A stretch of DNA of 64,000 bases, taken from positions 2,584-66,583 of the forward strand of contig CAVKLJ010000004.1 in NCBI GenBank assembly GCA_963657245.1. The letters run 5' to 3'. Position 1 is the first letter of the stretch; the number at the start of each line of letters is the position of its first letter. A program made the translations under genes and the position numbers. Below the pieces are notes generated by a model, which saw only the letters and a list, made by a program, of their open reading frames with translations, did no database searches and had not been told where the DNA came from. Shown here piece by piece: positions 1 through 64,000 of the stretch. The DNA is from Lachnospiraceae bacterium (lineage in GTDB: Bacteria > Bacillota_I > Bacilli_A > RFN20 > CAG-826).

Positions 1-2
1 GC

Positions 3-953
3 ATTCCTTTGGCAATAATTCCTTTCTTTTACGCTTTGCAACTATCGAATTCGTATTTCCACATTAAAGATGATTTAGATAATAACCGTTTCAAATCATA
101 TCTAAGATCTTATTTTTCTCCACTTGGATTTGGCTCTTATAGAATCATACGATCTGCTTTATTTAGTTTCCTCATCTCTCTTGTTTGTGTCTTTGTTTTT
201 TCGATATGTTATATTGAAATTGCAAGCGCAGTGGGAGTGGACATGAATTCCCTTTTGAACTCAATGTTTGAAGCCTATCAAAAGAATGACGTTGAAGCTT
301 TGCAAGCTGTTATGAAATCCGAAATGTTCCTTACATATTCCACTTGGGTTTCCGTGGTGGATACAGGCGTATTTACTATCTCTTTCGTTCTACATATTTT
401 CCGTTATGGCGTTTTATCCTATTTCCGTTTCTCCCTTCCTGGAGCCGATGCAAGATCAGTTAACGCCTTATATAGAGCAACGTTGCATTCCATAAAAACA
501 AAAGGCTACAACAAGGATTATTTCCTTTGCTTATGGCCATTGATGCTAATGACCATCTTAACTTTCGCATTAGGAACATATTTTGGTTTCCTCTTAGTAA
601 AAGTTGAACCTATTGCGGAATTCTTTGAGAACAACCAGTATTTCTCTTCCTATCAGTTAATTACATTATGTGGAACACTTGTGATGGGACTCTTCTTAAC
701 GATATCACTGCCTTATTACTTTGATTCGATATATTCCTTATATGAGAAATATGAGGTTGCATTCGGTGAAGCTGCATTTGATTTTGCGACCAAAGCCGTT
801 AATGAATTAAAACAAGCGGAGAGACTTTCAAAAGAAGAAAGAGAAGAAATCGAGAAAAGCCTCGATGAAATAAAAAAGAAACAAGAAGAACTAGAAAAAC
901 ATAAAAACGATATCATCGATAACGAAACAGACGATGATAAATCGGATAAATAA
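3..953 (+). CDS. polytopic membrane protein with an acidic, coiled-coil-like C-terminal tail (5' end probably outside the window)
   Basis: ORF 9..953. The frame stays open to the window edge. Several hydrophobic helices. Charged tail KEEREEIEKSLDEIKKKQEELEK...DDDKSDK. Followed by a hairpin terminator. Confidence 0.5.
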   Translation: MPLAIIPFFYALQLSNSYFHIKDDLDNNRFKSYLRSYFSPLGFGSYRIIRSALFSFLISLVCVFVFSICYIEIASAVGVDMNSLLNSMFEAYQKNDVEALQAVMKSEMFLTYSTWVSVVDTGVFTISFVLHIFRYGVLSYFRFSLPGADARSVNALYRATLHSIKTKGYNKDYFLCLWPLMLMTILTFALGTYFGFLLVKVEPIAEFFENNQYFSSYQLITLCGTLVMGLFLTISLPYYFDSIYSLYEKYEVAFGEAAFDFATKAVNELKQAERLSKEEREEIEKSLDEIKKKQEELEKHKNDIIDNETDDDKSDK

Positions 954-954
954 A

Positions 955-989
955 GCCCATTGAAGTCATAGATTTCATGGGCTTTTTTC
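955..989 (+). terminator. rho-independent terminator
   Basis: GCCCAT...ATGGGC stem followed by TTTTTT, directly after the stop codon. Confidence 0.6.
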
Positions 990-996
990 GATATAA

Positions 997-1021
997 AAGA
1001 AAAACTCGCAACGAATGCGAG
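997..1021 (-). terminator. rho-independent terminator downstream of tRNA-Gly
   Basis: CTCGCA/TGCGAG stem. On the minus strand it is followed by a T-run. Confidence 0.5.
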
Positions 1022-1036
1022 CCTATATATAAAAAA

Positions 1037-1110
1037 TGGAGCAGGCGACGGGAATCGGACCCGCGTATCCACCTTGGCAAGGTGGTGTTCTACCATTGAA
1101 CTACGCCTGC
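1037..1110 (-). tRNA. tRNA-Gly (anticodon GCC)
   Basis: Reverse complement reads GCAGGCGTAGTTCAATGGTAGAACACCACCTTGCCAAGGTGG...CGCCTGCTCCA. It folds as a cloverleaf with anticodon loop TTGCCAA and an encoded CCA. The T-loop reads TCCGATT, which is unusual. Confidence 0.9.
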
Positions 1111-1142
1111 ATTTGTCACGTCATTTTCTTGACGCGTGGATT

Positions 1143-1171
1143 ATTATAGCGACCAAAAAAGTTATATGCAA
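1143..1171 (-). promoter_or_regulatory. sigma-70-type promoter for tRNA-Gly
   Basis: Minus strand TTGCAT, 17 nt spacer, TATAAT. The -10 lies about 30 nt upstream of the mature tRNA 5' end. Confidence 0.55.
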
Positions 1172-1229
1172 TAGAAAATTTAATATATCTGTTCTATAAT
1201 CTTAAAGTTATTTAGCAAGGAGCAATTAA

Positions 1230-2882
1230 ATGGCAACTTACGAGGATTTAGCAAATCTCTTATTCCCAGATGTAACAGAGACCATAGACGACTTAGAAAA
1301 GCGTTACCCAGAAAGAAACCTTCCAGAAGGCGCTCAAGTAACGCGTTTCGCCCCATCTCCAACCGGTTTCCTTCACACTGGTTCATTATTTACGGCTTTT
1401 ATCGCCTATACATTAGCAAAGCAATCTAATGGCGTTTATTTCTTCCGTCTTGAAGATACTGATACAAAACGTACCATCGCTGGCAGTGCAGATGAATTAA
1501 TCGAACAATTGGCCCAATTTGGCATTATTGCCGATGAAGGATATTTCCCAAATGGCGATAAAGGTGCTTATGGCCCATTCCAACAATCAAAAAGAGCCGA
1601 TATATATAAAGTAGTTATCAAGGAGCTTCTCCGCCAAGGACAAGCTTATCCTGATTTCATGACTTCCGATGAACTCGCCGCTTTAAGAAAATTCCAAGAA
1701 GACAATAAGATCCTTCCTGGATACTATGGCCCATATGCAAGAGACCGCAAATTAAGTGTCGATGAAGCAATTGAAAAAGTGAAAGCAGGAACTCCATGGG
1801 TCATCCGTTATAGATCAATGGGTGATCATAACAAAAAAATCAAATTCACCGATAGAATTCGTGGAACAATCGAATTAGCCGATAACGATGTCGATGTCGT
1901 TATCTTTAAGAGCGATGGTCTACCTACATATCACTTTGCTCACGTAGTTGATGATCACTTCATGAGAACAACGGTTGTTACAAGAGGCGAGGAGTGGATT
2001 CCATCTACCCCAATCCATTTGCAATTATTCCGCTCCTTAAATTGGAAAGCGCCTAAATACGCTCACCTTCCAGTTATCATGAAACTCGATCATGGCAATA
2101 AGCGCAAACTTTCTAAACGTAAAGACCCTGAAGCAGCCGTTTCCTTCTTCTTGAAGGCTGGCTATCCTCCAAAGGCCTTGCTTGTTTACTTAATGAGCAT
2201 TGCTAACTCCAACTTCGAAGAATGGACCTTATCCAATAAGAGCTATGACTATTCAGAGTTCAAATTCGCTTTCTCCAAGATGTCCTTAGATGGTGCTTTA
2301 TTTGATGAAGGAAAACTTAATTTCTTCGCCAAAGAATATATCGCCACAATCAAAACATCCACACTTGTGGAAGACGTTACTTCTTGGGCAAAAGGAAACG
2401 ATGAAATCCTTAATAAGAAGATTGAATCTGATCCAGCATATTTCGCTAAAGTGCTTGGCATCGAAAGAGAAAGAGCTAATCCAAGAAAGGATTACGCTAA
2501 GTATTCTGATATCGAACCCGCAACAAGATTCTTCTATGACGAGGATTATGCAAAGCTTGTCGAGAACGAATTACCATTCAATCCTAAATTCGATAAAGAA
2601 TTCTTAAAGAGTTTCTTAGCAAGTGCTGCAGAAAAGATGGAATATGGCGTTGATGAGTCCACGTGGTGGAATTCTGTAAAGAACGTTGCTGCAGAAAATG
2701 GATTCGCCATTGCGAATAAGGATTACAAGAATAATCCTGATGCGTATAAAGGCTCAGTATCTGATGCTGCTGAGATCATCCGTATCGCCTTAACTTGTTC
2801 AAAAGATTCTCCAAACCTTCACGAGGTAATCGAGATTCTTGGCAAGGAAAGAGTACAAAAACGTTTAACTTCCCTCTTCTAG
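1230..2882 (+). CDS. gltX: glutamate--tRNA ligase (class I GlxRS)
   Basis: RFAPSPTGFLHTGS (HIGH-type motif) and KLSKRK (KMSKS-type motif). RBS AAGGAG upstream. Confidence 0.8.
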   Translation: MATYEDLANLLFPDVTETIDDLEKRYPERNLPEGAQVTRFAPSPTGFLHTGSLFTAFIAYTLAKQSNGVYFFRLEDTDTKRTIAGSADELIEQLAQFGIIADEGYFPNGDKGAYGPFQQSKRADIYKVVIKELLRQGQAYPDFMTSDELAALRKFQEDNKILPGYYGPYARDRKLSVDEAIEKVKAGTPWVIRYRSMGDHNKKIKFTDRIRGTIELADNDVDVVIFKSDGLPTYHFAHVVDDHFMRTTVVTRGEEWIPSTPIHLQLFRSLNWKAPKYAHLPVIMKLDHGNKRKLSKRKDPEAAVSFFLKAGYPPKALLVYLMSIANSNFEEWTLSNKSYDYSEFKFAFSKMSLDGALFDEGKLNFFAKEYIATIKTSTLVEDVTSWAKGNDEILNKKIESDPAYFAKVLGIERERANPRKDYAKYSDIEPATRFFYDEDYAKLVENELPFNPKFDKEFLKSFLASAAEKMEYGVDESTWWNSVKNVAAENGFAIANKDYKNNPDAYKGSVSDAAEIIRIALTCSKDSPNLHEVIEILGKERVQKRLTSLF

Positions 2883-2900
2883 GTTACAAATCAATGTGTA

Positions 2901-2925
2901 AGGCTGCGTAATTGCAGCCTTTTTC
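2901..2925 (+). terminator. rho-independent terminator
   Basis: AGGCTGC-gtaatt-GCAGCCT stem followed by TTTTT. Confidence 0.7.
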
Positions 2926-3055
2926 ATTAACTATGAAATTAATGAGTAACGTTTAGAACACGCTTAAACATTCTTTTAATCGCTTAAAAAATATCGATTC
3001 TAAGCCAACATTGTGGAATATTTTACCGATTTACCAATAAAATGACATCCTTAAG

Positions 3056-3074
3056 TTAGGTTACTCTAACCAAA
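3056..3074. promoter_or_regulatory. DtxR/IdeR-type iron-box-like palindrome upstream of hypB
   Basis: TTAGGTTACTCTAACCAAA matches the remembered DtxR/IdeR consensus TTAGGTTAG(C/G)CTAACCTAA at 16 of 19 positions. Contains the perfect GGTTA-N3-TAACC inverted repeat. Confidence 0.45.
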
Positions 3075-3144
3075 AATGTCGAAAAAATCTATATTTTGGC
3101 CATATTGAAACGTATAATATTGAATGCCCAAAAAGGATTAGAGA

Positions 3145-3819
3145 ATGTCAGAAACGAAGAGAACCATTATTCTTGGCACAAACATTTTCGAGGCTGTCAA
3201 GAAAGATGGGGACTTGCTTCGTGAAAGGCTAAAAGAAGAAAAGCTCTTCTTAGTCAATGTCATGTCTTCTCCTGGTGCAGGCAAAACCACAACGCTGATT
3301 TCCTTAATCAATTCTTTGAAGAAAGATTATCGAATCGGGGTTATGGAAGCGGATTTAGATTCCGACGTTGATGCCATAAAGGTCAGCAAGGAAACTGGAG
3401 TTGAATCGTTACAGATTCATACGGATTCTCTCTGCTATATCGACACTGATATGGTTCGTGATGGCTTAGCTCATTTTGATGGAATGAAATTAGACCTCAT
3501 TTTCTTAGAGAACGTTGGAAACATGGTATGTCCATCGACATTTGATACGGGAGCTTGCCTAAACGTTTGCATTCTCTCTGTTCCAGATGGTGATTCAAAG
3601 CCATTTAATTATCCGAATATGTTCGAGGGTTGCGATTTAGTGCTCATCAACAAAATCGACGCATTGGATTTCTTCTCCTTCAATCTGGAAGAAGTGGAGA
3701 AATTCATCAAGCAGATAAACCCAAGGGCAACAATGATTTCATATTCGGCCAAGACAGGCGAAGGAATCGACAAAATAGTTACTTATTTGAACGAAAGAGT
3801 TCAAGAGTGGAGGAAATAA
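3145..3819 (+). CDS. hypB: hydrogenase/urease nickel-incorporation GTPase HypB
   Basis: P-loop SSPGAGKTT, ENVGNMVCP, and INKID (NKxD). No N-terminal CxxCGC motif or His stretch. Confidence 0.9.
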   Translation: MSETKRTIILGTNIFEAVKKDGDLLRERLKEEKLFLVNVMSSPGAGKTTTLISLINSLKKDYRIGVMEADLDSDVDAIKVSKETGVESLQIHTDSLCYIDTDMVRDGLAHFDGMKLDLIFLENVGNMVCPSTFDTGACLNVCILSVPDGDSKPFNYPNMFEGCDLVLINKIDALDFFSFNLEEVEKFIKQINPRATMISYSAKTGEGIDKIVTYLNERVQEWRK

Positions 3820-3820
3820 T

Positions 3821-6748
3821 ATGCCAGAGCAACTTAAAGGAAAACCTGAGACCATATCTAAGTGGCAAGGTTTCGAGCCAAAAACTGAGGAAGAAAAGAG
3901 AGTTACAAAGAAATTCCTCAAATTAGCGGCAAAAATCACCGACAACGTGGAAACAAAGCTTCATCCAACCACACAATGTCCAGAATTCTGGGCCATGCGT
4001 GAAATCATGAATGAGAATGAAGCGGACATTCTTCTTAGCATCAAGCAAAGAAAATGGTACACGTTCGAAGAATTCTATGCCAAAAACAAGAAAATGGATC
4101 CAATCCTTTTCAAAGAGACACTCGAACTTTGTGTTGAACACGGTATCATCGAATATGACTACGGTGATCACTATACAGATGATGGACCAGTTCCAGGTGC
4201 AAACCCAAAACGTATTAAACGTTACCGTTTAAGTTACTATGTTCCTGGCAGTGCCGAGCTTTTCAACTCCACAAAAGAACGTGTTGATAAGAATCCTCCA
4301 GTTGCATCAGGCTTTGAAAGAATGACTTTCTTGCCTCTTGCTAAGATTACTTCCATGGTTCCAGAAGGCGGAGATGGAATTGGTATGCACGTCATCCCAG
4401 TTGAAAAAGCTATTTCCGCTAATAACGAATCTGTTAAATTAGAAAAAATCTCCTATTGGCTAAAGAAATATGATGGTCACATTGCCGCCGGTATCTGCTC
4501 TTGCCGTTATTCCCGTGCAAAGATTGGTGAAGGCTGCGCAGATGATCCATTTGACTGGTGTGTCCAACTTGGTGATATGGCAGACTACGCCGTTGAAACT
4601 GGCCGTGCACGCTATATCAGCAAAGAAGAAGCTCTTGATATCATGGAAAAAGCCGAAAAGAACGGCTTCGTACACCAAATCACCAACATCGATGGTGAAG
4701 ACCACATCTTTGATATCTGTAACTGCGATGTCAAGATTTGTAATGCTTTAAGAACCTCTCTCTTATTCAATACTCCTAACCTTTCTAGAAGTGCATATAC
4801 TGCAAAAGTTGATCCAAAGAACTGTGTCGCTTGCGGACGTTGCGTTGAATCTTGTCCAGCCGGTGCCGTCAAACTCGGACAAAAGCTTTGCACAAAGAAT
4901 GGACCAGTTGAATATCCACAAGCTCCTCTCCCAGATAAATTACATTGGGGCAAATATGCTTGGGATGAAAACTATCGCGATACAGCAAGATATAACACCT
5001 ATCCTACAGGTACAGCACCATGTAAGACGGCTTGCCCAGCTCACGTTGCAGTTGAAGGCTATCTTAAGATGGCCAACCAAGGCAGATATGATGAAGCTCT
5101 CGCTTTAATCAAACGTGAAAACCCATTCCCAGCAGTTTGCGGACGTATTTGTAACAAACGCTGCGAAAAGGCTTGTACACGTGCAAATATCGATGAAGCC
5201 GTCTCTATTGATGCAGTTAAGAAATTCTTAGCCGAAAGAGATCTTGATCCAAAAACAAGAGTCTTACCAGAAAAGACAATTGCTAAAGTCAATGGTGACT
5301 TCGATGAAAAGATTGCCATCATTGGTGCAGGCCCAGCTGGTTTATCCGCTGCCTATTACCTTGCCTTAATGGGATATCACCCAACAGTCTTCGAAAAGAA
5401 TCAAAAAGCTGGCGGTATGATGATGTATGGCATCCCATCCTTCAAACTTGAAAAAGATGTTATCGATGCTGAAGTCGAAATCATCCGTGAACTTGGTGTT
5501 GAAATCAAGTGCGGTGTTGAAGTCGGAAAAGATGTCACAATCGACCAATTAAAAGAACAAGGCTACAAGGCTTTCTATATCGCAATCGGCTGCCAAGGCG
5601 GACGTCGTCCAAACGTTCCAAATGATCAAGCTGTCGGAACAACAATTGCCGTCGACTTCCTTAAAGGTGCATACGAAAATCAAAATCAAAAGATTGATGG
5701 TGATTGCGTCGTCATCGGCGGTGGTAACGTCGCTATCGATTGCGCCCGTACCGCTCATCGTTTCAAAGCTGACTCTGTCTCGATGTATTGCTTAGAGTCT
5801 CGCGAAACGATGCCAGCAACAAAAGAAGAAGTCGCAGAAGCTGAAGAAGAAGACATCAAAGTCAATCCAGGATGGGGTCCAAAAGAAGTCCTTGTTGATG
5901 AAAAGGGCGAAGTCTGTGGCATTATCCTTAAGAAATGTATCTCTACAATTGACCCAGAAACCAAACGTTTCAATCCTCAATATGATGAGAATGTTACAAT
6001 CGAAGTCAAAGCCAAGAAGATTGTCTTTGCTATCGGACAAGCCATCGAATGGGGCGATATGTTAAAGAATACCAAAGTCACATTCTGGCATGGTAACTAT
6101 CCAATCGCCGATAAATTCACCTATCAAACAGCTGACGAGTCAATCTTCGTTGGTGGCGATGTCTACACAGGGCCTAAGTTTGTTATCGATGCTATTGCCG
6201 AAGGACATGAAGCAGCTGAATCCTTAGCTCGTTTCGTCTCTCCATATAACGCTTCCTTAACCATCGGCCGTGACCGTAGATACTTCATCGAACTCAATAA
6301 GTCCGACCTTGTCATCGATGATTATGATCACGCTGGAAGACAAGAAGCCGGAATGGATGAAACAGCCGACTATAAGAATTCCTTCCGTGATTTCAGCAAG
6401 ACCCTTACTGAAGAACAAGTCAAGATTGAAACATCACGTTGCTTACAATGCGGTGCCTCAATCGTTGATCCTCATAAGTGTATCGGTTGTGGTATTTGCA
6501 CAACACGTTGTGAATTCGATGCCATCCATCTCGTTCGTGACCATCCAAAGGCTACGACAATGAGAAATGCCGATGATAAGATTGCTGGCTTAATGCCATA
6601 TGCCTTAAAACGTGGATTCAAGATCATTGCTCACTCTGGCTCTAAAGAAGCAAGAATGATGCGTAAGAGACGTAAAGAATTCAAGAAGGCAAACAAGAAC
6701 AATCCTAACAAGAATACCGGCTATGCCGTTCCACCAATTGAACGCTAA
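3821..6748 (+). CDS. large Fe-S flavoprotein: Cys-rich N-terminal domain, 4Fe-4S motif, GltD-like FAD/NAD(P) oxidoreductase, C-terminal 4Fe-4S ferredoxin domain
   Basis: CVACGRCVESCP. GltD-type CKTACPAH...FPAVCGRICNKRCEKAC. Two Rossmann motifs, IIGAGPAGLSAA and VIGGGNVAIDCA. C-terminal CLQCG...CIGCGICTTRC. Confidence 0.75.
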   Translation: MPEQLKGKPETISKWQGFEPKTEEEKRVTKKFLKLAAKITDNVETKLHPTTQCPEFWAMREIMNENEADILLSIKQRKWYTFEEFYAKNKKMDPILFKETLELCVEHGIIEYDYGDHYTDDGPVPGANPKRIKRYRLSYYVPGSAELFNSTKERVDKNPPVASGFERMTFLPLAKITSMVPEGGDGIGMHVIPVEKAISANNESVKLEKISYWLKKYDGHIAAGICSCRYSRAKIGEGCADDPFDWCVQLGDMADYAVETGRARYISKEEALDIMEKAEKNGFVHQITNIDGEDHIFDICNCDVKICNALRTSLLFNTPNLSRSAYTAKVDPKNCVACGRCVESCPAGAVKLGQKLCTKNGPVEYPQAPLPDKLHWGKYAWDENYRDTARYNTYPTGTAPCKTACPAHVAVEGYLKMANQGRYDEALALIKRENPFPAVCGRICNKRCEKACTRANIDEAVSIDAVKKFLAERDLDPKTRVLPEKTIAKVNGDFDEKIAIIGAGPAGLSAAYYLALMGYHPTVFEKNQKAGGMMMYGIPSFKLEKDVIDAEVEIIRELGVEIKCGVEVGKDVTIDQLKEQGYKAFYIAIGCQGGRRPNVPNDQAVGTTIAVDFLKGAYENQNQKIDGDCVVIGGGNVAIDCARTAHRFKADSVSMYCLESRETMPATKEEVAEAEEEDIKVNPGWGPKEVLVDEKGEVCGIILKKCISTIDPETKRFNPQYDENVTIEVKAKKIVFAIGQAIEWGDMLKNTKVTFWHGNYPIADKFTYQTADESIFVGGDVYTGPKFVIDAIAEGHEAAESLARFVSPYNASLTIGRDRRYFIELNKSDLVIDDYDHAGRQEAGMDETADYKNSFRDFSKTLTEEQVKIETSRCLQCGASIVDPHKCIGCGICTTRCEFDAIHLVRDHPKATTMRNADDKIAGLMPYALKRGFKIIAHSGSKEARMMRKRRKEFKKANKNNPNKNTGYAVPPIER

Positions 6749-7116
6749 TGCATGAGCTTGGTATTGCCTTCGAAGTCGTGAAGGAAGTGGACCAATTTGC
6801 CAAAGACAAAAACATTGAAACTATTGCAGGCGTCACCCTTGAAATCGGAGAGGTTTCAGGGGTCGTCCCTCAATATCTCCTCGATGTTTGGCCTTGGGCA
6901 ACAGAACATCGTTCCGAACATCTAAAAGGTTCAAAACTCAACATCGTCGAACTTAAGGCAATCTCTTATTGCGAAGATTGCAAAGAGACCTACGATACCG
7001 TTCCGCAAGGGAAGAAATGCCCTCGTTGTGGAGGAGGAAATACCTACTTAGTTGAAGGAAACGAGATTAAGATCCAATCCATCCAAATTAACGAAGCCAC
7101 GCCTGAGTCTAGATGA
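6748..7116 (+). CDS. hypA: nickel insertion protein HypA
   Basis: N-terminal MHE motif. Zn site CEDC...CPRC. TAATG overlap with the upstream gene. Confidence 0.9.
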   Translation: MHELGIAFEVVKEVDQFAKDKNIETIAGVTLEIGEVSGVVPQYLLDVWPWATEHRSEHLKGSKLNIVELKAISYCEDCKETYDTVPQGKKCPRCGGGNTYLVEGNEIKIQSIQINEATPESR

Positions 7117-7129
7117 TTCAGGCTTTTTC
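7101..7129 (+). terminator. hairpin terminator spanning the hypA stop codon
   Basis: GCCTGA-11 nt-TCAGGC stem followed by TTTTT. Confidence 0.45.
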
Positions 7130-7132
7130 TAA

Positions 7133-7141
7133 TGCTATAAT
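7133..7141 (+). promoter_or_regulatory. extended -10 element (TGcTATAAT)
   Basis: TGCTATAAT ends 5-8 nt before the GTG/ATG at 7147/7150. No Shine-Dalgarno sequence lies between them. Confidence 0.35.
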
Positions 7142-7146
7142 CTAGA

Positions 7147-8457
7147 GTGATGGAAAGATATCTTTTAGATAAAACGTTTCTTGGTCCAAATGATATGTTT
7201 TCTTCACCAAGAAATAATGCGACCCTTACTATTCTTAGAGGTAATGAGATTGCTTATTCGATAGATTATCGTGTTACCTATGATTATCGTCTTTCATTTT
7301 TCTATACAAAGAAATTGATACTCACTCTTATTTGGATGGTTGGAGGAGAGAAAATCCTTTTTAAGGGAGAGCATGATTTCTTCCCATACTTAGAAAAAAG
7401 AATCAAAGACGATGAAGAGATTCAAGCGTCTTTTAAAGAGATCGGAAGAATATTCCAAAAAGAGGTTTCTTTCGAAGAAACAAATGTAATTTTTCCAAAA
7501 AAGAGTGTTAAAACCCCTTTCTTTTCTTCTTATGAAGGAAATCATATAGGCCTAGATTTAGGTGGAAGTGATCGTAAATTAACCATCATTAAGGATGGAA
7601 AACTTATATATTCTGAAGAAACATTATGGTACCCAAAAGAAGCCAAAGACCCTCATTACCAATATAACGGCATTCTAGATTCGTTAGAAAAAGGTAAGAG
7701 TTATCTTTCGAATATCGATTCAATTGGAATATCAGTCGCTGGAATAGTTAAAGATAATAAATTGATTTCTACATCCTTATATGCCAATGTAGGTGAGAAT
7801 GCAAAATACGTTTTCTCTCGTATTGTTTTTAGAGATATCATGGCTAAATATTTTCCATCAATTCCTTATTATGTGATTAATGATGGTGATGTCTCTGCAA
7901 TAGGAGCAAGTTTACGTTTCAAAAAAGATAAGGTCCTTGGCTTGTCATTAGGAACTTCCCTTGCGGCAGGATATGTTACAGATTCTCATCTTACTGGATG
8001 GTTAAACGAGCTTTCTAAGGTTCCACTTAATTATTCTCCATACGCAAGAAAACATTATGCGTTAAATATCTCTGGTGCAGCAGGGGAATATCTTTCACAA
8101 AAAGGAATCATTTCTCTTGTGGAGAAAACGGGGACCAAACTTTCTGGAAGTCCTGCAAATATGCTTAAAGAGATACAAAGACTAGCGTTTTTAGGCGATC
8201 AAAATGTTCTTTCCGCTTATCATGATCTTGGCCTTTATCTAGGTGAGGCTTTGAAATTCTATTCGAGGTTCTATGATTTTGAATCCGTTCTTCTGCTAGG
8301 AAGAGTAATGAGTGGAAAAGGTGGAGAAATAATAAGTGTAACCGCCAAGAAATATCTCCAAGAAAATGGGTTATTTATTGATTTTATTTCACCTGATGAA
8401 GAGTTTGTTCGCTTAGGTCAATCCTATATCGTTTCTTCTTTACGGAATTGTGATTAA
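7147..8457 (+). CDS. ASKHA/ROK-like sugar kinase family protein with an N-terminal extension
   Basis: GLDLGGSDRK phosphate-1 motif, INDGDVSAIGA, and GLSLGTSLAAGYV. No ROK CxCGxxGC zinc motif seen. Confidence 0.5.
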   Translation: MMERYLLDKTFLGPNDMFSSPRNNATLTILRGNEIAYSIDYRVTYDYRLSFFYTKKLILTLIWMVGGEKILFKGEHDFFPYLEKRIKDDEEIQASFKEIGRIFQKEVSFEETNVIFPKKSVKTPFFSSYEGNHIGLDLGGSDRKLTIIKDGKLIYSEETLWYPKEAKDPHYQYNGILDSLEKGKSYLSNIDSIGISVAGIVKDNKLISTSLYANVGENAKYVFSRIVFRDIMAKYFPSIPYYVINDGDVSAIGASLRFKKDKVLGLSLGTSLAAGYVTDSHLTGWLNELSKVPLNYSPYARKHYALNISGAAGEYLSQKGIISLVEKTGTKLSGSPANMLKEIQRLAFLGDQNVLSAYHDLGLYLGEALKFYSRFYDFESVLLLGRVMSGKGGEIISVTAKKYLQENGLFIDFISPDEEFVRLGQSYIVSSLRNCD

Positions 8458-8465
8458 TTAAACCT

Positions 8466-9623
8466 ATGGTTACAGGTTTAACTATGTTAAAATCATCTTC
8501 GCCCAAAATACTTATGAAGAATTCCATTAAAGAAGACATATTGCAAAAAGAGATCGAACTCTACAAAAAATATTACGAAGTTGATGAAGAAAATAGAATC
8601 ATTAAGATGGTTTTTCGTTTCGATAGTGTCGATGAAATAATTGAAAAAGAAACCTCAACTCCTGAAAGACCTCAAATAAGAGATGATGTTCTTGAGAAGA
8701 TAAGCAAAAAGATTCGTAGCGTCCCTGAAACGTATCGTAGTGACGTTGTTTTAGAGATCAAAGACTATGGAGAATATAAAAATAAAGATTTGATGGCTGC
8801 GATAAAGGATTCTATCGCCTTTGCTCATTATCATTCGGATAAGGACGTTAGAAGAAATTGTGTAATCGCCTCTTTGTTCACGCTTATTGGCTTGGTTATC
8901 CTTCTTTTTGCCGCCTTCCTTAGTTCTGATTCTTTTGCCTGGATTGATTCAACTAATGGTGCAATTATCAAAGAAATATTGGATATTGCTGCATGGGTCT
9001 TCATTTGGGAAGCGGTAAGTATTCTTTTCATCTCTCCAAATCCTGAGAAAATCATTGAAAGAAGCTTAAGACTGATGATGAATTCTTTGACTTTAACTAA
9101 TCATGACGGCTCTGATTCTATAACCGAAGATAGTTCTTATTTCTTGGATTCCTATCCACTCAAAAAAGGTCAGATGAAGAAAACAGGACGTTATCTTTTG
9201 CTCATTAGTGGTTTCTTAATGATTGCGACAGGTATTACTAGCGTCTTCTTTCTTTTCTCAACTTTGATCCCAGAATTCAAGAATGTCTTTAATGGTGGAC
9301 AATCTACAATGATTGAAGGACAAAATTACACCCAAACTCAAGCGATAGTCATATTGGTTTTGGCCGTAATCGCATCAATATTTATTCTTGCATTTAGAAT
9401 TATTGGCGGAATTGCTGGAGTTTGCAAATTTAATAACCGTGGAAAGCTTCAAAAGTTTGTTGCCCCATATGCTATAGCAATGCTTGTATATCATATGATT
9501 TCGTTCATCATTCTTTCTTTTAGTGGTCAAAATGTGGCGATTGGAAGTTGGCTGTCAAATGGCTTAAGCACTGCCCTTAATCTTACATATTTAACCGGAT
9601 ATTTCATGGATCGTTTAAGCTAA
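8466..9623 (+). CDS. membrane protein of unknown function (soluble N-terminal domain plus about 6 TM helices)
   Basis: Long ORF with a charged N-terminal ~130 aa followed by hydrophobic helices. The start codon is uncertain. Confidence 0.4.
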   Translation: MVTGLTMLKSSSPKILMKNSIKEDILQKEIELYKKYYEVDEENRIIKMVFRFDSVDEIIEKETSTPERPQIRDDVLEKISKKIRSVPETYRSDVVLEIKDYGEYKNKDLMAAIKDSIAFAHYHSDKDVRRNCVIASLFTLIGLVILLFAAFLSSDSFAWIDSTNGAIIKEILDIAAWVFIWEAVSILFISPNPEKIIERSLRLMMNSLTLTNHDGSDSITEDSSYFLDSYPLKKGQMKKTGRYLLLISGFLMIATGITSVFFLFSTLIPEFKNVFNGGQSTMIEGQNYTQTQAIVILVLAVIASIFILAFRIIGGIAGVCKFNNRGKLQKFVAPYAIAMLVYHMISFIILSFSGQNVAIGSWLSNGLSTALNLTYLTGYFMDRLS

Positions 9624-9680
9624 CGATTAAAAATAAGTCGTTTTTATTGGAGATTTTTGTATTTTTAGTGAGGAAAAATA

Positions 9681-11093
9681 ATGAGTGTAAATGAAGATTT
9701 AGGAAAGGAAAACGTTGGAAAACTTCTTCTTAGATTTTCTATACCTGGAGTTATCTCTTTAATTATTTCCTCTCTTTATAACATTGTTGATCAAATATTC
9801 GTTGGAAACTCTTCTTTAGGCTACATTGGAAATGCTGCGACAGGAGTTGTCTTCCCAGTCATTGTCGTTACACAAGCCTTTGCTTGGGGCTTTGGCGATG
9901 GATGCGCATCGTATCTAAGCATTTGCCAAGGAAAGAAAGAAACCGAAAAAGCCAATAAAGCAATTGGAACGGGATTAACGTTAACCTTGATCGCTTCGGT
10001 CTTGATTATCTTGTTCAGCCTCTTATTTGCGGAGCCTATTCTTACTTTCTGCGGAGCTAGTGAAAAATCTCTTCCATACGCTAAGTCTTACTTGTTTATT
10101 ACTGCTTTCTTTTTCCCAACTTTGATGATTTCAAATATGGCAAATGGTATCATTCGTAGTGATGGCTCTCCTCTATATGCCATGATTACGACAGGAGTTG
10201 GCGCAATCATTAACATCATTCTTGATCCAATATTCATTTATGTCTGTAACTGGGGAATTGAAGGAGCCGCTTGGGCAACTGTAATTGGACAAATCACATC
10301 TTTTATTTTAACGGTCGCATATTTCTTCAAATCAAAGACATTCCGTTTGTCTTTCAAAGATTTCATCCCAGATATCAAAAACTTTAAAGAACCTTCTCTT
10401 CTTGGAATCTCCTCTTTTATCACTCAAATGACAATTGTTGTCATCAATTTGGTTGGCAATACCGTAATTGTTAAGTATGGAAACTCTTCGATTTATGGAC
10501 AAGATATCCCGATCTCAATTATTTCTATTGAAACTAAAGTCTCCACGTTAGTCCTTAATATTGTTGTTGGAATTGCTTTAGGTGGGCAACCTATAGTCGG
10601 ATACAACATGGGCGCAAAGAAAATAGATAGAGTAAAGAAAACATATATCTTAATGCTGATATCGACTTTGATTATAGGATTGATATTCACAGCAATAATT
10701 GAGATATATCCAGAAGGTGTCATCTATATTTTCGGTGGACAAGATGAGCCTTTATATATCGAATATGGCAAGTTGGTATTCCGTTTATTCTTAGCCACAG
10801 TAACGTTAACTTGCTTTATCAAGATGTCTTCAATCTTTTTCCAATCTTGTGGTCAGCCTCTTAAAGCTATGATTTCTTCGTTGCTAAGAGATTTGTTATT
10901 CTTCGTTCCAGCAGTCATTATCATTCCTTTAATTGCAGAAAGCAATCAAGTTGGCAGTGGTGTTGTTGCCTTACTATATGCGCCAATGATCGCGGACATT
11001 CTCGCAACATTCATCTGCATATTCATCACCTTGAAGTTATTTAAAGAGCTTAATAATTACGCCAAATTGTCACCTTCAGAGGAAATTTCTTAA
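9681..11093 (+). CDS. MATE family efflux transporter
   Basis: LLRFSIPGVISLIISSLYNIVDQIFVG N-terminal signature. About 12 TM helices. RBS GAGGAAAAA upstream. Confidence 0.85.
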   Translation: MSVNEDLGKENVGKLLLRFSIPGVISLIISSLYNIVDQIFVGNSSLGYIGNAATGVVFPVIVVTQAFAWGFGDGCASYLSICQGKKETEKANKAIGTGLTLTLIASVLIILFSLLFAEPILTFCGASEKSLPYAKSYLFITAFFFPTLMISNMANGIIRSDGSPLYAMITTGVGAIINIILDPIFIYVCNWGIEGAAWATVIGQITSFILTVAYFFKSKTFRLSFKDFIPDIKNFKEPSLLGISSFITQMTIVVINLVGNTVIVKYGNSSIYGQDIPISIISIETKVSTLVLNIVVGIALGGQPIVGYNMGAKKIDRVKKTYILMLISTLIIGLIFTAIIEIYPEGVIYIFGGQDEPLYIEYGKLVFRLFLATVTLTCFIKMSSIFFQSCGQPLKAMISSLLRDLLFFVPAVIIIPLIAESNQVGSGVVALLYAPMIADILATFICIFITLKLFKELNNYAKLSPSEEIS

Positions 11094-11120
11094 TCTTTTA
11101 CAATTTTATGTTAATATACG

Positions 11121-11158
11121 ATATTTCCTAATAAATAAGGAAATATAAAGTATTTTTT
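11121..11158 (+). terminator. hairpin terminator after the MATE gene
   Basis: ATATTTCCT-8 nt-AGGAAATAT perfect stem. The T-run starts 6 nt downstream. Confidence 0.45.
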
Positions 11159-11193
11159 GATTTTTTGAATCACTTTTTCGAGAAGAGAAAAAC

Positions 11194-11224
11194 TTGCACT
11201 CAGTCGGGGGGGGGGAATTATTAT
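11194..11224 (+). promoter_or_regulatory. candidate promoter of the collagen-like lipoprotein gene, with a G10 tract in the spacer
   Basis: TTGCAC (11194-11199), 19 nt spacer containing G10, TATTAT (11219-11224). The ATG is at 11255. Confidence 0.4.
11206..11215 (+). repeat. homopolymeric G10 tract
   Basis: Ten consecutive G residues in an AT-rich intergenic region. Confidence 0.95.
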
Positions 11225-11254
11225 ATCCTCACAAGGAGTGAATCCAAAAAAACT

Positions 11255-13381
11255 ATGAAAAACAAAAACAAACTACTTTGCGTACTTGCTTTAAGCACAG
11301 GCGCATTACTCGGTCTTGCAAGCTGCCAAGACCAAAAAGACTCTTCTAGCAGCCAAGATGAAACACATCAAGTCTACCAAGCCTATTTAGCAAATGGCGG
11401 AACTCTCTCGTATGAGGAATGGCTTGCTACAATCAAAGGCGAAAAAGGTGACAAAGGTGACAAGGGCGACAAAGGTGATAAAGGCGACTCTGGCACCAAT
11501 GGTACAAATGGTGAAAAAGGCGAAAAAGGCGACAAAGGGGATAAAGGAGACAAAGGCGACAAGGGCGATGCCGGCGCCGACGGAGCCGATGGCCAAGACG
11601 GAAAAGATGGAGAAGATGGCGTCGATGGCAAAGATGGCGAGGACGGAAAGAACGGCGCTTCAGTCTTGACTGGCGAAGGCGTCCCTTCAACCGGGCTTGG
11701 CGCTGACGGCGACTCATACATCGACACCGAGACCTTCGACTATTATGTCAAGGCTGACGGTGAGTGGACGAAAGCCGGTAACCTCAAAGGCGCCACTGGT
11801 GCCCAAGGCGAGAAAGGCGAAAAGGGCGACGCTGGCGAAAACGGCACGAACGGAACGGACGGCAAAGACGGAAAAGATGGCCAAGACGGTGAAAAAGGCG
11901 ACAAGGGCGACAAAGGTGACGTCGGACGTATCGGATTTATGGTTAGAAGCGCAGATGAATTAGCTGCCGCTGTAACTATTGATAATTCATATATCGTCTT
12001 ATTGAGCGACATTACATTAACTGATCCACTATATATCGATTATGTCGATGTTATTATTAACTTAAACGGCAAAACAGTAACTTCATCAACAAAGAATACT
12101 GCCATTTCATCTTGGTATGAAAACGAAGTTACAATCATGAATGGTAAGGTTGTCTCTACAGATGGCAACGCATTAGGCTCATGCAAAGGATCATCGCTTA
12201 CATTAAAGAATGTTGAAGCCGAAGCAAAAGAAGCATGTGTCCTTCCTGAATGGAGCTCAACAGTTACAATCGATGGAGGAAAATACACTTCATACGACAA
12301 CTTCGTTGTTGGAACTAACGGAACAGTTGACAAAGACGACGATCATGGCCACAATGTCATCAATATTCTCGGTGGCGAATTCAATGCAAAAAGCGAAGAT
12401 GAAGATTTCATTGCATGCGGCATATATGTTGCAAATAGTGACACAGTTACTGTAACTGGTGGCACATTCAACATAGAAGATGGTGTTGGTATACTTGCTC
12501 GTTCTGGTAACACCAAGGTTTCAAAAGATGTTACATTCAAACACACACCAACAAAAGATGGAATAATTGCTGGATTTATTGGTGATGCCAAAGTTAACAT
12601 TCCTGCTGGTTATGACATCGTTAAGGATCTAATTTCTTCTTATCCAGGAGGAACACCTACTGTTGATGCAGACGAATCTTTTACAGAGAAAGCCTTAATT
12701 GATGAATATTATGTTAAGAGCGAGGCTGAATTTAGAGCGGCTGTTGCAACAGCAAAGGATGAAGAAATTAACGTTATTTTGGTTGATGATATCGAAGTCG
12801 AACAAAGAATTGATGTTAAGTGTGACGCATACATTGATTTGAATGACAAAACCGTCAAAATGAAGACTGGCAATACCACAGGTCAATGCTTCAATTTCAT
12901 TGGAGTTACCGCAGAACTTGCTAATGGTAAAATCTATGGTAAGGATTTAAGGCAAGATAAAACAACGCTTACAAGTAATGAAGGTGAATGCGATCCTGTT
13001 GTGGCGAGAAACGGTGCCAATGTAACTCTCACTGATATGTCTATTTCAATCAATAGCATCACTGGTGCTTGTGCTTACGCTTTTGCAAACAGCACAATTA
13101 CCATTGAAGGCGATAATGGAAAATACACTAATGATACGAGTGAAACGTATATACATAATACTGCTCTTAAAGCGCTCACTTTAAATCAAGCAAACGTTTC
13201 CGGACAATTAATATTTGTCAAAGGTGGTACCTTCACTGGTAACAATCCAGCAAACGGTGATGATGCAAGTGCAACAACTGGCGTAACAACCTTCCTTGCA
13301 GATGGCTATGTATCTACAGGCGGCCCAACAACAGTTGGTCCATTTACAATCGATGCACCATGGATTGTTAAAAAAGCATAA
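11255..13381 (+). CDS. surface lipoprotein with two collagen-like (Gly-X-Y) blocks and a duplicated C-terminal domain
   Basis: Signal peptide plus lipobox MKNKNKLLCVLALSTGALLGLASC. Blocks of 24 and 16 GXY triplets. Two paralogous modules (SADELAAAV...LNGKTVTS and SEAEFRAAV...LNDKTVKM). Confidence 0.8.
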   Translation: MKNKNKLLCVLALSTGALLGLASCQDQKDSSSSQDETHQVYQAYLANGGTLSYEEWLATIKGEKGDKGDKGDKGDKGDSGTNGTNGEKGEKGDKGDKGDKGDKGDAGADGADGQDGKDGEDGVDGKDGEDGKNGASVLTGEGVPSTGLGADGDSYIDTETFDYYVKADGEWTKAGNLKGATGAQGEKGEKGDAGENGTNGTDGKDGKDGQDGEKGDKGDKGDVGRIGFMVRSADELAAAVTIDNSYIVLLSDITLTDPLYIDYVDVIINLNGKTVTSSTKNTAISSWYENEVTIMNGKVVSTDGNALGSCKGSSLTLKNVEAEAKEACVLPEWSSTVTIDGGKYTSYDNFVVGTNGTVDKDDDHGHNVINILGGEFNAKSEDEDFIACGIYVANSDTVTVTGGTFNIEDGVGILARSGNTKVSKDVTFKHTPTKDGIIAGFIGDAKVNIPAGYDIVKDLISSYPGGTPTVDADESFTEKALIDEYYVKSEAEFRAAVATAKDEEINVILVDDIEVEQRIDVKCDAYIDLNDKTVKMKTGNTTGQCFNFIGVTAELANGKIYGKDLRQDKTTLTSNEGECDPVVARNGANVTLTDMSISINSITGACAYAFANSTITIEGDNGKYTNDTSETYIHNTALKALTLNQANVSGQLIFVKGGTFTGNNPANGDDASATTGVTTFLADGYVSTGGPTTVGPFTIDAPWIVKKA
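11438..11653 (+). repeat. collagen-like GXY repeat block 1 (24 triplets)
   Basis: GEK GDK GDK GDK GDK GDS GTN ... GED GKN, with repetitive GGYGAYAAR DNA. Confidence 0.9.
11789..11932 (+). repeat. collagen-like GXY repeat block 2 (16 triplets)
   Basis: GAT GAQ GEK GEK GDA ... GDK GDK GDV GRI. Confidence 0.9.
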
Positions 13382-13403
13382 AAACATCTTATAACAACAC
13401 AAA

Positions 13404-13437
13404 AACACTCTTTCCTCTAAAAGAAGGAGTGTTTTTT
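13404..13437 (+). terminator. strong rho-independent terminator
   Basis: 11-bp stem AACACTCTTTC / GAAGGAGTGTT followed by TTTTTT. Confidence 0.75.
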
Positions 13438-13520
13438 ACTGTCTGCAAAACATTGCATAAAACGTTGTTACTAAAGTTTAAACGCTGGGGTTTTGCAGCG
13501 AATTTTCGATTTTTTGGAAA

Positions 13521-13547
13521 AGAAAAAGAGCCTTCTAACGAAGACTC
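13521..13547 (-). terminator. terminator downstream of tRNA-Glu
   Basis: Minus strand GAGTCTTC-gtta-GAAGGCTC followed by TTTTTCTTTT. Confidence 0.55.
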
Positions 13548-13559
13548 GTTTGTTTTAAG

Positions 13560-13635
13560 TGGTGACCCAGCCGGGAATCGAACCCGGGATTCAACCTTGA
13601 GAGGGTTGCGTCTTGAACCTCTTGACCACAGGGCC
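13560..13635 (-). tRNA. tRNA-Glu (anticodon CUC)
   Basis: Reverse complement reads GGCCCTGTGGTCAAGAGGTTCAAGACGCAACCCTCTCAAGGTTG...CTGGGTCACCA. Anticodon loop CTCTCAA. 3-bp D-stem typical of tRNA-Glu. One T-T mismatch in the acceptor stem. Confidence 0.85.
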
Positions 13636-13710
13636 GCGACACATATTAAAACATTTTATGATTGGTTTTTCAAGATATATGAACTTATCTAGCGATATTT
13701 CTTCGAAGAA

Positions 13711-15141
13711 TTAATTATCTGAGCGAGAGAAACCGTTCTTCATACTTATTGATGCGACATACATCAAATTATTTAGAGCTTTTTGAGTTTCTTTCTCAAC
13801 CATATCGGATATAGCTTGATTTGCTTCTTCTAGAAGAGCAGGATTATTTAAGGAATCATATTTATTCAATATCGCTCTCGCTTTATTGCTTACTGAGTTT
13901 TGATATCTTTCGATATGAATTGCTGTAGTGTTAAAATGGGCATCTGCAAGCACTCCAAGAAGTCTAGAAGACCAATAGAAGTTATTTGTGTTAACATCCA
14001 TTGTCGTCTTAGAGAAATATGCCGGAACCTTCTTAACGTTTGCGTAAAGCGGTACAAAGGCGTTAAATGGATTAGAACCGAAACAAACCCATTCGATTGC
14101 AGACACTTCGCTAGGAAGAGAGCTTCTAATTTCTAAGCAAGCCATAAAGGAAGTTCTAGAAATTCCGATTGGTCTATATAAGCCTTTAAGAGGGCTATTT
14201 CCTTTTCCATACGGATCGTATGGTGTTCCCTGATAATGAGAGGAAAGAATATATTTAACTTCTTCAATCGTTATCTTTCTTTCTGGTCTTAAAGACCAAG
14301 GTAAGTCGTCATCCTCTGGTCTAAGTTCTGCGTCAATGCCATCATATGTATAGGTATTTGGATTGAAATACCTCGCCATATACCAGGCTCTTGGCGTGTT
14401 ATAAACATGATCAGAATCATCATGTGAGCCAAAGGCTATACGTGGGTTAAAATCCTCAAAATCTTCATCCATCGATAAATCTAAATTGTTTTTCTTGATG
14501 AATTCTTTTAAATCAGATGAGCACATGTAATTCTTTTGAGAGACATATGCGTCATCAAAATCGAAATTATCTAAGCCAAATTGGTTGGGCATCATGACAT
14601 ATGAATCGTCACGAACACGGGCGGCAATCCAATGGTGCCCACCGATTGTTTCTAACCACCAAATCTCATCACCATCCGAGAAAGCAATGCCATTAGGCTC
14701 ATATGTACCATATTGTTCAAGAATCTTTCCTAGACGAATAACGCCTTCTTTAGCAGAATGAATATAAGGAAGAACACATAAAACAAGGTCTTCTTCGCCA
14801 ATGCCATTTTTAACATATGGATCAGCGCCTAAAACCCTTGGATTCGAGGTTATGGTTTCGGTTGCAGACATGCCAACGTTTGCTGAGTTAATTCCTGCGG
14901 CTGGCCAAACTCCTTCTGTTGGATCAACGTTTGGCATCATTGTGTATCTTAATGGATTATCAGGTAGCTCAATTACAAAAGCCGAACCCTTTGCCTCATA
15001 ATGACGTGGTTGCTTGCTAGGATCAACAACGACCATCTTTTTGACGTGGAAAGAACCTGATGGGGAATCGTCATTTCTAGCAACCAAAGTGCTGCCGTTA
15101 TAAGACGCTTTTTTACCGACTAAAATTGTTGTGCATGACAT
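13711..15141 (-). CDS. C69 family dipeptidase
   Basis: N-terminal MSCTTILVGKKAS...ARNDD, with the nucleophile Cys right after the initiator Met as in PepD/C69 peptidases. Confidence 0.85.
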   Translation of the reverse strand: MSCTTILVGKKASYNGSTLVARNDDSPSGSFHVKKMVVVDPSKQPRHYEAKGSAFVIELPDNPLRYTMMPNVDPTEGVWPAAGINSANVGMSATETITSNPRVLGADPYVKNGIGEEDLVLCVLPYIHSAKEGVIRLGKILEQYGTYEPNGIAFSDGDEIWWLETIGGHHWIAARVRDDSYVMMPNQFGLDNFDFDDAYVSQKNYMCSSDLKEFIKKNNLDLSMDEDFEDFNPRIAFGSHDDSDHVYNTPRAWYMARYFNPNTYTYDGIDAELRPEDDDLPWSLRPERKITIEEVKYILSSHYQGTPYDPYGKGNSPLKGLYRPIGISRTSFMACLEIRSSLPSEVSAIEWVCFGSNPFNAFVPLYANVKKVPAYFSKTTMDVNTNNFYWSSRLLGVLADAHFNTTAIHIERYQNSVSNKARAILNKYDSLNNPALLEEANQAISDMVEKETQKALNNLMYVASISMKNGFSRSDN

Positions 15142-15204
15142 AATGAAAAACCTCTTTTCTATTACATAGAAATTTTAAGGTTTTCTCGATATATTTTCAC
15201 TAAA

Positions 15205-16542
15205 TTAATTATTGGAAACTTCTTGAATCTGTTTTTTTCTTTCAAGGGTGATTTCGCCAGCCTTAGCAAGAGCGACCTTTGTGGAGATTGGACCAACAAT
15301 TTCATAAATTAACGTTGATGTTAAAATGATTGCTAAAACAAGCGATCCCACCATTTGAACTTCAGCGTTCGTGCTTGATCCAAAGGCTGCGCTAGCTGTG
15401 GTTGCTAAGCCTATTGCAACACCAGCTTGAGGAACTAAGCAGAAGCCAAGGAATTTTTGAACTGAAGGTTCGGCAGAGGTGATTTTCGCTGCAGCAAACG
15501 TTCCAACCCATTTACCAGCAAAACGTGAAATGGCGTAAATGAGCGCAAGAACAAAGACGATCCAACCTTTATCAGAGGCAAATACGCTTAAATCAAGCGA
15601 AGCGCCAGAAATGACAAAGAAGAGCATATAGATTGGGGTCGTAAAACGATCCATGAATTCGAAAGTGATATTTGATGTCTTTTGGAAGTTGGCAAATATA
15701 GCACCAGCCATCATACAAATGAGTAATGAAGACAATTCAAATGATCCCATGTAACTTTCTTGGAATAAGTAATATAAGCCAAGAGCGGCAAAGACGATCA
15801 TAATGACCCAGATCAAACGATTGGCTCTAGATTTGAAGTAGTGCGAAGCGCCTGCAATCATAAAACCAAGAACTGCACCAAGGCCAAGCGAAATAACGAT
15901 TTCGATAATTGGCTTTGCTAACATTTCATAAAGATTGAAGCCATCACCTAAAGCAAGGGCTTGAGCAATCTGATAAAGAATGGCGTAAAGGATTAAAGCA
16001 GCAGCATCATCAAGCGCAACAACAGGAAGCAAGGTAGAAGTTACCGGACCTTTAGCCTTATATTGTTTTACTACCATTAAAGTAGCGGCAGGGGCAGTGG
16101 CTGCGGCAATTGCACCAAGGGTTAAAGCAAGGGGCAAAGAGACTGCGTCTGGCCAAGCAAAATGCAAGCCAACTAGGATTAATGTTACAAACAAAGATCC
16201 GCCTAATGCTTCAAAAATCGTAATAACGATTACTTTCTTGCCAACTTGCTTAAGAACATTGGCTTTGAAAGATGAACCTATTGAGAAGGCAATGAAGCCA
16301 AGGGCAACGTTGCTAACCCAAGAAAGGTTCTTGATAAAAGAATAAATAGGGGACTTTGCCGCATCATTAGCAATGGAGAAATCAAATCCATTGAATAATA
16401 AGCCAAAGACAAATGGCCCCATGATGATACCGGTGATGATATATCCGGTAACGTTAGGAAGTTTGATGATTTTCATCAAACGCGTTGATAAAAGGCCAGC
16501 CAAAAACAAGGCGGCAATATATAAATATATGTATGGATTCAT
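15205..16542 (-). CDS. cation:proton antiporter (Na+/H+ exchanger, CPA family), no RCK/KTN domain
   Basis: LPNVTGYIITGIIMGP signature. About 12 TM helices. 445 aa, membrane domain only. Confidence 0.8.
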   Translation of the reverse strand: MNPYIYLYIAALFLAGLLSTRLMKIIKLPNVTGYIITGIIMGPFVFGLLFNGFDFSIANDAAKSPIYSFIKNLSWVSNVALGFIAFSIGSSFKANVLKQVGKKVIVITIFEALGGSLFVTLILVGLHFAWPDAVSLPLALTLGAIAAATAPAATLMVVKQYKAKGPVTSTLLPVVALDDAAALILYAILYQIAQALALGDGFNLYEMLAKPIIEIVISLGLGAVLGFMIAGASHYFKSRANRLIWVIMIVFAALGLYYLFQESYMGSFELSSLLICMMAGAIFANFQKTSNITFEFMDRFTTPIYMLFFVISGASLDLSVFASDKGWIVFVLALIYAISRFAGKWVGTFAAAKITSAEPSVQKFLGFCLVPQAGVAIGLATTASAAFGSSTNAEVQMVGSLVLAIILTSTLIYEIVGPISTKVALAKAGEITLERKKQIQEVSNN

Positions 16543-16544
16543 AA

Positions 16545-16868
16545 TTAGATTGTGCCTTCGTAATCCTCAATTTTCTTAGTAAACATTCCACCTTTGATCT
16601 TGGTGAAGGAATCCGTATGCTCACGAATTTCAGACTTTAAGTCCTCGACCTTGTCTTCGTCGATTAAAAACATTGTGACAGTTGATTCGCGGTTATTGAG
16701 CATATCCCAATCCATAAGATTGAAGAAATGAGTCTCTTCTGGCTCAATGGCATGGCGAACGGAAATGGTTTCTAACATCGTTCCGTTATAGCCTTTTTCT
16801 TTTACAGCGCCTAAAACTTCAACAGCAACAGGCGAATTTTCTAGGAATAGATACAATATTCGTTTCAT
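16545..16868 (-). CDS. small cytoplasmic protein, PII-like fold suspected
   Basis: 107 aa. The predicted beta-alpha-beta-beta-alpha-beta pattern resembles PII/PII-like proteins. The stop lies 2 nt before the antiporter ATG. Confidence 0.3.
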   Translation of the reverse strand: MKRILYLFLENSPVAVEVLGAVKEKGYNGTMLETISVRHAIEPEETHFFNLMDWDMLNNRESTVTMFLIDEDKVEDLKSEIREHTDSFTKIKGGMFTKKIEDYEGTI

Positions 16869-17064
16869 TTTCCCTTTTACCTCTTTTCGAACGTCTAAAT
16901 TATAGTCTTATTATTCTAATAAGAGGGACTTTTTACGCCCAAGTTTAGATAGATATGCATAACTTAGGCAAAAATAACCGAATTGGTACGAAAAAAATTC
17001 AAAATATTTTCAAATTTAATTATTTGGATTTAAGATAGTTATGTCTAACGTTAAGGAGAAAAAA

Positions 17065-17337
17065 ATGTCTGAAGCAAAATTAGTGGAATATACGTTAAAA
17101 GTGGATGGAATGAAATGCGGGATGTGCGAAAGCCACGTCAATGATGTTGTTAGAAAAGTAAAGGGCGTTAAGAAAGTTAGTTCCTCACACACAAAGAATA
17201 GTTGTTCTATTGTTATGGAAGAAGGAACTTCTAAAGAAGAGATAAAGAATAATATCACTGGCCAAGGTTACCACGTCTTAGGGGAAGAGGAAAAACCATA
17301 CGTAAAGAAAAGCCTTTTCTCAATCTTCAAGAAATAA
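17065..17337 (+). CDS. heavy-metal-associated (HMA) domain protein, CopZ-like
   Basis: GMKCGMCESHV (MxCxxC) motif. RBS AAGGAG at 17053. Confidence 0.75.
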   Translation: MSEAKLVEYTLKVDGMKCGMCESHVNDVVRKVKGVKKVSSSHTKNSCSIVMEEGTSKEEIKNNITGQGYHVLGEEEKPYVKKSLFSIFKK

Positions 17338-17354
17338 GGAAAATAAAATCTATC

Positions 17355-17379
17355 AGGCAACCTAATAGTTGCCTTTTTT
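17355..17379 (+). terminator. rho-independent terminator
   Basis: AGGCAAC-6 nt-GTTGCCT stem followed by TTTTT. Confidence 0.7.
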
Positions 17380-17390
17380 CTTATAAAAAG

Positions 17391-17412
17391 AAAAAACCAC
17401 ACCGAAGTGTGG
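17391..17412 (-). terminator. terminator of the feo operon
   Basis: Minus strand CCACAC-ttcg-GTGTGG followed by TTTTTT. Confidence 0.7.
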
Positions 17413-17413
17413 C

Positions 17414-17626
17414 TTAAGACTTTTGTGCTTTCTTTTCTTCTTTGACCTTTCTTTTTTGATCGGCCTTCTTTTGAATTTTATAGAGTTTAACAAGGTCTTT
17501 TTTGCTTAGATGAGGTTCGTCATCCAAGATTCTATGGCCTTTTCTCTTTTCATTTATCCAATAGATAATAACTAAGAGGAGACCGAATAGAATCAATCCA
17601 AATATCAAGTATCCAACCCATTCCAT
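17414..17626 (-). CDS. small single-TM protein with a Lys-rich tail, downstream of feoB
   Basis: One N-terminal TM helix, then KRKGHR...KKADQKRKVKEEKKAQKS. No Cys residues. Confidence 0.45.
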   Translation of the reverse strand: MEWVGYLIFGLILFGLLLVIIYWINEKRKGHRILDDEPHLSKKDLVKLYKIQKKADQKRKVKEEKKAQKS

Positions 17627-17653
17627 ATATGGCCTCCTTTAAAATAATTAAGA

Positions 17654-20029
17654 TTAAGCGGCTAATTTAGCTTCTTGACCTTTTTTATAACGATCGTAGA
17701 AGTAGATGCCAACTCCGCCAAGGATAAGTAATCCTACTGGAACTGTCCACCCCCAAGCGGCATATTGGAAGGTAACATAGGTTAAGCAACCTAAGATATA
17801 AGATCCAAGGAGCCAGAAGAGGAGAGTTCCGATGTAATCGCGTCTTGAACTAAGTTCGCCTTTTGCAGTAGCCACAGAAGCAAAGCAAGGGATTGTTGTC
17901 ATGTTAAAGACAGCGAATGCGACTAAGGAAGCGGTGGTGATGTTTCCGCCTGTTGCGTTAGAAGCGGCAACAATTGCATTTAATCCTTCAAGGGCATCAT
18001 CTGGATCGATGTTTGCACCAATGCCAGGAAGAGCTGCTAATTGGGCTAAGACAGAAACAACGTTTTCTTTAGCGATGATACCTTGAACTGAGGCAACCGC
18101 ATATGTCCAAGCGTATTTACCGCCTTGAGCATTACCAAATCCCATTGGGGTAAATAATGGAGAGATGATCATGCCGATGTGGGCAAGGATAGAATCTGCA
18201 TCACTTAAGATGACGTCGACGTCACCTGCAGCAAACGCATCTTCTGTGAACATAGGAATGAATTGCCAAGATGGGGTAAAGCTAGACAAGAACCAAATAA
18301 TGACAGTTGAAGCAAAGATGATTGTGAATGCTTTCTTAAGATAATGTTTACCTCTGTCCCAAACGTGTAAGGCAAGGGCTTGTGGTTGAGGAAGGTGATA
18401 GGCAGGTAACTCCATGATGAATGGCGGAACCTTTTCACGCTGAGTGGTCTTATTCATTGCGATAACTGCAATGATGGCGACGACAACACCAAATAAGTAG
18501 ATTAAGAATGTGAACAAACCTTGATCAAGGCCTGAGGCGGCTGCAACTGCAGCGGCAATACAAACCAAGAATTCGGTTTTAGCTCCGCAAGTGAAGAATG
18601 GAATAACACGGATGGTTTTTGTTCTTTCTTTGTCGGAAGCAAGCGTACGGGTGTTGATCATGGCAGGAACGCCACAACCAAATCCCATGATCATTGGTAA
18701 GAAGGCTCTTCCTGAAACGCCGAAACGGCGGAAGATACGGTCTAATACGAAGGCAATACGTGCCATATATCCGGAATCTTCTAAGAAGGAGAAGAAGGCG
18801 AATAAGAGAAGAATTTGTGGAACGAATCCTAATACTGAAGCAATACCGTTAAGAACACCATCATAAACAAAGCCGGTTAGCCATTCAGGCGCATTGCAAT
18901 TAATGAGCAATTGTTTGATGCCAGTGCAAATAATGCCTTGGATACCGGAGTCATTGCCAGCACCAAAGAAATTTTGAAGGATTGCGCCAAGAGAATTAAA
19001 TCCATCTGCTGTAAAGAACAATTCTTTAAATGGATAGAAATCTTCTCCGTCGATTGTCCAATGGATGAATCCTGGATAGCCTTCGCCATAATCAAGACCC
19101 ATTGCGTGCATATAGAATAAATCGCCAGCAAATGTTAAGTGAAATATTAAGAAGAGGACAACGACCATGATTGGGAGAGCTGTCCATCTATTTGTTAAGA
19201 CTCTATCGATCTTATCGGAGAGAGATAATTTCTTCTTTTCTTGAGTGACTCCACCTTTACGATAGATTGCAAGTTCAGAGGTGATGTACTTATAACGCTT
19301 ATCCGCGCTATCAGCTTCAAAGCCTTCATGATCTTCAACCAATTCAGAAACCTCTTTATAAGCAAGAGGGTTCTTTTCTGCTTCGAGTTCATCGCCTTCT
19401 AAGGCTTTGATGGCATGGAAACGTGGGTTCAAAACTTCTTTATCTTCGTAGCTCTTTATTGCTTTTTCAATAAGTGCTGCATCTTCGCCTTTTGCCCAAA
19501 GCGAGGCACCTTCACGAGGGGTTTTTGAAGTTTTGACGGCTAAATCCATAAGCTCGTCAAGGTTTACTTTTCTTAAAGCAGAGATCTCGATTACTGGGAC
19601 TCCGAGTTTCTTAGAAAGAGCATTGGCATCAATTGATTGCTTATTGTTCTTAAGAGCGTCCATCATGTTTAAGGCAACGACGACTGGGACGTTCATTTCT
19701 AAGATTTGGGTGGTCATATAGAGGTTACGTTCTAAGTTTGTGGCATCCAAAACGTTAATGACCAAATCTGGTTTTTCTTCAAGGATATAGTTTCTTGAAA
19801 TAACTTCTTCTGGTGTATATGGAGAAAGGGAATAAATACCAGGAAGGTCAACGATTTCGACACCTTCCGTATCGCCTTTCTTTTTATAAACACCAGATCT
19901 CTTTTCAACCGTAACGCCAGGCCAGTTACCAACGTATGCTGTGCTGCCAGTTAAGGAATTAAAGAGGGTTGTTTTGCCGCAGTTAGGGTTACCTGCTAAG
20001 CAAAATCTTAATTTCTTTTCTTCGCTCAT
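17654..20029 (-). CDS. feoB: ferrous iron transporter FeoB
   Basis: G-domain GNPNCGKTTLFN, DLPG and NMMD motifs, plus a polytopic C-terminal domain. Confidence 0.95.
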   Translation of the reverse strand: MSEEKKLRFCLAGNPNCGKTTLFNSLTGSTAYVGNWPGVTVEKRSGVYKKKGDTEGVEIVDLPGIYSLSPYTPEEVISRNYILEEKPDLVINVLDATNLERNLYMTTQILEMNVPVVVALNMMDALKNNKQSIDANALSKKLGVPVIEISALRKVNLDELMDLAVKTSKTPREGASLWAKGEDAALIEKAIKSYEDKEVLNPRFHAIKALEGDELEAEKNPLAYKEVSELVEDHEGFEADSADKRYKYITSELAIYRKGGVTQEKKKLSLSDKIDRVLTNRWTALPIMVVVLFLIFHLTFAGDLFYMHAMGLDYGEGYPGFIHWTIDGEDFYPFKELFFTADGFNSLGAILQNFFGAGNDSGIQGIICTGIKQLLINCNAPEWLTGFVYDGVLNGIASVLGFVPQILLLFAFFSFLEDSGYMARIAFVLDRIFRRFGVSGRAFLPMIMGFGCGVPAMINTRTLASDKERTKTIRVIPFFTCGAKTEFLVCIAAAVAAASGLDQGLFTFLIYLFGVVVAIIAVIAMNKTTQREKVPPFIMELPAYHLPQPQALALHVWDRGKHYLKKAFTIIFASTVIIWFLSSFTPSWQFIPMFTEDAFAAGDVDVILSDADSILAHIGMIISPLFTPMGFGNAQGGKYAWTYAVASVQGIIAKENVVSVLAQLAALPGIGANIDPDDALEGLNAIVAASNATGGNITTASLVAFAVFNMTTIPCFASVATAKGELSSRRDYIGTLLFWLLGSYILGCLTYVTFQYAAWGWTVPVGLLILGGVGIYFYDRYKKGQEAKLAA

Positions 20030-20049
20030 AATGAACCTTTCTTTTTGAT

Positions 20050-20340
20050 TTACTTAGTCGTATTGATGTCGGTGACTTTAATAACGACATGTGAGGCTTC
20101 TTCTTTTCTTAATGTTAATTCGTAGCCTCTAAGCGTAATTTCAAGAGGGTCACCAAGTGGGGCTTTCTTTCTTAAGAAAACTTCTGCACCAGGAGTTAAT
20201 CCCATATCGAAAATACGTCTTTTGATCTTTCCCTCGCCTTGAATACGGAGGATGTCGCCAGACATTCCAACGCCAAGAACGTTAAGGGTGATCTCATCTC
20301 CTAACTTGATTTCGCTAGGTGTAATTTCCTTTTCTTCCAT
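20050..20340 (-). CDS. feoA: FeoA domain protein
   Basis: SH3-like FeoA pattern RRIFDMGLTPGAEV...GDPLEI. Confidence 0.8.
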   Translation of the reverse strand: MEEKEITPSEIKLGDEITLNVLGVGMSGDILRIQGEGKIKRRIFDMGLTPGAEVFLRKKAPLGDPLEITLRGYELTLRKEEASHVVIKVTDINTTK

Positions 20341-20357
20341 AATTTTTTCCTATATCT

Positions 20358-20576
20358 TTATATGACTTCAACCTGAATGGCTCTCGCCATGTTTCTATCG
20401 AGGGCAAGACGTGAGTCGCCAAGTCGCAAAATAACTCCGTTTGCTTCGCTTGACAAAAGGGTTATTTTCATCTCAGGAACGATGCCAAGTTCTCTTAGGT
20501 GTTTAATTGCTTTATCGTTTCCCACAAGTCTTACAACCGTAAGTTCTGTATCTGTTGGTGCAATCATTAAAGGCAT
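20358..20576 (-). CDS. feoA: FeoA domain protein
   Basis: LRELGIVPEMKITLL...GDSRLALDRNMA. Confidence 0.8.
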   Translation of the reverse strand: MPLMIAPTDTELTVVRLVGNDKAIKHLRELGIVPEMKITLLSSEANGVILRLGDSRLALDRNMARAIQVEVI

Positions 20577-20699
20577 AGTTAGTTACTCCTTACGTGGGTA
20601 TTATAGCCTTGCAAAATCATAAATCAACAAAAAGTTAGTAGATGATAACTAGAAATATTGTTAAAATATATTTACTTGATTCACAGAGAGGTTAAAACT

Positions 20700-21080
20700 A
20701 TGGCAATTGATGCATTAGAATCAGCAGAAGATTATCTTGAAAGAATATTGATGCTACAAAAACAAGGGATGACAGAAATCCACGCAGTGGATCTAGCTTC
20801 TTCCTTTGGTTATTCAAAGGCTTCGATTTCTATCGCTCTTCATAAATTAGAGGAGAAGGGCTATGTCGCACTTGGTTTAAAGAGCCAGCTTTATCTAACA
20901 CCAGCAGGCTATGAGATTGCTAAGAGGGTTTATGAGAAACACCAAGTCATCTCTTCCTTCCTTATGTCTATAGGAGTAGATAAAGAAATTGCTCTTAAAG
21001 ACGCATGCAGAATGGAACACTTCATTTCTGAAGAAACTTTTTCAGCTTTGAAAAAAGAATTAGAAAGCAAACAAAAATAA
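20700..21080 (+). CDS. DtxR/MntR-family metal-dependent transcriptional repressor (two-domain, no SH3-like domain)
   Basis: ESAEDYLERI...SKASISIALHKLEEKGYV...ACRMEHFIS. Divergent from the feo operon. ATG at 20700 preceded by a GAGAGG RBS. Confidence 0.85.
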   Translation: MAIDALESAEDYLERILMLQKQGMTEIHAVDLASSFGYSKASISIALHKLEEKGYVALGLKSQLYLTPAGYEIAKRVYEKHQVISSFLMSIGVDKEIALKDACRMEHFISEETFSALKKELESKQK

Positions 21081-21099
21081 ACAAATCATTGAATTTTTT

Positions 21100-21122
21100 G
21101 ACCACATTATGTGGTCTTTTTT
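21100..21122 (+). terminator. rho-independent terminator
   Basis: GACCACA-tta-TGTGGTC stem followed by TTTTTT. Confidence 0.75.
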
Positions 21123-21223
21123 AGTTTTTGCGATAAATCCTCTTTCAATTTTTAGAAATGAGCATACACTTTATAAGTAATAAGCCGAATCCTTATTACA
21201 GTTAAATGAAAGAAGGATTTTTT

Positions 21224-22504
21224 ATGTCAACTTTGGCAATTCAAGGAATGCAATGGGGCGATGAAGGTAAGGGTAAGATTACCGATTATTTCGCTTCTAA
21301 AGCGGATGTCGTAGTCCGTTCACAAGGAGGAAACAATGCTGGCCATTCAATCGTTTTCAACGGAAAACGTTATGCGTTAAGGCTACTCCCTTCTGGCGTA
21401 TTCCATAAAAATATCGTTAACGTTATTGCTGATGGAGTAACGGTTAATCCAACCGCTTTAATAGATGAACTTGATTCTTTGAAAGAACAAGGAATTGAAG
21501 GTATCCAATTATTGATTTCTAATCGTGCGACTCTTTTGATGCCATATCACGTTGATCTTGATAAAGCTCGTGAAAACGCTCTTGGAAAAGCCAAAATTGG
21601 CACAACTGGAAGAGGAATTGGCCCTTCTTATGAAGATAAAGCCTCACGTTTAGGCTTAAGAATGGGCGATATTGTCGATGAAGAATATCTCAAAGAAAGA
21701 TTAGATGAAGTCCTTCCAATCAAGAATCTTGAACTTAAGGCATTTGGCGCCAAAGAATACACTGTTGAAGAGCTTTTGAAATATCTTGCCCCAGTAAGAG
21801 AACGTCTTTCTTCTTTAATAACCGATACATCTTTATTCTTAGAGGAACAAATCGCTAACGGAAAGAAAGTTCTTTTCGAAGGCGCACAAGGGGCGATGCT
21901 TTGCTTAACGCATGGCACCTATCCATATGTAACTTCATCTTCACCTCTAGCAACCGCCATTCCACTTAATGCTGGTTTGCCATTAGATTCCATTGATACG
22001 ATGTGTGGCATCACAAAAGCCTATTGCACACGTGTTGGCGCAGGCCCATTCCCAAGCGAAATCGATAATGAGGAAGCAAATAGTATTCGTGAAAAAGGCC
22101 ATGAATATGGCACAGTCACAAAACGTCCAAGACGTATTGGCTGGCTTGATGTCATGGAACTTAAATATATTAAGAGAGTAACTGGCGTCAAATATAGCGC
22201 GTTGATGTTACTCGATGTTCTTTCTGCCGTTGATGAAATCAAACTTTGCGTTGGCTATAAACTAAATGGCAAAGAAATAAACACAATGCCATCAACCGTT
22301 AAAGAAGTTGGCAAGATTGAGCCTATTTTTATCAGTATGCCATCTTGGAAAGAAGACATTTCCAAATGCAGAAGCTTCGAAGAATTACCTCTTGCCGCTC
22401 AAAATTATATCAAGAAAGTTGAAGAATTATCAGGCATCTACTTTGCCATCGTTTCTGTCGGACCAGACAGAGAAGAAACCATCATCCGTAAGGAGCTTTT
22501 CTAA
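21224..22504 (+). CDS. purA: adenylosuccinate synthase
   Basis: QWGDEGKGK, GGNNAGH and TGRGIGP motifs. Confidence 0.95.
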   Translation: MSTLAIQGMQWGDEGKGKITDYFASKADVVVRSQGGNNAGHSIVFNGKRYALRLLPSGVFHKNIVNVIADGVTVNPTALIDELDSLKEQGIEGIQLLISNRATLLMPYHVDLDKARENALGKAKIGTTGRGIGPSYEDKASRLGLRMGDIVDEEYLKERLDEVLPIKNLELKAFGAKEYTVEELLKYLAPVRERLSSLITDTSLFLEEQIANGKKVLFEGAQGAMLCLTHGTYPYVTSSSPLATAIPLNAGLPLDSIDTMCGITKAYCTRVGAGPFPSEIDNEEANSIREKGHEYGTVTKRPRRIGWLDVMELKYIKRVTGVKYSALMLLDVLSAVDEIKLCVGYKLNGKEINTMPSTVKEVGKIEPIFISMPSWKEDISKCRSFEELPLAAQNYIKKVEELSGIYFAIVSVGPDREETIIRKELF

Positions 22505-23799
22505 TGATTGAGCGTTACGCCCCAAAGAAAATCGAAGAACTCTTTTCCGATGAAGCAAGATTCAATTCGTATCTTGAGATAGAAATTGCAGTCGTTGAAG
22601 GCTGGAATAAATTAGGCCTTGTTCCTGATTTAGATTTAGAAAAGATCCATCAAAACGCCAAAGTTGATGTTGCCCGTATCAAAGAAATTGAGACAATAAC
22701 CAAACACGACGTCGTTGCCTTTACTAGACAAGTAAGCGAAACTCTCGGAGAAGAAAGAAAATGGATTCATTATGGCTTAACTTCAACTGATGTTGTTGAT
22801 TCGGCCTTGGGCCTTCAATATAAAAAAGCCAATGAAATCATTGAAAAAGACTTTCTTTCTTTGATGGAATCGTTAAAGGAGAAGGCTTTGGAATACGAAT
22901 TTCAGCCATGTATGGCTAGAACACACGGCATGCATGCGGAAATATATTCCTTTGGCTTGAAATTTGCTTCTTTCTACGATGAAGCAAAACGTTCTTTGTC
23001 TTTCTTTAATGCGGCAAGGAAAGAAGTTGAAGCGGTAAAACTTTCTGGTGCGGTTGGAACATATGCCAATATCGATCCAAGCATCGAAAAATATGTTGCG
23101 GAAAAACTCGGCCTAACCAAACCAAGCGTTTCGACTCAAGTCCTTTCAAGAGATAGACATGAGGAATACGCTTCAGCAATGGTCGTGGCCTCTTCTTTGA
23201 TCGAAAAGATTGCCGTTGAAATTAGAAATCTCTCCCGCACCGAGATTGGCGAGCTTGAAGAAGGTTTCTCCAAAGGGCAAAAAGGCTCATCGGCAATGCC
23301 TCAAAAACGTAATCCGATATCCTCAGAAAACCTTACTGGCGCAGCTAGAATGATGAGAGGTTATTTGATTCCTATATTGGAAGATAACGCCCTCTATCAC
23401 GAAAGAGATATCTCCCACTCAATTGTTGAAAGAGTAAGCCTCATTGATATGATCGAATTATTCGATTACATGCTCATCAGAATGAAGAAAGTGGTGGATA
23501 ATCTCTCTATTTTCCCAACTAAGATGGAAGAAAACATCCAAAAGAGCCATGGAGCAATTTACTCGCAAAGAGCGATGAACGCTTTGATTGAAAAAGGCCT
23601 AACACGTGAAGAGGCTTATGACCTTGTTCAACCTCTTGCAATGAACTCTGTTACTAAAGGTATGGATTTCATCAACCAACTTATTATAAATAAGGATGTT
23701 CTAAAACACTTAAGCGAAAAAGATATCACCTCACTAACTAGCAACGAATATTACTTCAAAAACATTGATTATATTTATAAAGAAATAGGCTTGAAATAA
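22504..23799 (+). CDS. purB: adenylosuccinate lyase
   Basis: Fumarate-lyase signature GSSAMPQKRNP. TAATG overlap with purA. Confidence 0.95.
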   Translation: MIERYAPKKIEELFSDEARFNSYLEIEIAVVEGWNKLGLVPDLDLEKIHQNAKVDVARIKEIETITKHDVVAFTRQVSETLGEERKWIHYGLTSTDVVDSALGLQYKKANEIIEKDFLSLMESLKEKALEYEFQPCMARTHGMHAEIYSFGLKFASFYDEAKRSLSFFNAARKEVEAVKLSGAVGTYANIDPSIEKYVAEKLGLTKPSVSTQVLSRDRHEEYASAMVVASSLIEKIAVEIRNLSRTEIGELEEGFSKGQKGSSAMPQKRNPISSENLTGAARMMRGYLIPILEDNALYHERDISHSIVERVSLIDMIELFDYMLIRMKKVVDNLSIFPTKMEENIQKSHGAIYSQRAMNALIEKGLTREEAYDLVQPLAMNSVTKGMDFINQLIINKDVLKHLSEKDITSLTSNEYYFKNIDYIYKEIGLK

Positions 23800-23814
23800 G
23801 CCTTTTCTTTTTAT
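23787..23814 (+). terminator. terminator overlapping the purB stop codon
   Basis: AGGCTT-gaaat-AAGCCT stem followed by TTTTCTTTTT. Confidence 0.6.
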
Positions 23815-23936
23815 TTAAATAAAAGTTAGGCAAATAAAACTTAGATTTTTCCGAAGAAATTAGGCATTTTAGTTTGCTTAACATTGCCAATTTTCATAGT
23901 AAAATAATTTTTGAATTGAGAAAGGAATTTTTTTCT

Positions 23937-24185
23937 ATGGAAACGAGTAAAGAAACTGCTCAAGTATGTATTCGTTGCGCTCGTTGTATTCACGCTTGCC
24001 CATTAGGCTTAAATCCAGTCAATATCATGACGACGATGAAAAGCATGCCTGTCGACAAAGCAAAGATTAAATTACTTAATCCTTCCGTTTGTGATGAATG
24101 CAAGAAATGTAACGATGTTTGCCCGAGCAATATTGATTTAGCAACAATTGTGAAGAGAGCTAAGATTGTTGCCAAACTCCCTTAA
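23937..24185 (+). CDS. 82-aa 2x[4Fe-4S] ferredoxin-like protein corresponding only to the C-terminal domain of RnfC
   Basis: CIRCARCIHACP ... CDECKKCNDVCPSNIDL. The long inter-motif spacer and the CPSNI tail are RnfC-like. RBS AAAGGA. First gene of the rnf-type operon. Confidence 0.7.
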   Translation: METSKETAQVCIRCARCIHACPLGLNPVNIMTTMKSMPVDKAKIKLLNPSVCDECKKCNDVCPSNIDLATIVKRAKIVAKLP

Positions 24186-24197
24186 TGAGGTATTAAC

Positions 24198-25361
24198 ATG
24201 AGTGTAGAAGTAACTAAAACTAATTCTGCAGAAGTAGTTGCCGCACCAGCTCCTAAAAAAGCCCATAAGCAATCTGTCGAATGGATGCTATATGATGTGC
24301 TTATTGCTCTTGCTCCAACTGTTATTTATGCAGTTCTAATGTATGGTGTATATGCCATACGTAACATTTTGATCCCTGCCGCGACAATGTTTATCGCAGA
24401 AATGGTCTTTGTTGTTATCAAAAATCGCAAAGCCCTATTTAGCAAGGATGAAAAAACCAAGAAATCATTCTTTGATGTATTAAGCATCACTGATATTGTT
24501 TCTCCATTAATTTCAGGAATTATCTTTGGCTTGATGGTCTCAAATAGAGATACAGATCCTGCTGGACTTATCTATTTCATTTTGATTGTTTCATCTTTAT
24601 TCGGGATTATCTTTGGAAAACTCTGTTTCGGTGGTTTAGGAAAGAATATCTTCAACCCAGCTGCTGTTTCCTTTGTTTTCATGCTTGTTTGCTTTAATTC
24701 CAAATTCACTGGCACATATCACCTTAATGCTTGGGGAATTTCTTTCTTAGGAAACGCCTCATTCGAAGCTGGTGCAACACCATTAGCCAATGGATTCAAT
24801 GCAAGCCTATATAGCTTAGATAACATCAAAGCCTTATTCCTTGGCCAAGTTAATGGTGGAATTGGCGAATCTTGCAAGATTCCTCTTCTTATTGGGCTTG
24901 TCTATTTATTGGTTAGAAGAGATATTGATTGGAAGACAATCGTTTCCTTCCTTTTGATGTTCTTAGCAATGTCCCTTGTTGCCGGATTATTCTTCTTAGG
25001 CAAAAAGGACGTGAATCCTCTTTACTACATGCTTTATCAATTGCTTAGCGGTGGCGTCTTCTTCGGAATGACGTACATGATAAGCGAACCTGTAACAATG
25101 CCTCTTACTTCTCCTAGCAGAGTTATGTACGGCATGGTTATTGCAATTATTGTCGTATTCATCAGAACCTTTGCCTCTGCTCCTGAAGGAATGGCCTATG
25201 CAATCCTTATGGGCAACGCACTTGGTTGCTTTATCGACTACTACAAATGGAGCCAAACAAAATTCAGTTGGAAGAGCTGGGTGGCAATTGCTGCAATTGC
25301 AGTCGTCGGTCTTGCCATCTTTGCCTGGTGCATGAATGGCTTCAATTACGGAGGAAATTAA
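24198..25361 (+). CDS. rnfD: Rnf complex subunit D
   Basis: NQR2/RnfD-type polytopic protein. AGATPLA (flavinylation-site motif), NIFNPAA, and SGGVFFGMTYMISEPVT. Confidence 0.9.
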   Translation: MSVEVTKTNSAEVVAAPAPKKAHKQSVEWMLYDVLIALAPTVIYAVLMYGVYAIRNILIPAATMFIAEMVFVVIKNRKALFSKDEKTKKSFFDVLSITDIVSPLISGIIFGLMVSNRDTDPAGLIYFILIVSSLFGIIFGKLCFGGLGKNIFNPAAVSFVFMLVCFNSKFTGTYHLNAWGISFLGNASFEAGATPLANGFNASLYSLDNIKALFLGQVNGGIGESCKIPLLIGLVYLLVRRDIDWKTIVSFLLMFLAMSLVAGLFFLGKKDVNPLYYMLYQLLSGGVFFGMTYMISEPVTMPLTSPSRVMYGMVIAIIVVFIRTFASAPEGMAYAILMGNALGCFIDYYKWSQTKFSWKSWVAIAAIAVVGLAIFAWCMNGFNYGGN

Positions 25362-25362
25362 T

Positions 25363-26829
25363 ATGAGTGAAGAAATTAAAAACACTACTGTTCCTTCAGA
25401 AGAAAAGAATGATTGGAAGAAATGGCTCAAAGTTGGTGGAATCCTTTGCGCAATTGCTGGAGCAAGCGCCCTCGTTTTGACCTCTCTTAATTTATTAACT
25501 GCCCCAATCATCGAAGAAAACAATGCCAAAAAACAATCTGGTGGTTATCGTGAGATTTTCTCCAATTGGGCGGCAAACTCTGATCCGGTCGCAATTGAAG
25601 GCAATGACAATCTAGCCGAATATTGCATCGCATATTCTGATACTGCCAAAACAAATCAAATTGGCTACATCTATACTTCCAAGACCTTGGCTGTCAAATC
25701 CTTTGGTAACGTCAAAGCCATGGTTGGTATTTCTGGTGAAACTGATTCACCAGTCTTAGGAAAGATTTATCTTGTTGAAAATTCCCTTTCTTACAAGACA
25801 ACTCTTGAAAGCGGATATATCCTTCCATATAACTCCAACCCAGGCGATACAACACTCAATAACGTTAAGTGCGGCGCAACCTTTGGTGCTGAAGCGATTA
25901 AAGGAATAATCAATGCTGCAAGAGATCACTATTCTTCAATCGGAGATAGTTTCAAAGAAGACCTTGCTGATGATATCAAACAAATCTGGGGTGAAAATTC
26001 CGGATATACGGTTGATAATTCCGAAACCAACAACGTTTCTGGAACAACTTATGTCAAGAAATCATATTCATTCTATGAAGATGATACGATGACAGGCGAA
26101 ATCGGTCGTCTTTATTCTGCAAAATACAAGGGAGATGCAGGGGATATTTACATTACTGTGTCTTTCAATGAGAAGAATGAGTTAGGCAAACTTGTCGTTA
26201 CAAAAGACACATTAGCTGATAACACGTCTCTTAATAACTATGTTTCCGCTTATAACTCCAACCCATCAGAAGAAACGCTTAATGCCACAAATGGTGCAGA
26301 TTCTGAAGCTGTTAAAGCAATGGTAAGCGAAGCTAAGACGACTTTAACAACTGCTGGCGGATTGAAATCTTCATCTTCATATTTTAAAGATGTTATTGCT
26401 TCTAGCGCCTATTCTGAGGTGAGCGAAGCTACTGCTCTTACAAAAGATGCGGCTGAAAAAGTCAATGTTCTTCGTTATTGGACGTTCTCTAAGACCGAGA
26501 CAACCGAATCGGAAGAGGAGAAAGTTACAGAAGTTGCAAAAGTCTATAAGATCCAAGCAACCATGGAAGCAAAGAGCTATACGACAATCGAATCCGATAC
26601 AGTTTACTTATTAACAATCACCGGTTCTAAGGATTCACCTGCTTTAGGTAAGATGACCTTATTAAAGAATGAAGCTGGTGGCGGTCAAGTTTCTGATATT
26701 GAAAGTTACTTCACAAATTTTGATGGCTCGCAAACAAGCGAAGGCGTTAACGGAAGTGGAGCAACCTACACCTTGAAAGCCGTTTGGGAAGGCATAGAGA
26801 AGGCAAAAGCTCTCTATAGCGCAGAATAA
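25363..26829 (+). CDS. rnfG: Rnf complex subunit G, expanded: TM anchor plus three tandem FMN_bind-like modules
   Basis: N-terminal TM helix and LTAPII motif. Each of the three modules contains an LGK(I/L/M) motif; the modules end in VKCGATFGAEAI, TNGADSEAV and GSGATYTLKAV. 488 aa. Confidence 0.8.
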   Translation: MSEEIKNTTVPSEEKNDWKKWLKVGGILCAIAGASALVLTSLNLLTAPIIEENNAKKQSGGYREIFSNWAANSDPVAIEGNDNLAEYCIAYSDTAKTNQIGYIYTSKTLAVKSFGNVKAMVGISGETDSPVLGKIYLVENSLSYKTTLESGYILPYNSNPGDTTLNNVKCGATFGAEAIKGIINAARDHYSSIGDSFKEDLADDIKQIWGENSGYTVDNSETNNVSGTTYVKKSYSFYEDDTMTGEIGRLYSAKYKGDAGDIYITVSFNEKNELGKLVVTKDTLADNTSLNNYVSAYNSNPSEETLNATNGADSEAVKAMVSEAKTTLTTAGGLKSSSSYFKDVIASSAYSEVSEATALTKDAAEKVNVLRYWTFSKTETTESEEEKVTEVAKVYKIQATMEAKSYTTIESDTVYLLTITGSKDSPALGKMTLLKNEAGGGQVSDIESYFTNFDGSQTSEGVNGSGATYTLKAVWEGIEKAKALYSAE

Positions 26830-26843
26830 GGAGGAAAAAGAAT

Positions 26844-27602
26844 ATGGAAAAAACAAATATTTCACGTTCACAACATAAAGAGAACTTCCTTAATCCAATT
26901 TGGAAACAAAATCCTCTCTTTGTCTTATTGCTTGGTACTTGCCCAGCTTTAGCCGTTACAACAACGATTGAGAACGCCATTGGTATGGGTATTCTCTTTA
27001 CCTTCGTCTTGGTTGGCTCAAGTGTTTTGGTTTCTCTCCTACGTAAGGTCATTCCTGAAGAAGTTGAGACTCCAGCTTATATCATCATCATCGCTACATT
27101 TGTTACTATCGTTAAAATGTTAGCGGAAGCCTTTGTTCCTGAACTTTATACAGGACTTGGTGTCTTTATTTCCTTACTTGTAGTTAACTGCATCGTTTTA
27201 GGAAGAGCTGAAGCTTTTGCTAAGAAGAATACGGTTTATGACTCTTTCCTTGATGCGTTAGGAAATGGCGTTGGCTATATTATCGCCATCTTAATCATTG
27301 CCGCAGTTCGTGAGATCTTAGGAACTGGTATGATTACAGTTGGCGCAGTCTTCACCTTTATTCCAAAGACATCCCTTCATATTTTGAAATTCGATAATCT
27401 CGATCTTTCAATCCCTCTCTTTGCTAAGCCAGCCGGCGGCTTCATCGTCTATGGCGTTATCGAAGCTATAATTGCCGCTAAAAACATTAGCAAACAACAA
27501 AAAGAAGCTGCAGCAAAGAAAGCGGCTCTCTTAAAGGCCCAAGCCGAAAAAGCAGCTGCCGCTAAGACTTTAGCTGCTAACACTCCTAAGGAGGCAAAAT
27601 AA
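26844..27602 (+). CDS. rnfE: Rnf complex subunit E (with an Ala/Lys-rich C-terminal tail)
   Basis: NPLFVLLLGTCPALAVTT and VVNCIVLGRAEAFA. Extra tail QQKEAAAKKAALLKAQAEKAAAAK. Confidence 0.9.
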   Translation: MEKTNISRSQHKENFLNPIWKQNPLFVLLLGTCPALAVTTTIENAIGMGILFTFVLVGSSVLVSLLRKVIPEEVETPAYIIIIATFVTIVKMLAEAFVPELYTGLGVFISLLVVNCIVLGRAEAFAKKNTVYDSFLDALGNGVGYIIAILIIAAVREILGTGMITVGAVFTFIPKTSLHILKFDNLDLSIPLFAKPAGGFIVYGVIEAIIAAKNISKQQKEAAAKKAALLKAQAEKAAAAKTLAANTPKEAK

Positions 27603-28192
27603 TGACTGCTACAAATTTATTTACAGCATTCTTGCTTGCAATCGTTTCATCTTTATTGATCAACAACGTTGTTCTTTCTAGATTCTACGGAATTTGCTCC
27701 TACCTAGGTGTTTCCACGAAAGTGAAATCGTCCGTTGGTATGGGCATTGCCGTTGTCTTTGTCATCATGCTTGCCTCTTTGGTTTGCTACCCAATTTATA
27801 ATTTCGTTCTTGTTCCAGCAGGCTTAGCCTTCTTGGATACAATCGTTTATATTTTGGTTATCGCTTCCTTGGTTCAACTTGTTGCTCTTGTTATCAAGAA
27901 ATATTCCCCATCTCTTTATAAGAGCTTAGGCATCTACTTGCCTCTTATCACCACAAACTGCGCAGTTCTTGGCGTTGTCCAAGAAAACAACACTCTTTCC
28001 TTTGCCAATTCCATGGCTAACGCCATTGGTACAAGCGTCGGCTTCCTTGTCATGATCGTTCTTTTCTCAACAATCAGAACAAGATTAGATTCAACCGACT
28101 CTCCAAAGGCTTGGAAGGGTTTGCCTCTTGCTTTGATTACTGCCGCCATCATGGCTATGGCCATAATGGGATTAAGTGGCATGGTCGCATAA
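27602..28192 (+). CDS. rnfA: Rnf complex subunit A
   Basis: INNVVLSRFYGIC, LPLITTNCAVLGV. TAATG overlap with rnfE. Confidence 0.9.
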   Translation: MTATNLFTAFLLAIVSSLLINNVVLSRFYGICSYLGVSTKVKSSVGMGIAVVFVIMLASLVCYPIYNFVLVPAGLAFLDTIVYILVIASLVQLVALVIKKYSPSLYKSLGIYLPLITTNCAVLGVVQENNTLSFANSMANAIGTSVGFLVMIVLFSTIRTRLDSTDSPKAWKGLPLALITAAIMAMAIMGLSGMVA

Positions 28193-28193
28193 T

Positions 28194-28424
28194 ATGCAAA
28201 GAATTCATTACATTCTCATCGCGATCGCGATTCTTGTGGCATTGATTGCAATATTCATCATCAGTTTCGTTGCATATCGTCGTACACCCGCTCCAAAAGG
28301 GTGCGAAGATCTCAAACCTGAATCTGATATGTGCTCGCAATGCCAAAAGACATCGTGTGCATTCTACGAAGAATACCATAAAGAAAACGATGAGAAGGAT
28401 GAGCAAAATAAAGGAGATAAATGA
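28194..28424 (+). CDS. 76-aa single-TM protein with a cytoplasmic 4-Cys cluster, embedded in the rnf operon
   Basis: TM helix IHYILIAIAILVALIAIFIISFVAY, then RR, then C-x11-C-x2-C-x4-C and an acidic tail. Starts 1 nt after the rnfA stop. ATGA overlap with the next gene. Confidence 0.5.
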   Translation: MQRIHYILIAIAILVALIAIFIISFVAYRRTPAPKGCEDLKPESDMCSQCQKTSCAFYEEYHKENDEKDEQNKGDK

Positions 28425-28753
28425 ATATGGGTCCATTAACAATACTCTGGGGTGTCTTAGTTCTTGCCGGACTTGGCCTTGTGCTTGGCTTCTTACTTGC
28501 ATTAGCCGCTAAATTCCTCCATGTTGAAGAAGATAAGCGTATCAAAGAAGTGGAAAGCATGTTACCAGGTGCTAACTGCGGTGCTTGCGGATATGCCGGT
28601 TGCCACGATTTAGCCGAAGCCTTAGTTACAGGCGCAGCAAAGAAAGTTACAGCTTGCAAAGTCGGTAAAAAAGAGAAGAATTTTGATCCAATTGTAGCCT
28701 ATATGAAGGCTACTCCAGGACCAGATGGAAAAATTACTGAAGTAAGTGAATAA
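28421..28753 (+). CDS. rnfB: truncated-type RnfB: TM helix plus N-terminal Fe-S cluster domain only, no ferredoxin domains
   Basis: LPGANCGACGYAGCHDLAEAL...ACKVG (CxxCx4Cx16C) after one TM helix. 110 aa. Confidence 0.75.
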   Translation: MNMGPLTILWGVLVLAGLGLVLGFLLALAAKFLHVEEDKRIKEVESMLPGANCGACGYAGCHDLAEALVTGAAKKVTACKVGKKEKNFDPIVAYMKATPGPDGKITEVSE

Positions 28754-28759
28754 ATTTTC

Positions 28760-28788
28760 TTGCTCAACGATTATCGTTTGAGTATAAT
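28760..28788 (+). promoter_or_regulatory. sigma-70-type promoter for the tRNA-Ala/tRNA-Met pair
   Basis: TTGCTC, 17 nt spacer, TATAAT. Followed by the hairpin CCGCTCA-ttg-TGAGCGG, which ends 3 nt before the tRNA. Confidence 0.55.
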
Positions 28789-28813
28789 AAACACCGCTCA
28801 TTGTGAGCGGAAT

Positions 28814-28889
28814 GGGACTTTAGCTCAGCTGGGAGAGCGCGTGCTTTGCAAGCATGAGGTCGCCGGTTCGATCCCGGTAAGTTCCACCA
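28814..28889 (+). tRNA. tRNA-Ala (anticodon UGC)
   Basis: GGGACTTTAGCTCAGCTGGGAGAGC...CTTTGCAAG...AAGTTCCACCA. G3:U70 identity pair present. Confidence 0.95.
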
Positions 28890-28896
28890 AATTAAT

Positions 28897-28973
28897 GGCT
28901 GAGTAGCCCAGTTGGTTAGAGCAACCGGCTCATACCCGGTATGTCGAGGGTTCGAGTCCCCCCTCAGCCACCA
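28897..28973 (+). tRNA. tRNA with CAU anticodon (elongator Met, or Ile2 if lysidinylated)
   Basis: GGCTGAGTAGCCCAGTTGGTTAGAGCAACCGGCTCATACCCGGT...CTCAGCCACCA. Not initiator-like: no three G-C pairs in the anticodon stem. Confidence 0.85.
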
Positions 28974-29015
28974 TTAATTGAATATACCTTCATTAAGGAA
29001 GAAAAATAAGAATTT

Positions 29016-29039
29016 AAGTGGTAAATATGCCACTTTTTT
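29016..29039 (+). terminator. rho-independent terminator after the tRNAs
   Basis: AGTGG-taaatat-CCACT stem followed by TTTTTT. Confidence 0.6.
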
Positions 29040-29078
29040 CTTTGTAAAATATGGCATAAAACAACGTTTTAAAGTAAA

Positions 29079-32000
29079 ATGTGGTGTATGATGCCAACAA
29101 GTAATGAAGCAAACAACAACTTTGATGGTAAAATCGACAAGTTTCTTAAACAAACGTTAGAAAGTTCATCTTTGTGTTTTGGCATTTTTGATACGAATTC
29201 TGGCAAGGCTGAAACTATTCTTTTATCGAAAGGTTTCAAAACGAATTTCAATAAAAACAATCCTTCTAGTAAAGAAACAATCTTTGGGATTTCAGTTGTC
29301 AACGTCCATAAAGATGATGTAGAAGGCTTCAAGGAAAAAGCATCTTCCTTAGTTAACGGGGGAGATGAACTAGATTTATATTTCCGTTTCCATTCATCAT
29401 CTAATAGCCTTTATCATTCAATCCACGCCTTAGGAAGACGTATCAAACTTGAAGGAGATGATTTCCTTTTTGTTTGGTATAACGATTTAGCAAGGATGGA
29501 TGATGATACGTTTGTCTTTGATGAAAGAGCCTATGATAACACCGTTAGCATCATTAAAAAATATTATGATGACGAATTAACTGGGTTGCCAAGGATGGCC
29601 AATTTCGTTCATCACGTCCAAGAACTGTTATCGACCCCATATATTGATGAGAAGAATTATGTTCTTCTTGCCTTTGACTTAACGGGTATGAAAGCCTTCA
29701 ACATGAAATATGGCTTCGAAAACGGGGACCGTTTGATCATCTCTATTGCCGACATTTTGAAAAAACATTTCGAAACTCAATCAATTTCACGTTTTGGCGA
29801 GGATCATTTCTACGTTTTAACCGAGAATGATGAGATTGAAAAAACAATCAAAGAGATTTTTGAAGACGTTAAAAAAGCAAATGATGGCAATACCTTACCT
29901 ATTCGTGTTGGCATCTATAAAGACAAAATAACGGATATTTCGGTTGCTTGCGATAAGGCGAAAACGGCCGCGGATGTTGGAAGACATTCCTATATTTCCC
30001 ATTTCACGTATTTTGATGAAAATCTATCAGAAGAAATCGAAAAACGTGATTTTATTTTAAATAATTTAGAAAATGCCATAGAAAAAGGCCATATTCAGCC
30101 ATATTATCAACCAATCGTTAGAACATTGAATAATAAGGTTGCAGATGAAGAGGCCCTTGCCCGTTGGAAAGATCCTGAGAAAGGATTATTAAATCCTGCA
30201 GATTTCATCTCAATTCTTGAAGATGCAGGAATCATCTATAGATTAGATTTATGTATCCTAGATTGCGTCCTTGCCGACTTAAAAAAGAAAAAAGACAAAG
30301 GCCAATATCTAACTCCAGTTTCAATTAATATTTCTCGTTATGATTTTGAATCGTGCAATATCGTTGAACTAGTTTCAAAGAAAGTCACGGAAAGTGGCTT
30401 TTCTCCCGACTTAATCATTATCGAAATAACTGAATCTGCCGCTTTCTATAACAAAGCATTGCTTATCGAACAAGTGAATAGATTCCATGAATGTGGCTTT
30501 AAAGTCTGGGTTGATGATTTTGGCAGTGGCTATTCTTCCTTAAACAGCCTTCAAGAATTCTCTTTCGATGGAATGAAAATAGATATGGGTTTCTTATCTT
30601 CTTTTAAAGAGAATAAGAAAACTCCAAGTATCATCAAAGAAACAATCAAACTTGCGGAAAAAATCGGTATAGATACAATTTGCGAAGGCGTTGAAACAAA
30701 AGAAGAATTGGATTTCTTGCGTGAAGCTGGATGCGATAAAGTCCAAGGTTACTATTTCTCTAAGCCAAATCCAATCGATTATATAATTTCTGGACAGACT
30801 CCTTTAAAGAGAGAAAATCCTGAAGAGCGTGAATACTATCGTGAAATAGCTCTTTCTTCACTTAGTGAGCCTGAATCAAATGGCGATAAAGGCACCATGG
30901 CAGAGCGCGCCTTATCTGGACCTAGTGTTGGAATCATCGAAGTAAAGGATAACACATTCCGCCTCTTAAGAACGACAAAGGCTTTTAAGAGCGCGTGTGA
31001 AATCGAAGGGTTTATTTCTCCTAATGAGCAATTTGATGGTGGCTATCCATTCATTCGAACACCTGATTCTTTCTTCTCTGAAGCAATATATAGGGCTTGT
31101 GATACAGGAAATTGGGAAGAAACATCCTTCTATTCCGAAAGACGCATAACCACGTTCTTCTTTAGATTAGTTTCTACAAATCCTGTTACTAAGGCTAAGT
31201 CTGTCATGTGCATCATGTCTTATGCCAATAAGGGCAGTGATAAAAAAGTCCAAAGAGAAGCTGAACTAATCAATTTAGAAACTATCAATGTTGATGATTT
31301 CCCATTACCTGTAATCATCATCGAACTTTGTAACGACGCCGGAAAAGAGCGTCTTAAATGTTTGAACCTTAATAAAGCGTTCTCTGAATTAGCATCGGTA
31401 ACTCCTGAAGAAGCGAAAAACTCTAACTATCTTGAAAGTGTCTTTGATAAAAAGAATGAGTGGAAGAAACTAATAAAGCAAGTTCTTTCCGTTAGAAGAC
31501 CTTTAAAGGGAGAGACTTTCCATGAGCCAACGCGCCTATGGATGAATTTCATAATTTCTCCTTGTTTAAGTGAGAATTGCGTGTGTGTGACCATCCTTCA
31601 AGATAGCAGCTCTTTCTCCTTATTTGAAAAAAGAGCAATTAACTGCGATGATGAAGCCTATAGAATTGCTAGTATCTTAAAACAAGATGGCAATCATTCA
31701 AAAAAGATCGATGATGCCCTAAATGAATTTGGTCGCTCATCTAATGCGGATGACGCTTTGGTGATTGAAATAAATGGAAACGTCATTGAACATTGCCACG
31801 AGTGGAACAAACCAGCTTTCAATCCTTTATCTAGAGAAATTGATGAAGCTGAATTTGTTAATTTACTAGCCTTTTTAAGAAAACGTTTTAAAGAAGAAAC
31901 CTATGTTTCCGTTAAAGCCATTGAAGAATTGAAAATAAATGGTGGAACATTCTATGATTGGTGTAGAGCACATGGGGTAAAACGTTTCTTGATTTTCCCA

Positions 32001-33317
32001 TTATTCTCCCAAGGAAAATTAATCGGTCTCTTCATTGTTAACAATTACGAAATTAATAATGCCGAATTTACAAGAAAGTTGATGGAAAAGCTTTCTGGAG
32101 TTTTCTCTTCGCAGATAAGTTTATCTTACAAAGATAAAGAGAAAAACGAAAAAACACATGGATTTCCTAAGTATTTTTCCGATTCTAGCGACTTGAAGAC
32201 CAAAATTAAACGTTTCTTTGGAATTGGCAAAAGAAGTGCGTCGGAAAATATCTATAACGATCGTAGCAACATCGAAATAGGGCGACTTACATCTGCCTTC
32301 CTTGGTTTGTTTGAACTTGTGTTTGCAATTGTCTTTACCATTAATTTCTATTTAAACAAAGATAAACAACCAGATAACATCTACTATCAAAGCACATGGG
32401 TTTGGAGCCACTTGGCTTTATACGCTTTTGCATTTGTCGTAAACGCCCTCTTCTTCCTTTATTGTGAGTTCTATTATCATGATAAATTCACTAAAGTTAA
32501 GAAATTATCTTTAAAAACCCATGTTGTGATCGATGCATATGTATTGTGCATAATCACTTTCGGAATGCTTATCTCTATTATGGACGTGCAAAATGGCGGA
32601 CAACCAATAACGTTCGTTACAATGCTACTATATACAATGCTGATTTTCCGCTTATATCCGATCAAGAGCATCATCTATCTATTCGTCATGAATGTTTTAT
32701 TTGTCATTCTCCTTTGCGAAGTTCCGATGGTCAACCTTCCTATGGATAAAATAAACATGAGCTTGGATATAGGGGCATTTGCTAACATCATTTGTGTATT
32801 TATTCTTGAATGCGTTGCTTCATCTCTTCTTTATAAAGCCAGAATGAGAGCGGCCGCACACTGTATTGTCGATACTCTTTCAGGCACTAAATGCCGCTTT
32901 GCCTTACAAGAAGATTTCAAGCACTTAGAAGGAAAACGAGTTGTTGTCATGATGCTTGATGTCGATGATTTTAAGTTACTTAATGACATCTACGGTCACC
33001 AAGCGGGGGATGAAGTCATTAACGAAGTTGGCCAAGCTTTAATTAAGACCTTTGGTGTTGAATCGGTTTACCGTTATGGCGGAGATGAATTCCTTGTTAT
33101 CAAAAAAGGCGATTTATTCTCTTTTGAAAAACATTTATTTAACCTACAACGTAATATAAGTTCAGTAACCTCACTTGATATGAACGTTACCTTCTCGGCT
33201 GGCTATAAAGAGCATCTTGTTGGAGAAAATGCTTCTCTAGATGAAGTGATTAGAGAGTCTGACTTGCTCTTATACGAAGCTAAGAAACGTGGCAAGAATC
33301 AAATCGTCAAAGGATAA
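29079..33317 (+). CDS. multidomain c-di-GMP signalling protein: PAS-like, degenerate GGDEF, EAL, PAS/GAF-like region, ~6 TM helices, canonical GGDEF
   Basis: First cyclase motif reads RFGEDHF. EAL motifs EEALARW, EITES, DDFGSGYSS, EGVETKEE and QGYYFSKP. C-terminal YRYGGDEFLVI. The start codon is uncertain. Confidence 0.8.
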   Translation: MWCMMPTSNEANNNFDGKIDKFLKQTLESSSLCFGIFDTNSGKAETILLSKGFKTNFNKNNPSSKETIFGISVVNVHKDDVEGFKEKASSLVNGGDELDLYFRFHSSSNSLYHSIHALGRRIKLEGDDFLFVWYNDLARMDDDTFVFDERAYDNTVSIIKKYYDDELTGLPRMANFVHHVQELLSTPYIDEKNYVLLAFDLTGMKAFNMKYGFENGDRLIISIADILKKHFETQSISRFGEDHFYVLTENDEIEKTIKEIFEDVKKANDGNTLPIRVGIYKDKITDISVACDKAKTAADVGRHSYISHFTYFDENLSEEIEKRDFILNNLENAIEKGHIQPYYQPIVRTLNNKVADEEALARWKDPEKGLLNPADFISILEDAGIIYRLDLCILDCVLADLKKKKDKGQYLTPVSINISRYDFESCNIVELVSKKVTESGFSPDLIIIEITESAAFYNKALLIEQVNRFHECGFKVWVDDFGSGYSSLNSLQEFSFDGMKIDMGFLSSFKENKKTPSIIKETIKLAEKIGIDTICEGVETKEELDFLREAGCDKVQGYYFSKPNPIDYIISGQTPLKRENPEEREYYREIALSSLSEPESNGDKGTMAERALSGPSVGIIEVKDNTFRLLRTTKAFKSACEIEGFISPNEQFDGGYPFIRTPDSFFSEAIYRACDTGNWEETSFYSERRITTFFFRLVSTNPVTKAKSVMCIMSYANKGSDKKVQREAELINLETINVDDFPLPVIIIELCNDAGKERLKCLNLNKAFSELASVTPEEAKNSNYLESVFDKKNEWKKLIKQVLSVRRPLKGETFHEPTRLWMNFIISPCLSENCVCVTILQDSSSFSLFEKRAINCDDEAYRIASILKQDGNHSKKIDDALNEFGRSSNADDALVIEINGNVIEHCHEWNKPAFNPLSREIDEAEFVNLLAFLRKRFKEETYVSVKAIEELKINGGTFYDWCRAHGVKRFLIFPLFSQGKLIGLFIVNNYEINNAEFTRKLMEKLSGVFSSQISLSYKDKEKNEKTHGFPKYFSDSSDLKTKIKRFFGIGKRSASENIYNDRSNIEIGRLTSAFLGLFELVFAIVFTINFYLNKDKQPDNIYYQSTWVWSHLALYAFAFVVNALFFLYCEFYYHDKFTKVKKLSLKTHVVIDAYVLCIITFGMLISIMDVQNGGQPITFVTMLLYTMLIFRLYPIKSIIYLFVMNVLFVILLCEVPMVNLPMDKINMSLDIGAFANIICVFILECVASSLLYKARMRAAAHCIVDTLSGTKCRFALQEDFKHLEGKRVVVMMLDVDDFKLLNDIYGHQAGDEVINEVGQALIKTFGVESVYRYGGDEFLVIKKGDLFSFEKHLFNLQRNISSVTSLDMNVTFSAGYKEHLVGENASLDEVIRESDLLLYEAKKRGKNQIVKG

Positions 33318-33322
33318 GATAG

Positions 33323-34057
33323 ATGCTAAACGAATTATCTAGACTTGAGCTTCTTTTAAATGAGTCTCAAATTAGCAAAATAAAGAAAACTAGAATTGCC
33401 ATATTCGGTGTTGGAGGAGTTGGAGGATATGTTCTTGAAGAGCTTGCTCGAAGCGGTTTCTCCGATTTCGTTCTAGTTGATAATGACGTTTTCTCTTTAA
33501 CGAATCTTAATAGGCAGATACTTGCAACCCACGAAAGCATCGGAAGGAAAAAGGTTGAAGTAGCGAAAGAAAGAGTTCTTTCTATAAACCCAAATGCCAA
33601 AATTGAAATCCACGACTGTTTCTATCTTCCAGAAACGAAAGATGAATTTGATTTCTCTTCTTATGATTATGTCGTTGATGCAGTAGATACAGTTACCGCA
33701 AAACTATCAATCATCGAAGAAGCAAAGAAGAATAATGTTAAAGTTATTTCCTCCATGGGATGTGGGAACCGTTTCAACCCACTTAAACTAAGACTTGATG
33801 ACATATCTAAAACAAGTATGGATCCTCTTGCCAAAGTCATGCGTAGAGAACTAAAAAAACGCAAAATTTATCATTGTAACGTTCTTTATTCTTTAGAGAA
33901 GCCAACAAAACCAGTAGAATGTATAGATGTAATGAACGAAAACCCAATAAGGAGATCGACTCCTGGTTCAACTTCATTCGTTCCTACCACAGGCGGAATA
34001 TTAATCGCCTATTGGATATTTAAAGATGTAACAGGAGTAGAAGAACCTACTTGTTAA
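33323..34057 (+). CDS. tcdA: ThiF/E1-like tRNA threonylcarbamoyladenosine dehydratase
   Basis: IAIFGVGGVGGYVLEELARSG...LVDNDVFSLTNLNRQ. Confidence 0.75.
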   Translation: MLNELSRLELLLNESQISKIKKTRIAIFGVGGVGGYVLEELARSGFSDFVLVDNDVFSLTNLNRQILATHESIGRKKVEVAKERVLSINPNAKIEIHDCFYLPETKDEFDFSSYDYVVDAVDTVTAKLSIIEEAKKNNVKVISSMGCGNRFNPLKLRLDDISKTSMDPLAKVMRRELKKRKIYHCNVLYSLEKPTKPVECIDVMNENPIRRSTPGSTSFVPTTGGILIAYWIFKDVTGVEEPTC

Positions 34058-34070
34058 GAAGGAGAAAATT

Positions 34071-35843
34071 ATGAAAACATCATGGGATTTAAGTCCTCTC
34101 TATGAAAACGAAGAGGCTTTTAACGCTGATTTAGCGAAATTCAAAGACGTATACGTTGCTAAAGCCGCCTCATTTGAAGGCAAATTAGGAGACGAAAAAA
34201 ACTTCCTTGAATATTTAGATATGGAAAAGGAAGTCAACCTCCTTTTAGAGAAACTTTATATGTATGCTAACGGACTTTCTGACTTAGATAAGAAAGACGT
34301 TTCTAGAAATGAAAGAATCTCTAAAGTCATGTCCGCGATGAACGCATTCTCTGCTGCTTCTAGCTACATCGACCCAGAAATCTTAGCCTTAGGAGAAGAC
34401 AAGGTCAAAACCTTCCTTAATAACAATCCAACTTACAAGGCTGAATTCGATTTTGCTTTCGACAAATTATTCCGCACACAAAAACACGTTTTATCTTCCT
34501 TTGAAGAAAAACTTCTCTCTTCCTTCAACAATCTAGAAGGAGATGGCGGTGATTTATATTCTTATCTCTCTGTTGCTGACTATAAGCCAAAGACAATCTT
34601 ACTAAACGGCAAAGAAATCGAAGTTAATATGTCTAATTGGCGTAATCTTATTGAAGAAACAGAAAGTGCAGAAGACCGTAAGAGAATCTTCGAATCCCTC
34701 TATTCTTGGTATGATGAACACAAGAACACATATGGGCAAATCTATAATACCGTATTGCATGCCCAATATGCCGAGATGAAGGCAAGAGGATATTCTTCCA
34801 TTCTTGAAGAGCATCTCTTTAAAAACAATATCCCTCTCTCGGTTTTCCATAACCTCATTGAAGTTGCTTCAACTGATAACGCTTCTCTTAAAAAATACTA
34901 TGAACTAAGAAAGAAATATCTCCATTTAGACAAGCATCGTTCATATGATCGTTTCCTTCAACTTGCTAAGTCTGATAAGAAATACACTTACGAAGAAGCA
35001 AGAGAAATCTTCTTTGATTCCATCAAGAGCTTCCCAGAAGACTATCAAAAGAAGGCTAGAGAAGTCACAAAAGAAGGCTATGTTGATGTTTATCCAAGCG
35101 CTGGCAAAATTACTGGTGCATATTCCACAGGTGGAGCAAACATCCATCCATATATTCTTCTTAACTTCGAAGGAAATTTAGACGATGTCTTCACTCTTGC
35201 CCATGAATCTGGACACTCAATCCACACCTTATATTCCGAAGAATCTCAGCCTCTTTGCAAACAAGATTACACAATCTTTGTCGCAGAGATCGCTTCAACC
35301 TTCAATGAACATAATCTTCTTGATTATTTCTTGAAGAGAGGAGACCTAAGCAAGGAAGATAAGATATTCCTTCTTCAAAAGGCTATTGATGAGATTGCTT
35401 CAACTTTCTACCGCCAAGCCTTATTCGGACAATACGAATATGAAATCTCTCTTCTTGCTGAGAAAGATGAGCCAATCAATTATCAAGTTCTCTCCGATAA
35501 GATGATTGAACTTTATAAGAAATATTATGGCATTGATATTCATGAAGAAAAGGTTAAAGAACTAGTTTGGGCTTATATCCCTCATCTCTTCTATACGCCA
35601 TTCTATGTTTATCAATATGCAACCTCCTTCACAGCTTCCATGCTTTTATATCAAAACGTCAAGGAAGGTAAAGAAGGAGCCTTCGATAAACACATCTCTC
35701 TCTTAAAGATGGGCGGAAGTGATTACCCAGTTCAAGAAGTTTTAAAGGCTGGAGTCGACTTCACAAAGAAAGAAACATTCTACTCTTGCCCACGTAGAAT
35801 GGATGAATTAGTCGAAGAACTTGAAAAACTTCTAAATGAGTAA
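34071..35843 (+). CDS. pepF: oligoendopeptidase F (M3B)
   Basis: HESGHSIH zinc motif. 590 aa. PepF-like N-terminus WDLSPLY. Confidence 0.9.
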   Translation: MKTSWDLSPLYENEEAFNADLAKFKDVYVAKAASFEGKLGDEKNFLEYLDMEKEVNLLLEKLYMYANGLSDLDKKDVSRNERISKVMSAMNAFSAASSYIDPEILALGEDKVKTFLNNNPTYKAEFDFAFDKLFRTQKHVLSSFEEKLLSSFNNLEGDGGDLYSYLSVADYKPKTILLNGKEIEVNMSNWRNLIEETESAEDRKRIFESLYSWYDEHKNTYGQIYNTVLHAQYAEMKARGYSSILEEHLFKNNIPLSVFHNLIEVASTDNASLKKYYELRKKYLHLDKHRSYDRFLQLAKSDKKYTYEEAREIFFDSIKSFPEDYQKKAREVTKEGYVDVYPSAGKITGAYSTGGANIHPYILLNFEGNLDDVFTLAHESGHSIHTLYSEESQPLCKQDYTIFVAEIASTFNEHNLLDYFLKRGDLSKEDKIFLLQKAIDEIASTFYRQALFGQYEYEISLLAEKDEPINYQVLSDKMIELYKKYYGIDIHEEKVKELVWAYIPHLFYTPFYVYQYATSFTASMLLYQNVKEGKEGAFDKHISLLKMGGSDYPVQEVLKAGVDFTKKETFYSCPRRMDELVEELEKLLNE

Positions 35844-35872
35844 TTGAGATACTCTCTTTACTTAGATATAAT
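35844..35872 (+). promoter_or_regulatory. sigma-70-type promoter for tRNA-Ile/tRNA-Ser
   Basis: TTGAGA, 17 nt spacer, TATAAT. Followed by the GGCTGCA-t-TGCAGCC hairpin. Confidence 0.6.
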
Positions 35873-35895
35873 ATCTAGGCTGCATTGCAGCCAGA

Positions 35896-35971
35896 GGTCC
35901 ATTAGCGCAGTGGTTAGAGCGAACGACTTATAATCGTTAGGTCTCAGGTTCAAACCCTGAATGGACCACCA
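35896..35971 (+). tRNA. tRNA-Ile (anticodon UAU)
   Basis: GGTCCATTAGCGCAGTGGTTAGAGCGAACGACTTATAATCGTT...ATGGACCACCA. Anticodon loop CTTATAA. Confidence 0.8.
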
Positions 35972-35974
35972 CAC

Positions 35975-36066
35975 GGAGGCATACCCAAGCGGTTGAAGGG
36001 GTCGGTCTTGAAAACCGATAGTGGGGTACTGCCCCAGCTAGAGTTCGAATCTCTATGCCTCCGCCA
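35975..36066 (+). tRNA. tRNA-Ser (anticodon UGA), class II with a long variable arm
   Basis: GGAGGCATACCCAAGCGGTTGAAGGGGTCGGTCTTGAAAACCGA...GCCTCCGCCA. Confidence 0.9.
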
Positions 36067-36267
36067 CTTAAAGAAACGACGGCTTACTACAAATGTATTA
36101 GGCCGTTTTTGTTTTAACGAAAACCGGAAGAAATAAATAGACTAAATTTGTAGTCTACTCAAGATGAAGATTTATTCAATTAAAGAACATTAGGCAAATG
36201 TGTCTGCAAAATCTTTAACGTAAAGAAAAAACATTACCAATAAGGCAACGTTCAGTCTTTCTTTAGA

Positions 36268-36537
36268 TTAATGGCAACAGCCACAAGGCGTTCTAACAAA
36301 ATCCATTAACGAATCAACGTATTCTTTATTGATCGAATAGGAATCGCCATTCTTTGTTAGTAGACATCCATCTTCCATTAGTTGGAGAGACTCTTTTAAT
36401 TCTTCCTCACTATCTCCAGTGACATATAGAAGATCATCGAAAGATAAAGTTCCTTTCATATAGAGGAATTTTGTAATTTTGACTCTACTTGGGTTGGATA
36501 GTATTTCGAATCCTGAAGCCGCTTCATCTTTATGCAT
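36268..36537 (-). CDS. ArsR-like winged-helix regulator with a C-terminal CGCCH tail
   Basis: FEILSNPSRVKITKFLY...SFDDLL wHTH pattern. Ends in TPCGCCH. RBS AAGGAG before the ATG at 36537. Confidence 0.5.
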   Translation of the reverse strand: MHKDEAASGFEILSNPSRVKITKFLYMKGTLSFDDLLYVTGDSEEELKESLQLMEDGCLLTKNGDSYSINKEYVDSLMDFVRTPCGCCH

Positions 36538-36676
36538 ATATTTTCTCCTTGTTGATATGAAAGGATTATACAATATCAACCAATTTAAACGAATAAATAT
36601 GCTTAGGAAAGGTTTCTAAAGGCCAGTATAAATATGAAATTGAAGGGGATTTAGCAAAGGTTTTTGAATTTCTAAA

Positions 36677-36726
36677 TAAAAAAAGTTAACGCCGCATGTT
36701 CTTGCAAACGTTAACTTTTAGGTTGT
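36677..36726. terminator. bidirectional hairpin terminator
   Basis: AGTTAACG...CGTTAACT stem flanked by an A-run and a T-run. Ends the lipoprotein/GH3 operon on the minus strand. Confidence 0.55.
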
Positions 36727-36734
36727 TGAGATGA

Positions 36735-39269
36735 TTAGGCTTTGACGATGACTTTTGCAGCGTCTTCTGCTGAGAAGGTGAATTCTTGAGTCATTTGAGA
36801 ATTCTTATTAGAGATGTAGTTGAAGGTATAGCTTCCATCTGTTCCCTTGCTTGCGGTATTAACCGTGTTGTTGCAATAGAAAGAGAAGTCACCAGTTGTC
36901 GTATCGTAAGACCAAGTTCCGTATTCGGTAACACCATAGTTATAGAAATGGAATGAATAGGAGTGGTTGGAATAGAAGATAAATCCAAACTTAGTACCAT
37001 TTGTATTCTCTTTATTAATGTTGAGAAGAGTTGTAGCTAAGAAATCAGTATTTCCAGATTCGATAACGAACTCTTGTTTCAATTGGCTGCTAATTCCAGC
37101 AGTGTAGTTACCTTTATAGCTTCCGTCTTCTTGCTTTGCAAGTTCATTAGTCTTCTCTGTGTTATAGGTAAGAATGATCTTATCGTTTTCGGAATCATAT
37201 TCCCATCCGCCAACTTCTTTTGACCAACTTCCTGTGAAGTTGAAATTGAAAGAGTAGGTGTGGTCACGGTTGAGTTTGAGGATAGTCTTATCTGGATTTG
37301 CTACTCCAACAACAGCAATATCAGAAATAGAGAAGACATCTTTATAGGTGTGTTCATCCATCATGAAATCTTGCCAGCATTGGTCACTCTTTGAATAAAC
37401 ATAGTGGAATTTGTAGCGTCCATCAGCCTCTTTTGAGGCGGTGGCAACCGTCGCATCTCCAACCTTTAAGACAACTAAGTCATCTTCGCCAACAGAATAA
37501 GTACCATCTTCTTTAACGATGCTATCTGTTCCGTTGTTACTAACCTTGAAGAAGAAATTGAATGTCTTATCAGAATTGAAGGTAAGAGTACAATTATCTT
37601 CCATCTTTTCACCCTTAAGCATCTTTAAAGCGTGAACGAAGGTTGAACCCCATGTATCTTTGTTCATTGTGAAGCTTTGAGTTAAGCCAGAGCCAGAGGA
37701 ATGTTCACAATAGATAACGTAGTTTCCACCTTTGATAGAGGAGGAGCCAGTTTCTTTATCGCCAACATTAAGGGTTAACTTATCTGTTGTCGCATTATAT
37801 GACCAAGTTCCTTTTTCTTGGGCGTTATATGTCTTAAACTCAAACACATAAGTGTTATCAGAATAGAATGTGATGCAGATTGCCTCATTATCATCTCCCT
37901 TAAGTTCCAAAACTTTTGTAACTTGGAAATAAGCGGAGAAATCGGCTGCAGAGATAACGTACTTCTGAGTTAATTGCTCACTAATTGCAGAGATATAGTT
38001 AACTACATAGGTGCCATCTTCTTGCTTAACTGTAACGTTGGTGCGGACTGTTTCGTCGCTCTTTGTTGCACTTAAAGTAAGAACATCGCTATCTTTGTCA
38101 TAGACCCATGTGCCTTTTTCATCGATCTTATTTGCCGTCCAGACGAAGTGGTACGTTCCATCATTGAAGAAGGCAAGTTTGATGTTGGCATTACTTGCGC
38201 CATCAAGAACTAACATTGCTCCTTCAGTTGGATCGGCCTCTTTCTCTTCATCGCTTCCAAAGTCTTCGGAGAATGCTTCAAATCCATAGGCTTTGACGTC
38301 TCCTAATAACCCTGCAAAACCAACTTTTGTGACTTTATAAGCAGGGACTGAACCGATTGATAAACCAAGCCATTGCTTGAAGTTTGAATCATCTGGAAGA
38401 TCGAATTCCATGTTGGATCCATTGTTATTGGCATACATATGGCCTTTTCCTGGATTGATTCTTACAGCATCGTATTCTTCGGTGCTCTTATCAGGATAAG
38501 TTTTGTATGTACCAGTTGTGACGAAGGCAGAAACTGGCATCTTATCGTTCTTAGAATCCATGCAGAACGTGTTTAGATAATATGTGCTATCGTCTAAGAG
38601 AGTAAGCATGTAATAGGAAGGACGAGAGGTGAATTCGCTATACCAGTATGTTGTAGCGTTGCTTAAGCCTTTTGCAGTATTGCCGCTTGATGTCGTTCCA
38701 AGAGCAAATGTGCCATCTTCTTTAAGAGAGAAGGAGGCTGTTTCTGTGTCGAAGGCTTTTTTGAAGGCTTCTTTAGAAGTTGTTTCATCATCTCCACGGT
38801 AGAAGGCAACGTTGCTTGTATCGGTTCTATCGGTATAAACCATTGGTCCGAAATCAAGGGTAACGACGTTTCCATCACGTGTATAGTCGGTTAAGGAAGC
38901 AAAAGAAGTGTAGGTGTAGCTGCTTCCAGAGGTAGGAATATACTTTGTATAGGAGTTCAAAGCGGCCTTGCTACCATCAAGAATGGCAAGAAGATCGTAT
39001 TTTTCGAGCTTTGCGCCATTGGATAAAGTCTCGCTCGATGTAACAAGATATGTTTCAGGAATATTGGTTTTGACTTCTTCGCTGCTTTCTGAGGAAGAAG
39101 AATTCTCGCTATCGTTAGATCCACGGTTATCGTATTTCTTTGTCTCATTGTCGATGTGAATTTTATAGAAGAATCCAAATAATGAGAAATCGGAATAGTC
39201 GCAGGAAGTAAGCAAGCCTAAGCTAACAAGAGCTGTTGTGCCAAGTACTAATAATCTTTTCTTTTTCAT
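36735..39269 (-). CDS. large surface lipoprotein with five ~97-aa tandem repeat modules
   Basis: Lipobox LGLLTSC. Ser/Glu-rich linker. Five C-terminal repeats with the pattern F.SD.TY.F.F...E.GTW.YD...DG.Y..NY.S..S.Q.TQ.F. Confidence 0.75.
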   Translation of the reverse strand: MKKKRLLVLGTTALVSLGLLTSCDYSDFSLFGFFYKIHIDNETKKYDNRGSNDSENSSSSESSEEVKTNIPETYLVTSSETLSNGAKLEKYDLLAILDGSKAALNSYTKYIPTSGSSYTYTSFASLTDYTRDGNVVTLDFGPMVYTDRTDTSNVAFYRGDDETTSKEAFKKAFDTETASFSLKEDGTFALGTTSSGNTAKGLSNATTYWYSEFTSRPSYYMLTLLDDSTYYLNTFCMDSKNDKMPVSAFVTTGTYKTYPDKSTEEYDAVRINPGKGHMYANNNGSNMEFDLPDDSNFKQWLGLSIGSVPAYKVTKVGFAGLLGDVKAYGFEAFSEDFGSDEEKEADPTEGAMLVLDGASNANIKLAFFNDGTYHFVWTANKIDEKGTWVYDKDSDVLTLSATKSDETVRTNVTVKQEDGTYVVNYISAISEQLTQKYVISAADFSAYFQVTKVLELKGDDNEAICITFYSDNTYVFEFKTYNAQEKGTWSYNATTDKLTLNVGDKETGSSSIKGGNYVIYCEHSSGSGLTQSFTMNKDTWGSTFVHALKMLKGEKMEDNCTLTFNSDKTFNFFFKVSNNGTDSIVKEDGTYSVGEDDLVVLKVGDATVATASKEADGRYKFHYVYSKSDQCWQDFMMDEHTYKDVFSISDIAVVGVANPDKTILKLNRDHTYSFNFNFTGSWSKEVGGWEYDSENDKIILTYNTEKTNELAKQEDGSYKGNYTAGISSQLKQEFVIESGNTDFLATTLLNINKENTNGTKFGFIFYSNHSYSFHFYNYGVTEYGTWSYDTTTGDFSFYCNNTVNTASKGTDGSYTFNYISNKNSQMTQEFTFSAEDAAKVIVKA
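36738..38219 (-). repeat. five tandem protein-level repeats inside the lipoprotein gene
   Basis: Recurring EDGTYVVNYISAISEQLTQKY / ADGRYKFHYVYSKSDQCWQDF / EDGSYKGNYTAGISSQLKQEF / TDGSYTFNYISNKNSQMTQEF blocks. Confidence 0.7.
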
Positions 39270-39271
39270 AA

Positions 39272-42200
39272 TTATTCTCCCTCCTTTGTATCTTCAGAAA
39301 GAGTTTCTTTCTTAAATTTGTTGTACTTCACTTGTCTGTAAGTGGCAACTCCACCTAAAGCAAGAGCAACGATACCAGAGTAGATGATTCCATCGACTAT
39401 GGCCATTTGCCACCAAGTCATAACATGAATCATGATTGTGGTTGGGGTGACTCCATTCATCGCGTTGGAATTAACAACTGTGTATAAGATACGTTTACAA
39501 GATTCTCTCATCGCCAAAACGAAATGAGGATCGTTTTGATAATCTAATGCCTTGAGGAACTTGTATTGGGAAGTCTTAGCGGAGGAGTCGAAGGTATCGG
39601 TTCCAGCAAGGACTGCTAAGTATGGATCATAGGTGGTTCTTTCGTGAGCGGAGGTAGCTGCGCCACTTGTGGTGTAGTCAGAAACGGCGAATCCATCTAA
39701 TCCCCATTCGTTACGTAAGACTGTTGTCATTAAGCCAGAGTGGGCGCTAGACCAGATGACACCGACTCTAGAGAAGGCTGTCATAACGTTATGGGCTCCA
39801 CCTTCAGTGATGGCGATTTGGAATGGCTTGAGATAGATTTCTCTGATTGATTGCTCGTTGGCAAAAGTGGAGATAGAACGGCAGTTTGTTTCTTCGTCGT
39901 TTAAAGCAAAGTGCTTAACGAAGACATATACGCCTTTAGATTGAATGCCTTTTGTTTCGGCGGCTGCAATCTTTCCGGCCAAGAAACCATCTTCGGAATA
40001 ATATTCGAAGTTTCTTCCGCTATAAGCGCTTCTATGGGTATTCATTGCTGGGCCATATAAGCCAGAATAGCCTAAAGCAAGACCATCTTCGCCGATGTGT
40101 TTACCGATTTCTTCCATGAATTCAACATTCCATGTTGCACCCATGATGTTTTCATCGGTATAAGCACACATTGTTTTGCTATTACCGGTTAAATCAGTAA
40201 GTTTTCCAGAGAATCCTTGTGGACCGTTTTCATCTTTTGTTCTTGGCATGGAGACAGAAGCGACTGATTGAATGCCGTGGTATCCAAGACCGATCATATT
40301 AGACATATCATCATATGAAAGCTGATCAAGTAAACTATCCCAATTTTCATCGTCATAGTCTTTGCCTCTCATATTGATTAAGGTTAGGCCATTATTAGCA
40401 TCCATTGTAGGAAGTTTTTCCCCTTCAACGGTGATCTTTTCGTAGGCTTTGATACCTGTCATTTCGTCATGGAGTTTATCATTAAGAGCAATTTCGACCT
40501 TGCTTGGCCAAGTGCCAACCCAGTTACTTCTAGAAAGATATGTGACATCATCCTTGCCATAATAGGAAAGGGATGCCGAATCAAATTGGTTAGAAATCTT
40601 CTTGCCATCTTTGCCAATCGAATATGTTTCATCATCGATTGTTTCTTGATTGAAGGTGTAGACATAAGAAGAATCACCTTCAGCGGAAGCGCCATCAATT
40701 CCTTTCATCAAGGATTTGTTTGCTCCGCCCTTTTTGGCGATGATGTTATTTAAAGCATCATGAGCATTAGCGCCAACGGAAAGATAATAATTTCCTGCAT
40801 CAAGGATATAAGTTCCTTTTCCTTTGGAATCGTATGTGGCAAATTCACTTCTTGGAACGGAAATCTTAACTTCTTCAGAGGCGTTAGGAGCTAATTCCTT
40901 GGTTTTAGCAAAGCCACAGAGTTCAACTGCGCTCTTTTCGATGCCGTTTGTTTTGTCATAATCGGTATATTCGCTCTGGAAATAGACCTCAACGACTTCT
41001 TTTCCTTTGACGGTGCCAGTGTTTTTGACTTTAACAGTCACTTCGATTTCATCTTTCTTGGAATCATATTTATAAACAGGGGTGCTATATTCAAAGGAAG
41101 TGTAGCTTAAACCATAACCAAATGGATAAGCGACATCATTTAAATACTCATATGAGCCAGTGCCAGTCTTTCCGTAGACTGTGTCTTCATATCTTGTTTC
41201 ATAATACCTATAACCGACATAGATACCTTCTTGATAGACGTTATAGTATTTGTTTCCGTCAAGGGAGTTGAAGACCATGTCGTTTTTATATTTGTCATCA
41301 CCGGAATTGCTCCATTCGGCAGAATAGAAATTTTGCATGCTTGGAGCGGTGGTGTTGTCATTGCAATATATATCAACTAATCTTCCAGAAGGAGAAACGT
41401 TTCCAACAAGAAGATCTGCAACGCCTTCAAGTCCTTGAAGACCTGTATAACCGATCCAAAGAGCTGCATCGACTTTGGAGTTTCCAGCTGTAAGGAAATC
41501 ACATTCAAGAGGGTTTGCAGAGTTGATAAGAACGATAACTTTACCGAAATTGTTCTTTGCTTGTTCAATCAATTCTTTTTCATTGATTGTTAATTCAAGT
41601 GCGTTGCCGGAGCCGTTTTCCGTTTCAGAAGCATTGCCTTGATGGTCAACATCGGCAGGAAGATCGTACATTTCTCCGCCTAAACGGGAAATAACAACGA
41701 TAGCCGCATCATTATATTGGCTAAACGATGAGGTTACCCCATCAGCTGCTGTAAGCGTGCTATAAGGGATTTCGTTAACGGTATAAGAGCCCTTAACTCC
41801 GCCATCACCTCCACGAATGGAGTTATCGCCTTTCTTAGGATTGGTTTGATAGTTGTTGATTTGGCTTACATAGTAATTCCAAACGGTTTCATTAACGGAG
41901 ACTCCTCTCTTTGTGAGAGTTTCTTTTAAAGTAGGTGCGCCATCAGCGTTAATATCGGCAGAACCTGTACCGCAAACTAGCATATTGCAGCTAGAGTGAC
42001 CAAGAATTGTGACTTTTGCAGTCTTAGAAAGTGGAAGGGCATCGTTTTTATTCTTAAGAAGAACGCTGCCTTCTTCAGTGAGTTCTTCAGCAATCTCTTT
42101 GTCGGATTTTTGAAGATCTTCAGTGCTGTTGTAGTCGCTTTTGAAATAAGCGGAATCGAATTTTGATGGGTCACCGATTTCAATCTGCTTGTTAGCCGCA

Positions 42201-42337
42201 TCTTCACAACCGAGCGCTTTATTGATGACGTTTACAAAGTTGTCCGTCACGCCTAAAGCCACTCCACAAGTGACGGCTAAAGCTGCGAATGTTCCAGTAA
42301 GGACCCAAAGAACTATAGGTTTTTTTCTTTTTGCCAT
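39272..42337 (-). CDS. GH3 family glycoside hydrolase (beta-glucosidase/xylosidase type), membrane anchored, reversed domain order
   Basis: N-terminal TM anchor. GH3 C-domain and Fn3-like region (PFGYGLSYTSF) come first. The catalytic domain (VKHFALNDEE, GFAVSDY) follows. C-terminal TM helix. RBS AGGAGAAAA before the ATG at 42337. Confidence 0.85.
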   Translation of the reverse strand: MAKRKKPIVLWVLTGTFAALAVTCGVALGVTDNFVNVINKALGCEDAANKQIEIGDPSKFDSAYFKSDYNSTEDLQKSDKEIAEELTEEGSVLLKNKNDALPLSKTAKVTILGHSSCNMLVCGTGSADINADGAPTLKETLTKRGVSVNETVWNYYVSQINNYQTNPKKGDNSIRGGDGGVKGSYTVNEIPYSTLTAADGVTSSFSQYNDAAIVVISRLGGEMYDLPADVDHQGNASETENGSGNALELTINEKELIEQAKNNFGKVIVLINSANPLECDFLTAGNSKVDAALWIGYTGLQGLEGVADLLVGNVSPSGRLVDIYCNDNTTAPSMQNFYSAEWSNSGDDKYKNDMVFNSLDGNKYYNVYQEGIYVGYRYYETRYEDTVYGKTGTGSYEYLNDVAYPFGYGLSYTSFEYSTPVYKYDSKKDEIEVTVKVKNTGTVKGKEVVEVYFQSEYTDYDKTNGIEKSAVELCGFAKTKELAPNASEEVKISVPRSEFATYDSKGKGTYILDAGNYYLSVGANAHDALNNIIAKKGGANKSLMKGIDGASAEGDSSYVYTFNQETIDDETYSIGKDGKKISNQFDSASLSYYGKDDVTYLSRSNWVGTWPSKVEIALNDKLHDEMTGIKAYEKITVEGEKLPTMDANNGLTLINMRGKDYDDENWDSLLDQLSYDDMSNMIGLGYHGIQSVASVSMPRTKDENGPQGFSGKLTDLTGNSKTMCAYTDENIMGATWNVEFMEEIGKHIGEDGLALGYSGLYGPAMNTHRSAYSGRNFEYYSEDGFLAGKIAAAETKGIQSKGVYVFVKHFALNDEETNCRSISTFANEQSIREIYLKPFQIAITEGGAHNVMTAFSRVGVIWSSAHSGLMTTVLRNEWGLDGFAVSDYTTSGAATSAHERTTYDPYLAVLAGTDTFDSSAKTSQYKFLKALDYQNDPHFVLAMRESCKRILYTVVNSNAMNGVTPTTIMIHVMTWWQMAIVDGIIYSGIVALALGGVATYRQVKYNKFKKETLSEDTKEGE

Positions 42338-42377
42338 AATTTTCTCCTGACCTTTTAGCCTAATAATTATTCCATAT

Positions 42378-42391
42378 TGTAAGCGCTTTAA
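42378..42391. promoter_or_regulatory. cre-like (CcpA-type) operator upstream of GH3
   Basis: TGTAAGCGCTTTAA versus the cre consensus TGWAANCGNTNWCA: 13 of 14 positions. Confidence 0.5.
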
Positions 42392-42485
42392 AATTGCAAA
42401 AATAATATAAAAATATTGCATTTTCTAAACTATTCGATATTTTTTTACTTTTTTGTTTCAAATGAAAGGAATTTATTGTCGGCAA

Positions 42486-42518
42486 AGAAAAAAGAATGCC
42501 GAAATGGCATTCTTTTAT
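42486..42518. terminator. bidirectional hairpin terminator
   Basis: AAGAATGCC-gaaat-GGCATTCTT stem with flanking A- and T-runs. Confidence 0.7.
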
Positions 42519-42536
42519 AATAGAAAACACTAGAAT

Positions 42537-44786
42537 TTATCGAAGATTATAGATTGTTGTGTTTGCTAAAGTGATGAAGGTGAAGAAAATGGTGTTAAGG
42601 AAGACGCCACTCCAGATATTGCCACTCTTTTCGAGTGAACGGTGCTGATAGACAGCTAACATTCCAAGAGTGATGATTAGGCCTTGGACAAGGATGCCAT
42701 CAAGGGCAAAATTCACAAATGGAGCAGTGCCAGTCGTATAAAGAACGCCATATTGATATAAGAGGAAGAGGGCTGATGGCCCAACTTCGATAGCAACGGC
42801 AAGTAAGTCTCCTCTCCAACCTTTCTTTCCAGCTGTTGTAACGGCGATTGAAATACCGGCGCAAAGATAGAAGATAAAGAAGAACGGGAGATAACGTAAG
42901 GAGGAAACGAATGCGGCTCCGTTTAACGTCTTAATGGCATATGTGTAAACGCGGAAGTCTGTGTTGAAGATCAATTGAACAATCCAAACGAATCCACAAA
43001 TAACTGAACAAAGAACGATAGCGTTAACTAAACTGACACCTACTGACTTCCAAGAGGCTTTTAAGCCAAGATGTGAAATGTTCCTATTATTATTAAGGAA
43101 GAAATGGGAGATAAGAGCAAATATCAAGGCTAATAAACCTGAGCCCATTGCCCAGAAGGCGATTGTATTGATGGATGGAGCGTTAAAGAATCTATTTGTT
43201 GAATTCAAAACGTAATTCGTTCCGTCGTTGATTAACCAACGTAAAGCGAAGGCGACAAGCGTGATTAAGAGGCTTCCACCAGCTGGGCGAATAAGCTTCT
43301 TTGCATTATCTTTCTTGTCTAATGCATTTAAGACAATAGCTACAATGCCAAGAATTATTGCAATTCCGATTCCACAATACATAAAGACGTCCATCATCGT
43401 CGTAAGTGTCTTTACTTGCGTTGGATAAGAAGTTGGCTCCATTAAGGCAGGAATCATAAACATCGATAGCAGTATGGAGAATACGCTCATTACGATGCTT
43501 ATTGCTTTTTGCCCTTTGCCTTGCGGTTCTACTTCAGGAATTAAAGTGCATTCAGTCTTTGCTAGACGGAAGAATGGCACATCAAACATTCCCATAAGTC
43601 CGAATAAAACCGCGGCAAAGACAGCAATTAGTCCTAAGCAAGTGAACACTTCTTTGATCCACCATATTTGTTTAGAACCAGATTTAACCGTTACATACGA
43701 ACTTAAATCTTTTAGGCCAGCCATCTTTGTTTGATGCTCAAAGCCATGGTTGAAAAAATCGACGATGCAACTTGTCGCCTCAGGTGACCAAGTGTTATAA
43801 GGGTGATCTCCGGCAACCTTATAAATGATTCTTTCACCATAATTGGCGGATAAATCTGTATTTTCAGTTGTTAATGCGGTATTTGTCGCTGGATCGACTT
43901 GATAGAATTTACCCGACTCACCAGCCGAAGTTAGTCCAAGCATTGAATAACCGACTTTATCCTTGGCATAGTCTTTTTCGGTAACGGTTCCTTTGCTATT
44001 TTCCGAATTGTCAAAGAAGAATTCATCATATTGTCCTTGAAGGGTTCCGCATGTTCTTGAACCATATGTCTTATATGTCGCGTCATATAAGCCTCCACTA
44101 TATGCGGAAACATAGAAATCAACATAACGGAAGTCAGCACCTTGTGCCAACATTGTTGTAACTTTTGGTTTGGAATAAACGCCCATATTGATGTTTAAAG
44201 TATCCCAAGCGACAGCAATTTCTGATGAGAATCCGCCCATTGAGTGGCCAGAAAGACCGATCATTGCAGTGCCATCACTTGCTTTAAGAACATAGTCTTG
44301 GGCATATAAATATTCCATTGCGTCATATGCTGACCAAACGTAGAAATTGAATGCAGAAGGGGTATCCCACGTAGAATCGCCATGGTCATATTGATCATAG
44401 GCGAGAACGACATATCCTCTTCTTGCGAGTTCAAGAGCAACTCCCGATTCGAATTCTTTGGAATTCAAATAGCCGTGTGTTAAAGCAACAGCTGGAGCTG
44501 GATGAGAGGCGTCAACTCCTTTTGGCAAATAAAGATCATAGGCCATTTTGGCATTGACCATGCCATCCTTCTTTTCACCGATGGATAAACGGAATGGCTT
44601 AGTAGTGGATGATTTGTATGTCTCTGAATACAAAGCGTCCATGTCGGCGACGCCACTAGTCACCTTCACAGAGTATCCGCTAGTATTAACCAATTGAGCG
44701 CCGAAACTCATCACTAGAGCTCCGACTAAGCACGATAAGCCAATACCTAGAGGATTTTTGAAAAAGCCTTTAACTTTTTCGTTCAT
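42537..44786 (-). CDS. fusion protein: TM anchor, extracytoplasmic alpha/beta-hydrolase (esterase/lipase type), ~10-TM C-terminal domain
   Basis: GLSGHSMGG nucleophile elbow and THGYLNS. The C-terminal ~380 aa are highly hydrophobic. Confidence 0.65.
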   Translation of the reverse strand: MNEKVKGFFKNPLGIGLSCLVGALVMSFGAQLVNTSGYSVKVTSGVADMDALYSETYKSSTTKPFRLSIGEKKDGMVNAKMAYDLYLPKGVDASHPAPAVALTHGYLNSKEFESGVALELARRGYVVLAYDQYDHGDSTWDTPSAFNFYVWSAYDAMEYLYAQDYVLKASDGTAMIGLSGHSMGGFSSEIAVAWDTLNINMGVYSKPKVTTMLAQGADFRYVDFYVSAYSGGLYDATYKTYGSRTCGTLQGQYDEFFFDNSENSKGTVTEKDYAKDKVGYSMLGLTSAGESGKFYQVDPATNTALTTENTDLSANYGERIIYKVAGDHPYNTWSPEATSCIVDFFNHGFEHQTKMAGLKDLSSYVTVKSGSKQIWWIKEVFTCLGLIAVFAAVLFGLMGMFDVPFFRLAKTECTLIPEVEPQGKGQKAISIVMSVFSILLSMFMIPALMEPTSYPTQVKTLTTMMDVFMYCGIGIAIILGIVAIVLNALDKKDNAKKLIRPAGGSLLITLVAFALRWLINDGTNYVLNSTNRFFNAPSINTIAFWAMGSGLLALIFALISHFFLNNNRNISHLGLKASWKSVGVSLVNAIVLCSVICGFVWIVQLIFNTDFRVYTYAIKTLNGAAFVSSLRYLPFFFIFYLCAGISIAVTTAGKKGWRGDLLAVAIEVGPSALFLLYQYGVLYTTGTAPFVNFALDGILVQGLIITLGMLAVYQHRSLEKSGNIWSGVFLNTIFFTFITLANTTIYNLR

Positions 44787-44809
44787 AGGTATGTTCCTTT
44801 CCGAATGTA

Positions 44810-44823
44810 TGTAAGCGTTTACA
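44810..44823. promoter_or_regulatory. cre (CcpA-type) operator upstream of the hydrolase-membrane fusion gene
   Basis: TGTAAGCGTTTACA fits TGWAANCGNTNWCA at 14 of 14 positions. Lies 24 nt from the ATG at 44786. Confidence 0.6.
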
Positions 44824-44941
44824 TTCTTTTCTAACATAGTAGAACTTTTGAAAAATTTTGAGAATAGATTTTCATCAAAAATAACGATTATTTTTTACCG
44901 ATATATCGTTTTATACTAAATTTGTATAAAGAAAAAATGGC

Positions 44942-44967
44942 ACTTTTACATGCCATTTTGCGTTATT
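44942..44967 (-). terminator. terminator of the GH2 gene
   Basis: Minus strand AATGGCA-tgtaaaag-TGCCATT followed by TTTTTT. Confidence 0.65.
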
Positions 44968-44974
44968 TTGCTTT

Positions 44975-47365
44975 TTAGATATGGAAATCTTCTTGTTTCT
45001 CCGTTTCTTTTGCGAGGAAGGAAATTGTTTGTTCTCCACATTTTGTTTTGAAGGAAACTTTGACCTCTCCTGGACCATTTGGTCTAACGATTGCTTGAGC
45101 ACGTCCATAATAAGCAGGGGCGACGTTATCTAGATAAGTTCCAGTGTAATATGGGCAAGCGTTACCAAGTCCAAGCAGGCTTCCATTCTCGACTTTTGTC
45201 ACAATAATTTCGCTATTTTCTAGAGGCTTTTGATGTCCATCTTTATCAACAAAGTTAAGCCTGATAAATGCGGTCTCATCGGCTCTAACAACATCCTTTT
45301 CTGGTTTAGCTAAGAAGAAGGTTTCTTTCTTTACTGTTGATAGAGACGTTCTTGCGTATTCTTTGCCATCCTTTGTGTAAGAGACTGCTTCAATTGTTCC
45401 AGGAATATATTTGATTTTGAAATAGACTCTTCCGCCGTCCTTTTGTTTCTTTTTGGCAATAAGTTTGCCATTTTGATAGAGGGCGACAATAGGCTCTTTG
45501 GAATACACTTCTGCGACCATCTTTTTCCCTTCCCATCCTTCATAATCATATGAGCGGTGGGCCCAAGAAAGCTTCCAAGATGAAGCACTGTGACCATAAT
45601 GAAGATCTTTTGGTGAAACGCATGCTAAGCCGATTTTTTCTAGTCCAAAAGCCACACGAGTGTAGGTCATTTCAGCGCAAGGATGACCAAGGATATCAAT
45701 TCTTCCTGAACCAGCTAGAAGCCAATTTGTTTTATCTTCCCTCATGCCTTCTCTTTCAAGAGCAACCCAGCTTCCTACTCCAGCCTCACCTAGATAATCC
45801 CATCCGGCCCAGACAAAGTCTCCGATTAAACGTGGATTCTTTTCTGCTTGTTCAATGAATGAAAGGGCATCAGAACAGAATGTTTCTGAACCAACGATGA
45901 AACGATCAGGGTATTGTTTTAAATCGTGCTTATAACGTTTGATGCCATAGTTATACCCGGCGACATCAAGTTCTTTGAAAGCATCTCTAGTTTTAACGTT
46001 TGCTCTATGGAGAGTAGCGCCAGTCTTCATGAAGTCAGCACCTAGAATGCCTGCTAAATCATTAAAGAATTGTGAACCAACGGATGCTTTCTTTTGAGTT
46101 GGCTTTTTCTTTGCGTCTTTTTGAGCCTTCTTATCTGAATATTGGCCCATTCCCCAGCTATATAGAGCATTGAAGAAAATATTAACGCCGCAAGTTATTG
46201 GCCTCGTGTTATCGTCTTCTTTGATCGTTTTAACCATTTCACGAACAAAAGAAACGCCTTTTTTCTCGCTTGTTTCTGCAACTTCGTTTCCTAAGGAATA
46301 CATGATTACTGAAGGATGGTTGTAGTCTTTTTCAATCATCTCCTTCAAATCCTGTTTATAGGTTTGCATGACAAAAGAAGCACAATCGTGCATTGTCTTA
46401 TGGATATACCAGCAATCAGCATATTCATCGAGAATCAAAAGTCCTAGCCTGTCTGCTTCATCAAGGAAATATCTAGAGATTGGGTTATGGGCGGAGCGGA
46501 TGGCGTTATAACCATTTTCAAAGAGGATTCTCGCTCTTCTTTCTTCAGCGTCTTTATCACAAACAGCACCTAATAAACCATTGTCGTGGTGGATACAAGC
46601 GCCTTTAAGGATTACTCGTTTGCCATTGATTAAGAAGCCTTTTTCTTTATCTAATTCTACTTGCCTAATACCAAATTTTGTTTTGTAGACATCTTTCTCA
46701 AAAGAAAGTTCTAACTCATATAAGTTTCCTTCTCCAACGTTCCATAATTTAGGATTTTCGATTGTTAAATTTTCGTTTAGGGAATCACCAGAAAACTCCT
46801 TTTCAAAGATAACGTCTTCTCCATCTCTAATTTTGAATTTTCCTTTTCCAGAACAAGAGAAACTTGCTTTTAAATTGACCTCGCCTTTTTCATAAGAAAG
46901 AGTGGTTATTCTTACAGATCTAGGAAGGATATGTTCTTTTGGCAATACCCACATATGAACAGGACGATATATGCCAGATCCTGTGTACCAACGCGAATTT
47001 GGCTGATCGGAGTTATCTGCAATAACTTTTATATGATTTTTTCCATTTTTGATGGCATTAGTTGCCTCAAATATGAAATCTGTATATCCATATTCGCGAT
47101 GAGCGACCTCTACATCATTGATGTATATTCTTGGATGGCGATAGACTCCTTCGAATTCGAAATATACTTTTTCGCCATCGTTTAGAGATAATTCAAAGTC
47201 TTTTTCATAGATATATTTTCCACCAGAAAAGAATGAAATATTGACTCCACCAGGATTATTTATATCTCTATTTGTTCTAAGCATTCTATCATCAGGTAAA
47301 GTTACCTTTTCTGCTTGATCTTTATGACCATCTTCATAAACGATCCAATCATTGTTAAACAACAT
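44975..47365 (-). CDS. GH2 family glycoside hydrolase (beta-galactosidase/beta-glucuronidase type), cytoplasmic
   Basis: NGKRVILKGACIHHDNG, NAIRSAHNP and SLGNE (acid/base region). No signal peptide. Confidence 0.85.
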   Translation of the reverse strand: MLFNNDWIVYEDGHKDQAEKVTLPDDRMLRTNRDINNPGGVNISFFSGGKYIYEKDFELSLNDGEKVYFEFEGVYRHPRIYINDVEVAHREYGYTDFIFEATNAIKNGKNHIKVIADNSDQPNSRWYTGSGIYRPVHMWVLPKEHILPRSVRITTLSYEKGEVNLKASFSCSGKGKFKIRDGEDVIFEKEFSGDSLNENLTIENPKLWNVGEGNLYELELSFEKDVYKTKFGIRQVELDKEKGFLINGKRVILKGACIHHDNGLLGAVCDKDAEERRARILFENGYNAIRSAHNPISRYFLDEADRLGLLILDEYADCWYIHKTMHDCASFVMQTYKQDLKEMIEKDYNHPSVIMYSLGNEVAETSEKKGVSFVREMVKTIKEDDNTRPITCGVNIFFNALYSWGMGQYSDKKAQKDAKKKPTQKKASVGSQFFNDLAGILGADFMKTGATLHRANVKTRDAFKELDVAGYNYGIKRYKHDLKQYPDRFIVGSETFCSDALSFIEQAEKNPRLIGDFVWAGWDYLGEAGVGSWVALEREGMREDKTNWLLAGSGRIDILGHPCAEMTYTRVAFGLEKIGLACVSPKDLHYGHSASSWKLSWAHRSYDYEGWEGKKMVAEVYSKEPIVALYQNGKLIAKKKQKDGGRVYFKIKYIPGTIEAVSYTKDGKEYARTSLSTVKKETFFLAKPEKDVVRADETAFIRLNFVDKDGHQKPLENSEIIVTKVENGSLLGLGNACPYYTGTYLDNVAPAYYGRAQAIVRPNGPGEVKVSFKTKCGEQTISFLAKETEKQEDFHI

Positions 47366-47410
47366 ACGAAAACTCCTTTTGCTCTAACATTGTATATTAT
47401 CTAACAATGA

Positions 47411-47424
47411 TGTAAGGGCTTTCT
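47411..47424. promoter_or_regulatory. degenerate cre-like site upstream of GH2
   Basis: TGTAAGGGCTTTCT matches the cre consensus at 12 of 14 positions. Confidence 0.3.
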
Positions 47425-47517
47425 AGTTCAAAATAAGTCGTGAAATGTGCATTTTAAGGCGTGTCTTGTATTTTTCCGAAAAATAAATAAGAATTTATAT
47501 AGATAGAAAAATTAATT

Positions 47518-48240
47518 ATGTTCAGTATTCATATTGCAATTGTTGAAAACGAAAATGATGTAGCGGAAGCCGATGCTAGATTGCTTGAGCGTTACGCTAA
47601 AGAAAATGAAGTGGAGATTGAATCCAAGATTTTTCCTAACGCTTATGAATTCCTAGATTCTGAAGAAGGCTTTGACGCAGTCCTTATGGATATTGATATG
47701 CCAGGAATGAACGGCATGCAAGCATCAGAGAAAATCAGAGAACATAACAGTGCGATTGATATTATTTTTACGACTAATCTCCCTCAATTTGCAGTTGATG
47801 GCTATAAAGTCCAAGCTTTAGACTTCGTTATCAAGCCTGTGACATTTGCAAATCTATCTTTTGCCATGGATAAAGTGGTTGAGAAAAAGAAGAATGCATT
47901 AAATGGTTCTTTCTTCTTAAAGATTGGCGGCATGTCTAGAAGGTTCAAGAATGATGAACTCATATATTTTGAGATGGTGAATCATAACATCGTTCTCCAC
48001 GAAGTTGGGTTAGAGCCTTTCAAAGTTAGAGGCTCTTTAAAACTTGTTGAAGAAGTTGTAAATCCTGAAGTCTTTGTGAAGATAAATTCCGGAATCATCA
48101 TCAATTTATCAAAAGTAAAAACTTTTGCTGATGGCTCTGCAATTATGGAAGATGGATCAATTCTTCCGATTTCTCGTTCGCATAAAAAAGAATTTGCCGT
48201 TCGTTTGTCTCAATTCTACGGTAATTCATTCAATAGGTAA
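47518..48240 (+). CDS. LytTR-family response regulator
   Basis: Receiver domain (VLMDIDMPGMNG, KP) plus a LytTR DNA-binding domain (YFEMVNHNIVLH...ISRSHKKEF). Confidence 0.85.
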   Translation: MFSIHIAIVENENDVAEADARLLERYAKENEVEIESKIFPNAYEFLDSEEGFDAVLMDIDMPGMNGMQASEKIREHNSAIDIIFTTNLPQFAVDGYKVQALDFVIKPVTFANLSFAMDKVVEKKKNALNGSFFLKIGGMSRRFKNDELIYFEMVNHNIVLHEVGLEPFKVRGSLKLVEEVVNPEVFVKINSGIIINLSKVKTFADGSAIMEDGSILPISRSHKKEFAVRLSQFYGNSFNR

Positions 48241-48245
48241 GCAAG

Positions 48246-49544
48246 ATGGAAGATGGAACCCCCTTATATAAGATTTTGATTCTAGGAAAATATCAATTCT
48301 ATTTGGAGTTGCTCATTCCTTTCCTTATCTTGATGCTTTTCTCTAAAAGAAGAAAATATTTTTGGTGCTTTTTGCCTGTTGTGGCAGCTTTGCCATGCTT
48401 CCTTTATTGGATGCCGTCCTTAAAAACGAGCTTTGGATATAACTTCGATTATTTGTTTGCTGCGATGGTGCTCTTTATTTTGAGCTTCTTCTTATATGAA
48501 GAGTCTTTTCTTACCTTGCTTTGCGCAGTGACCATTTCCTTTGGCGTGCAGCACATAGCTTGGAATTTCCTTGGATTTTTCTTTGATATCATGCCAAATA
48601 ACGCGTCAGACTGGTCGAAACTTGTAGCCATTATTTCTTTTGTTGGAATATATTTGATCATTTATGGGGCGTTTTTGTTTGCTGTCCTTAAACTCAAACG
48701 CCCGTATCGTTGGCAACGTAAGGATTCGTTAAGTCTTATTTTTGGCTCTGTTATCATTGCAATAGCCGCCGTTTTAAGCCAATATGTCGAACCTTGGGGA
48801 ATAATTCCTAGACTTTATACTGTTATTTTGATGTTCCTTGGCGTTTCTTTGGAATTCGTCGTCCCTATTGCTCATGAGGCGGGTTCTAAAGCCAGAGAAT
48901 TAGAAGACGAAAAAGAAACTTTGGTCTCTCTTCTTGAACTTCAAGCCCACCAATCCGAAACGGCAAAGAAAGAACAAGAAATCCTCAATATGAAATTTCA
49001 TGACATGAAACATCAGCTGAATCTTTTAAAAGAAATGAAGATTGAAGATAAAGATTCAACGATCAAGGAACTAGAAAAAACAATTGATATATATGGTGAC
49101 TATGCAAAAACAGGCAACGAAGCTTTAGATATCATTCTTACCCAAAAGTCTTTGCTATGTACAAAAGAAAATATTACGTTTACCTACATCATTGATGGGA
49201 ATGCTTTCTCATTTATGTCAGCAAGTGATATCTCATCTTTATTTGGAAACATTATTGATAATGCTATAGAAGCAGTTTCCAAAGAAGAAGGAGAATACCG
49301 CTTAATCAAAGTTTCAGCCTCGATAAAGAATGGTTTTTTATCACTTATTGAGGAAAATTATGTTTCTGAAAAAGTTAAGTTTTCATCGAATGGTTTGCCA
49401 ATTTCAAACAAAGAAAATCAGATATATCATGGTTATGGTACAAAGTCGATAAAATACATCTCTCAAAAATACGGAGGAACATTTTCTTTCGAACAAAAAG
49501 CTAATAGATTTAAGGTATCATTGCTCTTCCCGATTAAAAAGTAA
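48246..49544 (+). CDS. membrane sensor histidine kinase, HPK10/AgrC-like GHKL type
   Basis: About 6 N-terminal TM helices. H-box KFHDMKHQL. ATPase region NIIDNAIEA...YHGYGTKSIKYISQKYGG. Confidence 0.8.
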   Translation: MEDGTPLYKILILGKYQFYLELLIPFLILMLFSKRRKYFWCFLPVVAALPCFLYWMPSLKTSFGYNFDYLFAAMVLFILSFFLYEESFLTLLCAVTISFGVQHIAWNFLGFFFDIMPNNASDWSKLVAIISFVGIYLIIYGAFLFAVLKLKRPYRWQRKDSLSLIFGSVIIAIAAVLSQYVEPWGIIPRLYTVILMFLGVSLEFVVPIAHEAGSKARELEDEKETLVSLLELQAHQSETAKKEQEILNMKFHDMKHQLNLLKEMKIEDKDSTIKELEKTIDIYGDYAKTGNEALDIILTQKSLLCTKENITFTYIIDGNAFSFMSASDISSLFGNIIDNAIEAVSKEEGEYRLIKVSASIKNGFLSLIEENYVSEKVKFSSNGLPISNKENQIYHGYGTKSIKYISQKYGGTFSFEQKANRFKVSLLFPIKK

Positions 49545-49553
49545 GCGCTTACC
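49540..49553. promoter_or_regulatory. cre-like palindrome overlapping the kinase stop codon
   Basis: AGTAAGCGCTTACC contains the perfect 12-bp palindrome GTAAGCGCTTAC. Confidence 0.35.
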
Positions 49554-49605
49554 GAAAATGTCACAAATCCGTACAAATTCGGTCACGGTTTGCCTTTTTT
49601 AAGAA

Positions 49606-49619
49606 TGTAAGTGCTTACA
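49606..49619. promoter_or_regulatory. cre-like operator upstream of the second GH3 gene
   Basis: TGTAAGTGCTTACA matches at 13 of 14 positions (the central CG is TG). Overlaps a possible -10, TACAAT. Confidence 0.5.
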
Positions 49620-49664
49620 ATAATTCCGCTTGGAGTCATTAGACCCAAATTAAAGGAGGGCAAT

Positions 49665-52600
49665 ATGCCTAAATCAAATGTATTTAGAGGACTGACAGCT
49701 TTCAGCGTTTTGTTGTTGTCATCTTCTACAGTCATGGGAATGATTTTCGAAAAGTACCCACAAGGAATGGATCAAACTTGGGGAACAACATCGAGCAAGA
49801 TCGTGACTGAGAAAAACGAAGGATCAGAAAATAGCTGGTCTTACGTTTCAAAGTATAAAAACGCAAAAGAAGCAATCGCAGGCTATAAGGATTTAGCTCT
49901 TCGCGAAGCTGCAGAATCGTTCGTTCTTCTTAAGAACAAAGACAACGTTCTTCCATTAGCGGAAAAACCAAAAGTTTCTCTCTTTGGTTTAAGAAGCTAT
50001 GCTCCAATCTATGGTAACAGCGGTGGTTCTATCGCTGATAAAGCAACCATCGATAATGGAAACACAATCACAGAATGTTTCACCGAAGAAGGACTTGAAA
50101 TCAACCCAACTCGTCAAGCGGTTTATAAGGAATACTGCAAGGATTTCGAGTGGGGCGGACAAAGCTTCGGTGCCACACCTCCTCAATACACCGAAATTTC
50201 TGGAACTGATAAAGTCTATGAATTAGGTTCAGCAGACATGGCAAAAATCAACGCCAACTATAAGAAGGACGATGCTTCATATGCTGATGCAGCCATCGTT
50301 ATCGTTGGCCGTCCAGGTGGCGAATCGAAAGAATATCGCACAGGACAAGAAAACTGCGGAAGCACGACAACAAACGGAAACGTCCTTTCTCTTTCCGCAG
50401 AAGAAAAAGAAATGATTGCCGAAGCAAAAGCAACTTCCAAGAAAGTCATTGTTCTCTTGAATACCACAAACGTCATGGAAATTAAGGAATTAAAGGACGA
50501 TGATGCAATTAGCGCAATCATGTGGATTGGCTATCCTGGCTCTTATGGATTTAGAGCGGTCGCTAACGTTCTTCAAGGAAAGATCAACCCATCCGGTCGC
50601 CTTGGCGAAATCTATATCTCCAACGGATTAACCGCTCCAGCAATGCAAAACGCTGGCGATTCCACACCATGGGATGATGCAACAAAAGCCGCTGGCGAAA
50701 ACTTAAATTCCTACCTCATCTGGGCTGAAGGAATCTACACTGGCTATCGTTATTATGAAACTAGATATGCCGATGTTGTCTCTGGAAAAGCCAGTGCAAA
50801 AACAGCAAAAGCAGGTTCTTATACCACAGGAACAGGCGTCTTAGGCACAGGAGTAGGAGAATGGGACTATGACCAAGAAGTTGTCTACCCATTTGGTTTT
50901 GGTTTAAGCTATACAACCTTCGAAGAAAGCTTAGATAAAGTTGAGATTTCTGGTGATCATAAAACGGCAGAAGTCACCGTTACAGTTAAGAATACTGGCT
51001 CAGTTGACGGCAAACATGCCATTGAGCTTTATGCCCAAACACCATATACCGACTATGACGTTGAAAATGGTGTTGAAAAGAGCGCAATTCAATTAATTGA
51101 CTTCGAAAAAACCGATACAATCAAAGCTGGTGACAGCGAAACCATCACCTTAAATGTCGAATTAGAAAACCTTGCTTCTTACGATACAAACGGCAAAAAG
51201 ACATACATTGTCGATGATGGAACGTATTACTTTGCTCTTGGTGCTTCTTCGCACGATGCTTTAAATAACGTCTTTGCGAAACAAGGCACAACATCAGTTG
51301 GTGGAGATGCTTCAAAAGTCTATTCCTTCAACTGGTCTGGGCATACGGGCGGAGTTGATGATAAGACCTTCTCAGTTTCTGATAATGGCACAAACATCAC
51401 CAACAAATTATCTGAAGGTGACTATGCAACTGATTTCAACGCCTTTAGCAAGGATACAGTCACGTATCTCTCCCGTTCAGATTGGAATGGAACCTTCCCT
51501 AAGACCTATAGTGGATTGCAACCAAGCGAAAGAATGAAGAAACTCTTCACCTGCGATTGGATCGACTTAGAAGAAGGAGATACCTCTTCCTATAAGTGGG
51601 GCGTTAACAATGGACACACCATTAAAGAATATAAGAATGCTGATTGGGATGATTCCCGTTGGGATGAACTTGTTGATCAAGTTACTCCAGCAGAATTCTT
51701 AAACTTCGCTTCACACGCCTTCCATAACTTAGAAGGCATCGCATCAGTTGGACTTGAAACATTTAACGCTGATGACGGTCCAGGTGGATCCGATACACAT
51801 TACTTCAATGAAGGAACCTATCAAGGTGAAGCTTGGAGCGATGGAGAAAGCGCCAAAGTTGCCTCTACAGGCGATTACATGGGCACACGTGTCACCCCAT
51901 CTCAAACAAACATTGCTTATACTTGGAATAAAGAACTTGCCTATGAAAACGGTGAGGTCATCTTAGGCGAAACATCAGTCGATCTTGGTTTACCAATCAT
52001 GATTGGCCCAGCAATGAACATCAAACGTCATGGTTATAATGGCCGTGGTGGAGAATATCTCTCCGAAGATCCAATCCTTTCTGGATATATCGGTTCCGCT
52101 ATCGTCCAAGGCGCCCAATCCATGGGATGCTTAGTTAACATCAAACACGCCGCCTTCAACGATCAAGAAATCAACCGTTCTGGCGTTGCAGCTTTCATGA
52201 ACGAACAATCCGCTCGCGAACTTGAATTACGTAACCTCAACAAAGCCTTCACAGCAAAAGGAAAACCAGCAAAATGGGTCAACGACGAGTCCAAGAAAGA
52301 TACTTACACACAAGGCGCTCTTGGTGTCATGACTTCCTATAACCGTATTGGCGCCGTTCCTTCTAGTGCTAATAAAGCCGTCATGCAAGATATCATGCGT
52401 GATGAATGGGGCTTTAAGGGCTATAACGTCACTGACTTCACTGGTGTCTCTTTAAAAGCTGCTCCAAAAGAGTCCATCTTATTCGGAACAACCGCATTCT
52501 GCGGATTTGGTAACCCAAGCTTCTCCTACTGGAGTGAAAGCGAAATCACCAAGTATCCTGCAATGTGCGCAGCTCTTAAGACAAACATAAAGTACATCTT

Positions 52601-52781
52601 ATACTCAGTCTGTCATTCTAACGTCTTAAATAACACTGACGTTACAATCAGAACAGTTCAACTCGAAACATCTTGGAGAACGATGTATAAGACAATGATC
52701 GGTGTCTCTGCTGGACTTGTTGCAGTCTTCGGAGGATTGTCCCTCTTTGTAACTCTTCGCAAGAAAAAGGAGGAAAAATAA
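49665..52781 (+). CDS. GH3 family glycoside hydrolase, membrane anchored, reversed domain order (paralogue of 39272..42337)
   Basis: RBS AAGGAGG. N-terminal signal/anchor. PFGFGLSYTTF, then the catalytic domain (IKHAAFNDQE, GYNVTDF). C-terminal TM helix plus KKKEEK. Confidence 0.85.
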   Translation: MPKSNVFRGLTAFSVLLLSSSTVMGMIFEKYPQGMDQTWGTTSSKIVTEKNEGSENSWSYVSKYKNAKEAIAGYKDLALREAAESFVLLKNKDNVLPLAEKPKVSLFGLRSYAPIYGNSGGSIADKATIDNGNTITECFTEEGLEINPTRQAVYKEYCKDFEWGGQSFGATPPQYTEISGTDKVYELGSADMAKINANYKKDDASYADAAIVIVGRPGGESKEYRTGQENCGSTTTNGNVLSLSAEEKEMIAEAKATSKKVIVLLNTTNVMEIKELKDDDAISAIMWIGYPGSYGFRAVANVLQGKINPSGRLGEIYISNGLTAPAMQNAGDSTPWDDATKAAGENLNSYLIWAEGIYTGYRYYETRYADVVSGKASAKTAKAGSYTTGTGVLGTGVGEWDYDQEVVYPFGFGLSYTTFEESLDKVEISGDHKTAEVTVTVKNTGSVDGKHAIELYAQTPYTDYDVENGVEKSAIQLIDFEKTDTIKAGDSETITLNVELENLASYDTNGKKTYIVDDGTYYFALGASSHDALNNVFAKQGTTSVGGDASKVYSFNWSGHTGGVDDKTFSVSDNGTNITNKLSEGDYATDFNAFSKDTVTYLSRSDWNGTFPKTYSGLQPSERMKKLFTCDWIDLEEGDTSSYKWGVNNGHTIKEYKNADWDDSRWDELVDQVTPAEFLNFASHAFHNLEGIASVGLETFNADDGPGGSDTHYFNEGTYQGEAWSDGESAKVASTGDYMGTRVTPSQTNIAYTWNKELAYENGEVILGETSVDLGLPIMIGPAMNIKRHGYNGRGGEYLSEDPILSGYIGSAIVQGAQSMGCLVNIKHAAFNDQEINRSGVAAFMNEQSARELELRNLNKAFTAKGKPAKWVNDESKKDTYTQGALGVMTSYNRIGAVPSSANKAVMQDIMRDEWGFKGYNVTDFTGVSLKAAPKESILFGTTAFCGFGNPSFSYWSESEITKYPAMCAALKTNIKYILYSVCHSNVLNNTDVTIRTVQLETSWRTMYKTMIGVSAGLVAVFGGLSLFVTLRKKKEEK

Positions 52782-52783
52782 TC

Positions 52784-53230
52784 ATGAAAAACTTCTTAGC
52801 TAAACAAACTATCTGGAGTTATCTCTTACTTGCATCCGTCATCCTTCTTGTTCCTGGATTTATCGTCTTCATGATAAATTCCACGACAGGATATCTACAT
52901 GGTAGCACTCTCTCTGCCTTAGTCGTATCTATGAGCATTATCGCCCTCGTTCTTGGAATTGCCTTAGCTCTCTTTGGTGAGAAATTGGGCAAGTTCGCAG
53001 GCATTGGCTATCTTGCTGTTGCTGCAATGGTTGCAATCGCCATTGCTGGCATTGCTTGGACTGTTGAAGCAGTTGTTGGTGATATCTACTTCATCCCAGT
53101 CAACCATCCTGAAAGTGAAGATACGACTTGGACATTAGCAATCGTTACTCTTGTCTTCTACGTCTTATCCTTCTTAAGCGCTATGGTTGCTTGCTTTGGT
53201 GGAAAACTTTACAAAAAAGTTGAAGACTAA
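52784..53230 (+). CDS. small 4-TM membrane protein coupled to GH3
   Basis: Starts 2 nt after the GH3 stop. Four hydrophobic helices. NHPESED loop motif. Confidence 0.5.
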   Translation: MKNFLAKQTIWSYLLLASVILLVPGFIVFMINSTTGYLHGSTLSALVVSMSIIALVLGIALALFGEKLGKFAGIGYLAVAAMVAIAIAGIAWTVEAVVGDIYFIPVNHPESEDTTWTLAIVTLVFYVLSFLSAMVACFGGKLYKKVED

Positions 53231-53251
53231 TTGCTCAAAATAAGAAAATGA

Positions 53252-53280
53252 CCTCTCTATGAAAATAGAGGGGCTTTTCT
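53252..53280 (+). terminator. rho-independent terminator
   Basis: CCTCTCTAT-gaaa-ATAGAGGGG stem followed by CTTTTCTT. Confidence 0.7.
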
Positions 53281-53319
53281 TATATATTTTTGAAAATATA
53301 TGGGAAATGTAGTGGATTT

Positions 53320-54303
53320 TTAGAAATCGATTTTCAACGCTAGACTCTTTAACGATGAGAACGAAAGAATATTATTTAAGTCTTCTATATTCTTGATTTC
53401 AATGTTTTTAAGAATGAAATGAAGTTGATTTATCAAGTGATCTGAAAAGGTTTCTTCAGATGAATAGTTTTCGTCATTTGAACCTTCTAATTCTTCACTT
53501 AGAAGGATAATTATTGCTCGTCTTAATAAGGCAAGTATAGAGTTTTCGATCCAATATGCATATTTAGTTTTCGGATGTTTATTCTCTGCCTTGGCGATTT
53601 TTATATACATTGGAAGCCCATCATCTGGCATATGCCAAAGATCAGCAAATAAATAATCTCCATCAAAGTCTTTTTCGAGGAATGTAAACGCATCGTCGTT
53701 GATGATTTCGATTTTTTCTTTATGAGGGAAGAAAGGGAGGATTTCCTCTTTGAAGATATCGATTATTTTGTTATTCATCTCAATGATCGTTACTTTCTTA
53801 ACATCATCTTTGTTTGAAACCATAAATGCATAATAACCAAGGCCCAAACCCAGAGTTATGACGTTGCCTTTGGCTTCAGCTACGCTTTGTTTCATTGTGT
53901 TTATTTCATGAGGGGTAACGCTCATCCAGGTTCTATCGTTTTCTTTCAATGCTAGGAATTTAAATTCATCCTCGAAATAGCCAAAAGGAGTTTCTTCTTG
54001 GAAATAATTGCCTTTAAGATTTATCTCATCATAGACGAATCCTTGTTTAGGGAGGTATCTGTCATAAGTTAAGAGAACCTTTCCTTTTTTCTCGCTATGT
54101 GGCTTTATTGCTTGGTAGTAAGGGTTAGATGAATACTCTTTTGGGTCAAGTCTAGAAATTTTATATGGATGATTTTTGCTTGAGATGATTGGACTATTAA
54201 AAAGAAGGTCGTTAAAATAGTCCGCTTCGGATATTGTTTCGTCTAACGCTTCAAGATAGTTATCAAACTTTTTTATGTCTTCTTTGTTTAAAGATATTTT
54301 CAT
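53320..54303 (-). CDS. class I SAM-dependent methyltransferase / spermidine-synthase-like protein
   Basis: Rossmann motif VITLGLGLGYYA and acidic IIEMN. Confidence 0.45.
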   Translation of the reverse strand: MKISLNKEDIKKFDNYLEALDETISEADYFNDLLFNSPIISSKNHPYKISRLDPKEYSSNPYYQAIKPHSEKKGKVLLTYDRYLPKQGFVYDEINLKGNYFQEETPFGYFEDEFKFLALKENDRTWMSVTPHEINTMKQSVAEAKGNVITLGLGLGYYAFMVSNKDDVKKVTIIEMNNKIIDIFKEEILPFFPHKEKIEIINDDAFTFLEKDFDGDYLFADLWHMPDDGLPMYIKIAKAENKHPKTKYAYWIENSILALLRRAIIILLSEELEGSNDENYSSEETFSDHLINQLHFILKNIEIKNIEDLNNILSFSSLKSLALKIDF

Positions 54304-54351
54304 GCTTAATTAGTTTACTTGCTTTCCATAAATATGTGCTAGAGTTATTTC

Positions 54352-54756
54352 ATGAGTGGAAAAATCATATTAACAAATATGTGCATGCTTTATAAGGATG
54401 ATGGGTCATTCCTTGTGATTGATAGATTGAAGAATGATTGGCCAGGCTTAAATTTTCCAGGTGGCCACATCGAATCTGGCGAAAGTGTTGAAGAATCTGT
54501 TGTCCGCGAAATAAAAGAAGAAACAAATCTTCAGTTAAAATCGGTTGAATTTGTTACCTATTATGAGTGGAATATGATTGAAGATGGTATTAGGCATCTT
54601 TGCCTATTGTTTAGATCAAAAGAGTTCGAAGGAGAGATAAAATCTTCCTCCGAAGGTAACGTTTTCTTTATCAAAAGAGAAGATCTAAATAAATATAAGT
54701 TATCAACCGATTTCGAAGAAATTTTAAATATCGCCAGCAAATCCTTGCCTATTTAA
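54352..54756 (+). CDS. NUDIX hydrolase
   Basis: Nudix box GGHIESGESVEESVVREIKEETNL. Confidence 0.85.
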   Translation: MSGKIILTNMCMLYKDDGSFLVIDRLKNDWPGLNFPGGHIESGESVEESVVREIKEETNLQLKSVEFVTYYEWNMIEDGIRHLCLLFRSKEFEGEIKSSSEGNVFFIKREDLNKYKLSTDFEEILNIASKSLPI

Positions 54757-56362
54757 TTGTTGGATCTGGATGATCCTCAAAATATTTGCCGTCTATTTTG
54801 CCAACAGGGGTGCGTGGCAATTCTTTAAGAATTATTACTTTATCTGGGGTATAGGCTGGAGGCAGGGACATCTTAATTTTGGAATAGATTAAACGGACTG
54901 CTTCCTCGTCGCTAATTTGATCTTTGCCTTTTCTTGTGACGGCAACAACGCGGAACACTTGGCCTTTTCTTTCGTTTTTAACGCCATAGCAATATGCGGA
55001 ATATATTTCCGGCATTTCAAGAATGGCATTTTCAATATCAGCAGGGCATAGAGTCTCGCCATTGATTTTCACGACTCTTCTAAGCCTTTGACGGAAATAG
55101 ACATATCCATCTTCATCCATGAAGCCATAGTCTCCTGTATGAAGCCATATCTTGCCGTTTTCATCTTTTTGCAAAGCTTTATTTGTGCCTTCTATATCAT
55201 TTAGGTAACCATTCATTGTCATTGGACCTGAAATAATGATTTCTCCGCATTCGCCGATAGGCATTTCTTTACCGTTTTTATCGATAATCTTTGCTTTTTC
55301 GCCTTGTTGAGGCTTACCAATAGAACCTTTTCTCGAGCGGTTGAAACGTGTGTTTACCATGCAAACCATCGCTTCGGTTGAACCGTATCCTTGGTAAAGC
55401 TTGGCTTCGCTTCCCCAGATTTTCATCGTGTTGTTCCAAGAGTCTAATAAAGTTTGTGAGATAGCGTCTCCTCCAACATAAGCAATAAGTTGTTTCTTAA
55501 GGAAATCACCATAAAATTGTTTCTTAGAAAGAAGAGCGTTATAGATTGCAGGAACACCAAGCAAAGTGTTTGTATGACCTTTTTTGATGTGATTGATTGC
55601 TTCTTTGGTATTAAATTTAAGCATCAAGACCGTTGATCCACCAAAGGAAAGAGGAGTAACCAAACCCATCCCTAAACCGAAAATATGGAAAAGTGGAATG
55701 GCTGCAAAAAGCTTGATATTTTCATATGGTCCACCAATTAGCTGATAAGAAGTGGAGCCTAGATAATTAATCGAACGCGAGGACAATCTAACAATTTTTG
55801 GATCACCATTTGTTCCGCCAGTGTTTAGATAAACCGCATCTTCATCCTCATCTGAATGAACTTTGATGAATTCTTTTTCTCTAACTTTATCTAACTTGTG
55901 ATAGCGGAGCAAACCGTCTCTTTTTCTTCCTACCGCACGGAAATAAGAAGATTTTAGAGAGTTTACGCCAATATAAGGGTTAATTCCGACGATGACATAA
56001 TTCATCGGGAAATAGTCCCTATTCTTAAAACCGGTGTTCCAAAGGCAGAAAAGGAATTTTGAATTCGCTCTATCCATGAATTTCTTTAAAGTTTCAGGAG
56101 GGGTTAATGGGTGGATATTATATGATATGGCTCCGATCATCGATATGGCATAGAAAAGCTCGGCTGCTTCGATGCAATTTGGAATTGAAACGGAAACGAC
56201 ATCTTTTGGCTTTATACCTAATTTGACAAGTTTTCTTGCCGTTTGTTTTACATGAGAATCGAATTGTCTGTAGTTCAAAGTTTTATTTTCAAAACGGATA
56301 CAAAGGTTATGAGGATATTTCTTTGCTACTTCATGAAATTGATCATATATGCTTTTTTCCAT
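54749..56362 (-). CDS. AMP-binding (ANL superfamily) acyl-CoA/acyl-AMP ligase
   Basis: NTGGTNGDPKIV (core A3-like), GYGSTE, TGDYGFMDEDGY, and a terminal PRTPVGKI. Confidence 0.8.
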   Translation of the reverse strand: MEKSIYDQFHEVAKKYPHNLCIRFENKTLNYRQFDSHVKQTARKLVKLGIKPKDVVSVSIPNCIEAAELFYAISMIGAISYNIHPLTPPETLKKFMDRANSKFLFCLWNTGFKNRDYFPMNYVIVGINPYIGVNSLKSSYFRAVGRKRDGLLRYHKLDKVREKEFIKVHSDEDEDAVYLNTGGTNGDPKIVRLSSRSINYLGSTSYQLIGGPYENIKLFAAIPLFHIFGLGMGLVTPLSFGGSTVLMLKFNTKEAINHIKKGHTNTLLGVPAIYNALLSKKQFYGDFLKKQLIAYVGGDAISQTLLDSWNNTMKIWGSEAKLYQGYGSTEAMVCMVNTRFNRSRKGSIGKPQQGEKAKIIDKNGKEMPIGECGEIIISGPMTMNGYLNDIEGTNKALQKDENGKIWLHTGDYGFMDEDGYVYFRQRLRRVVKINGETLCPADIENAILEMPEIYSAYCYGVKNERKGQVFRVVAVTRKGKDQISDEEAVRLIYSKIKMSLPPAYTPDKVIILKELPRTPVGKIDGKYFEDHPDPTIK

Positions 56363-56364
56363 AA

Positions 56365-57342
56365 TTAAACCACCTTATAGCCACAAAGAAGATAGACGAT
56401 AGCCATGATAATGTACATAAAAGGCTGATGACAAATGTAAATTAAAAGAGAATGTTTGCCTAAAAAAAGAATTGGCTTAGCCCATTTTGTTGGCATGTTT
56501 TCTGGCAACAATGATTTCTTTTTGGCATAGAAGAGTTTGCCAAAGGAGACTCCTAGGAACATAGTCGCAGTGACTTGAACTGGAGAAAAATAATCATCCC
56601 CATATCTCGCTAACCCCAAAAGAAGTTTCCACCAATCTTGAGGAAGATTAGCTGAATGAATCATGCCTGTCTCAGAGTCGGCATAGAAATATGTAGTTAT
56701 AATCGCAAATATAGAAAGAACTATCGCGGCAATAAAAGTTTGATAAAAACTCGGGAAGAAATGGTCGAATATCGAATAAATGATTAAAGCAATGGCAATT
56801 GAATGTAAAATTCCGCAAATTATGCATATTGCAGGGAAATGATTGCTTCCGATATCAAAACAATTCTTGGCAATATAACTAGCAACAATCAAAACAACAG
56901 TCATCAGCTCTGCGACATATGCTAATTGGACGCCTCTTTTTAGATTGTTCTTGGCGAACGAGCAAGAAATTCCCGAAAGGAAAATAAAAAGCCCAGAAAA
57001 GAATAATTCCAAAAAGAGAAGATGAAATACGCCAGGCCCAAATGGATTTCTTGTTCCGGTAGCGTTAACTATCCCCCAGAAAACGTTGCCACAGAACCTA
57101 TTCATTGCCTCAATTGTTCCGTTATGTTGAGAATTTTTGTCAAATAGCATTCCCATTATGCCATCGTTTGACGCGGCAAAGCAAAAATGAACCGCAATCA
57201 TCAAAATAAGATCAAACCCACGAAGGAAATCAATTTCGAATATTCTCTTCTTTTGGCGATTTTCTCTATTGGCAAGTGTTTGATATTTAATGACTTGGGA
57301 TTTCGACATCGTAACTAACATTCTAATATAATTGGGAAGCAA
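56365..57342 (-). CDS. polytopic membrane protein, DUF1624 / heparan-alpha-glucosaminide N-acetyltransferase-like
   Basis: RIFEIDFLRGFDLILMIAVH N-terminal signature. About 9 TM helices. The start codon is uncertain (TTG 57342, ATG 57321 or ATG 57309). Confidence 0.5.
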   Translation of the reverse strand: MLPNYIRMLVTMSKSQVIKYQTLANRENRQKKRIFEIDFLRGFDLILMIAVHFCFAASNDGIMGMLFDKNSQHNGTIEAMNRFCGNVFWGIVNATGTRNPFGPGVFHLLFLELFFSGLFIFLSGISCSFAKNNLKRGVQLAYVAELMTVVLIVASYIAKNCFDIGSNHFPAICIICGILHSIAIALIIYSIFDHFFPSFYQTFIAAIVLSIFAIITTYFYADSETGMIHSANLPQDWWKLLLGLARYGDDYFSPVQVTATMFLGVSFGKLFYAKKKSLLPENMPTKWAKPILFLGKHSLLIYICHQPFMYIIMAIVYLLCGYKVV

Positions 57343-57410
57343 TTAAAATAACCTAAAAAAGCCGTTGCTTGTTTTTGCTTTATCTATGATAAAGAGATAG
57401 ACTATTAACC

Positions 57411-58775
57411 ATGAAATATAGCAAAGAACAATTCCCTGAAATATTCAAACACACTAAAGATAACGAAATAGATATCCTTAATTCCAAGAAATGCTCATGC
57501 CTTTTCTGCCGCCAAACGTATGATGCAAGAAGAGTTAGTGATTGGAGTACGGAGAATAACAAAATCAGTGCGGTTTGCCCTGAATGCGGTATGAATGCGG
57601 TCGTAGGGGACCACTCAGGATTCATTCTCGACCACGATACGCTTAAAGCGTTAAACCTTACATATTTTGGCGAAGACTATATGGTCAGAAATCCAGATAG
57701 TTTAGCGAAATATATTTCCCGTTACCGCGAAGGAAAAATTACTCACAAAAGAACGAATGAAAACCTTTATTTGAAATATTTGTTGCTTCAAGTACGTAAT
57801 GGCGATCCAGATGCGGCCTATTATTTAGGGGAATATTACGAGTTTGGTACCCAATTTAGTAATCCTGATTTGGAAAAAGCCCTTTTCTGGTATTTGGATC
57901 CAACATTAACTTTGGACTCTGAGGGATTGGCAAGAAGCGGAGCGGTTCGTTATAAACTCCATCAGTTTGATGAAGCATATAAAGATTTTGCCGAATCAAT
58001 GAGCTTAGGCTCTTTTACTGGTTTGATGCATTTTGCTGATTGCTATATGGAAGGACGCGGGGTGATGAAAAACGAACAACTCGCTTGCAAGATTCTCTTT
58101 GGAATCTCCTTAGAATGTTATGCTCGTTTCTTGATGAGCGATGGAGCGAGTTCTGAAGCGTTTTCTTCTCTTTGCTATCGTTTAGGAAAAGCCTATGGCA
58201 AAGGAAGCGGGCTTGCAAAAGATAATTACCAAGCAATTAGATATTTCCTATATGCAAATCTTGGCTATCAGTTGCTTAATGAAGATGGAAAGCTAATTGG
58301 CGATTTGCTTACGGAAAGTAGATACGTAAAACGCCGTTTGAATCTTCTAAATAAGGAAAATGGCTATGTTCCTGGAGAACCACTCTTTGATTTGGACACA
58401 TTCTTATCGACAATCTCGCCGTTTGAATCGCCTAAAGACCAATACAATTTCTTCTTCCCATCAGTTGTTCATCCATATGAATTCACCAAAGAAGATGGAT
58501 TATTCTCATTAAGAATCACTTACCCTCATAGTCAGTTAGTCTTAGACGTTCAGAATTCGTTTTGCAATTTCGTGAATGGCGATATTATCTGGAATTTCGA
58601 CCATGTTGGAGAAGTAACTCCATTCAAAGAAGGAAAGGCATTCAACAGAATAATCGGAAACGGGGACACCTCACTAAGTTTCTATAACACCTTCTCTAAT
58701 CCTCCGGAATTGATTGGAGAAATATATTTCGACAGAAGTGAGGAAGAAGAAAGCGAAGATTCGCAGAAAGCGTGA
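57411..58775 (+). CDS. Sel1-like repeat protein with an N-terminal zinc ribbon
   Basis: CSCLFC...CPEC. SLR-like repeats (AAYYLGEYYEFG, CYMEGRGVMKNEQLA, LGKAYGKGSGLAKDNYQA). Confidence 0.6.
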   Translation: MKYSKEQFPEIFKHTKDNEIDILNSKKCSCLFCRQTYDARRVSDWSTENNKISAVCPECGMNAVVGDHSGFILDHDTLKALNLTYFGEDYMVRNPDSLAKYISRYREGKITHKRTNENLYLKYLLLQVRNGDPDAAYYLGEYYEFGTQFSNPDLEKALFWYLDPTLTLDSEGLARSGAVRYKLHQFDEAYKDFAESMSLGSFTGLMHFADCYMEGRGVMKNEQLACKILFGISLECYARFLMSDGASSEAFSSLCYRLGKAYGKGSGLAKDNYQAIRYFLYANLGYQLLNEDGKLIGDLLTESRYVKRRLNLLNKENGYVPGEPLFDLDTFLSTISPFESPKDQYNFFFPSVVHPYEFTKEDGLFSLRITYPHSQLVLDVQNSFCNFVNGDIIWNFDHVGEVTPFKEGKAFNRIIGNGDTSLSFYNTFSNPPELIGEIYFDRSEEEESEDSQKA

Positions 58776-58783
58776 TTATATTT

Positions 58784-60535
58784 ATGGAAAAGAAAACAAC
58801 GGCATTATCGGCATTAAAAGGTAAATATTTTAAAGTTTTCCTTTGCCCAAGCGTTAAGTTGATTGAGTGTGCAATGGAACTTGCCACCCCATTTATCATT
58901 CGTTATATCATTGACTACGGCATTGCAAAAAATGATCTTGGATTAACGGTTAAATTATCTTTGATCATCTTTGCTCTAGCTATTTTGGGTTTCTGTTTCA
59001 CGATGTTTGGCCAATACTGGGCAGCAAGGGTGAGCGCGGATTATTCCTATGATCTTAGAAGAGATATTTATGGACATATTGCAGAATTATCCGAATCTGA
59101 TTTGAACTCCTATGGAAAGCAAAAGCTTCTGACTTTGCTATCTAACGACGTTTTCTCAATGCAAAATGGCGTAATGATTTTCATGCGATTTATCTTCCGC
59201 CCTCCATTTATTTTGCTTGGCGCGACAATTCTTTCTTTCGTTATCGATTGGAAGAGCGGCATTATTTTCTTAGCTGTCGTTTTACTTTCTGCGGCAATAA
59301 TTGGCATCATCATGCTTGTTTCCCCAAAGAAATATGCGGCAATTCAAGCAAATCTCGATGAAATTTCCGTTTTATCAAATGATGCTTTACAAGGTGCAAG
59401 ACCTATTCGCGCTTTCAATAAGCAAGAATACGAAATAAATAAATTCAGCCAATCCGTTGATTCTTATGAGAAAAAGAACATGGGAATGAGTGTCTATAAC
59501 GCTCTTTTGAATCCATTTACTTTCCTCTTCATTAACTTTGGCATGATTCTTATCGTTTATCTTGAGTATCGTTTTGGCGTATTAACCGAAGAATCAACTG
59601 TCGGATTCGTTACAATCGGTGAACTTGTCTCCTTAATTTCCTATTTGAATTCGTCATTAACTGCTCTTATGTCTTTCCAAAGACTCATTGTTTCTTTAAA
59701 CAAAGCCAAGGCTTCAAAGAAACGTATCGATGATTTCTTCGTTTACGAACCAGCAATTCATAACCTCAAGAAATACCATAAAGAAGACCAAGACAAGAAT
59801 TTGCCTTATATTTCTTTCAAAGACGTTTCTTTAACGTATGGTGCAAAAGGAGATAAGAACGCTGTTTCAAAACTCTCTTTCGATATACAAGAAGGCTCTT
59901 GGGTTGGACTAATCGGAGGAACTGGCTCAGGTAAATCTACGACTATTTCCTTATTAGAAAGACTATATGAACCATCAGAAGGAGAAATCCTATACCGCGG
60001 AAAACCTCTCGATGAATATGATTTGGATGATTTAAGAAAAGAAATCTCTCTCGTTTCGCAAAAACCATCGATATTTAAAGGAACTATCCGTTCCAATCTT
60101 CTCTTAGCTAAGCCTGACGCTAGCGAAGAAGAGATGATAACCGCATTAAAGAAATCGTTAGCCTTTGAATATGTCTCTAAGTACGACGATTTCCTTGACC
60201 ATAAGATTGAGGAGGCTGGTGCAAACCTATCAGGGGGTCAAAAACAAAGATTACTTATCGCTAGAGCGATTCTAAAAGGTGGAGATTTATTGATTCTTGA
60301 TGATTCAACATCCGCTCTCGACTATCTTTCTGACCAACAAGTCAGACACAACATCTCTGAAATCCCTGGCTTAACGAAAATGATTATTTCTCAAAGAGCG
60401 GGATCATTAAAAGATTGCGATTTGATTCTTGTCTACGATAAAGGGCAAATAATCGCTAAAGGAAAGCACGAAGAGTTGCTTAAGAGCTGCCCAGTTTATC
60501 AAGAAATTTATGAGATGCAAAGGAAGGGGGCATAA
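58784..60535 (+). CDS. ABC exporter half-transporter (permease-ATPase), degenerate-site partner
   Basis: Walker A GGTGSGKST, LSGGQKQR, and Walker B LLILDDSTS (Asp replaces the catalytic Glu). Confidence 0.85.
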   Translation: MEKKTTALSALKGKYFKVFLCPSVKLIECAMELATPFIIRYIIDYGIAKNDLGLTVKLSLIIFALAILGFCFTMFGQYWAARVSADYSYDLRRDIYGHIAELSESDLNSYGKQKLLTLLSNDVFSMQNGVMIFMRFIFRPPFILLGATILSFVIDWKSGIIFLAVVLLSAAIIGIIMLVSPKKYAAIQANLDEISVLSNDALQGARPIRAFNKQEYEINKFSQSVDSYEKKNMGMSVYNALLNPFTFLFINFGMILIVYLEYRFGVLTEESTVGFVTIGELVSLISYLNSSLTALMSFQRLIVSLNKAKASKKRIDDFFVYEPAIHNLKKYHKEDQDKNLPYISFKDVSLTYGAKGDKNAVSKLSFDIQEGSWVGLIGGTGSGKSTTISLLERLYEPSEGEILYRGKPLDEYDLDDLRKEISLVSQKPSIFKGTIRSNLLLAKPDASEEEMITALKKSLAFEYVSKYDDFLDHKIEEAGANLSGGQKQRLLIARAILKGGDLLILDDSTSALDYLSDQQVRHNISEIPGLTKMIISQRAGSLKDCDLILVYDKGQIIAKGKHEELLKSCPVYQEIYEMQRKGA

Positions 60536-60537
60536 GT

Positions 60538-62286
60538 ATGATTAAGAAATTTAAAGCGTTTATTCCTTATGTCAAAGGATCGTATTTATTAACTGCTATT
60601 TCTCTTTTGTGTGCTTTGCTAGCTACAGGATCTAAGTTATTCATTCCTTTTATCGCTGGTAAATGCGTAAACATGATGAAAGATGCAATCGAAGCAGGTA
60701 GTTTCGCTTCACTTGATTTATCTTTCTATTTCATCTTAATGGGTGTCTTGCTTGTTGTCGGAACAATATTTAGATACATTTTCGACTATATTACTTATCT
60801 TATTGGACAAAGGGTTATTAAGAATATTCGTAATAGGTTATTTGAAGCAACGCTTGAAAGTCCGATTTCTTCAATCGATCAATCAAGAAAAGGTGATTTG
60901 CTTTTACGCTTAGTCAATGACGTTGAAAACGTTCAAACCGGCTTGGTTAGTGGTTTTGCCGCTTTCTATGATGGAATCATCGCTATTTTGATTACCCTCG
61001 TTTTCATGTTTACCTTAAACTGGATATTAGGATTAGTCGTTGTTGGTTTAACCCCAATTTCCATCTTTGTTTCTCGTTTTGTTTCGAAATATAACAGCAA
61101 ATATTTCCGTAAGCAAAGAAGTGCTCAAGGCTTAGTAAACGCTTTTGCTTCTGAAAGTCTTACAAATTCTGAGGCTGTTGCAACCTTAAACATTGGCGAA
61201 AAGCGCGTTGAAGAATTCGACAAATTATCCGATGATTTCCGTAATTCGACATTTAAAGCTAATTTAGGTGCCTCGACAATCAATCCTTCAACACGTTTAG
61301 TTAACGCTTTGATTAACGGAGCATTGGTTTTAGTTGGTGCATTAATTATTATCCAAACCCCAAAAAATATCGGAGTTGATGCCTTTGCGGTCGGCGATTT
61401 ATCAGCGTTCTTAACCTACGCTTCATCTTATATGCAACCATTTAACGAAATCTCAAACGTTGTTTCGGAAATCGACTATGCTTTAGCCTCCTTCCAAAGA
61501 ATCGATGAGACAATAAATGGTCCAAAAGACGTCAATGAAGGCAAAAAAGTCCTTGAAGGCAGCGTCGATAGCCTTGAAGCAAAAGATATTACTTTCTCAT
61601 ATGACGAGAAACGTAAAATCATCAAGAATTTCTCTTTGGACATCTACAAAGGCCATAAAATTGCTTTTGTTGGCCCTACAGGATGTGGCAAAACAACCTT
61701 AATCAACCTTTTGATGAGATTCTACGATCCTCAAGAAGGTGCCTTCTATGCTAACGATATATCTACAAAAGACCTAGAAAAGGTTGCCTTTAGAAAACAT
61801 ATTGGCATGGTTTTGCAAGATACATGGATTTTTAGTGGCACGGTTTTTGAAAATATCGCTTATGCAAAAGAAGACGCAACAAGAGAAGAAGTAGAAGAAG
61901 CGGCAAGAAAGGCTCAAGCTGCTCCATTTATCGAACGTTTGCCTAATGGCTATGATACTAAGATTAGCGATTCATCAGGCTTATCTGTTGGCGAAAAACA
62001 GCTTATCTGCGTTGCTAGAGTCATGCTCTTAGAACCAGAAATTGTTATTCTTGATGAAGCGACATCAAATATTGACGTTCGTACAGAAAAGCTTCTTTCC
62101 GAAGCCTTTGACAAACTTATGGAAGGAAAGACATCGCTTGTCGTTGCCCATAGACTTTCGACAATTGTCTCTAGTGACTTAATCGTTGTTCTTAAAGATG
62201 GTGAAATCATCGAAACTGGCAACCACAAAGAATTAATGAACAAAGAAGGTTTCTACTATAACCTTTATAATGCTCAATTCAATTAA
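60538..62286 (+). CDS. ABC exporter half-transporter (permease-ATPase), consensus-site partner
   Basis: GPTGCGKTT and IVILDEATS. The signature is degenerate (LSVGEKQ). Confidence 0.85.
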   Translation: MIKKFKAFIPYVKGSYLLTAISLLCALLATGSKLFIPFIAGKCVNMMKDAIEAGSFASLDLSFYFILMGVLLVVGTIFRYIFDYITYLIGQRVIKNIRNRLFEATLESPISSIDQSRKGDLLLRLVNDVENVQTGLVSGFAAFYDGIIAILITLVFMFTLNWILGLVVVGLTPISIFVSRFVSKYNSKYFRKQRSAQGLVNAFASESLTNSEAVATLNIGEKRVEEFDKLSDDFRNSTFKANLGASTINPSTRLVNALINGALVLVGALIIIQTPKNIGVDAFAVGDLSAFLTYASSYMQPFNEISNVVSEIDYALASFQRIDETINGPKDVNEGKKVLEGSVDSLEAKDITFSYDEKRKIIKNFSLDIYKGHKIAFVGPTGCGKTTLINLLMRFYDPQEGAFYANDISTKDLEKVAFRKHIGMVLQDTWIFSGTVFENIAYAKEDATREEVEEAARKAQAAPFIERLPNGYDTKISDSSGLSVGEKQLICVARVMLLEPEIVILDEATSNIDVRTEKLLSEAFDKLMEGKTSLVVAHRLSTIVSSDLIVVLKDGEIIETGNHKELMNKEGFYYNLYNAQFN

Positions 62287-62289
62287 TAT

Positions 62290-63093
62290 ATGAAAGTAAG
62301 GAAAATTCAGCACATTTTGTTACCTATTTTATTTACAGGAATGTTAGCTAGCTGTAATTTTTCCTATACCCATCCAATCACTCAAGAAGCGGCCAAACAA
62401 ATAATAAGCAATACCAAAACAGCCATAAGTAAAAAAGATTTCGATTCATTTGCTGGAATTACTCTAACTTCCAGCCTAGTTGAATATAGAACCTATTCAT
62501 CTTTCTCTAAGTCGACTTTCTTAAAGGCTAATTATGAGATTACATATACCGCATCTCCTTTCTCTGTTTTAATCAAGGAAACATATGAGAATAAAGAAGA
62601 CATGAAAACTAAGTATTCTGATGCGGAATATACGATAAGCATGGGTGCTTCGAATTTTGAAATATCAATTAATGGGTCAGAAAAAGAAAATGTCAATCAA
62701 GAGAAATATCAAAGGTTTTGGAGTTTTTGTAACTTTTCTTCTTACATAAAAGAAGTTAGCCAAGGTCTAGTTAATAAAGCTGATACTTTGATAAATTCAG
62801 TTGGTAGTGCAGGCGAAAACAAGCAAAACAAACTTGTTGGTTTTCAAACATCTTCTCAAGGCGATGATGATCTTAAAATCGAATTCCTTGGAAGCGATTT
62901 TTCTGCTGGTTCTCTTTTCTTTGAAGACAATTACAATGCTGATACTGCCTCAGAACTAAATATGTATATGAATGGTGGCTTAATAAAGAAATATTCCACG
63001 GCTTATGTTTTTGCCATCAATGAGGATAGCGATTATTATTTAGCCGGGAAATACGAGGGAAAAATAGAACATTCCCTTACATATATAGAATGA
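62290..63093 (+). CDS. lipoprotein of unknown function
   Basis: Lipobox FTGMLASC. Confidence 0.6.
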   Translation: MKVRKIQHILLPILFTGMLASCNFSYTHPITQEAAKQIISNTKTAISKKDFDSFAGITLTSSLVEYRTYSSFSKSTFLKANYEITYTASPFSVLIKETYENKEDMKTKYSDAEYTISMGASNFEISINGSEKENVNQEKYQRFWSFCNFSSYIKEVSQGLVNKADTLINSVGSAGENKQNKLVGFQTSSQGDDDLKIEFLGSDFSAGSLFFEDNYNADTASELNMYMNGGLIKKYSTAYVFAINEDSDYYLAGKYEGKIEHSLTYIE

Positions 63094-63530
63094 GCCAAAA
63101 TAAAAGGGATGAGGCCACGATTTCTTATACGATGAGCAGAATTCGTGGGAAAGACACATCGATTGAAATAAAGCTGCGTAAAGAACTATATAGATTAGGC
63201 TATCGATATAGAGCCAATTCTAAATATATTTTTGGCCATCCAGATATTTCTTTTAAGAAATATAAAGTGGTGGTTTTTTGCGATTCGGAATTCTGGCATG
63301 GATATAATTTCGAAGAAAACAAGAAGAAGCTACATTCTCATTTAGACTATTGGATCCCGAAAATCGAAAAGAACATTGCTAGAGACAATGAAGTAAACGC
63401 CAAACTAAAAGAAGAAGGCTACATCGTTTTGCGCTTTTGGGGCAATGAAATCAATAAAAACCTTGATGGATGCGTCAAACAAATAAGTGACGTATTAGAT
63501 TCAAGAGGCTATAAAAAAATCCCTCAATAG
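63090..63530 (+). CDS. vsr: very-short-patch repair endonuclease
   Basis: MSRIRGKDTSIE...GHPDISF...VVFCDSEFWHG. ATGA overlap with the lipoprotein gene. Confidence 0.85.
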   Translation: MSQNKRDEATISYTMSRIRGKDTSIEIKLRKELYRLGYRYRANSKYIFGHPDISFKKYKVVVFCDSEFWHGYNFEENKKKLHSHLDYWIPKIEKNIARDNEVNAKLKEEGYIVLRFWGNEINKNLDGCVKQISDVLDSRGYKKIPQ

Positions 63531-63544
63531 AGGGATGTTTTTTA
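63513..63544. terminator. bidirectional hairpin terminator
   Basis: ATCCCTC-aata-GAGGGAT stem between an A-run and a T-run. Confidence 0.7.
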
Positions 63545-63554
63545 AAATCTTAAC

Positions 63555-64000
63555 TTATTTGGATGTGTTTCTATCGGCAAAGATGTTAAGAAGACCAAGT
63601 GCAGCCGATAAAAAAGAGAAGACAATAACACAAATTGTGCCAGCACCAAGAGAAATCTCTGGGTGAGCGGCATAGAAATTGCTAACGTTATCGCCACTTG
63701 CTGCAATATAGAAATCAATAACGAAGAAGAAGAGAACGCCGATGGCAATTCCAAGAACTATTTCAATGAAAGGGATGACCTTTTTGCCAGAATCACCAAG
63801 AATGAAGCCAACTAAGCCAACCAAAACCAAGATAATCAAGGCAACAAATCCACCAACAATTGGCCAAACGACATTACATTCGCTATTATGCATGCCAAAC
63901 ATTGCAACAAAGATGTTTCCTTCTCCTGAATCTACCTTTTCAGCAAAGATGTTGGCAAACATGCACATGATGGCAACAAAAGCCGATGCCGCGGCAAGAA
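63555..64000 (-). CDS. small polytopic membrane protein (paralogue of 52784..53230); 5' end may lie beyond the window
   Basis: ORF 63555..63968. The frame stays open to the window end. AHPEISLG...SFLSAALG resembles NHPESED...SFLSAMV in the protein at 52784. Confidence 0.45.
   Translation of the reverse strand, partial: LAAASAFVAIMCMFANIFAEKVDSGEGNIFVAMFGMHNSECNVVWPIVGGFVALIILVLVGLVGFILGDSGKKVIPFIEIVLGIAIGVLFFFVIDFYIAASGDNVSNFYAAHPEISLGAGTICVIVFSFLSAALGLLNIFADRNTSK

Follow-up and report, generated by a model that had tools for sequence, protein, structure and literature searches.

In the solved Rnf and Nqr complexes, the covalently bound FMN of the RnfG domain relays electrons between the iron-sulfur centre of RnfA/E and the flavin of RnfD. 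What, then, could be the task of an RnfG that appears to carry this domain three times? The question is raised by an rnf operon within a 64-kb stretch of DNA, which was analysed as a whole and is referred to here as the window. The DNA comes from an uncultured bacterium of gut or rumen that belongs to the class Bacilli, and related metagenome-assembled genomes carry the labels Mollicutes, Bacillales or Erysipelotrichaceae. We propose, with a probability of roughly 0.6, that this RnfG would hold two covalent FMNs, on modules 1 and 3, together with a flavin-less spacer, and that it would thus make an extracytosolic electron branch.

Genetic context of rnfG

The rnfG gene is a 488-aa ORF whose product starts with a single membrane helix and continues with three modules that are homologous to one another. 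Its start was set at ATG 25363 and not at the other in-frame candidate, ATG 25336, because a GGAGG is found 8 nt 5' of the former and the resulting MSEE... start is common to all homologs. It is preceded by rnfD and followed by rnfE, as expected for the RnfG subunit, and the gene order mini-rnfC, rnfD, rnfG, rnfE, rnfA, small ORF and mini-rnfB is identical in 13 related loci. The operon contains rnf genes only. Its features are, in window coordinates:

23787-23803: terminator-like hairpin after purB and before the promoter-like site (consensus scan only)
23878-23905, plus strand: promoter-like site TTAACA-16-TAAAAT, 5' of mini-rnfC (consensus scan only)
23937-24185, plus strand: mini-RnfC, 82 aa, C-terminal 2x[4Fe-4S] domain only (Pfam, NCBIfam, tblastn)
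24198-25361, plus strand: rnfD, 387 aa, flavinylation site EAGATPL kept (Pfam NQR2_RnfD_RnfE, E 8e-62)
25363-26829, plus strand: rnfG, membrane anchor and three tandem RnfG/FMN_bind-like modules (ORF, 26 homologs of 459-500 aa, AlphaFold2, Foldseek)
25423-25512, plus strand: predicted N-terminal membrane anchor of RnfG, residues ~21-50, WLKVGGILCAIAG...LTAPII (AlphaFold2 helix, conservation, alignment to solved RnfG)
25540-25950, plus strand: module 1, residues 60-196, predicted canonical RnfG domain, N-V-K-C-G-A-T173 (T173 codon 25879-25881)
25951-26367, plus strand: module 2, residues 197-335, predicted RnfG fold without acceptor, N-G-A-D313 (D313 codon 26299-26301)
26368-26826, plus strand: module 3, residues 336-488, distal FMN_bind-like module, S-G-A-T468 (T468 codon 26764-26766)
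26844-27602, plus strand: rnfE, 252 aa (Pfam Rnf-Nqr, E 5e-61; NCBIfam RsxE/rnfE above cutoff)
27602-28192, plus strand: rnfA, 196 aa (Pfam Rnf-Nqr, E 1e-53; NCBIfam rnfA, 227 bits)
28176-28424, plus strand: conserved small ORF, 82 aa, one membrane helix and C-x10-C-x2-C-x4-C (conserved position; without Pfam match)
28421-28753, plus strand: mini-RnfB, 110 aa, membrane helix and single Fe-S domain (Pfam FeS, PF04060, E 4e-12)
29016-29035, plus strand: terminator-like hairpin after rnfB (consensus scan only)

In all related rnf operons, a homolog of the small 82-aa ORF occupies the matching place (tblastn; genes of 70-106 aa). In the consensus scan, promoter-like sites were no more numerous in this region than in shuffles. 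No gene for an extracytosolic partner or acceptor was found to be conserved beside the operon in the related loci.

Three modules of predicted RnfG fold

The initial annotation had described three repeated modules behind a membrane anchor, and the repetition is borne out, with LGK at residues 132, 274 and 428. Already in single-sequence BLASTP, module 1 matched module 2 (29% identity over 125 aa, E 3e-13) and module 3 (26% identity over 108 aa, E 1.5e-7), and hhalign with sub-alignments of the family gave probabilities of 99.4% for modules 1 and 2 (E 9e-22), 99.7% for modules 1 and 3 (E 1.3e-25) and 97.9% for modules 2 and 3 (E 6e-13). By these sequence comparisons, the module repeat goes far past chance.

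The AlphaFold2 model of full RnfG (mean pLDDT 84.8) shows a membrane helix followed by three copies of one RnfG-like unit, a beta-sheet and three helices, in which the final long helix begins at T173 in module 1, at A312/D313 in module 2 and at T468 in module 3. The N-terminal anchor is modelled as one long helix (residues 17-65); it is the best conserved stretch of the family (26 homologs) and aligns to the membrane helix of solved RnfG. In Foldseek, the full model had its top PDB match in 7zc6_G, which is RnfG from C. tetanomorphum (probability 1.0, TM 0.68, target-normalised), and the family profile also matched RnfG sequences, namely 7zc6_G (E 3.6e-7) and 9eri_G (E 2.2e-5). All three modules are thus predicted to have the FMN_bind/RnfG fold, module 1 from the full model, module 2 from a model of its own, and module 3 from its secondary-structure pattern, hhalign and a match to the first domain of CbFMN4 (8p2b). 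Modelled alone, module 2 reached a pLDDT of 94.7, and its first PDB matches were the RnfG chains 7zc6_G (0.99) and 8rb9_G (0.96). Since its profile gave chance-level matches only against PDB sequences, e.g. farnesyl pyrophosphate synthase and lectins, its link to RnfG rests on hhalign and the fold search. With an E of 0.014, the module 3 profile matched CbFMN4 domain 1 such that the motifs line up, its TGATY falling on the SGATV at which the crystallised domain is flavinylated; it likewise aligns with the TGATITSK of RnfG. A protein with one such domain and two segments of unrelated folds, the outcome that would have spoken against the repeat, is contradicted by these hhalign and fold matches.

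The expected count of three Pfam FMN_bind (PF04205) domains was not obtained, as module 3 alone was matched and below threshold (residues 406-481, E 0.084, 14 bits against the 22-bit cutoff); what stood was the three-fold homology, by hhalign and fold. FMN_bind was the sole recurring Pfam family, in 10 of the 26 members, always subthreshold and with a best E of 0.0013. The best NCBIfam RnfG model, RnfG_DVU2794, scored 14.6 bits against a cutoff of 205 and covered residues 26-77 only, and no RnfG module reached the curated cutoffs of Pfam or NCBIfam. The three-module RnfG family is strongly divergent in sequence.

Acceptor motifs, selection and predicted flavinylation

The initial annotation had also read the motif positions as a graded series, C170-G-A-T173 in module 1, N310-G-A-D313 in module 2 and S465-G-A-T468 in module 3. 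Scored across the 26 three-module homologs of 459-500 aa, this grading extends to the whole family: C170, G171, A172 and T173 of module 1 are invariant (26/26), the A-T of module 3 is kept (A467, T468 and Y469 each reach 90% conservation or more, the remainder of the module averaging 38% column identity), and the acceptor of module 2 is lost, as no conserved acceptor occupies its motif position. Several homologs have N, T, Q or D in place of the module 3 Gly. Of the positions in the ApbE motif, D-x-x-[S/T]-G-A-[S/T], the terminal Thr is the only one whose loss abolishes flavinylation, whereas changes of its Asp or Gly lower flavinylation without abolishing it in the tested substrates (PMC12052999). 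By these published rules, the NGAD of module 2, with Asp313 in place of the acceptor Thr, could not accept FMN, just as had been supposed. RnfG nevertheless has more than one FMN-binding domain with a Thr acceptor, CGAT in module 1 and SGAT in module 3. Module 1 carries Cys, not Ser/Thr, at position -3, and the leading Asp of the ApbE motif is absent from modules 1 and 3 of the window RnfG; single-module relatives read D-V-S-C-G-A-T at the position of the module 1 motif. Values of dN/dS were 0.04-0.13 for module 1, 0.04-0.20 for module 2 and 0.04-0.21 over all modules. Module 2 is under purifying selection like modules 1 and 3.

From the motifs we infer covalent FMN on modules 1 and 3. Module 1 would be the ancestral working domain, whose FMN on Thr173 links the iron-sulfur centre of RnfA/E and the flavin of RnfD. 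Module 3, with Thr468 at the equivalent helix start, would most likely be the second ApbE substrate, and module 2, in which the acceptor (here Asp313) is lost in practically the entire family, would most likely hold module 3 in place, as a spacer or adaptor without flavin.

It seems unlikely that only module 1 carries FMN, and that modules 2 and 3 are redox-inert structural copies, such as a stalk, a flavin shield at the surface of cells that lack a wall, or a docking site, appended to an Rnf core of ordinary chemistry. Such use of the fold is realised within RnfG itself, because module 2 has lost its acceptor and yet stays constrained, under purifying selection, which means that a non-flavin role for the RnfG fold exists in this protein. 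It would also fit the longer related proteins, which combine intact and degenerate motifs, and the module 3 motif, whose Asp position and, among several homologs, also Gly position depart from D-x-x-[S/T]-G-A-[S/T]. However, these very substitutions reduce but do not abolish flavinylation in tested substrates (PMC12052999), the A-T(-Y) of module 3 stands out at 90% or more from a module that otherwise averages 38%, and its threonine is in register with known flavinylated threonines, all of which argues for module 3 as a second flavin carrier.

No ApbE was found within the 64-kb window. Three stub-RnfC genomes have it elsewhere, on the contigs L027, L029 and L030 of the assemblies that also contain L006, L003 and L001, a lipoprotein encoded at 3908-4942 of L029 being one example; and it adjoins the operon in three-module relatives with full-length RnfC. 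A scan for ApbE from three close sequences matched their source lineage only, and ApbE elsewhere was found by a more diverse alignment.

Truncated RnfC and RnfB on an intact membrane core

The functional reading of the three-module RnfG changes because RnfC and RnfB of its operon are both truncated. Mini-RnfC lacks the RnfC_N, Complex1_51K (NADH/FMN) and SLBB domains, and Pfam finds Fer4 families only. It aligns with positions 355-429 of 435 of NCBIfam rnfC, and tblastn with full-length RnfC proteins recovered residues ~360-431 only, here as well as in 12 related loci. The 82-aa stub is present in all 12 related loci with upstream DNA (L002-L013). All its eight Cys are conserved, so that both clusters are kept, and it is stable across lineages in which RnfG has diverged to 44% identity. 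Mini-RnfB contains PF04060 only, without ferredoxin-like domains, and NCBIfam rnfB models match over their first ~85 positions; RnfB without ferredoxin-like domains also occurs in single-module relatives with full-length RnfC. The membrane core, in turn, is present, with strong Pfam and NCBIfam matches for RnfD, RnfE and RnfA, and neither the GATPL of RnfD nor any Cys ligand of RnfA/E, mini-RnfB and mini-RnfC is lost. Judged by its domains, therefore, the complex keeps the membrane core of a canonical ferredoxin:NAD+ oxidoreductase Rnf, but not the RnfC and RnfB domains that define one. In the literature, we found nothing relevant on truncated or missing RnfC, nor on Rnf in RF39/RFN20 lineages.

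Because RnfC is a two-cluster stub and RnfB has one cluster, NAD(H) could not bind at the usual site, and the extracytosolic branch would therefore probably be the main electron outlet. Jointly, the three modules would form a side branch between the membrane core and acceptors or donors outside the cell. As regards the direction of flow and the partner, which like the spacer role of module 2 belong to the model, electrons from a cytosolic low-potential carrier, e.g. ferredoxin, would exit via RnfG. An Rnf without its NADH-binding head may thus send electrons outside the cell. More tentatively, and at clearly less than even odds, the Rnf of the entire clade might be a NAD-independent conduit whose two-flavin arm passes ferredoxin electrons to, e.g., Fe(III), free flavins or host-derived oxidants. 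Such a conduit would consist of the retained core, both cytosolic heads cut down to their membrane-proximal Fe-S clusters (the 82-aa RnfC and the 110-aa RnfB), and an arm of FMN module, flavin-less spacer and FMN module.

Alternatively, the complex might still be a ferredoxin:NAD+ oxidoreductase, with the NADH/FMN module supplied in trans and the extra RnfG modules giving a minor side path or electron buffering. The two clusters from which the NADH module is normally fed are indeed retained in mini-RnfC, and in deeper branches three-module RnfGs occur with a complete RnfC and an adjacent ApbE; since the two coexist there, the triplication evolved in a normal Rnf. We nonetheless regard this as quite improbable. 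A homolog of the RnfC N-terminal part was found neither in the 64-kb window nor, at 12 related loci, less than 8 kb from the operon, and, suggestively, when 185,579 species genomes were searched for this part, the best 80 of the 320 matches included no stand-alone module from stub assemblies. Moreover, the stub has remained stable while RnfG diverged to 44% identity.

Relatives and order of evolutionary events

The three-module architecture recurs in 13 independent genome assemblies and in metagenome contigs, and three-module clusters number roughly 25, beside relatives with one, two or many modules. The apparent RnfG-RnfE read-through of the related locus L136 does tell that artefacts occur in such genome bins, but a long RnfG and a short RnfC produced by assembly error, frameshift fusion or a decaying operon are highly improbable, given this recurrence, dN/dS far under 1 in all modules, the conservation of all eight mini-RnfC Cys and, by consensus scan, an operon bracketed by a promoter-like site and a terminator-like hairpin. 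Recurrence across assemblies and dN/dS effectively refute a pseudogene or assembly artefact.

That a typical RnfG has ~200 aa and one domain, as had been stated in the initial annotation, agrees with a census of related Bacilli, in which 61 of 70 RnfG beside full-length RnfC were shorter than 230 aa. This census of RnfD and RnfG was anchored by tblastn, a regex-based version having missed half of the loci. At five loci, where RnfG is 234-270 aa long, only one motif is found, and a single-module protein with a wrongly called start is probable for each. The census also yielded three further three-module RnfGs with full-length RnfC.

A strict coupling between triplication and truncation of RnfC, as suggested by the first 16 genome loci, was ruled out by the deeper-branching three-module homologs P0021, P0024 and P0025, which have full-length RnfC and ApbE alongside. 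Because these deeper relatives keep both partners, triplication preceded RnfC truncation, and, being present with full-length RnfC as well, triplication alone does not imply a NAD-independent complex. The lineages can be arranged as a series: one-module RnfG with full RnfC and ApbE, three-module RnfG with the same partners, and three-module RnfG with stub RnfC.

Comparison with known flavin-carrying systems

Multi-domain RnfGs are a known class, reported in 2021 in RNF clusters. Meheust et al. 2021 (eLife, PMC8238504) described multi-flavinylated RnfGs in RNF gene clusters and proposed for them a second electron path to extracytosolic acceptors. The protein studied here likewise is an RnfG of an rnf operon with more than one FMN-binding domain, but its middle module has no acceptor and, in its clade, RnfC is a stub. 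It is this acceptor-less middle module, and the loss of the NADH-binding head of the pump in the clade, that set it apart from the reported multi-domain RnfGs. The three-module family was probably not counted in that survey, because its best E of 0.0013 misses the threshold applied there (Pfam matches at E <= 0.001; PMC8238504), and the source lineage was not found in those of its supplements that were searched.

Compared with solved single-domain RnfG, the protein has in common a membrane anchor followed by an extracytosolic domain of (by prediction) equal fold, a position between rnfD and rnfE, and a threonine acceptor where the C-terminal helix begins. In contrast, it has 488 aa and three domains instead of ~190 aa and one, shares 14-20% sequence identity, carries Cys for Ser/Thr at -3 of the module 1 motif, and has truncated RnfC and RnfB as partners.

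Tandem FMN_bind domains that are flavinylated by ApbE on threonine are represented by SaFMN3 and CbFMN4 (Tong et al. 2023, PMC10339131; PDB 8P2B). The resemblance is closest to domain 1 of CbFMN4, which is the best sequence-profile match of module 3 and on which the full RnfG model superposes with a TM of 0.70 (target-normalised). However, SaFMN3 and CbFMN4 are secreted or soluble and consist of near-identical repeats all with FMN, whereas RnfG is a membrane-anchored complex subunit with diverged modules of ~140-150 aa, one of them without acceptor.

Other pared-down relatives of Nqr/Rnf are the two-subunit NQR/RNF-like systems, in which an RnfD-like/NqrF-type NAD-binding fusion without the flavinylation site of RnfD is combined with one RnfG-like subunit, and for which one-way transfer out of the cytosol onto the extracytosolic FMN domain was proposed (PMC8238504; Huang et al. 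2024, PMC11334425). Unlike these, the operon described here encodes RnfD, RnfE, RnfA and RnfG plus stubs of RnfC and RnfB, keeps GATPL and has no NAD-binding domain.

The Listeria PplA, a lipoprotein of the Ndh2/EetAB/DmkA locus, has multiple FMN_bind domains to which an ApbE-type enzyme attaches flavin. The parallel to PplA that had been drawn for RnfG stands in so far as both are surface-exposed proteins with more than one such domain; it does not extend to a close relationship, as RnfG has an uncleaved membrane-helix anchor without lipobox and lies among rnf genes only.

Multi-flavin proteins have been proposed as the flavin counterpart of multi-heme cytochromes, and to our knowledge a partner or function is known for almost none of them. 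For RnfG, the electron entry point is known in advance, because it is an integral subunit of a structurally solved machine. With the natural series of related operons one could ask if additional flavin modules give Rnf an extracytosolic exit, and also if Rnf can function in the absence of NAD(H). If it can, abundant, uncultured gut and rumen bacteria of reduced genome would have an added disposal route for reducing equivalents; the tentative conduit, if real, would amount to a cytochrome-free route of extracellular electron transfer made from Rnf parts. Furthermore, since the 26 members all stay below the FMN_bind threshold, Pfam-based surveys undercount multi-flavin proteins. Among related proteins the number of modules runs from one up to five or six at least, and the longer ones show a mixture of intact and degenerate motifs.

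Triplication of the RnfG domain

RnfG of the window carries a true triplication of its domain (module 1, residues 60-196; module 2, 197-335; module 3, 336-488). The landmarks of the initial annotation, namely three LGK stretches (residues 132, 274 and 428) and the motifs CGAT (170-173), NGAD (310-313) and SGAT (465-468), are all present, and its three-module reading was confirmed by BLASTP, hhalign and an AlphaFold2 model. By single-sequence BLASTP, module 1 shares 29% identity with module 2 over 125 aa (E 3e-13) and 26% with module 3 over 108 aa (E 1.5e-7). When an alignment of 26 homologs was split into three blocks, one per module, pairwise hhalign gave 99.4% for modules 1 and 2 (E 9e-22), 99.7% for 1 and 3 (E 1.3e-25) and 97.9% for 2 and 3 (E 6e-13), the pairs matching end to end with their motif positions in register. 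The AlphaFold2 model, built on the family alignment (mean pLDDT 84.8), has a single long helix at the N-terminus and then three equal units, each running from a beta-sheet through a helix and a short helix to a long helix that begins at T173, A312/D313 and T468 in modules 1, 2 and 3, respectively.

Counting domains with Pfam FMN_bind returned not three matches but one, below threshold and in the module 3 region (residues 406-481; 14 bits against 22), although the modules are homologous by hhalign and fold. Likewise, the best NCBIfam RnfG model reached 14.6 bits against a cutoff of 205, and FMN_bind, the sole recurrent Pfam family in the 26 members, was matched in 10 of them, never above threshold (best E 0.0013). 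In fold searches, both the full model and module 2 alone retrieved RnfG chains first: the top PDB matches of the full model were 7zc6_G, 8rb9_G and 8ahx_G (7zc6_G: probability 1.0, TM 0.68 normalised to target), and module 2 (pLDDT 94.7) matched RnfG chains with probabilities 0.99 and 0.96. The full model also superposed on the crystallised FMN domain CbFMN4-D1 (TM 0.70, normalised to target), and this domain was the best match of the module 3 profile among PDB sequences (E 0.014; TGATY aligned to SGATV). Furthermore, the whole-family profile matched C. tetanomorphum RnfG (E 3.6e-7) and 9eri_G (E 2.2e-5), and in a second, weak stretch TGATITSK of RnfG is paired with the module 3 motif. Run alone against PDB sequences, the profile of module 2 found nothing meaningful, and assignment of this module to RnfG rests on hhalign and fold. 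Rather than one domain with two unrelated segments, these comparisons revealed three related modules, which supports the original interpretation.

Flavinylation motifs and selection

The proposed grading of the motifs holds across the 26 homologs (24-79% identity): C170-G-A-T173 of module 1 is invariant, A467, T468 and Y469 of module 3 are at least 90% conserved while the Gly position before them is variable (G, N, T, Q or D), and the motif position of module 2 has no conserved acceptor. The published motif for ApbE, the flavin transferase attaching FMN covalently, is D-x-x-[S/T]-G-A-[S/T], and in the substrate tested Thr-to-Ala abolished flavinylation, Asp-to-Ala had a minor effect and Gly-to-Ala roughly halved it (PMC12052999). 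Given this tolerance and the observed motif conservation, modules 1 and 3, and not module 2, are plausible ApbE substrates. The Cys at position -3 of the module 1 motif is a lineage trait; single-module relatives have it too (D-V-S-C-G-A-T). Nei-Gojobori dN/dS, restricted to pairs unsaturated at synonymous sites, lay at 0.04-0.06 in module 1, 0.04-0.07 in module 2 and 0.06-0.21 in module 3. The acceptor-less module 2, predicted to be flavin-less, is kept by selection.

The rnf-type operon

The operon comprises the following genes:

23937-24185 (+), RnfC remnant, 82 aa, first gene
24198-25361 (+), rnfD, 5' of rnfG
25363-26829 (+), rnfG, intact ORF of 488 codons by translation
26844-27602 (+), rnfE, 3' of rnfG
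27602-28192 (+), rnfA
28176-28424 (+), small conserved ORF, 82 aa, between rnfA and rnfB
28421-28753 (+), RnfB, 110 aa, last gene

A longer rnfG reading could start at an ATG at 25336. The annotated start at 25363 is nevertheless right: it has a GGAGG 8 nt upstream, the stop codon of rnfD ends just before it at 25361, and all homologs begin with MSEE. Consensus scans placed a terminator-like hairpin and a promoter-like site 5' of the operon and another terminator-like hairpin 3' of it. The small ORF encodes one membrane helix followed by C-x10-C-x2-C-x4-C, has no Pfam match and could represent an additional Rnf subunit; all related rnf operons have a counterpart, 70-106 aa long, at the equivalent position.

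Relatives, ApbE and the proposed order of events

A scan of one genome per species recovered three-module RnfG at 13 loci (44-77% identity) in metagenome-assembled genomes under the labels Mollicutes, Bacillales UBA743 or Erysipelotrichaceae, along with several plainly mislabelled bins. Six 'cleanbin' assemblies (L001, L002, L004, L008, L009, L010) bear the low-GC Bacilli-type operon, and the organism names in their titles (Prevotella, Alistipes, Escherichia coli, Hallerella, Sodaliphilus, Bacteroides uniformis) are clearly incorrect for such contigs. Wherever upstream DNA is present at a three-module locus (12 loci), RnfC retains only its final ~70-85 residues, and ApbE is absent within 8 kb of the operon. 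The same scan found a 193-aa single-module RnfG at three loci, where RnfC has 431 aa and genes for ApbE, NusG_II and Hpre_diP_synt_I directly follow rnfB.

The search for ApbE that had been suggested found none in the 64-kb window (Pfam applied to every ORF of 150 aa or more; tblastn queried by four ApbE proteins), but a diverse ApbE alignment located it on other contigs of three related stub-RnfC assemblies (L027, L029 and L030, belonging to the assemblies of L006, L003 and L001, respectively). The L029 protein is a lipoprotein, encoded between gap and pgk with the usual NusG_II-like and Hpre-like genes after it. RnfD of the window retains its own GATPL site, whose flavinylation also requires ApbE.

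Strict coupling of triplication to RnfC truncation is ruled out by deeper three-module homologs: P0021, P0024 and P0025 (31-38% identity) have full-length RnfC (RnfC_N, Complex1_51K, SLBB, Fer4) and an adjoining ApbE. In a census covering 80 related loci where RnfC is full-length (the top-ranking 80 of 320 relatives), RnfG was shorter than 230 aa in 61, had 234-270 aa with a single motif in five and was three-module in three. Another census locus, L173 (5375-6436, +), encodes an independent two-module RnfG of 353 aa with two TGAT motifs beside full-length RnfC, only distantly related to the three-module family. At one census locus, L136 (5410-6411, +), a single-module RnfG apparently reads through into RnfE, which could reflect either a genuine fusion or a frameshift in sequencing. 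We infer that a single module was triplicated within a normal Rnf, and that the RnfC head was lost and ApbE relocated later, in the window's clade.

An exhaustive profile search over 1.84 billion cluster representatives recovered 845 relatives with an E-value of 0.001 or below; the number was 208 at a limit of 1e-10 and 56 at 1e-30. The best 150 include ~25 clusters of three-module size, proteins of ~320-410 aa and several of 575-1988 aa with 3-6 matched stretches; P0037 has five intact xGAT motifs, and P0085 and P0051 mix intact and degenerate ones. Domain expansion is a recurring trait of this RnfG lineage.

Truncated RnfC and RnfB and the proposed electron path

The RnfC stub keeps both CxxCxxCxxxCP motifs and lacks the NADH/FMN-binding part; it is conserved in 12 related genomes, and deeper relatives have an RnfC of 431-436 aa. 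RnfB consists of a membrane helix and the PF04060 Fe-S domain, without ferredoxin-like domains, a short form also found in single-module relatives with full-length RnfC. Neither the window nor the surroundings of the operon at the 12 related loci yielded a homolog of the RnfC N-terminal part, and none of the best 80 of 320 such relatives in the species-genome collection came from a stub-carrying assembly, results that suggest rather than establish its absence from these genomes.

In solved Rnf structures, electrons pass from RnfB through RnfA/E, the RnfG flavin, RnfD and the RnfC clusters to NAD+ (7ZC6, 8RB9; PMC8238504, PMC11334425). Since a loop between two cytosolic Fe-S stubs without an NAD site would yield zero net chemistry, the complex would most simply acquire a reaction through an exit via the extended RnfG arm. 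Encoded after a CobW/HypB/UreG-type GTPase at 3145-6748 (+), a 975-aa Fe-S flavoprotein (Fer4, Fer4_20, Pyr_redox_2) could be an alternative pyridine-nucleotide-linked partner; its homologs directly adjoin the rnf operon at three related loci (L007, L015, L016).

Comparison with known systems

The multi-module kind of RnfG is already known: RNF clusters encoding multi-flavinylated RnfGs were described by Meheust et al. (2021), who suggested just such a second electron path, leading to extracytosolic acceptors (PMC8238504). Huang et al. (2024) described multi-flavinylated proteins as structurally varied, and a two-subunit NQR/RNF-like system thought to be one-way (PMC11334425), and Tong et al. 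(2023) found three- and four-domain proteins fully flavinylated by ApbE (PMC10339131). RnfG of the window is a new, divergent member of this class. Unlike known members, its family is invisible at Pfam thresholds and has, by sequence, a conserved flavin-less middle copy, and the window's clade joins the extended RnfG with an RnfC stub, a combination of which we found no description in the literature searched. The parallel drawn earlier to Listeria PplA stands as an analogy and goes no further, as lipobox and locus features differ. Domain expansion alone would not surprise a flavin-protein specialist; a putative Rnf core that is NAD-less and bears a two-flavin arm is unreported, and it is open to experiment.

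Genomic surroundings

Directly 5' of the operon (17654-23799) lie feoB (-), feoA (-), a DtxR-like regulator (+), purA and purB, an order kept in most three-module stub-RnfC loci with upstream DNA (regulator, purA and purB in 12; feoB in 8). Flavinylation clusters have been linked to iron uptake (PMC8238504), and the feo/DtxR linkage may merely reflect shared ancestry. Immediately 3' of the operon, 29079-33317 (+) encodes a membrane protein of 1412 aa that has EAL and GGDEF domains; in a distant relative (L021), EAL proteins lie just 5' of the rnf operon. Elsewhere in the window, 11165-13381 (+) encodes a protein of 738 aa that contains collagen triple-helix repeats (Pfam Collagen, E 8.5e-20).
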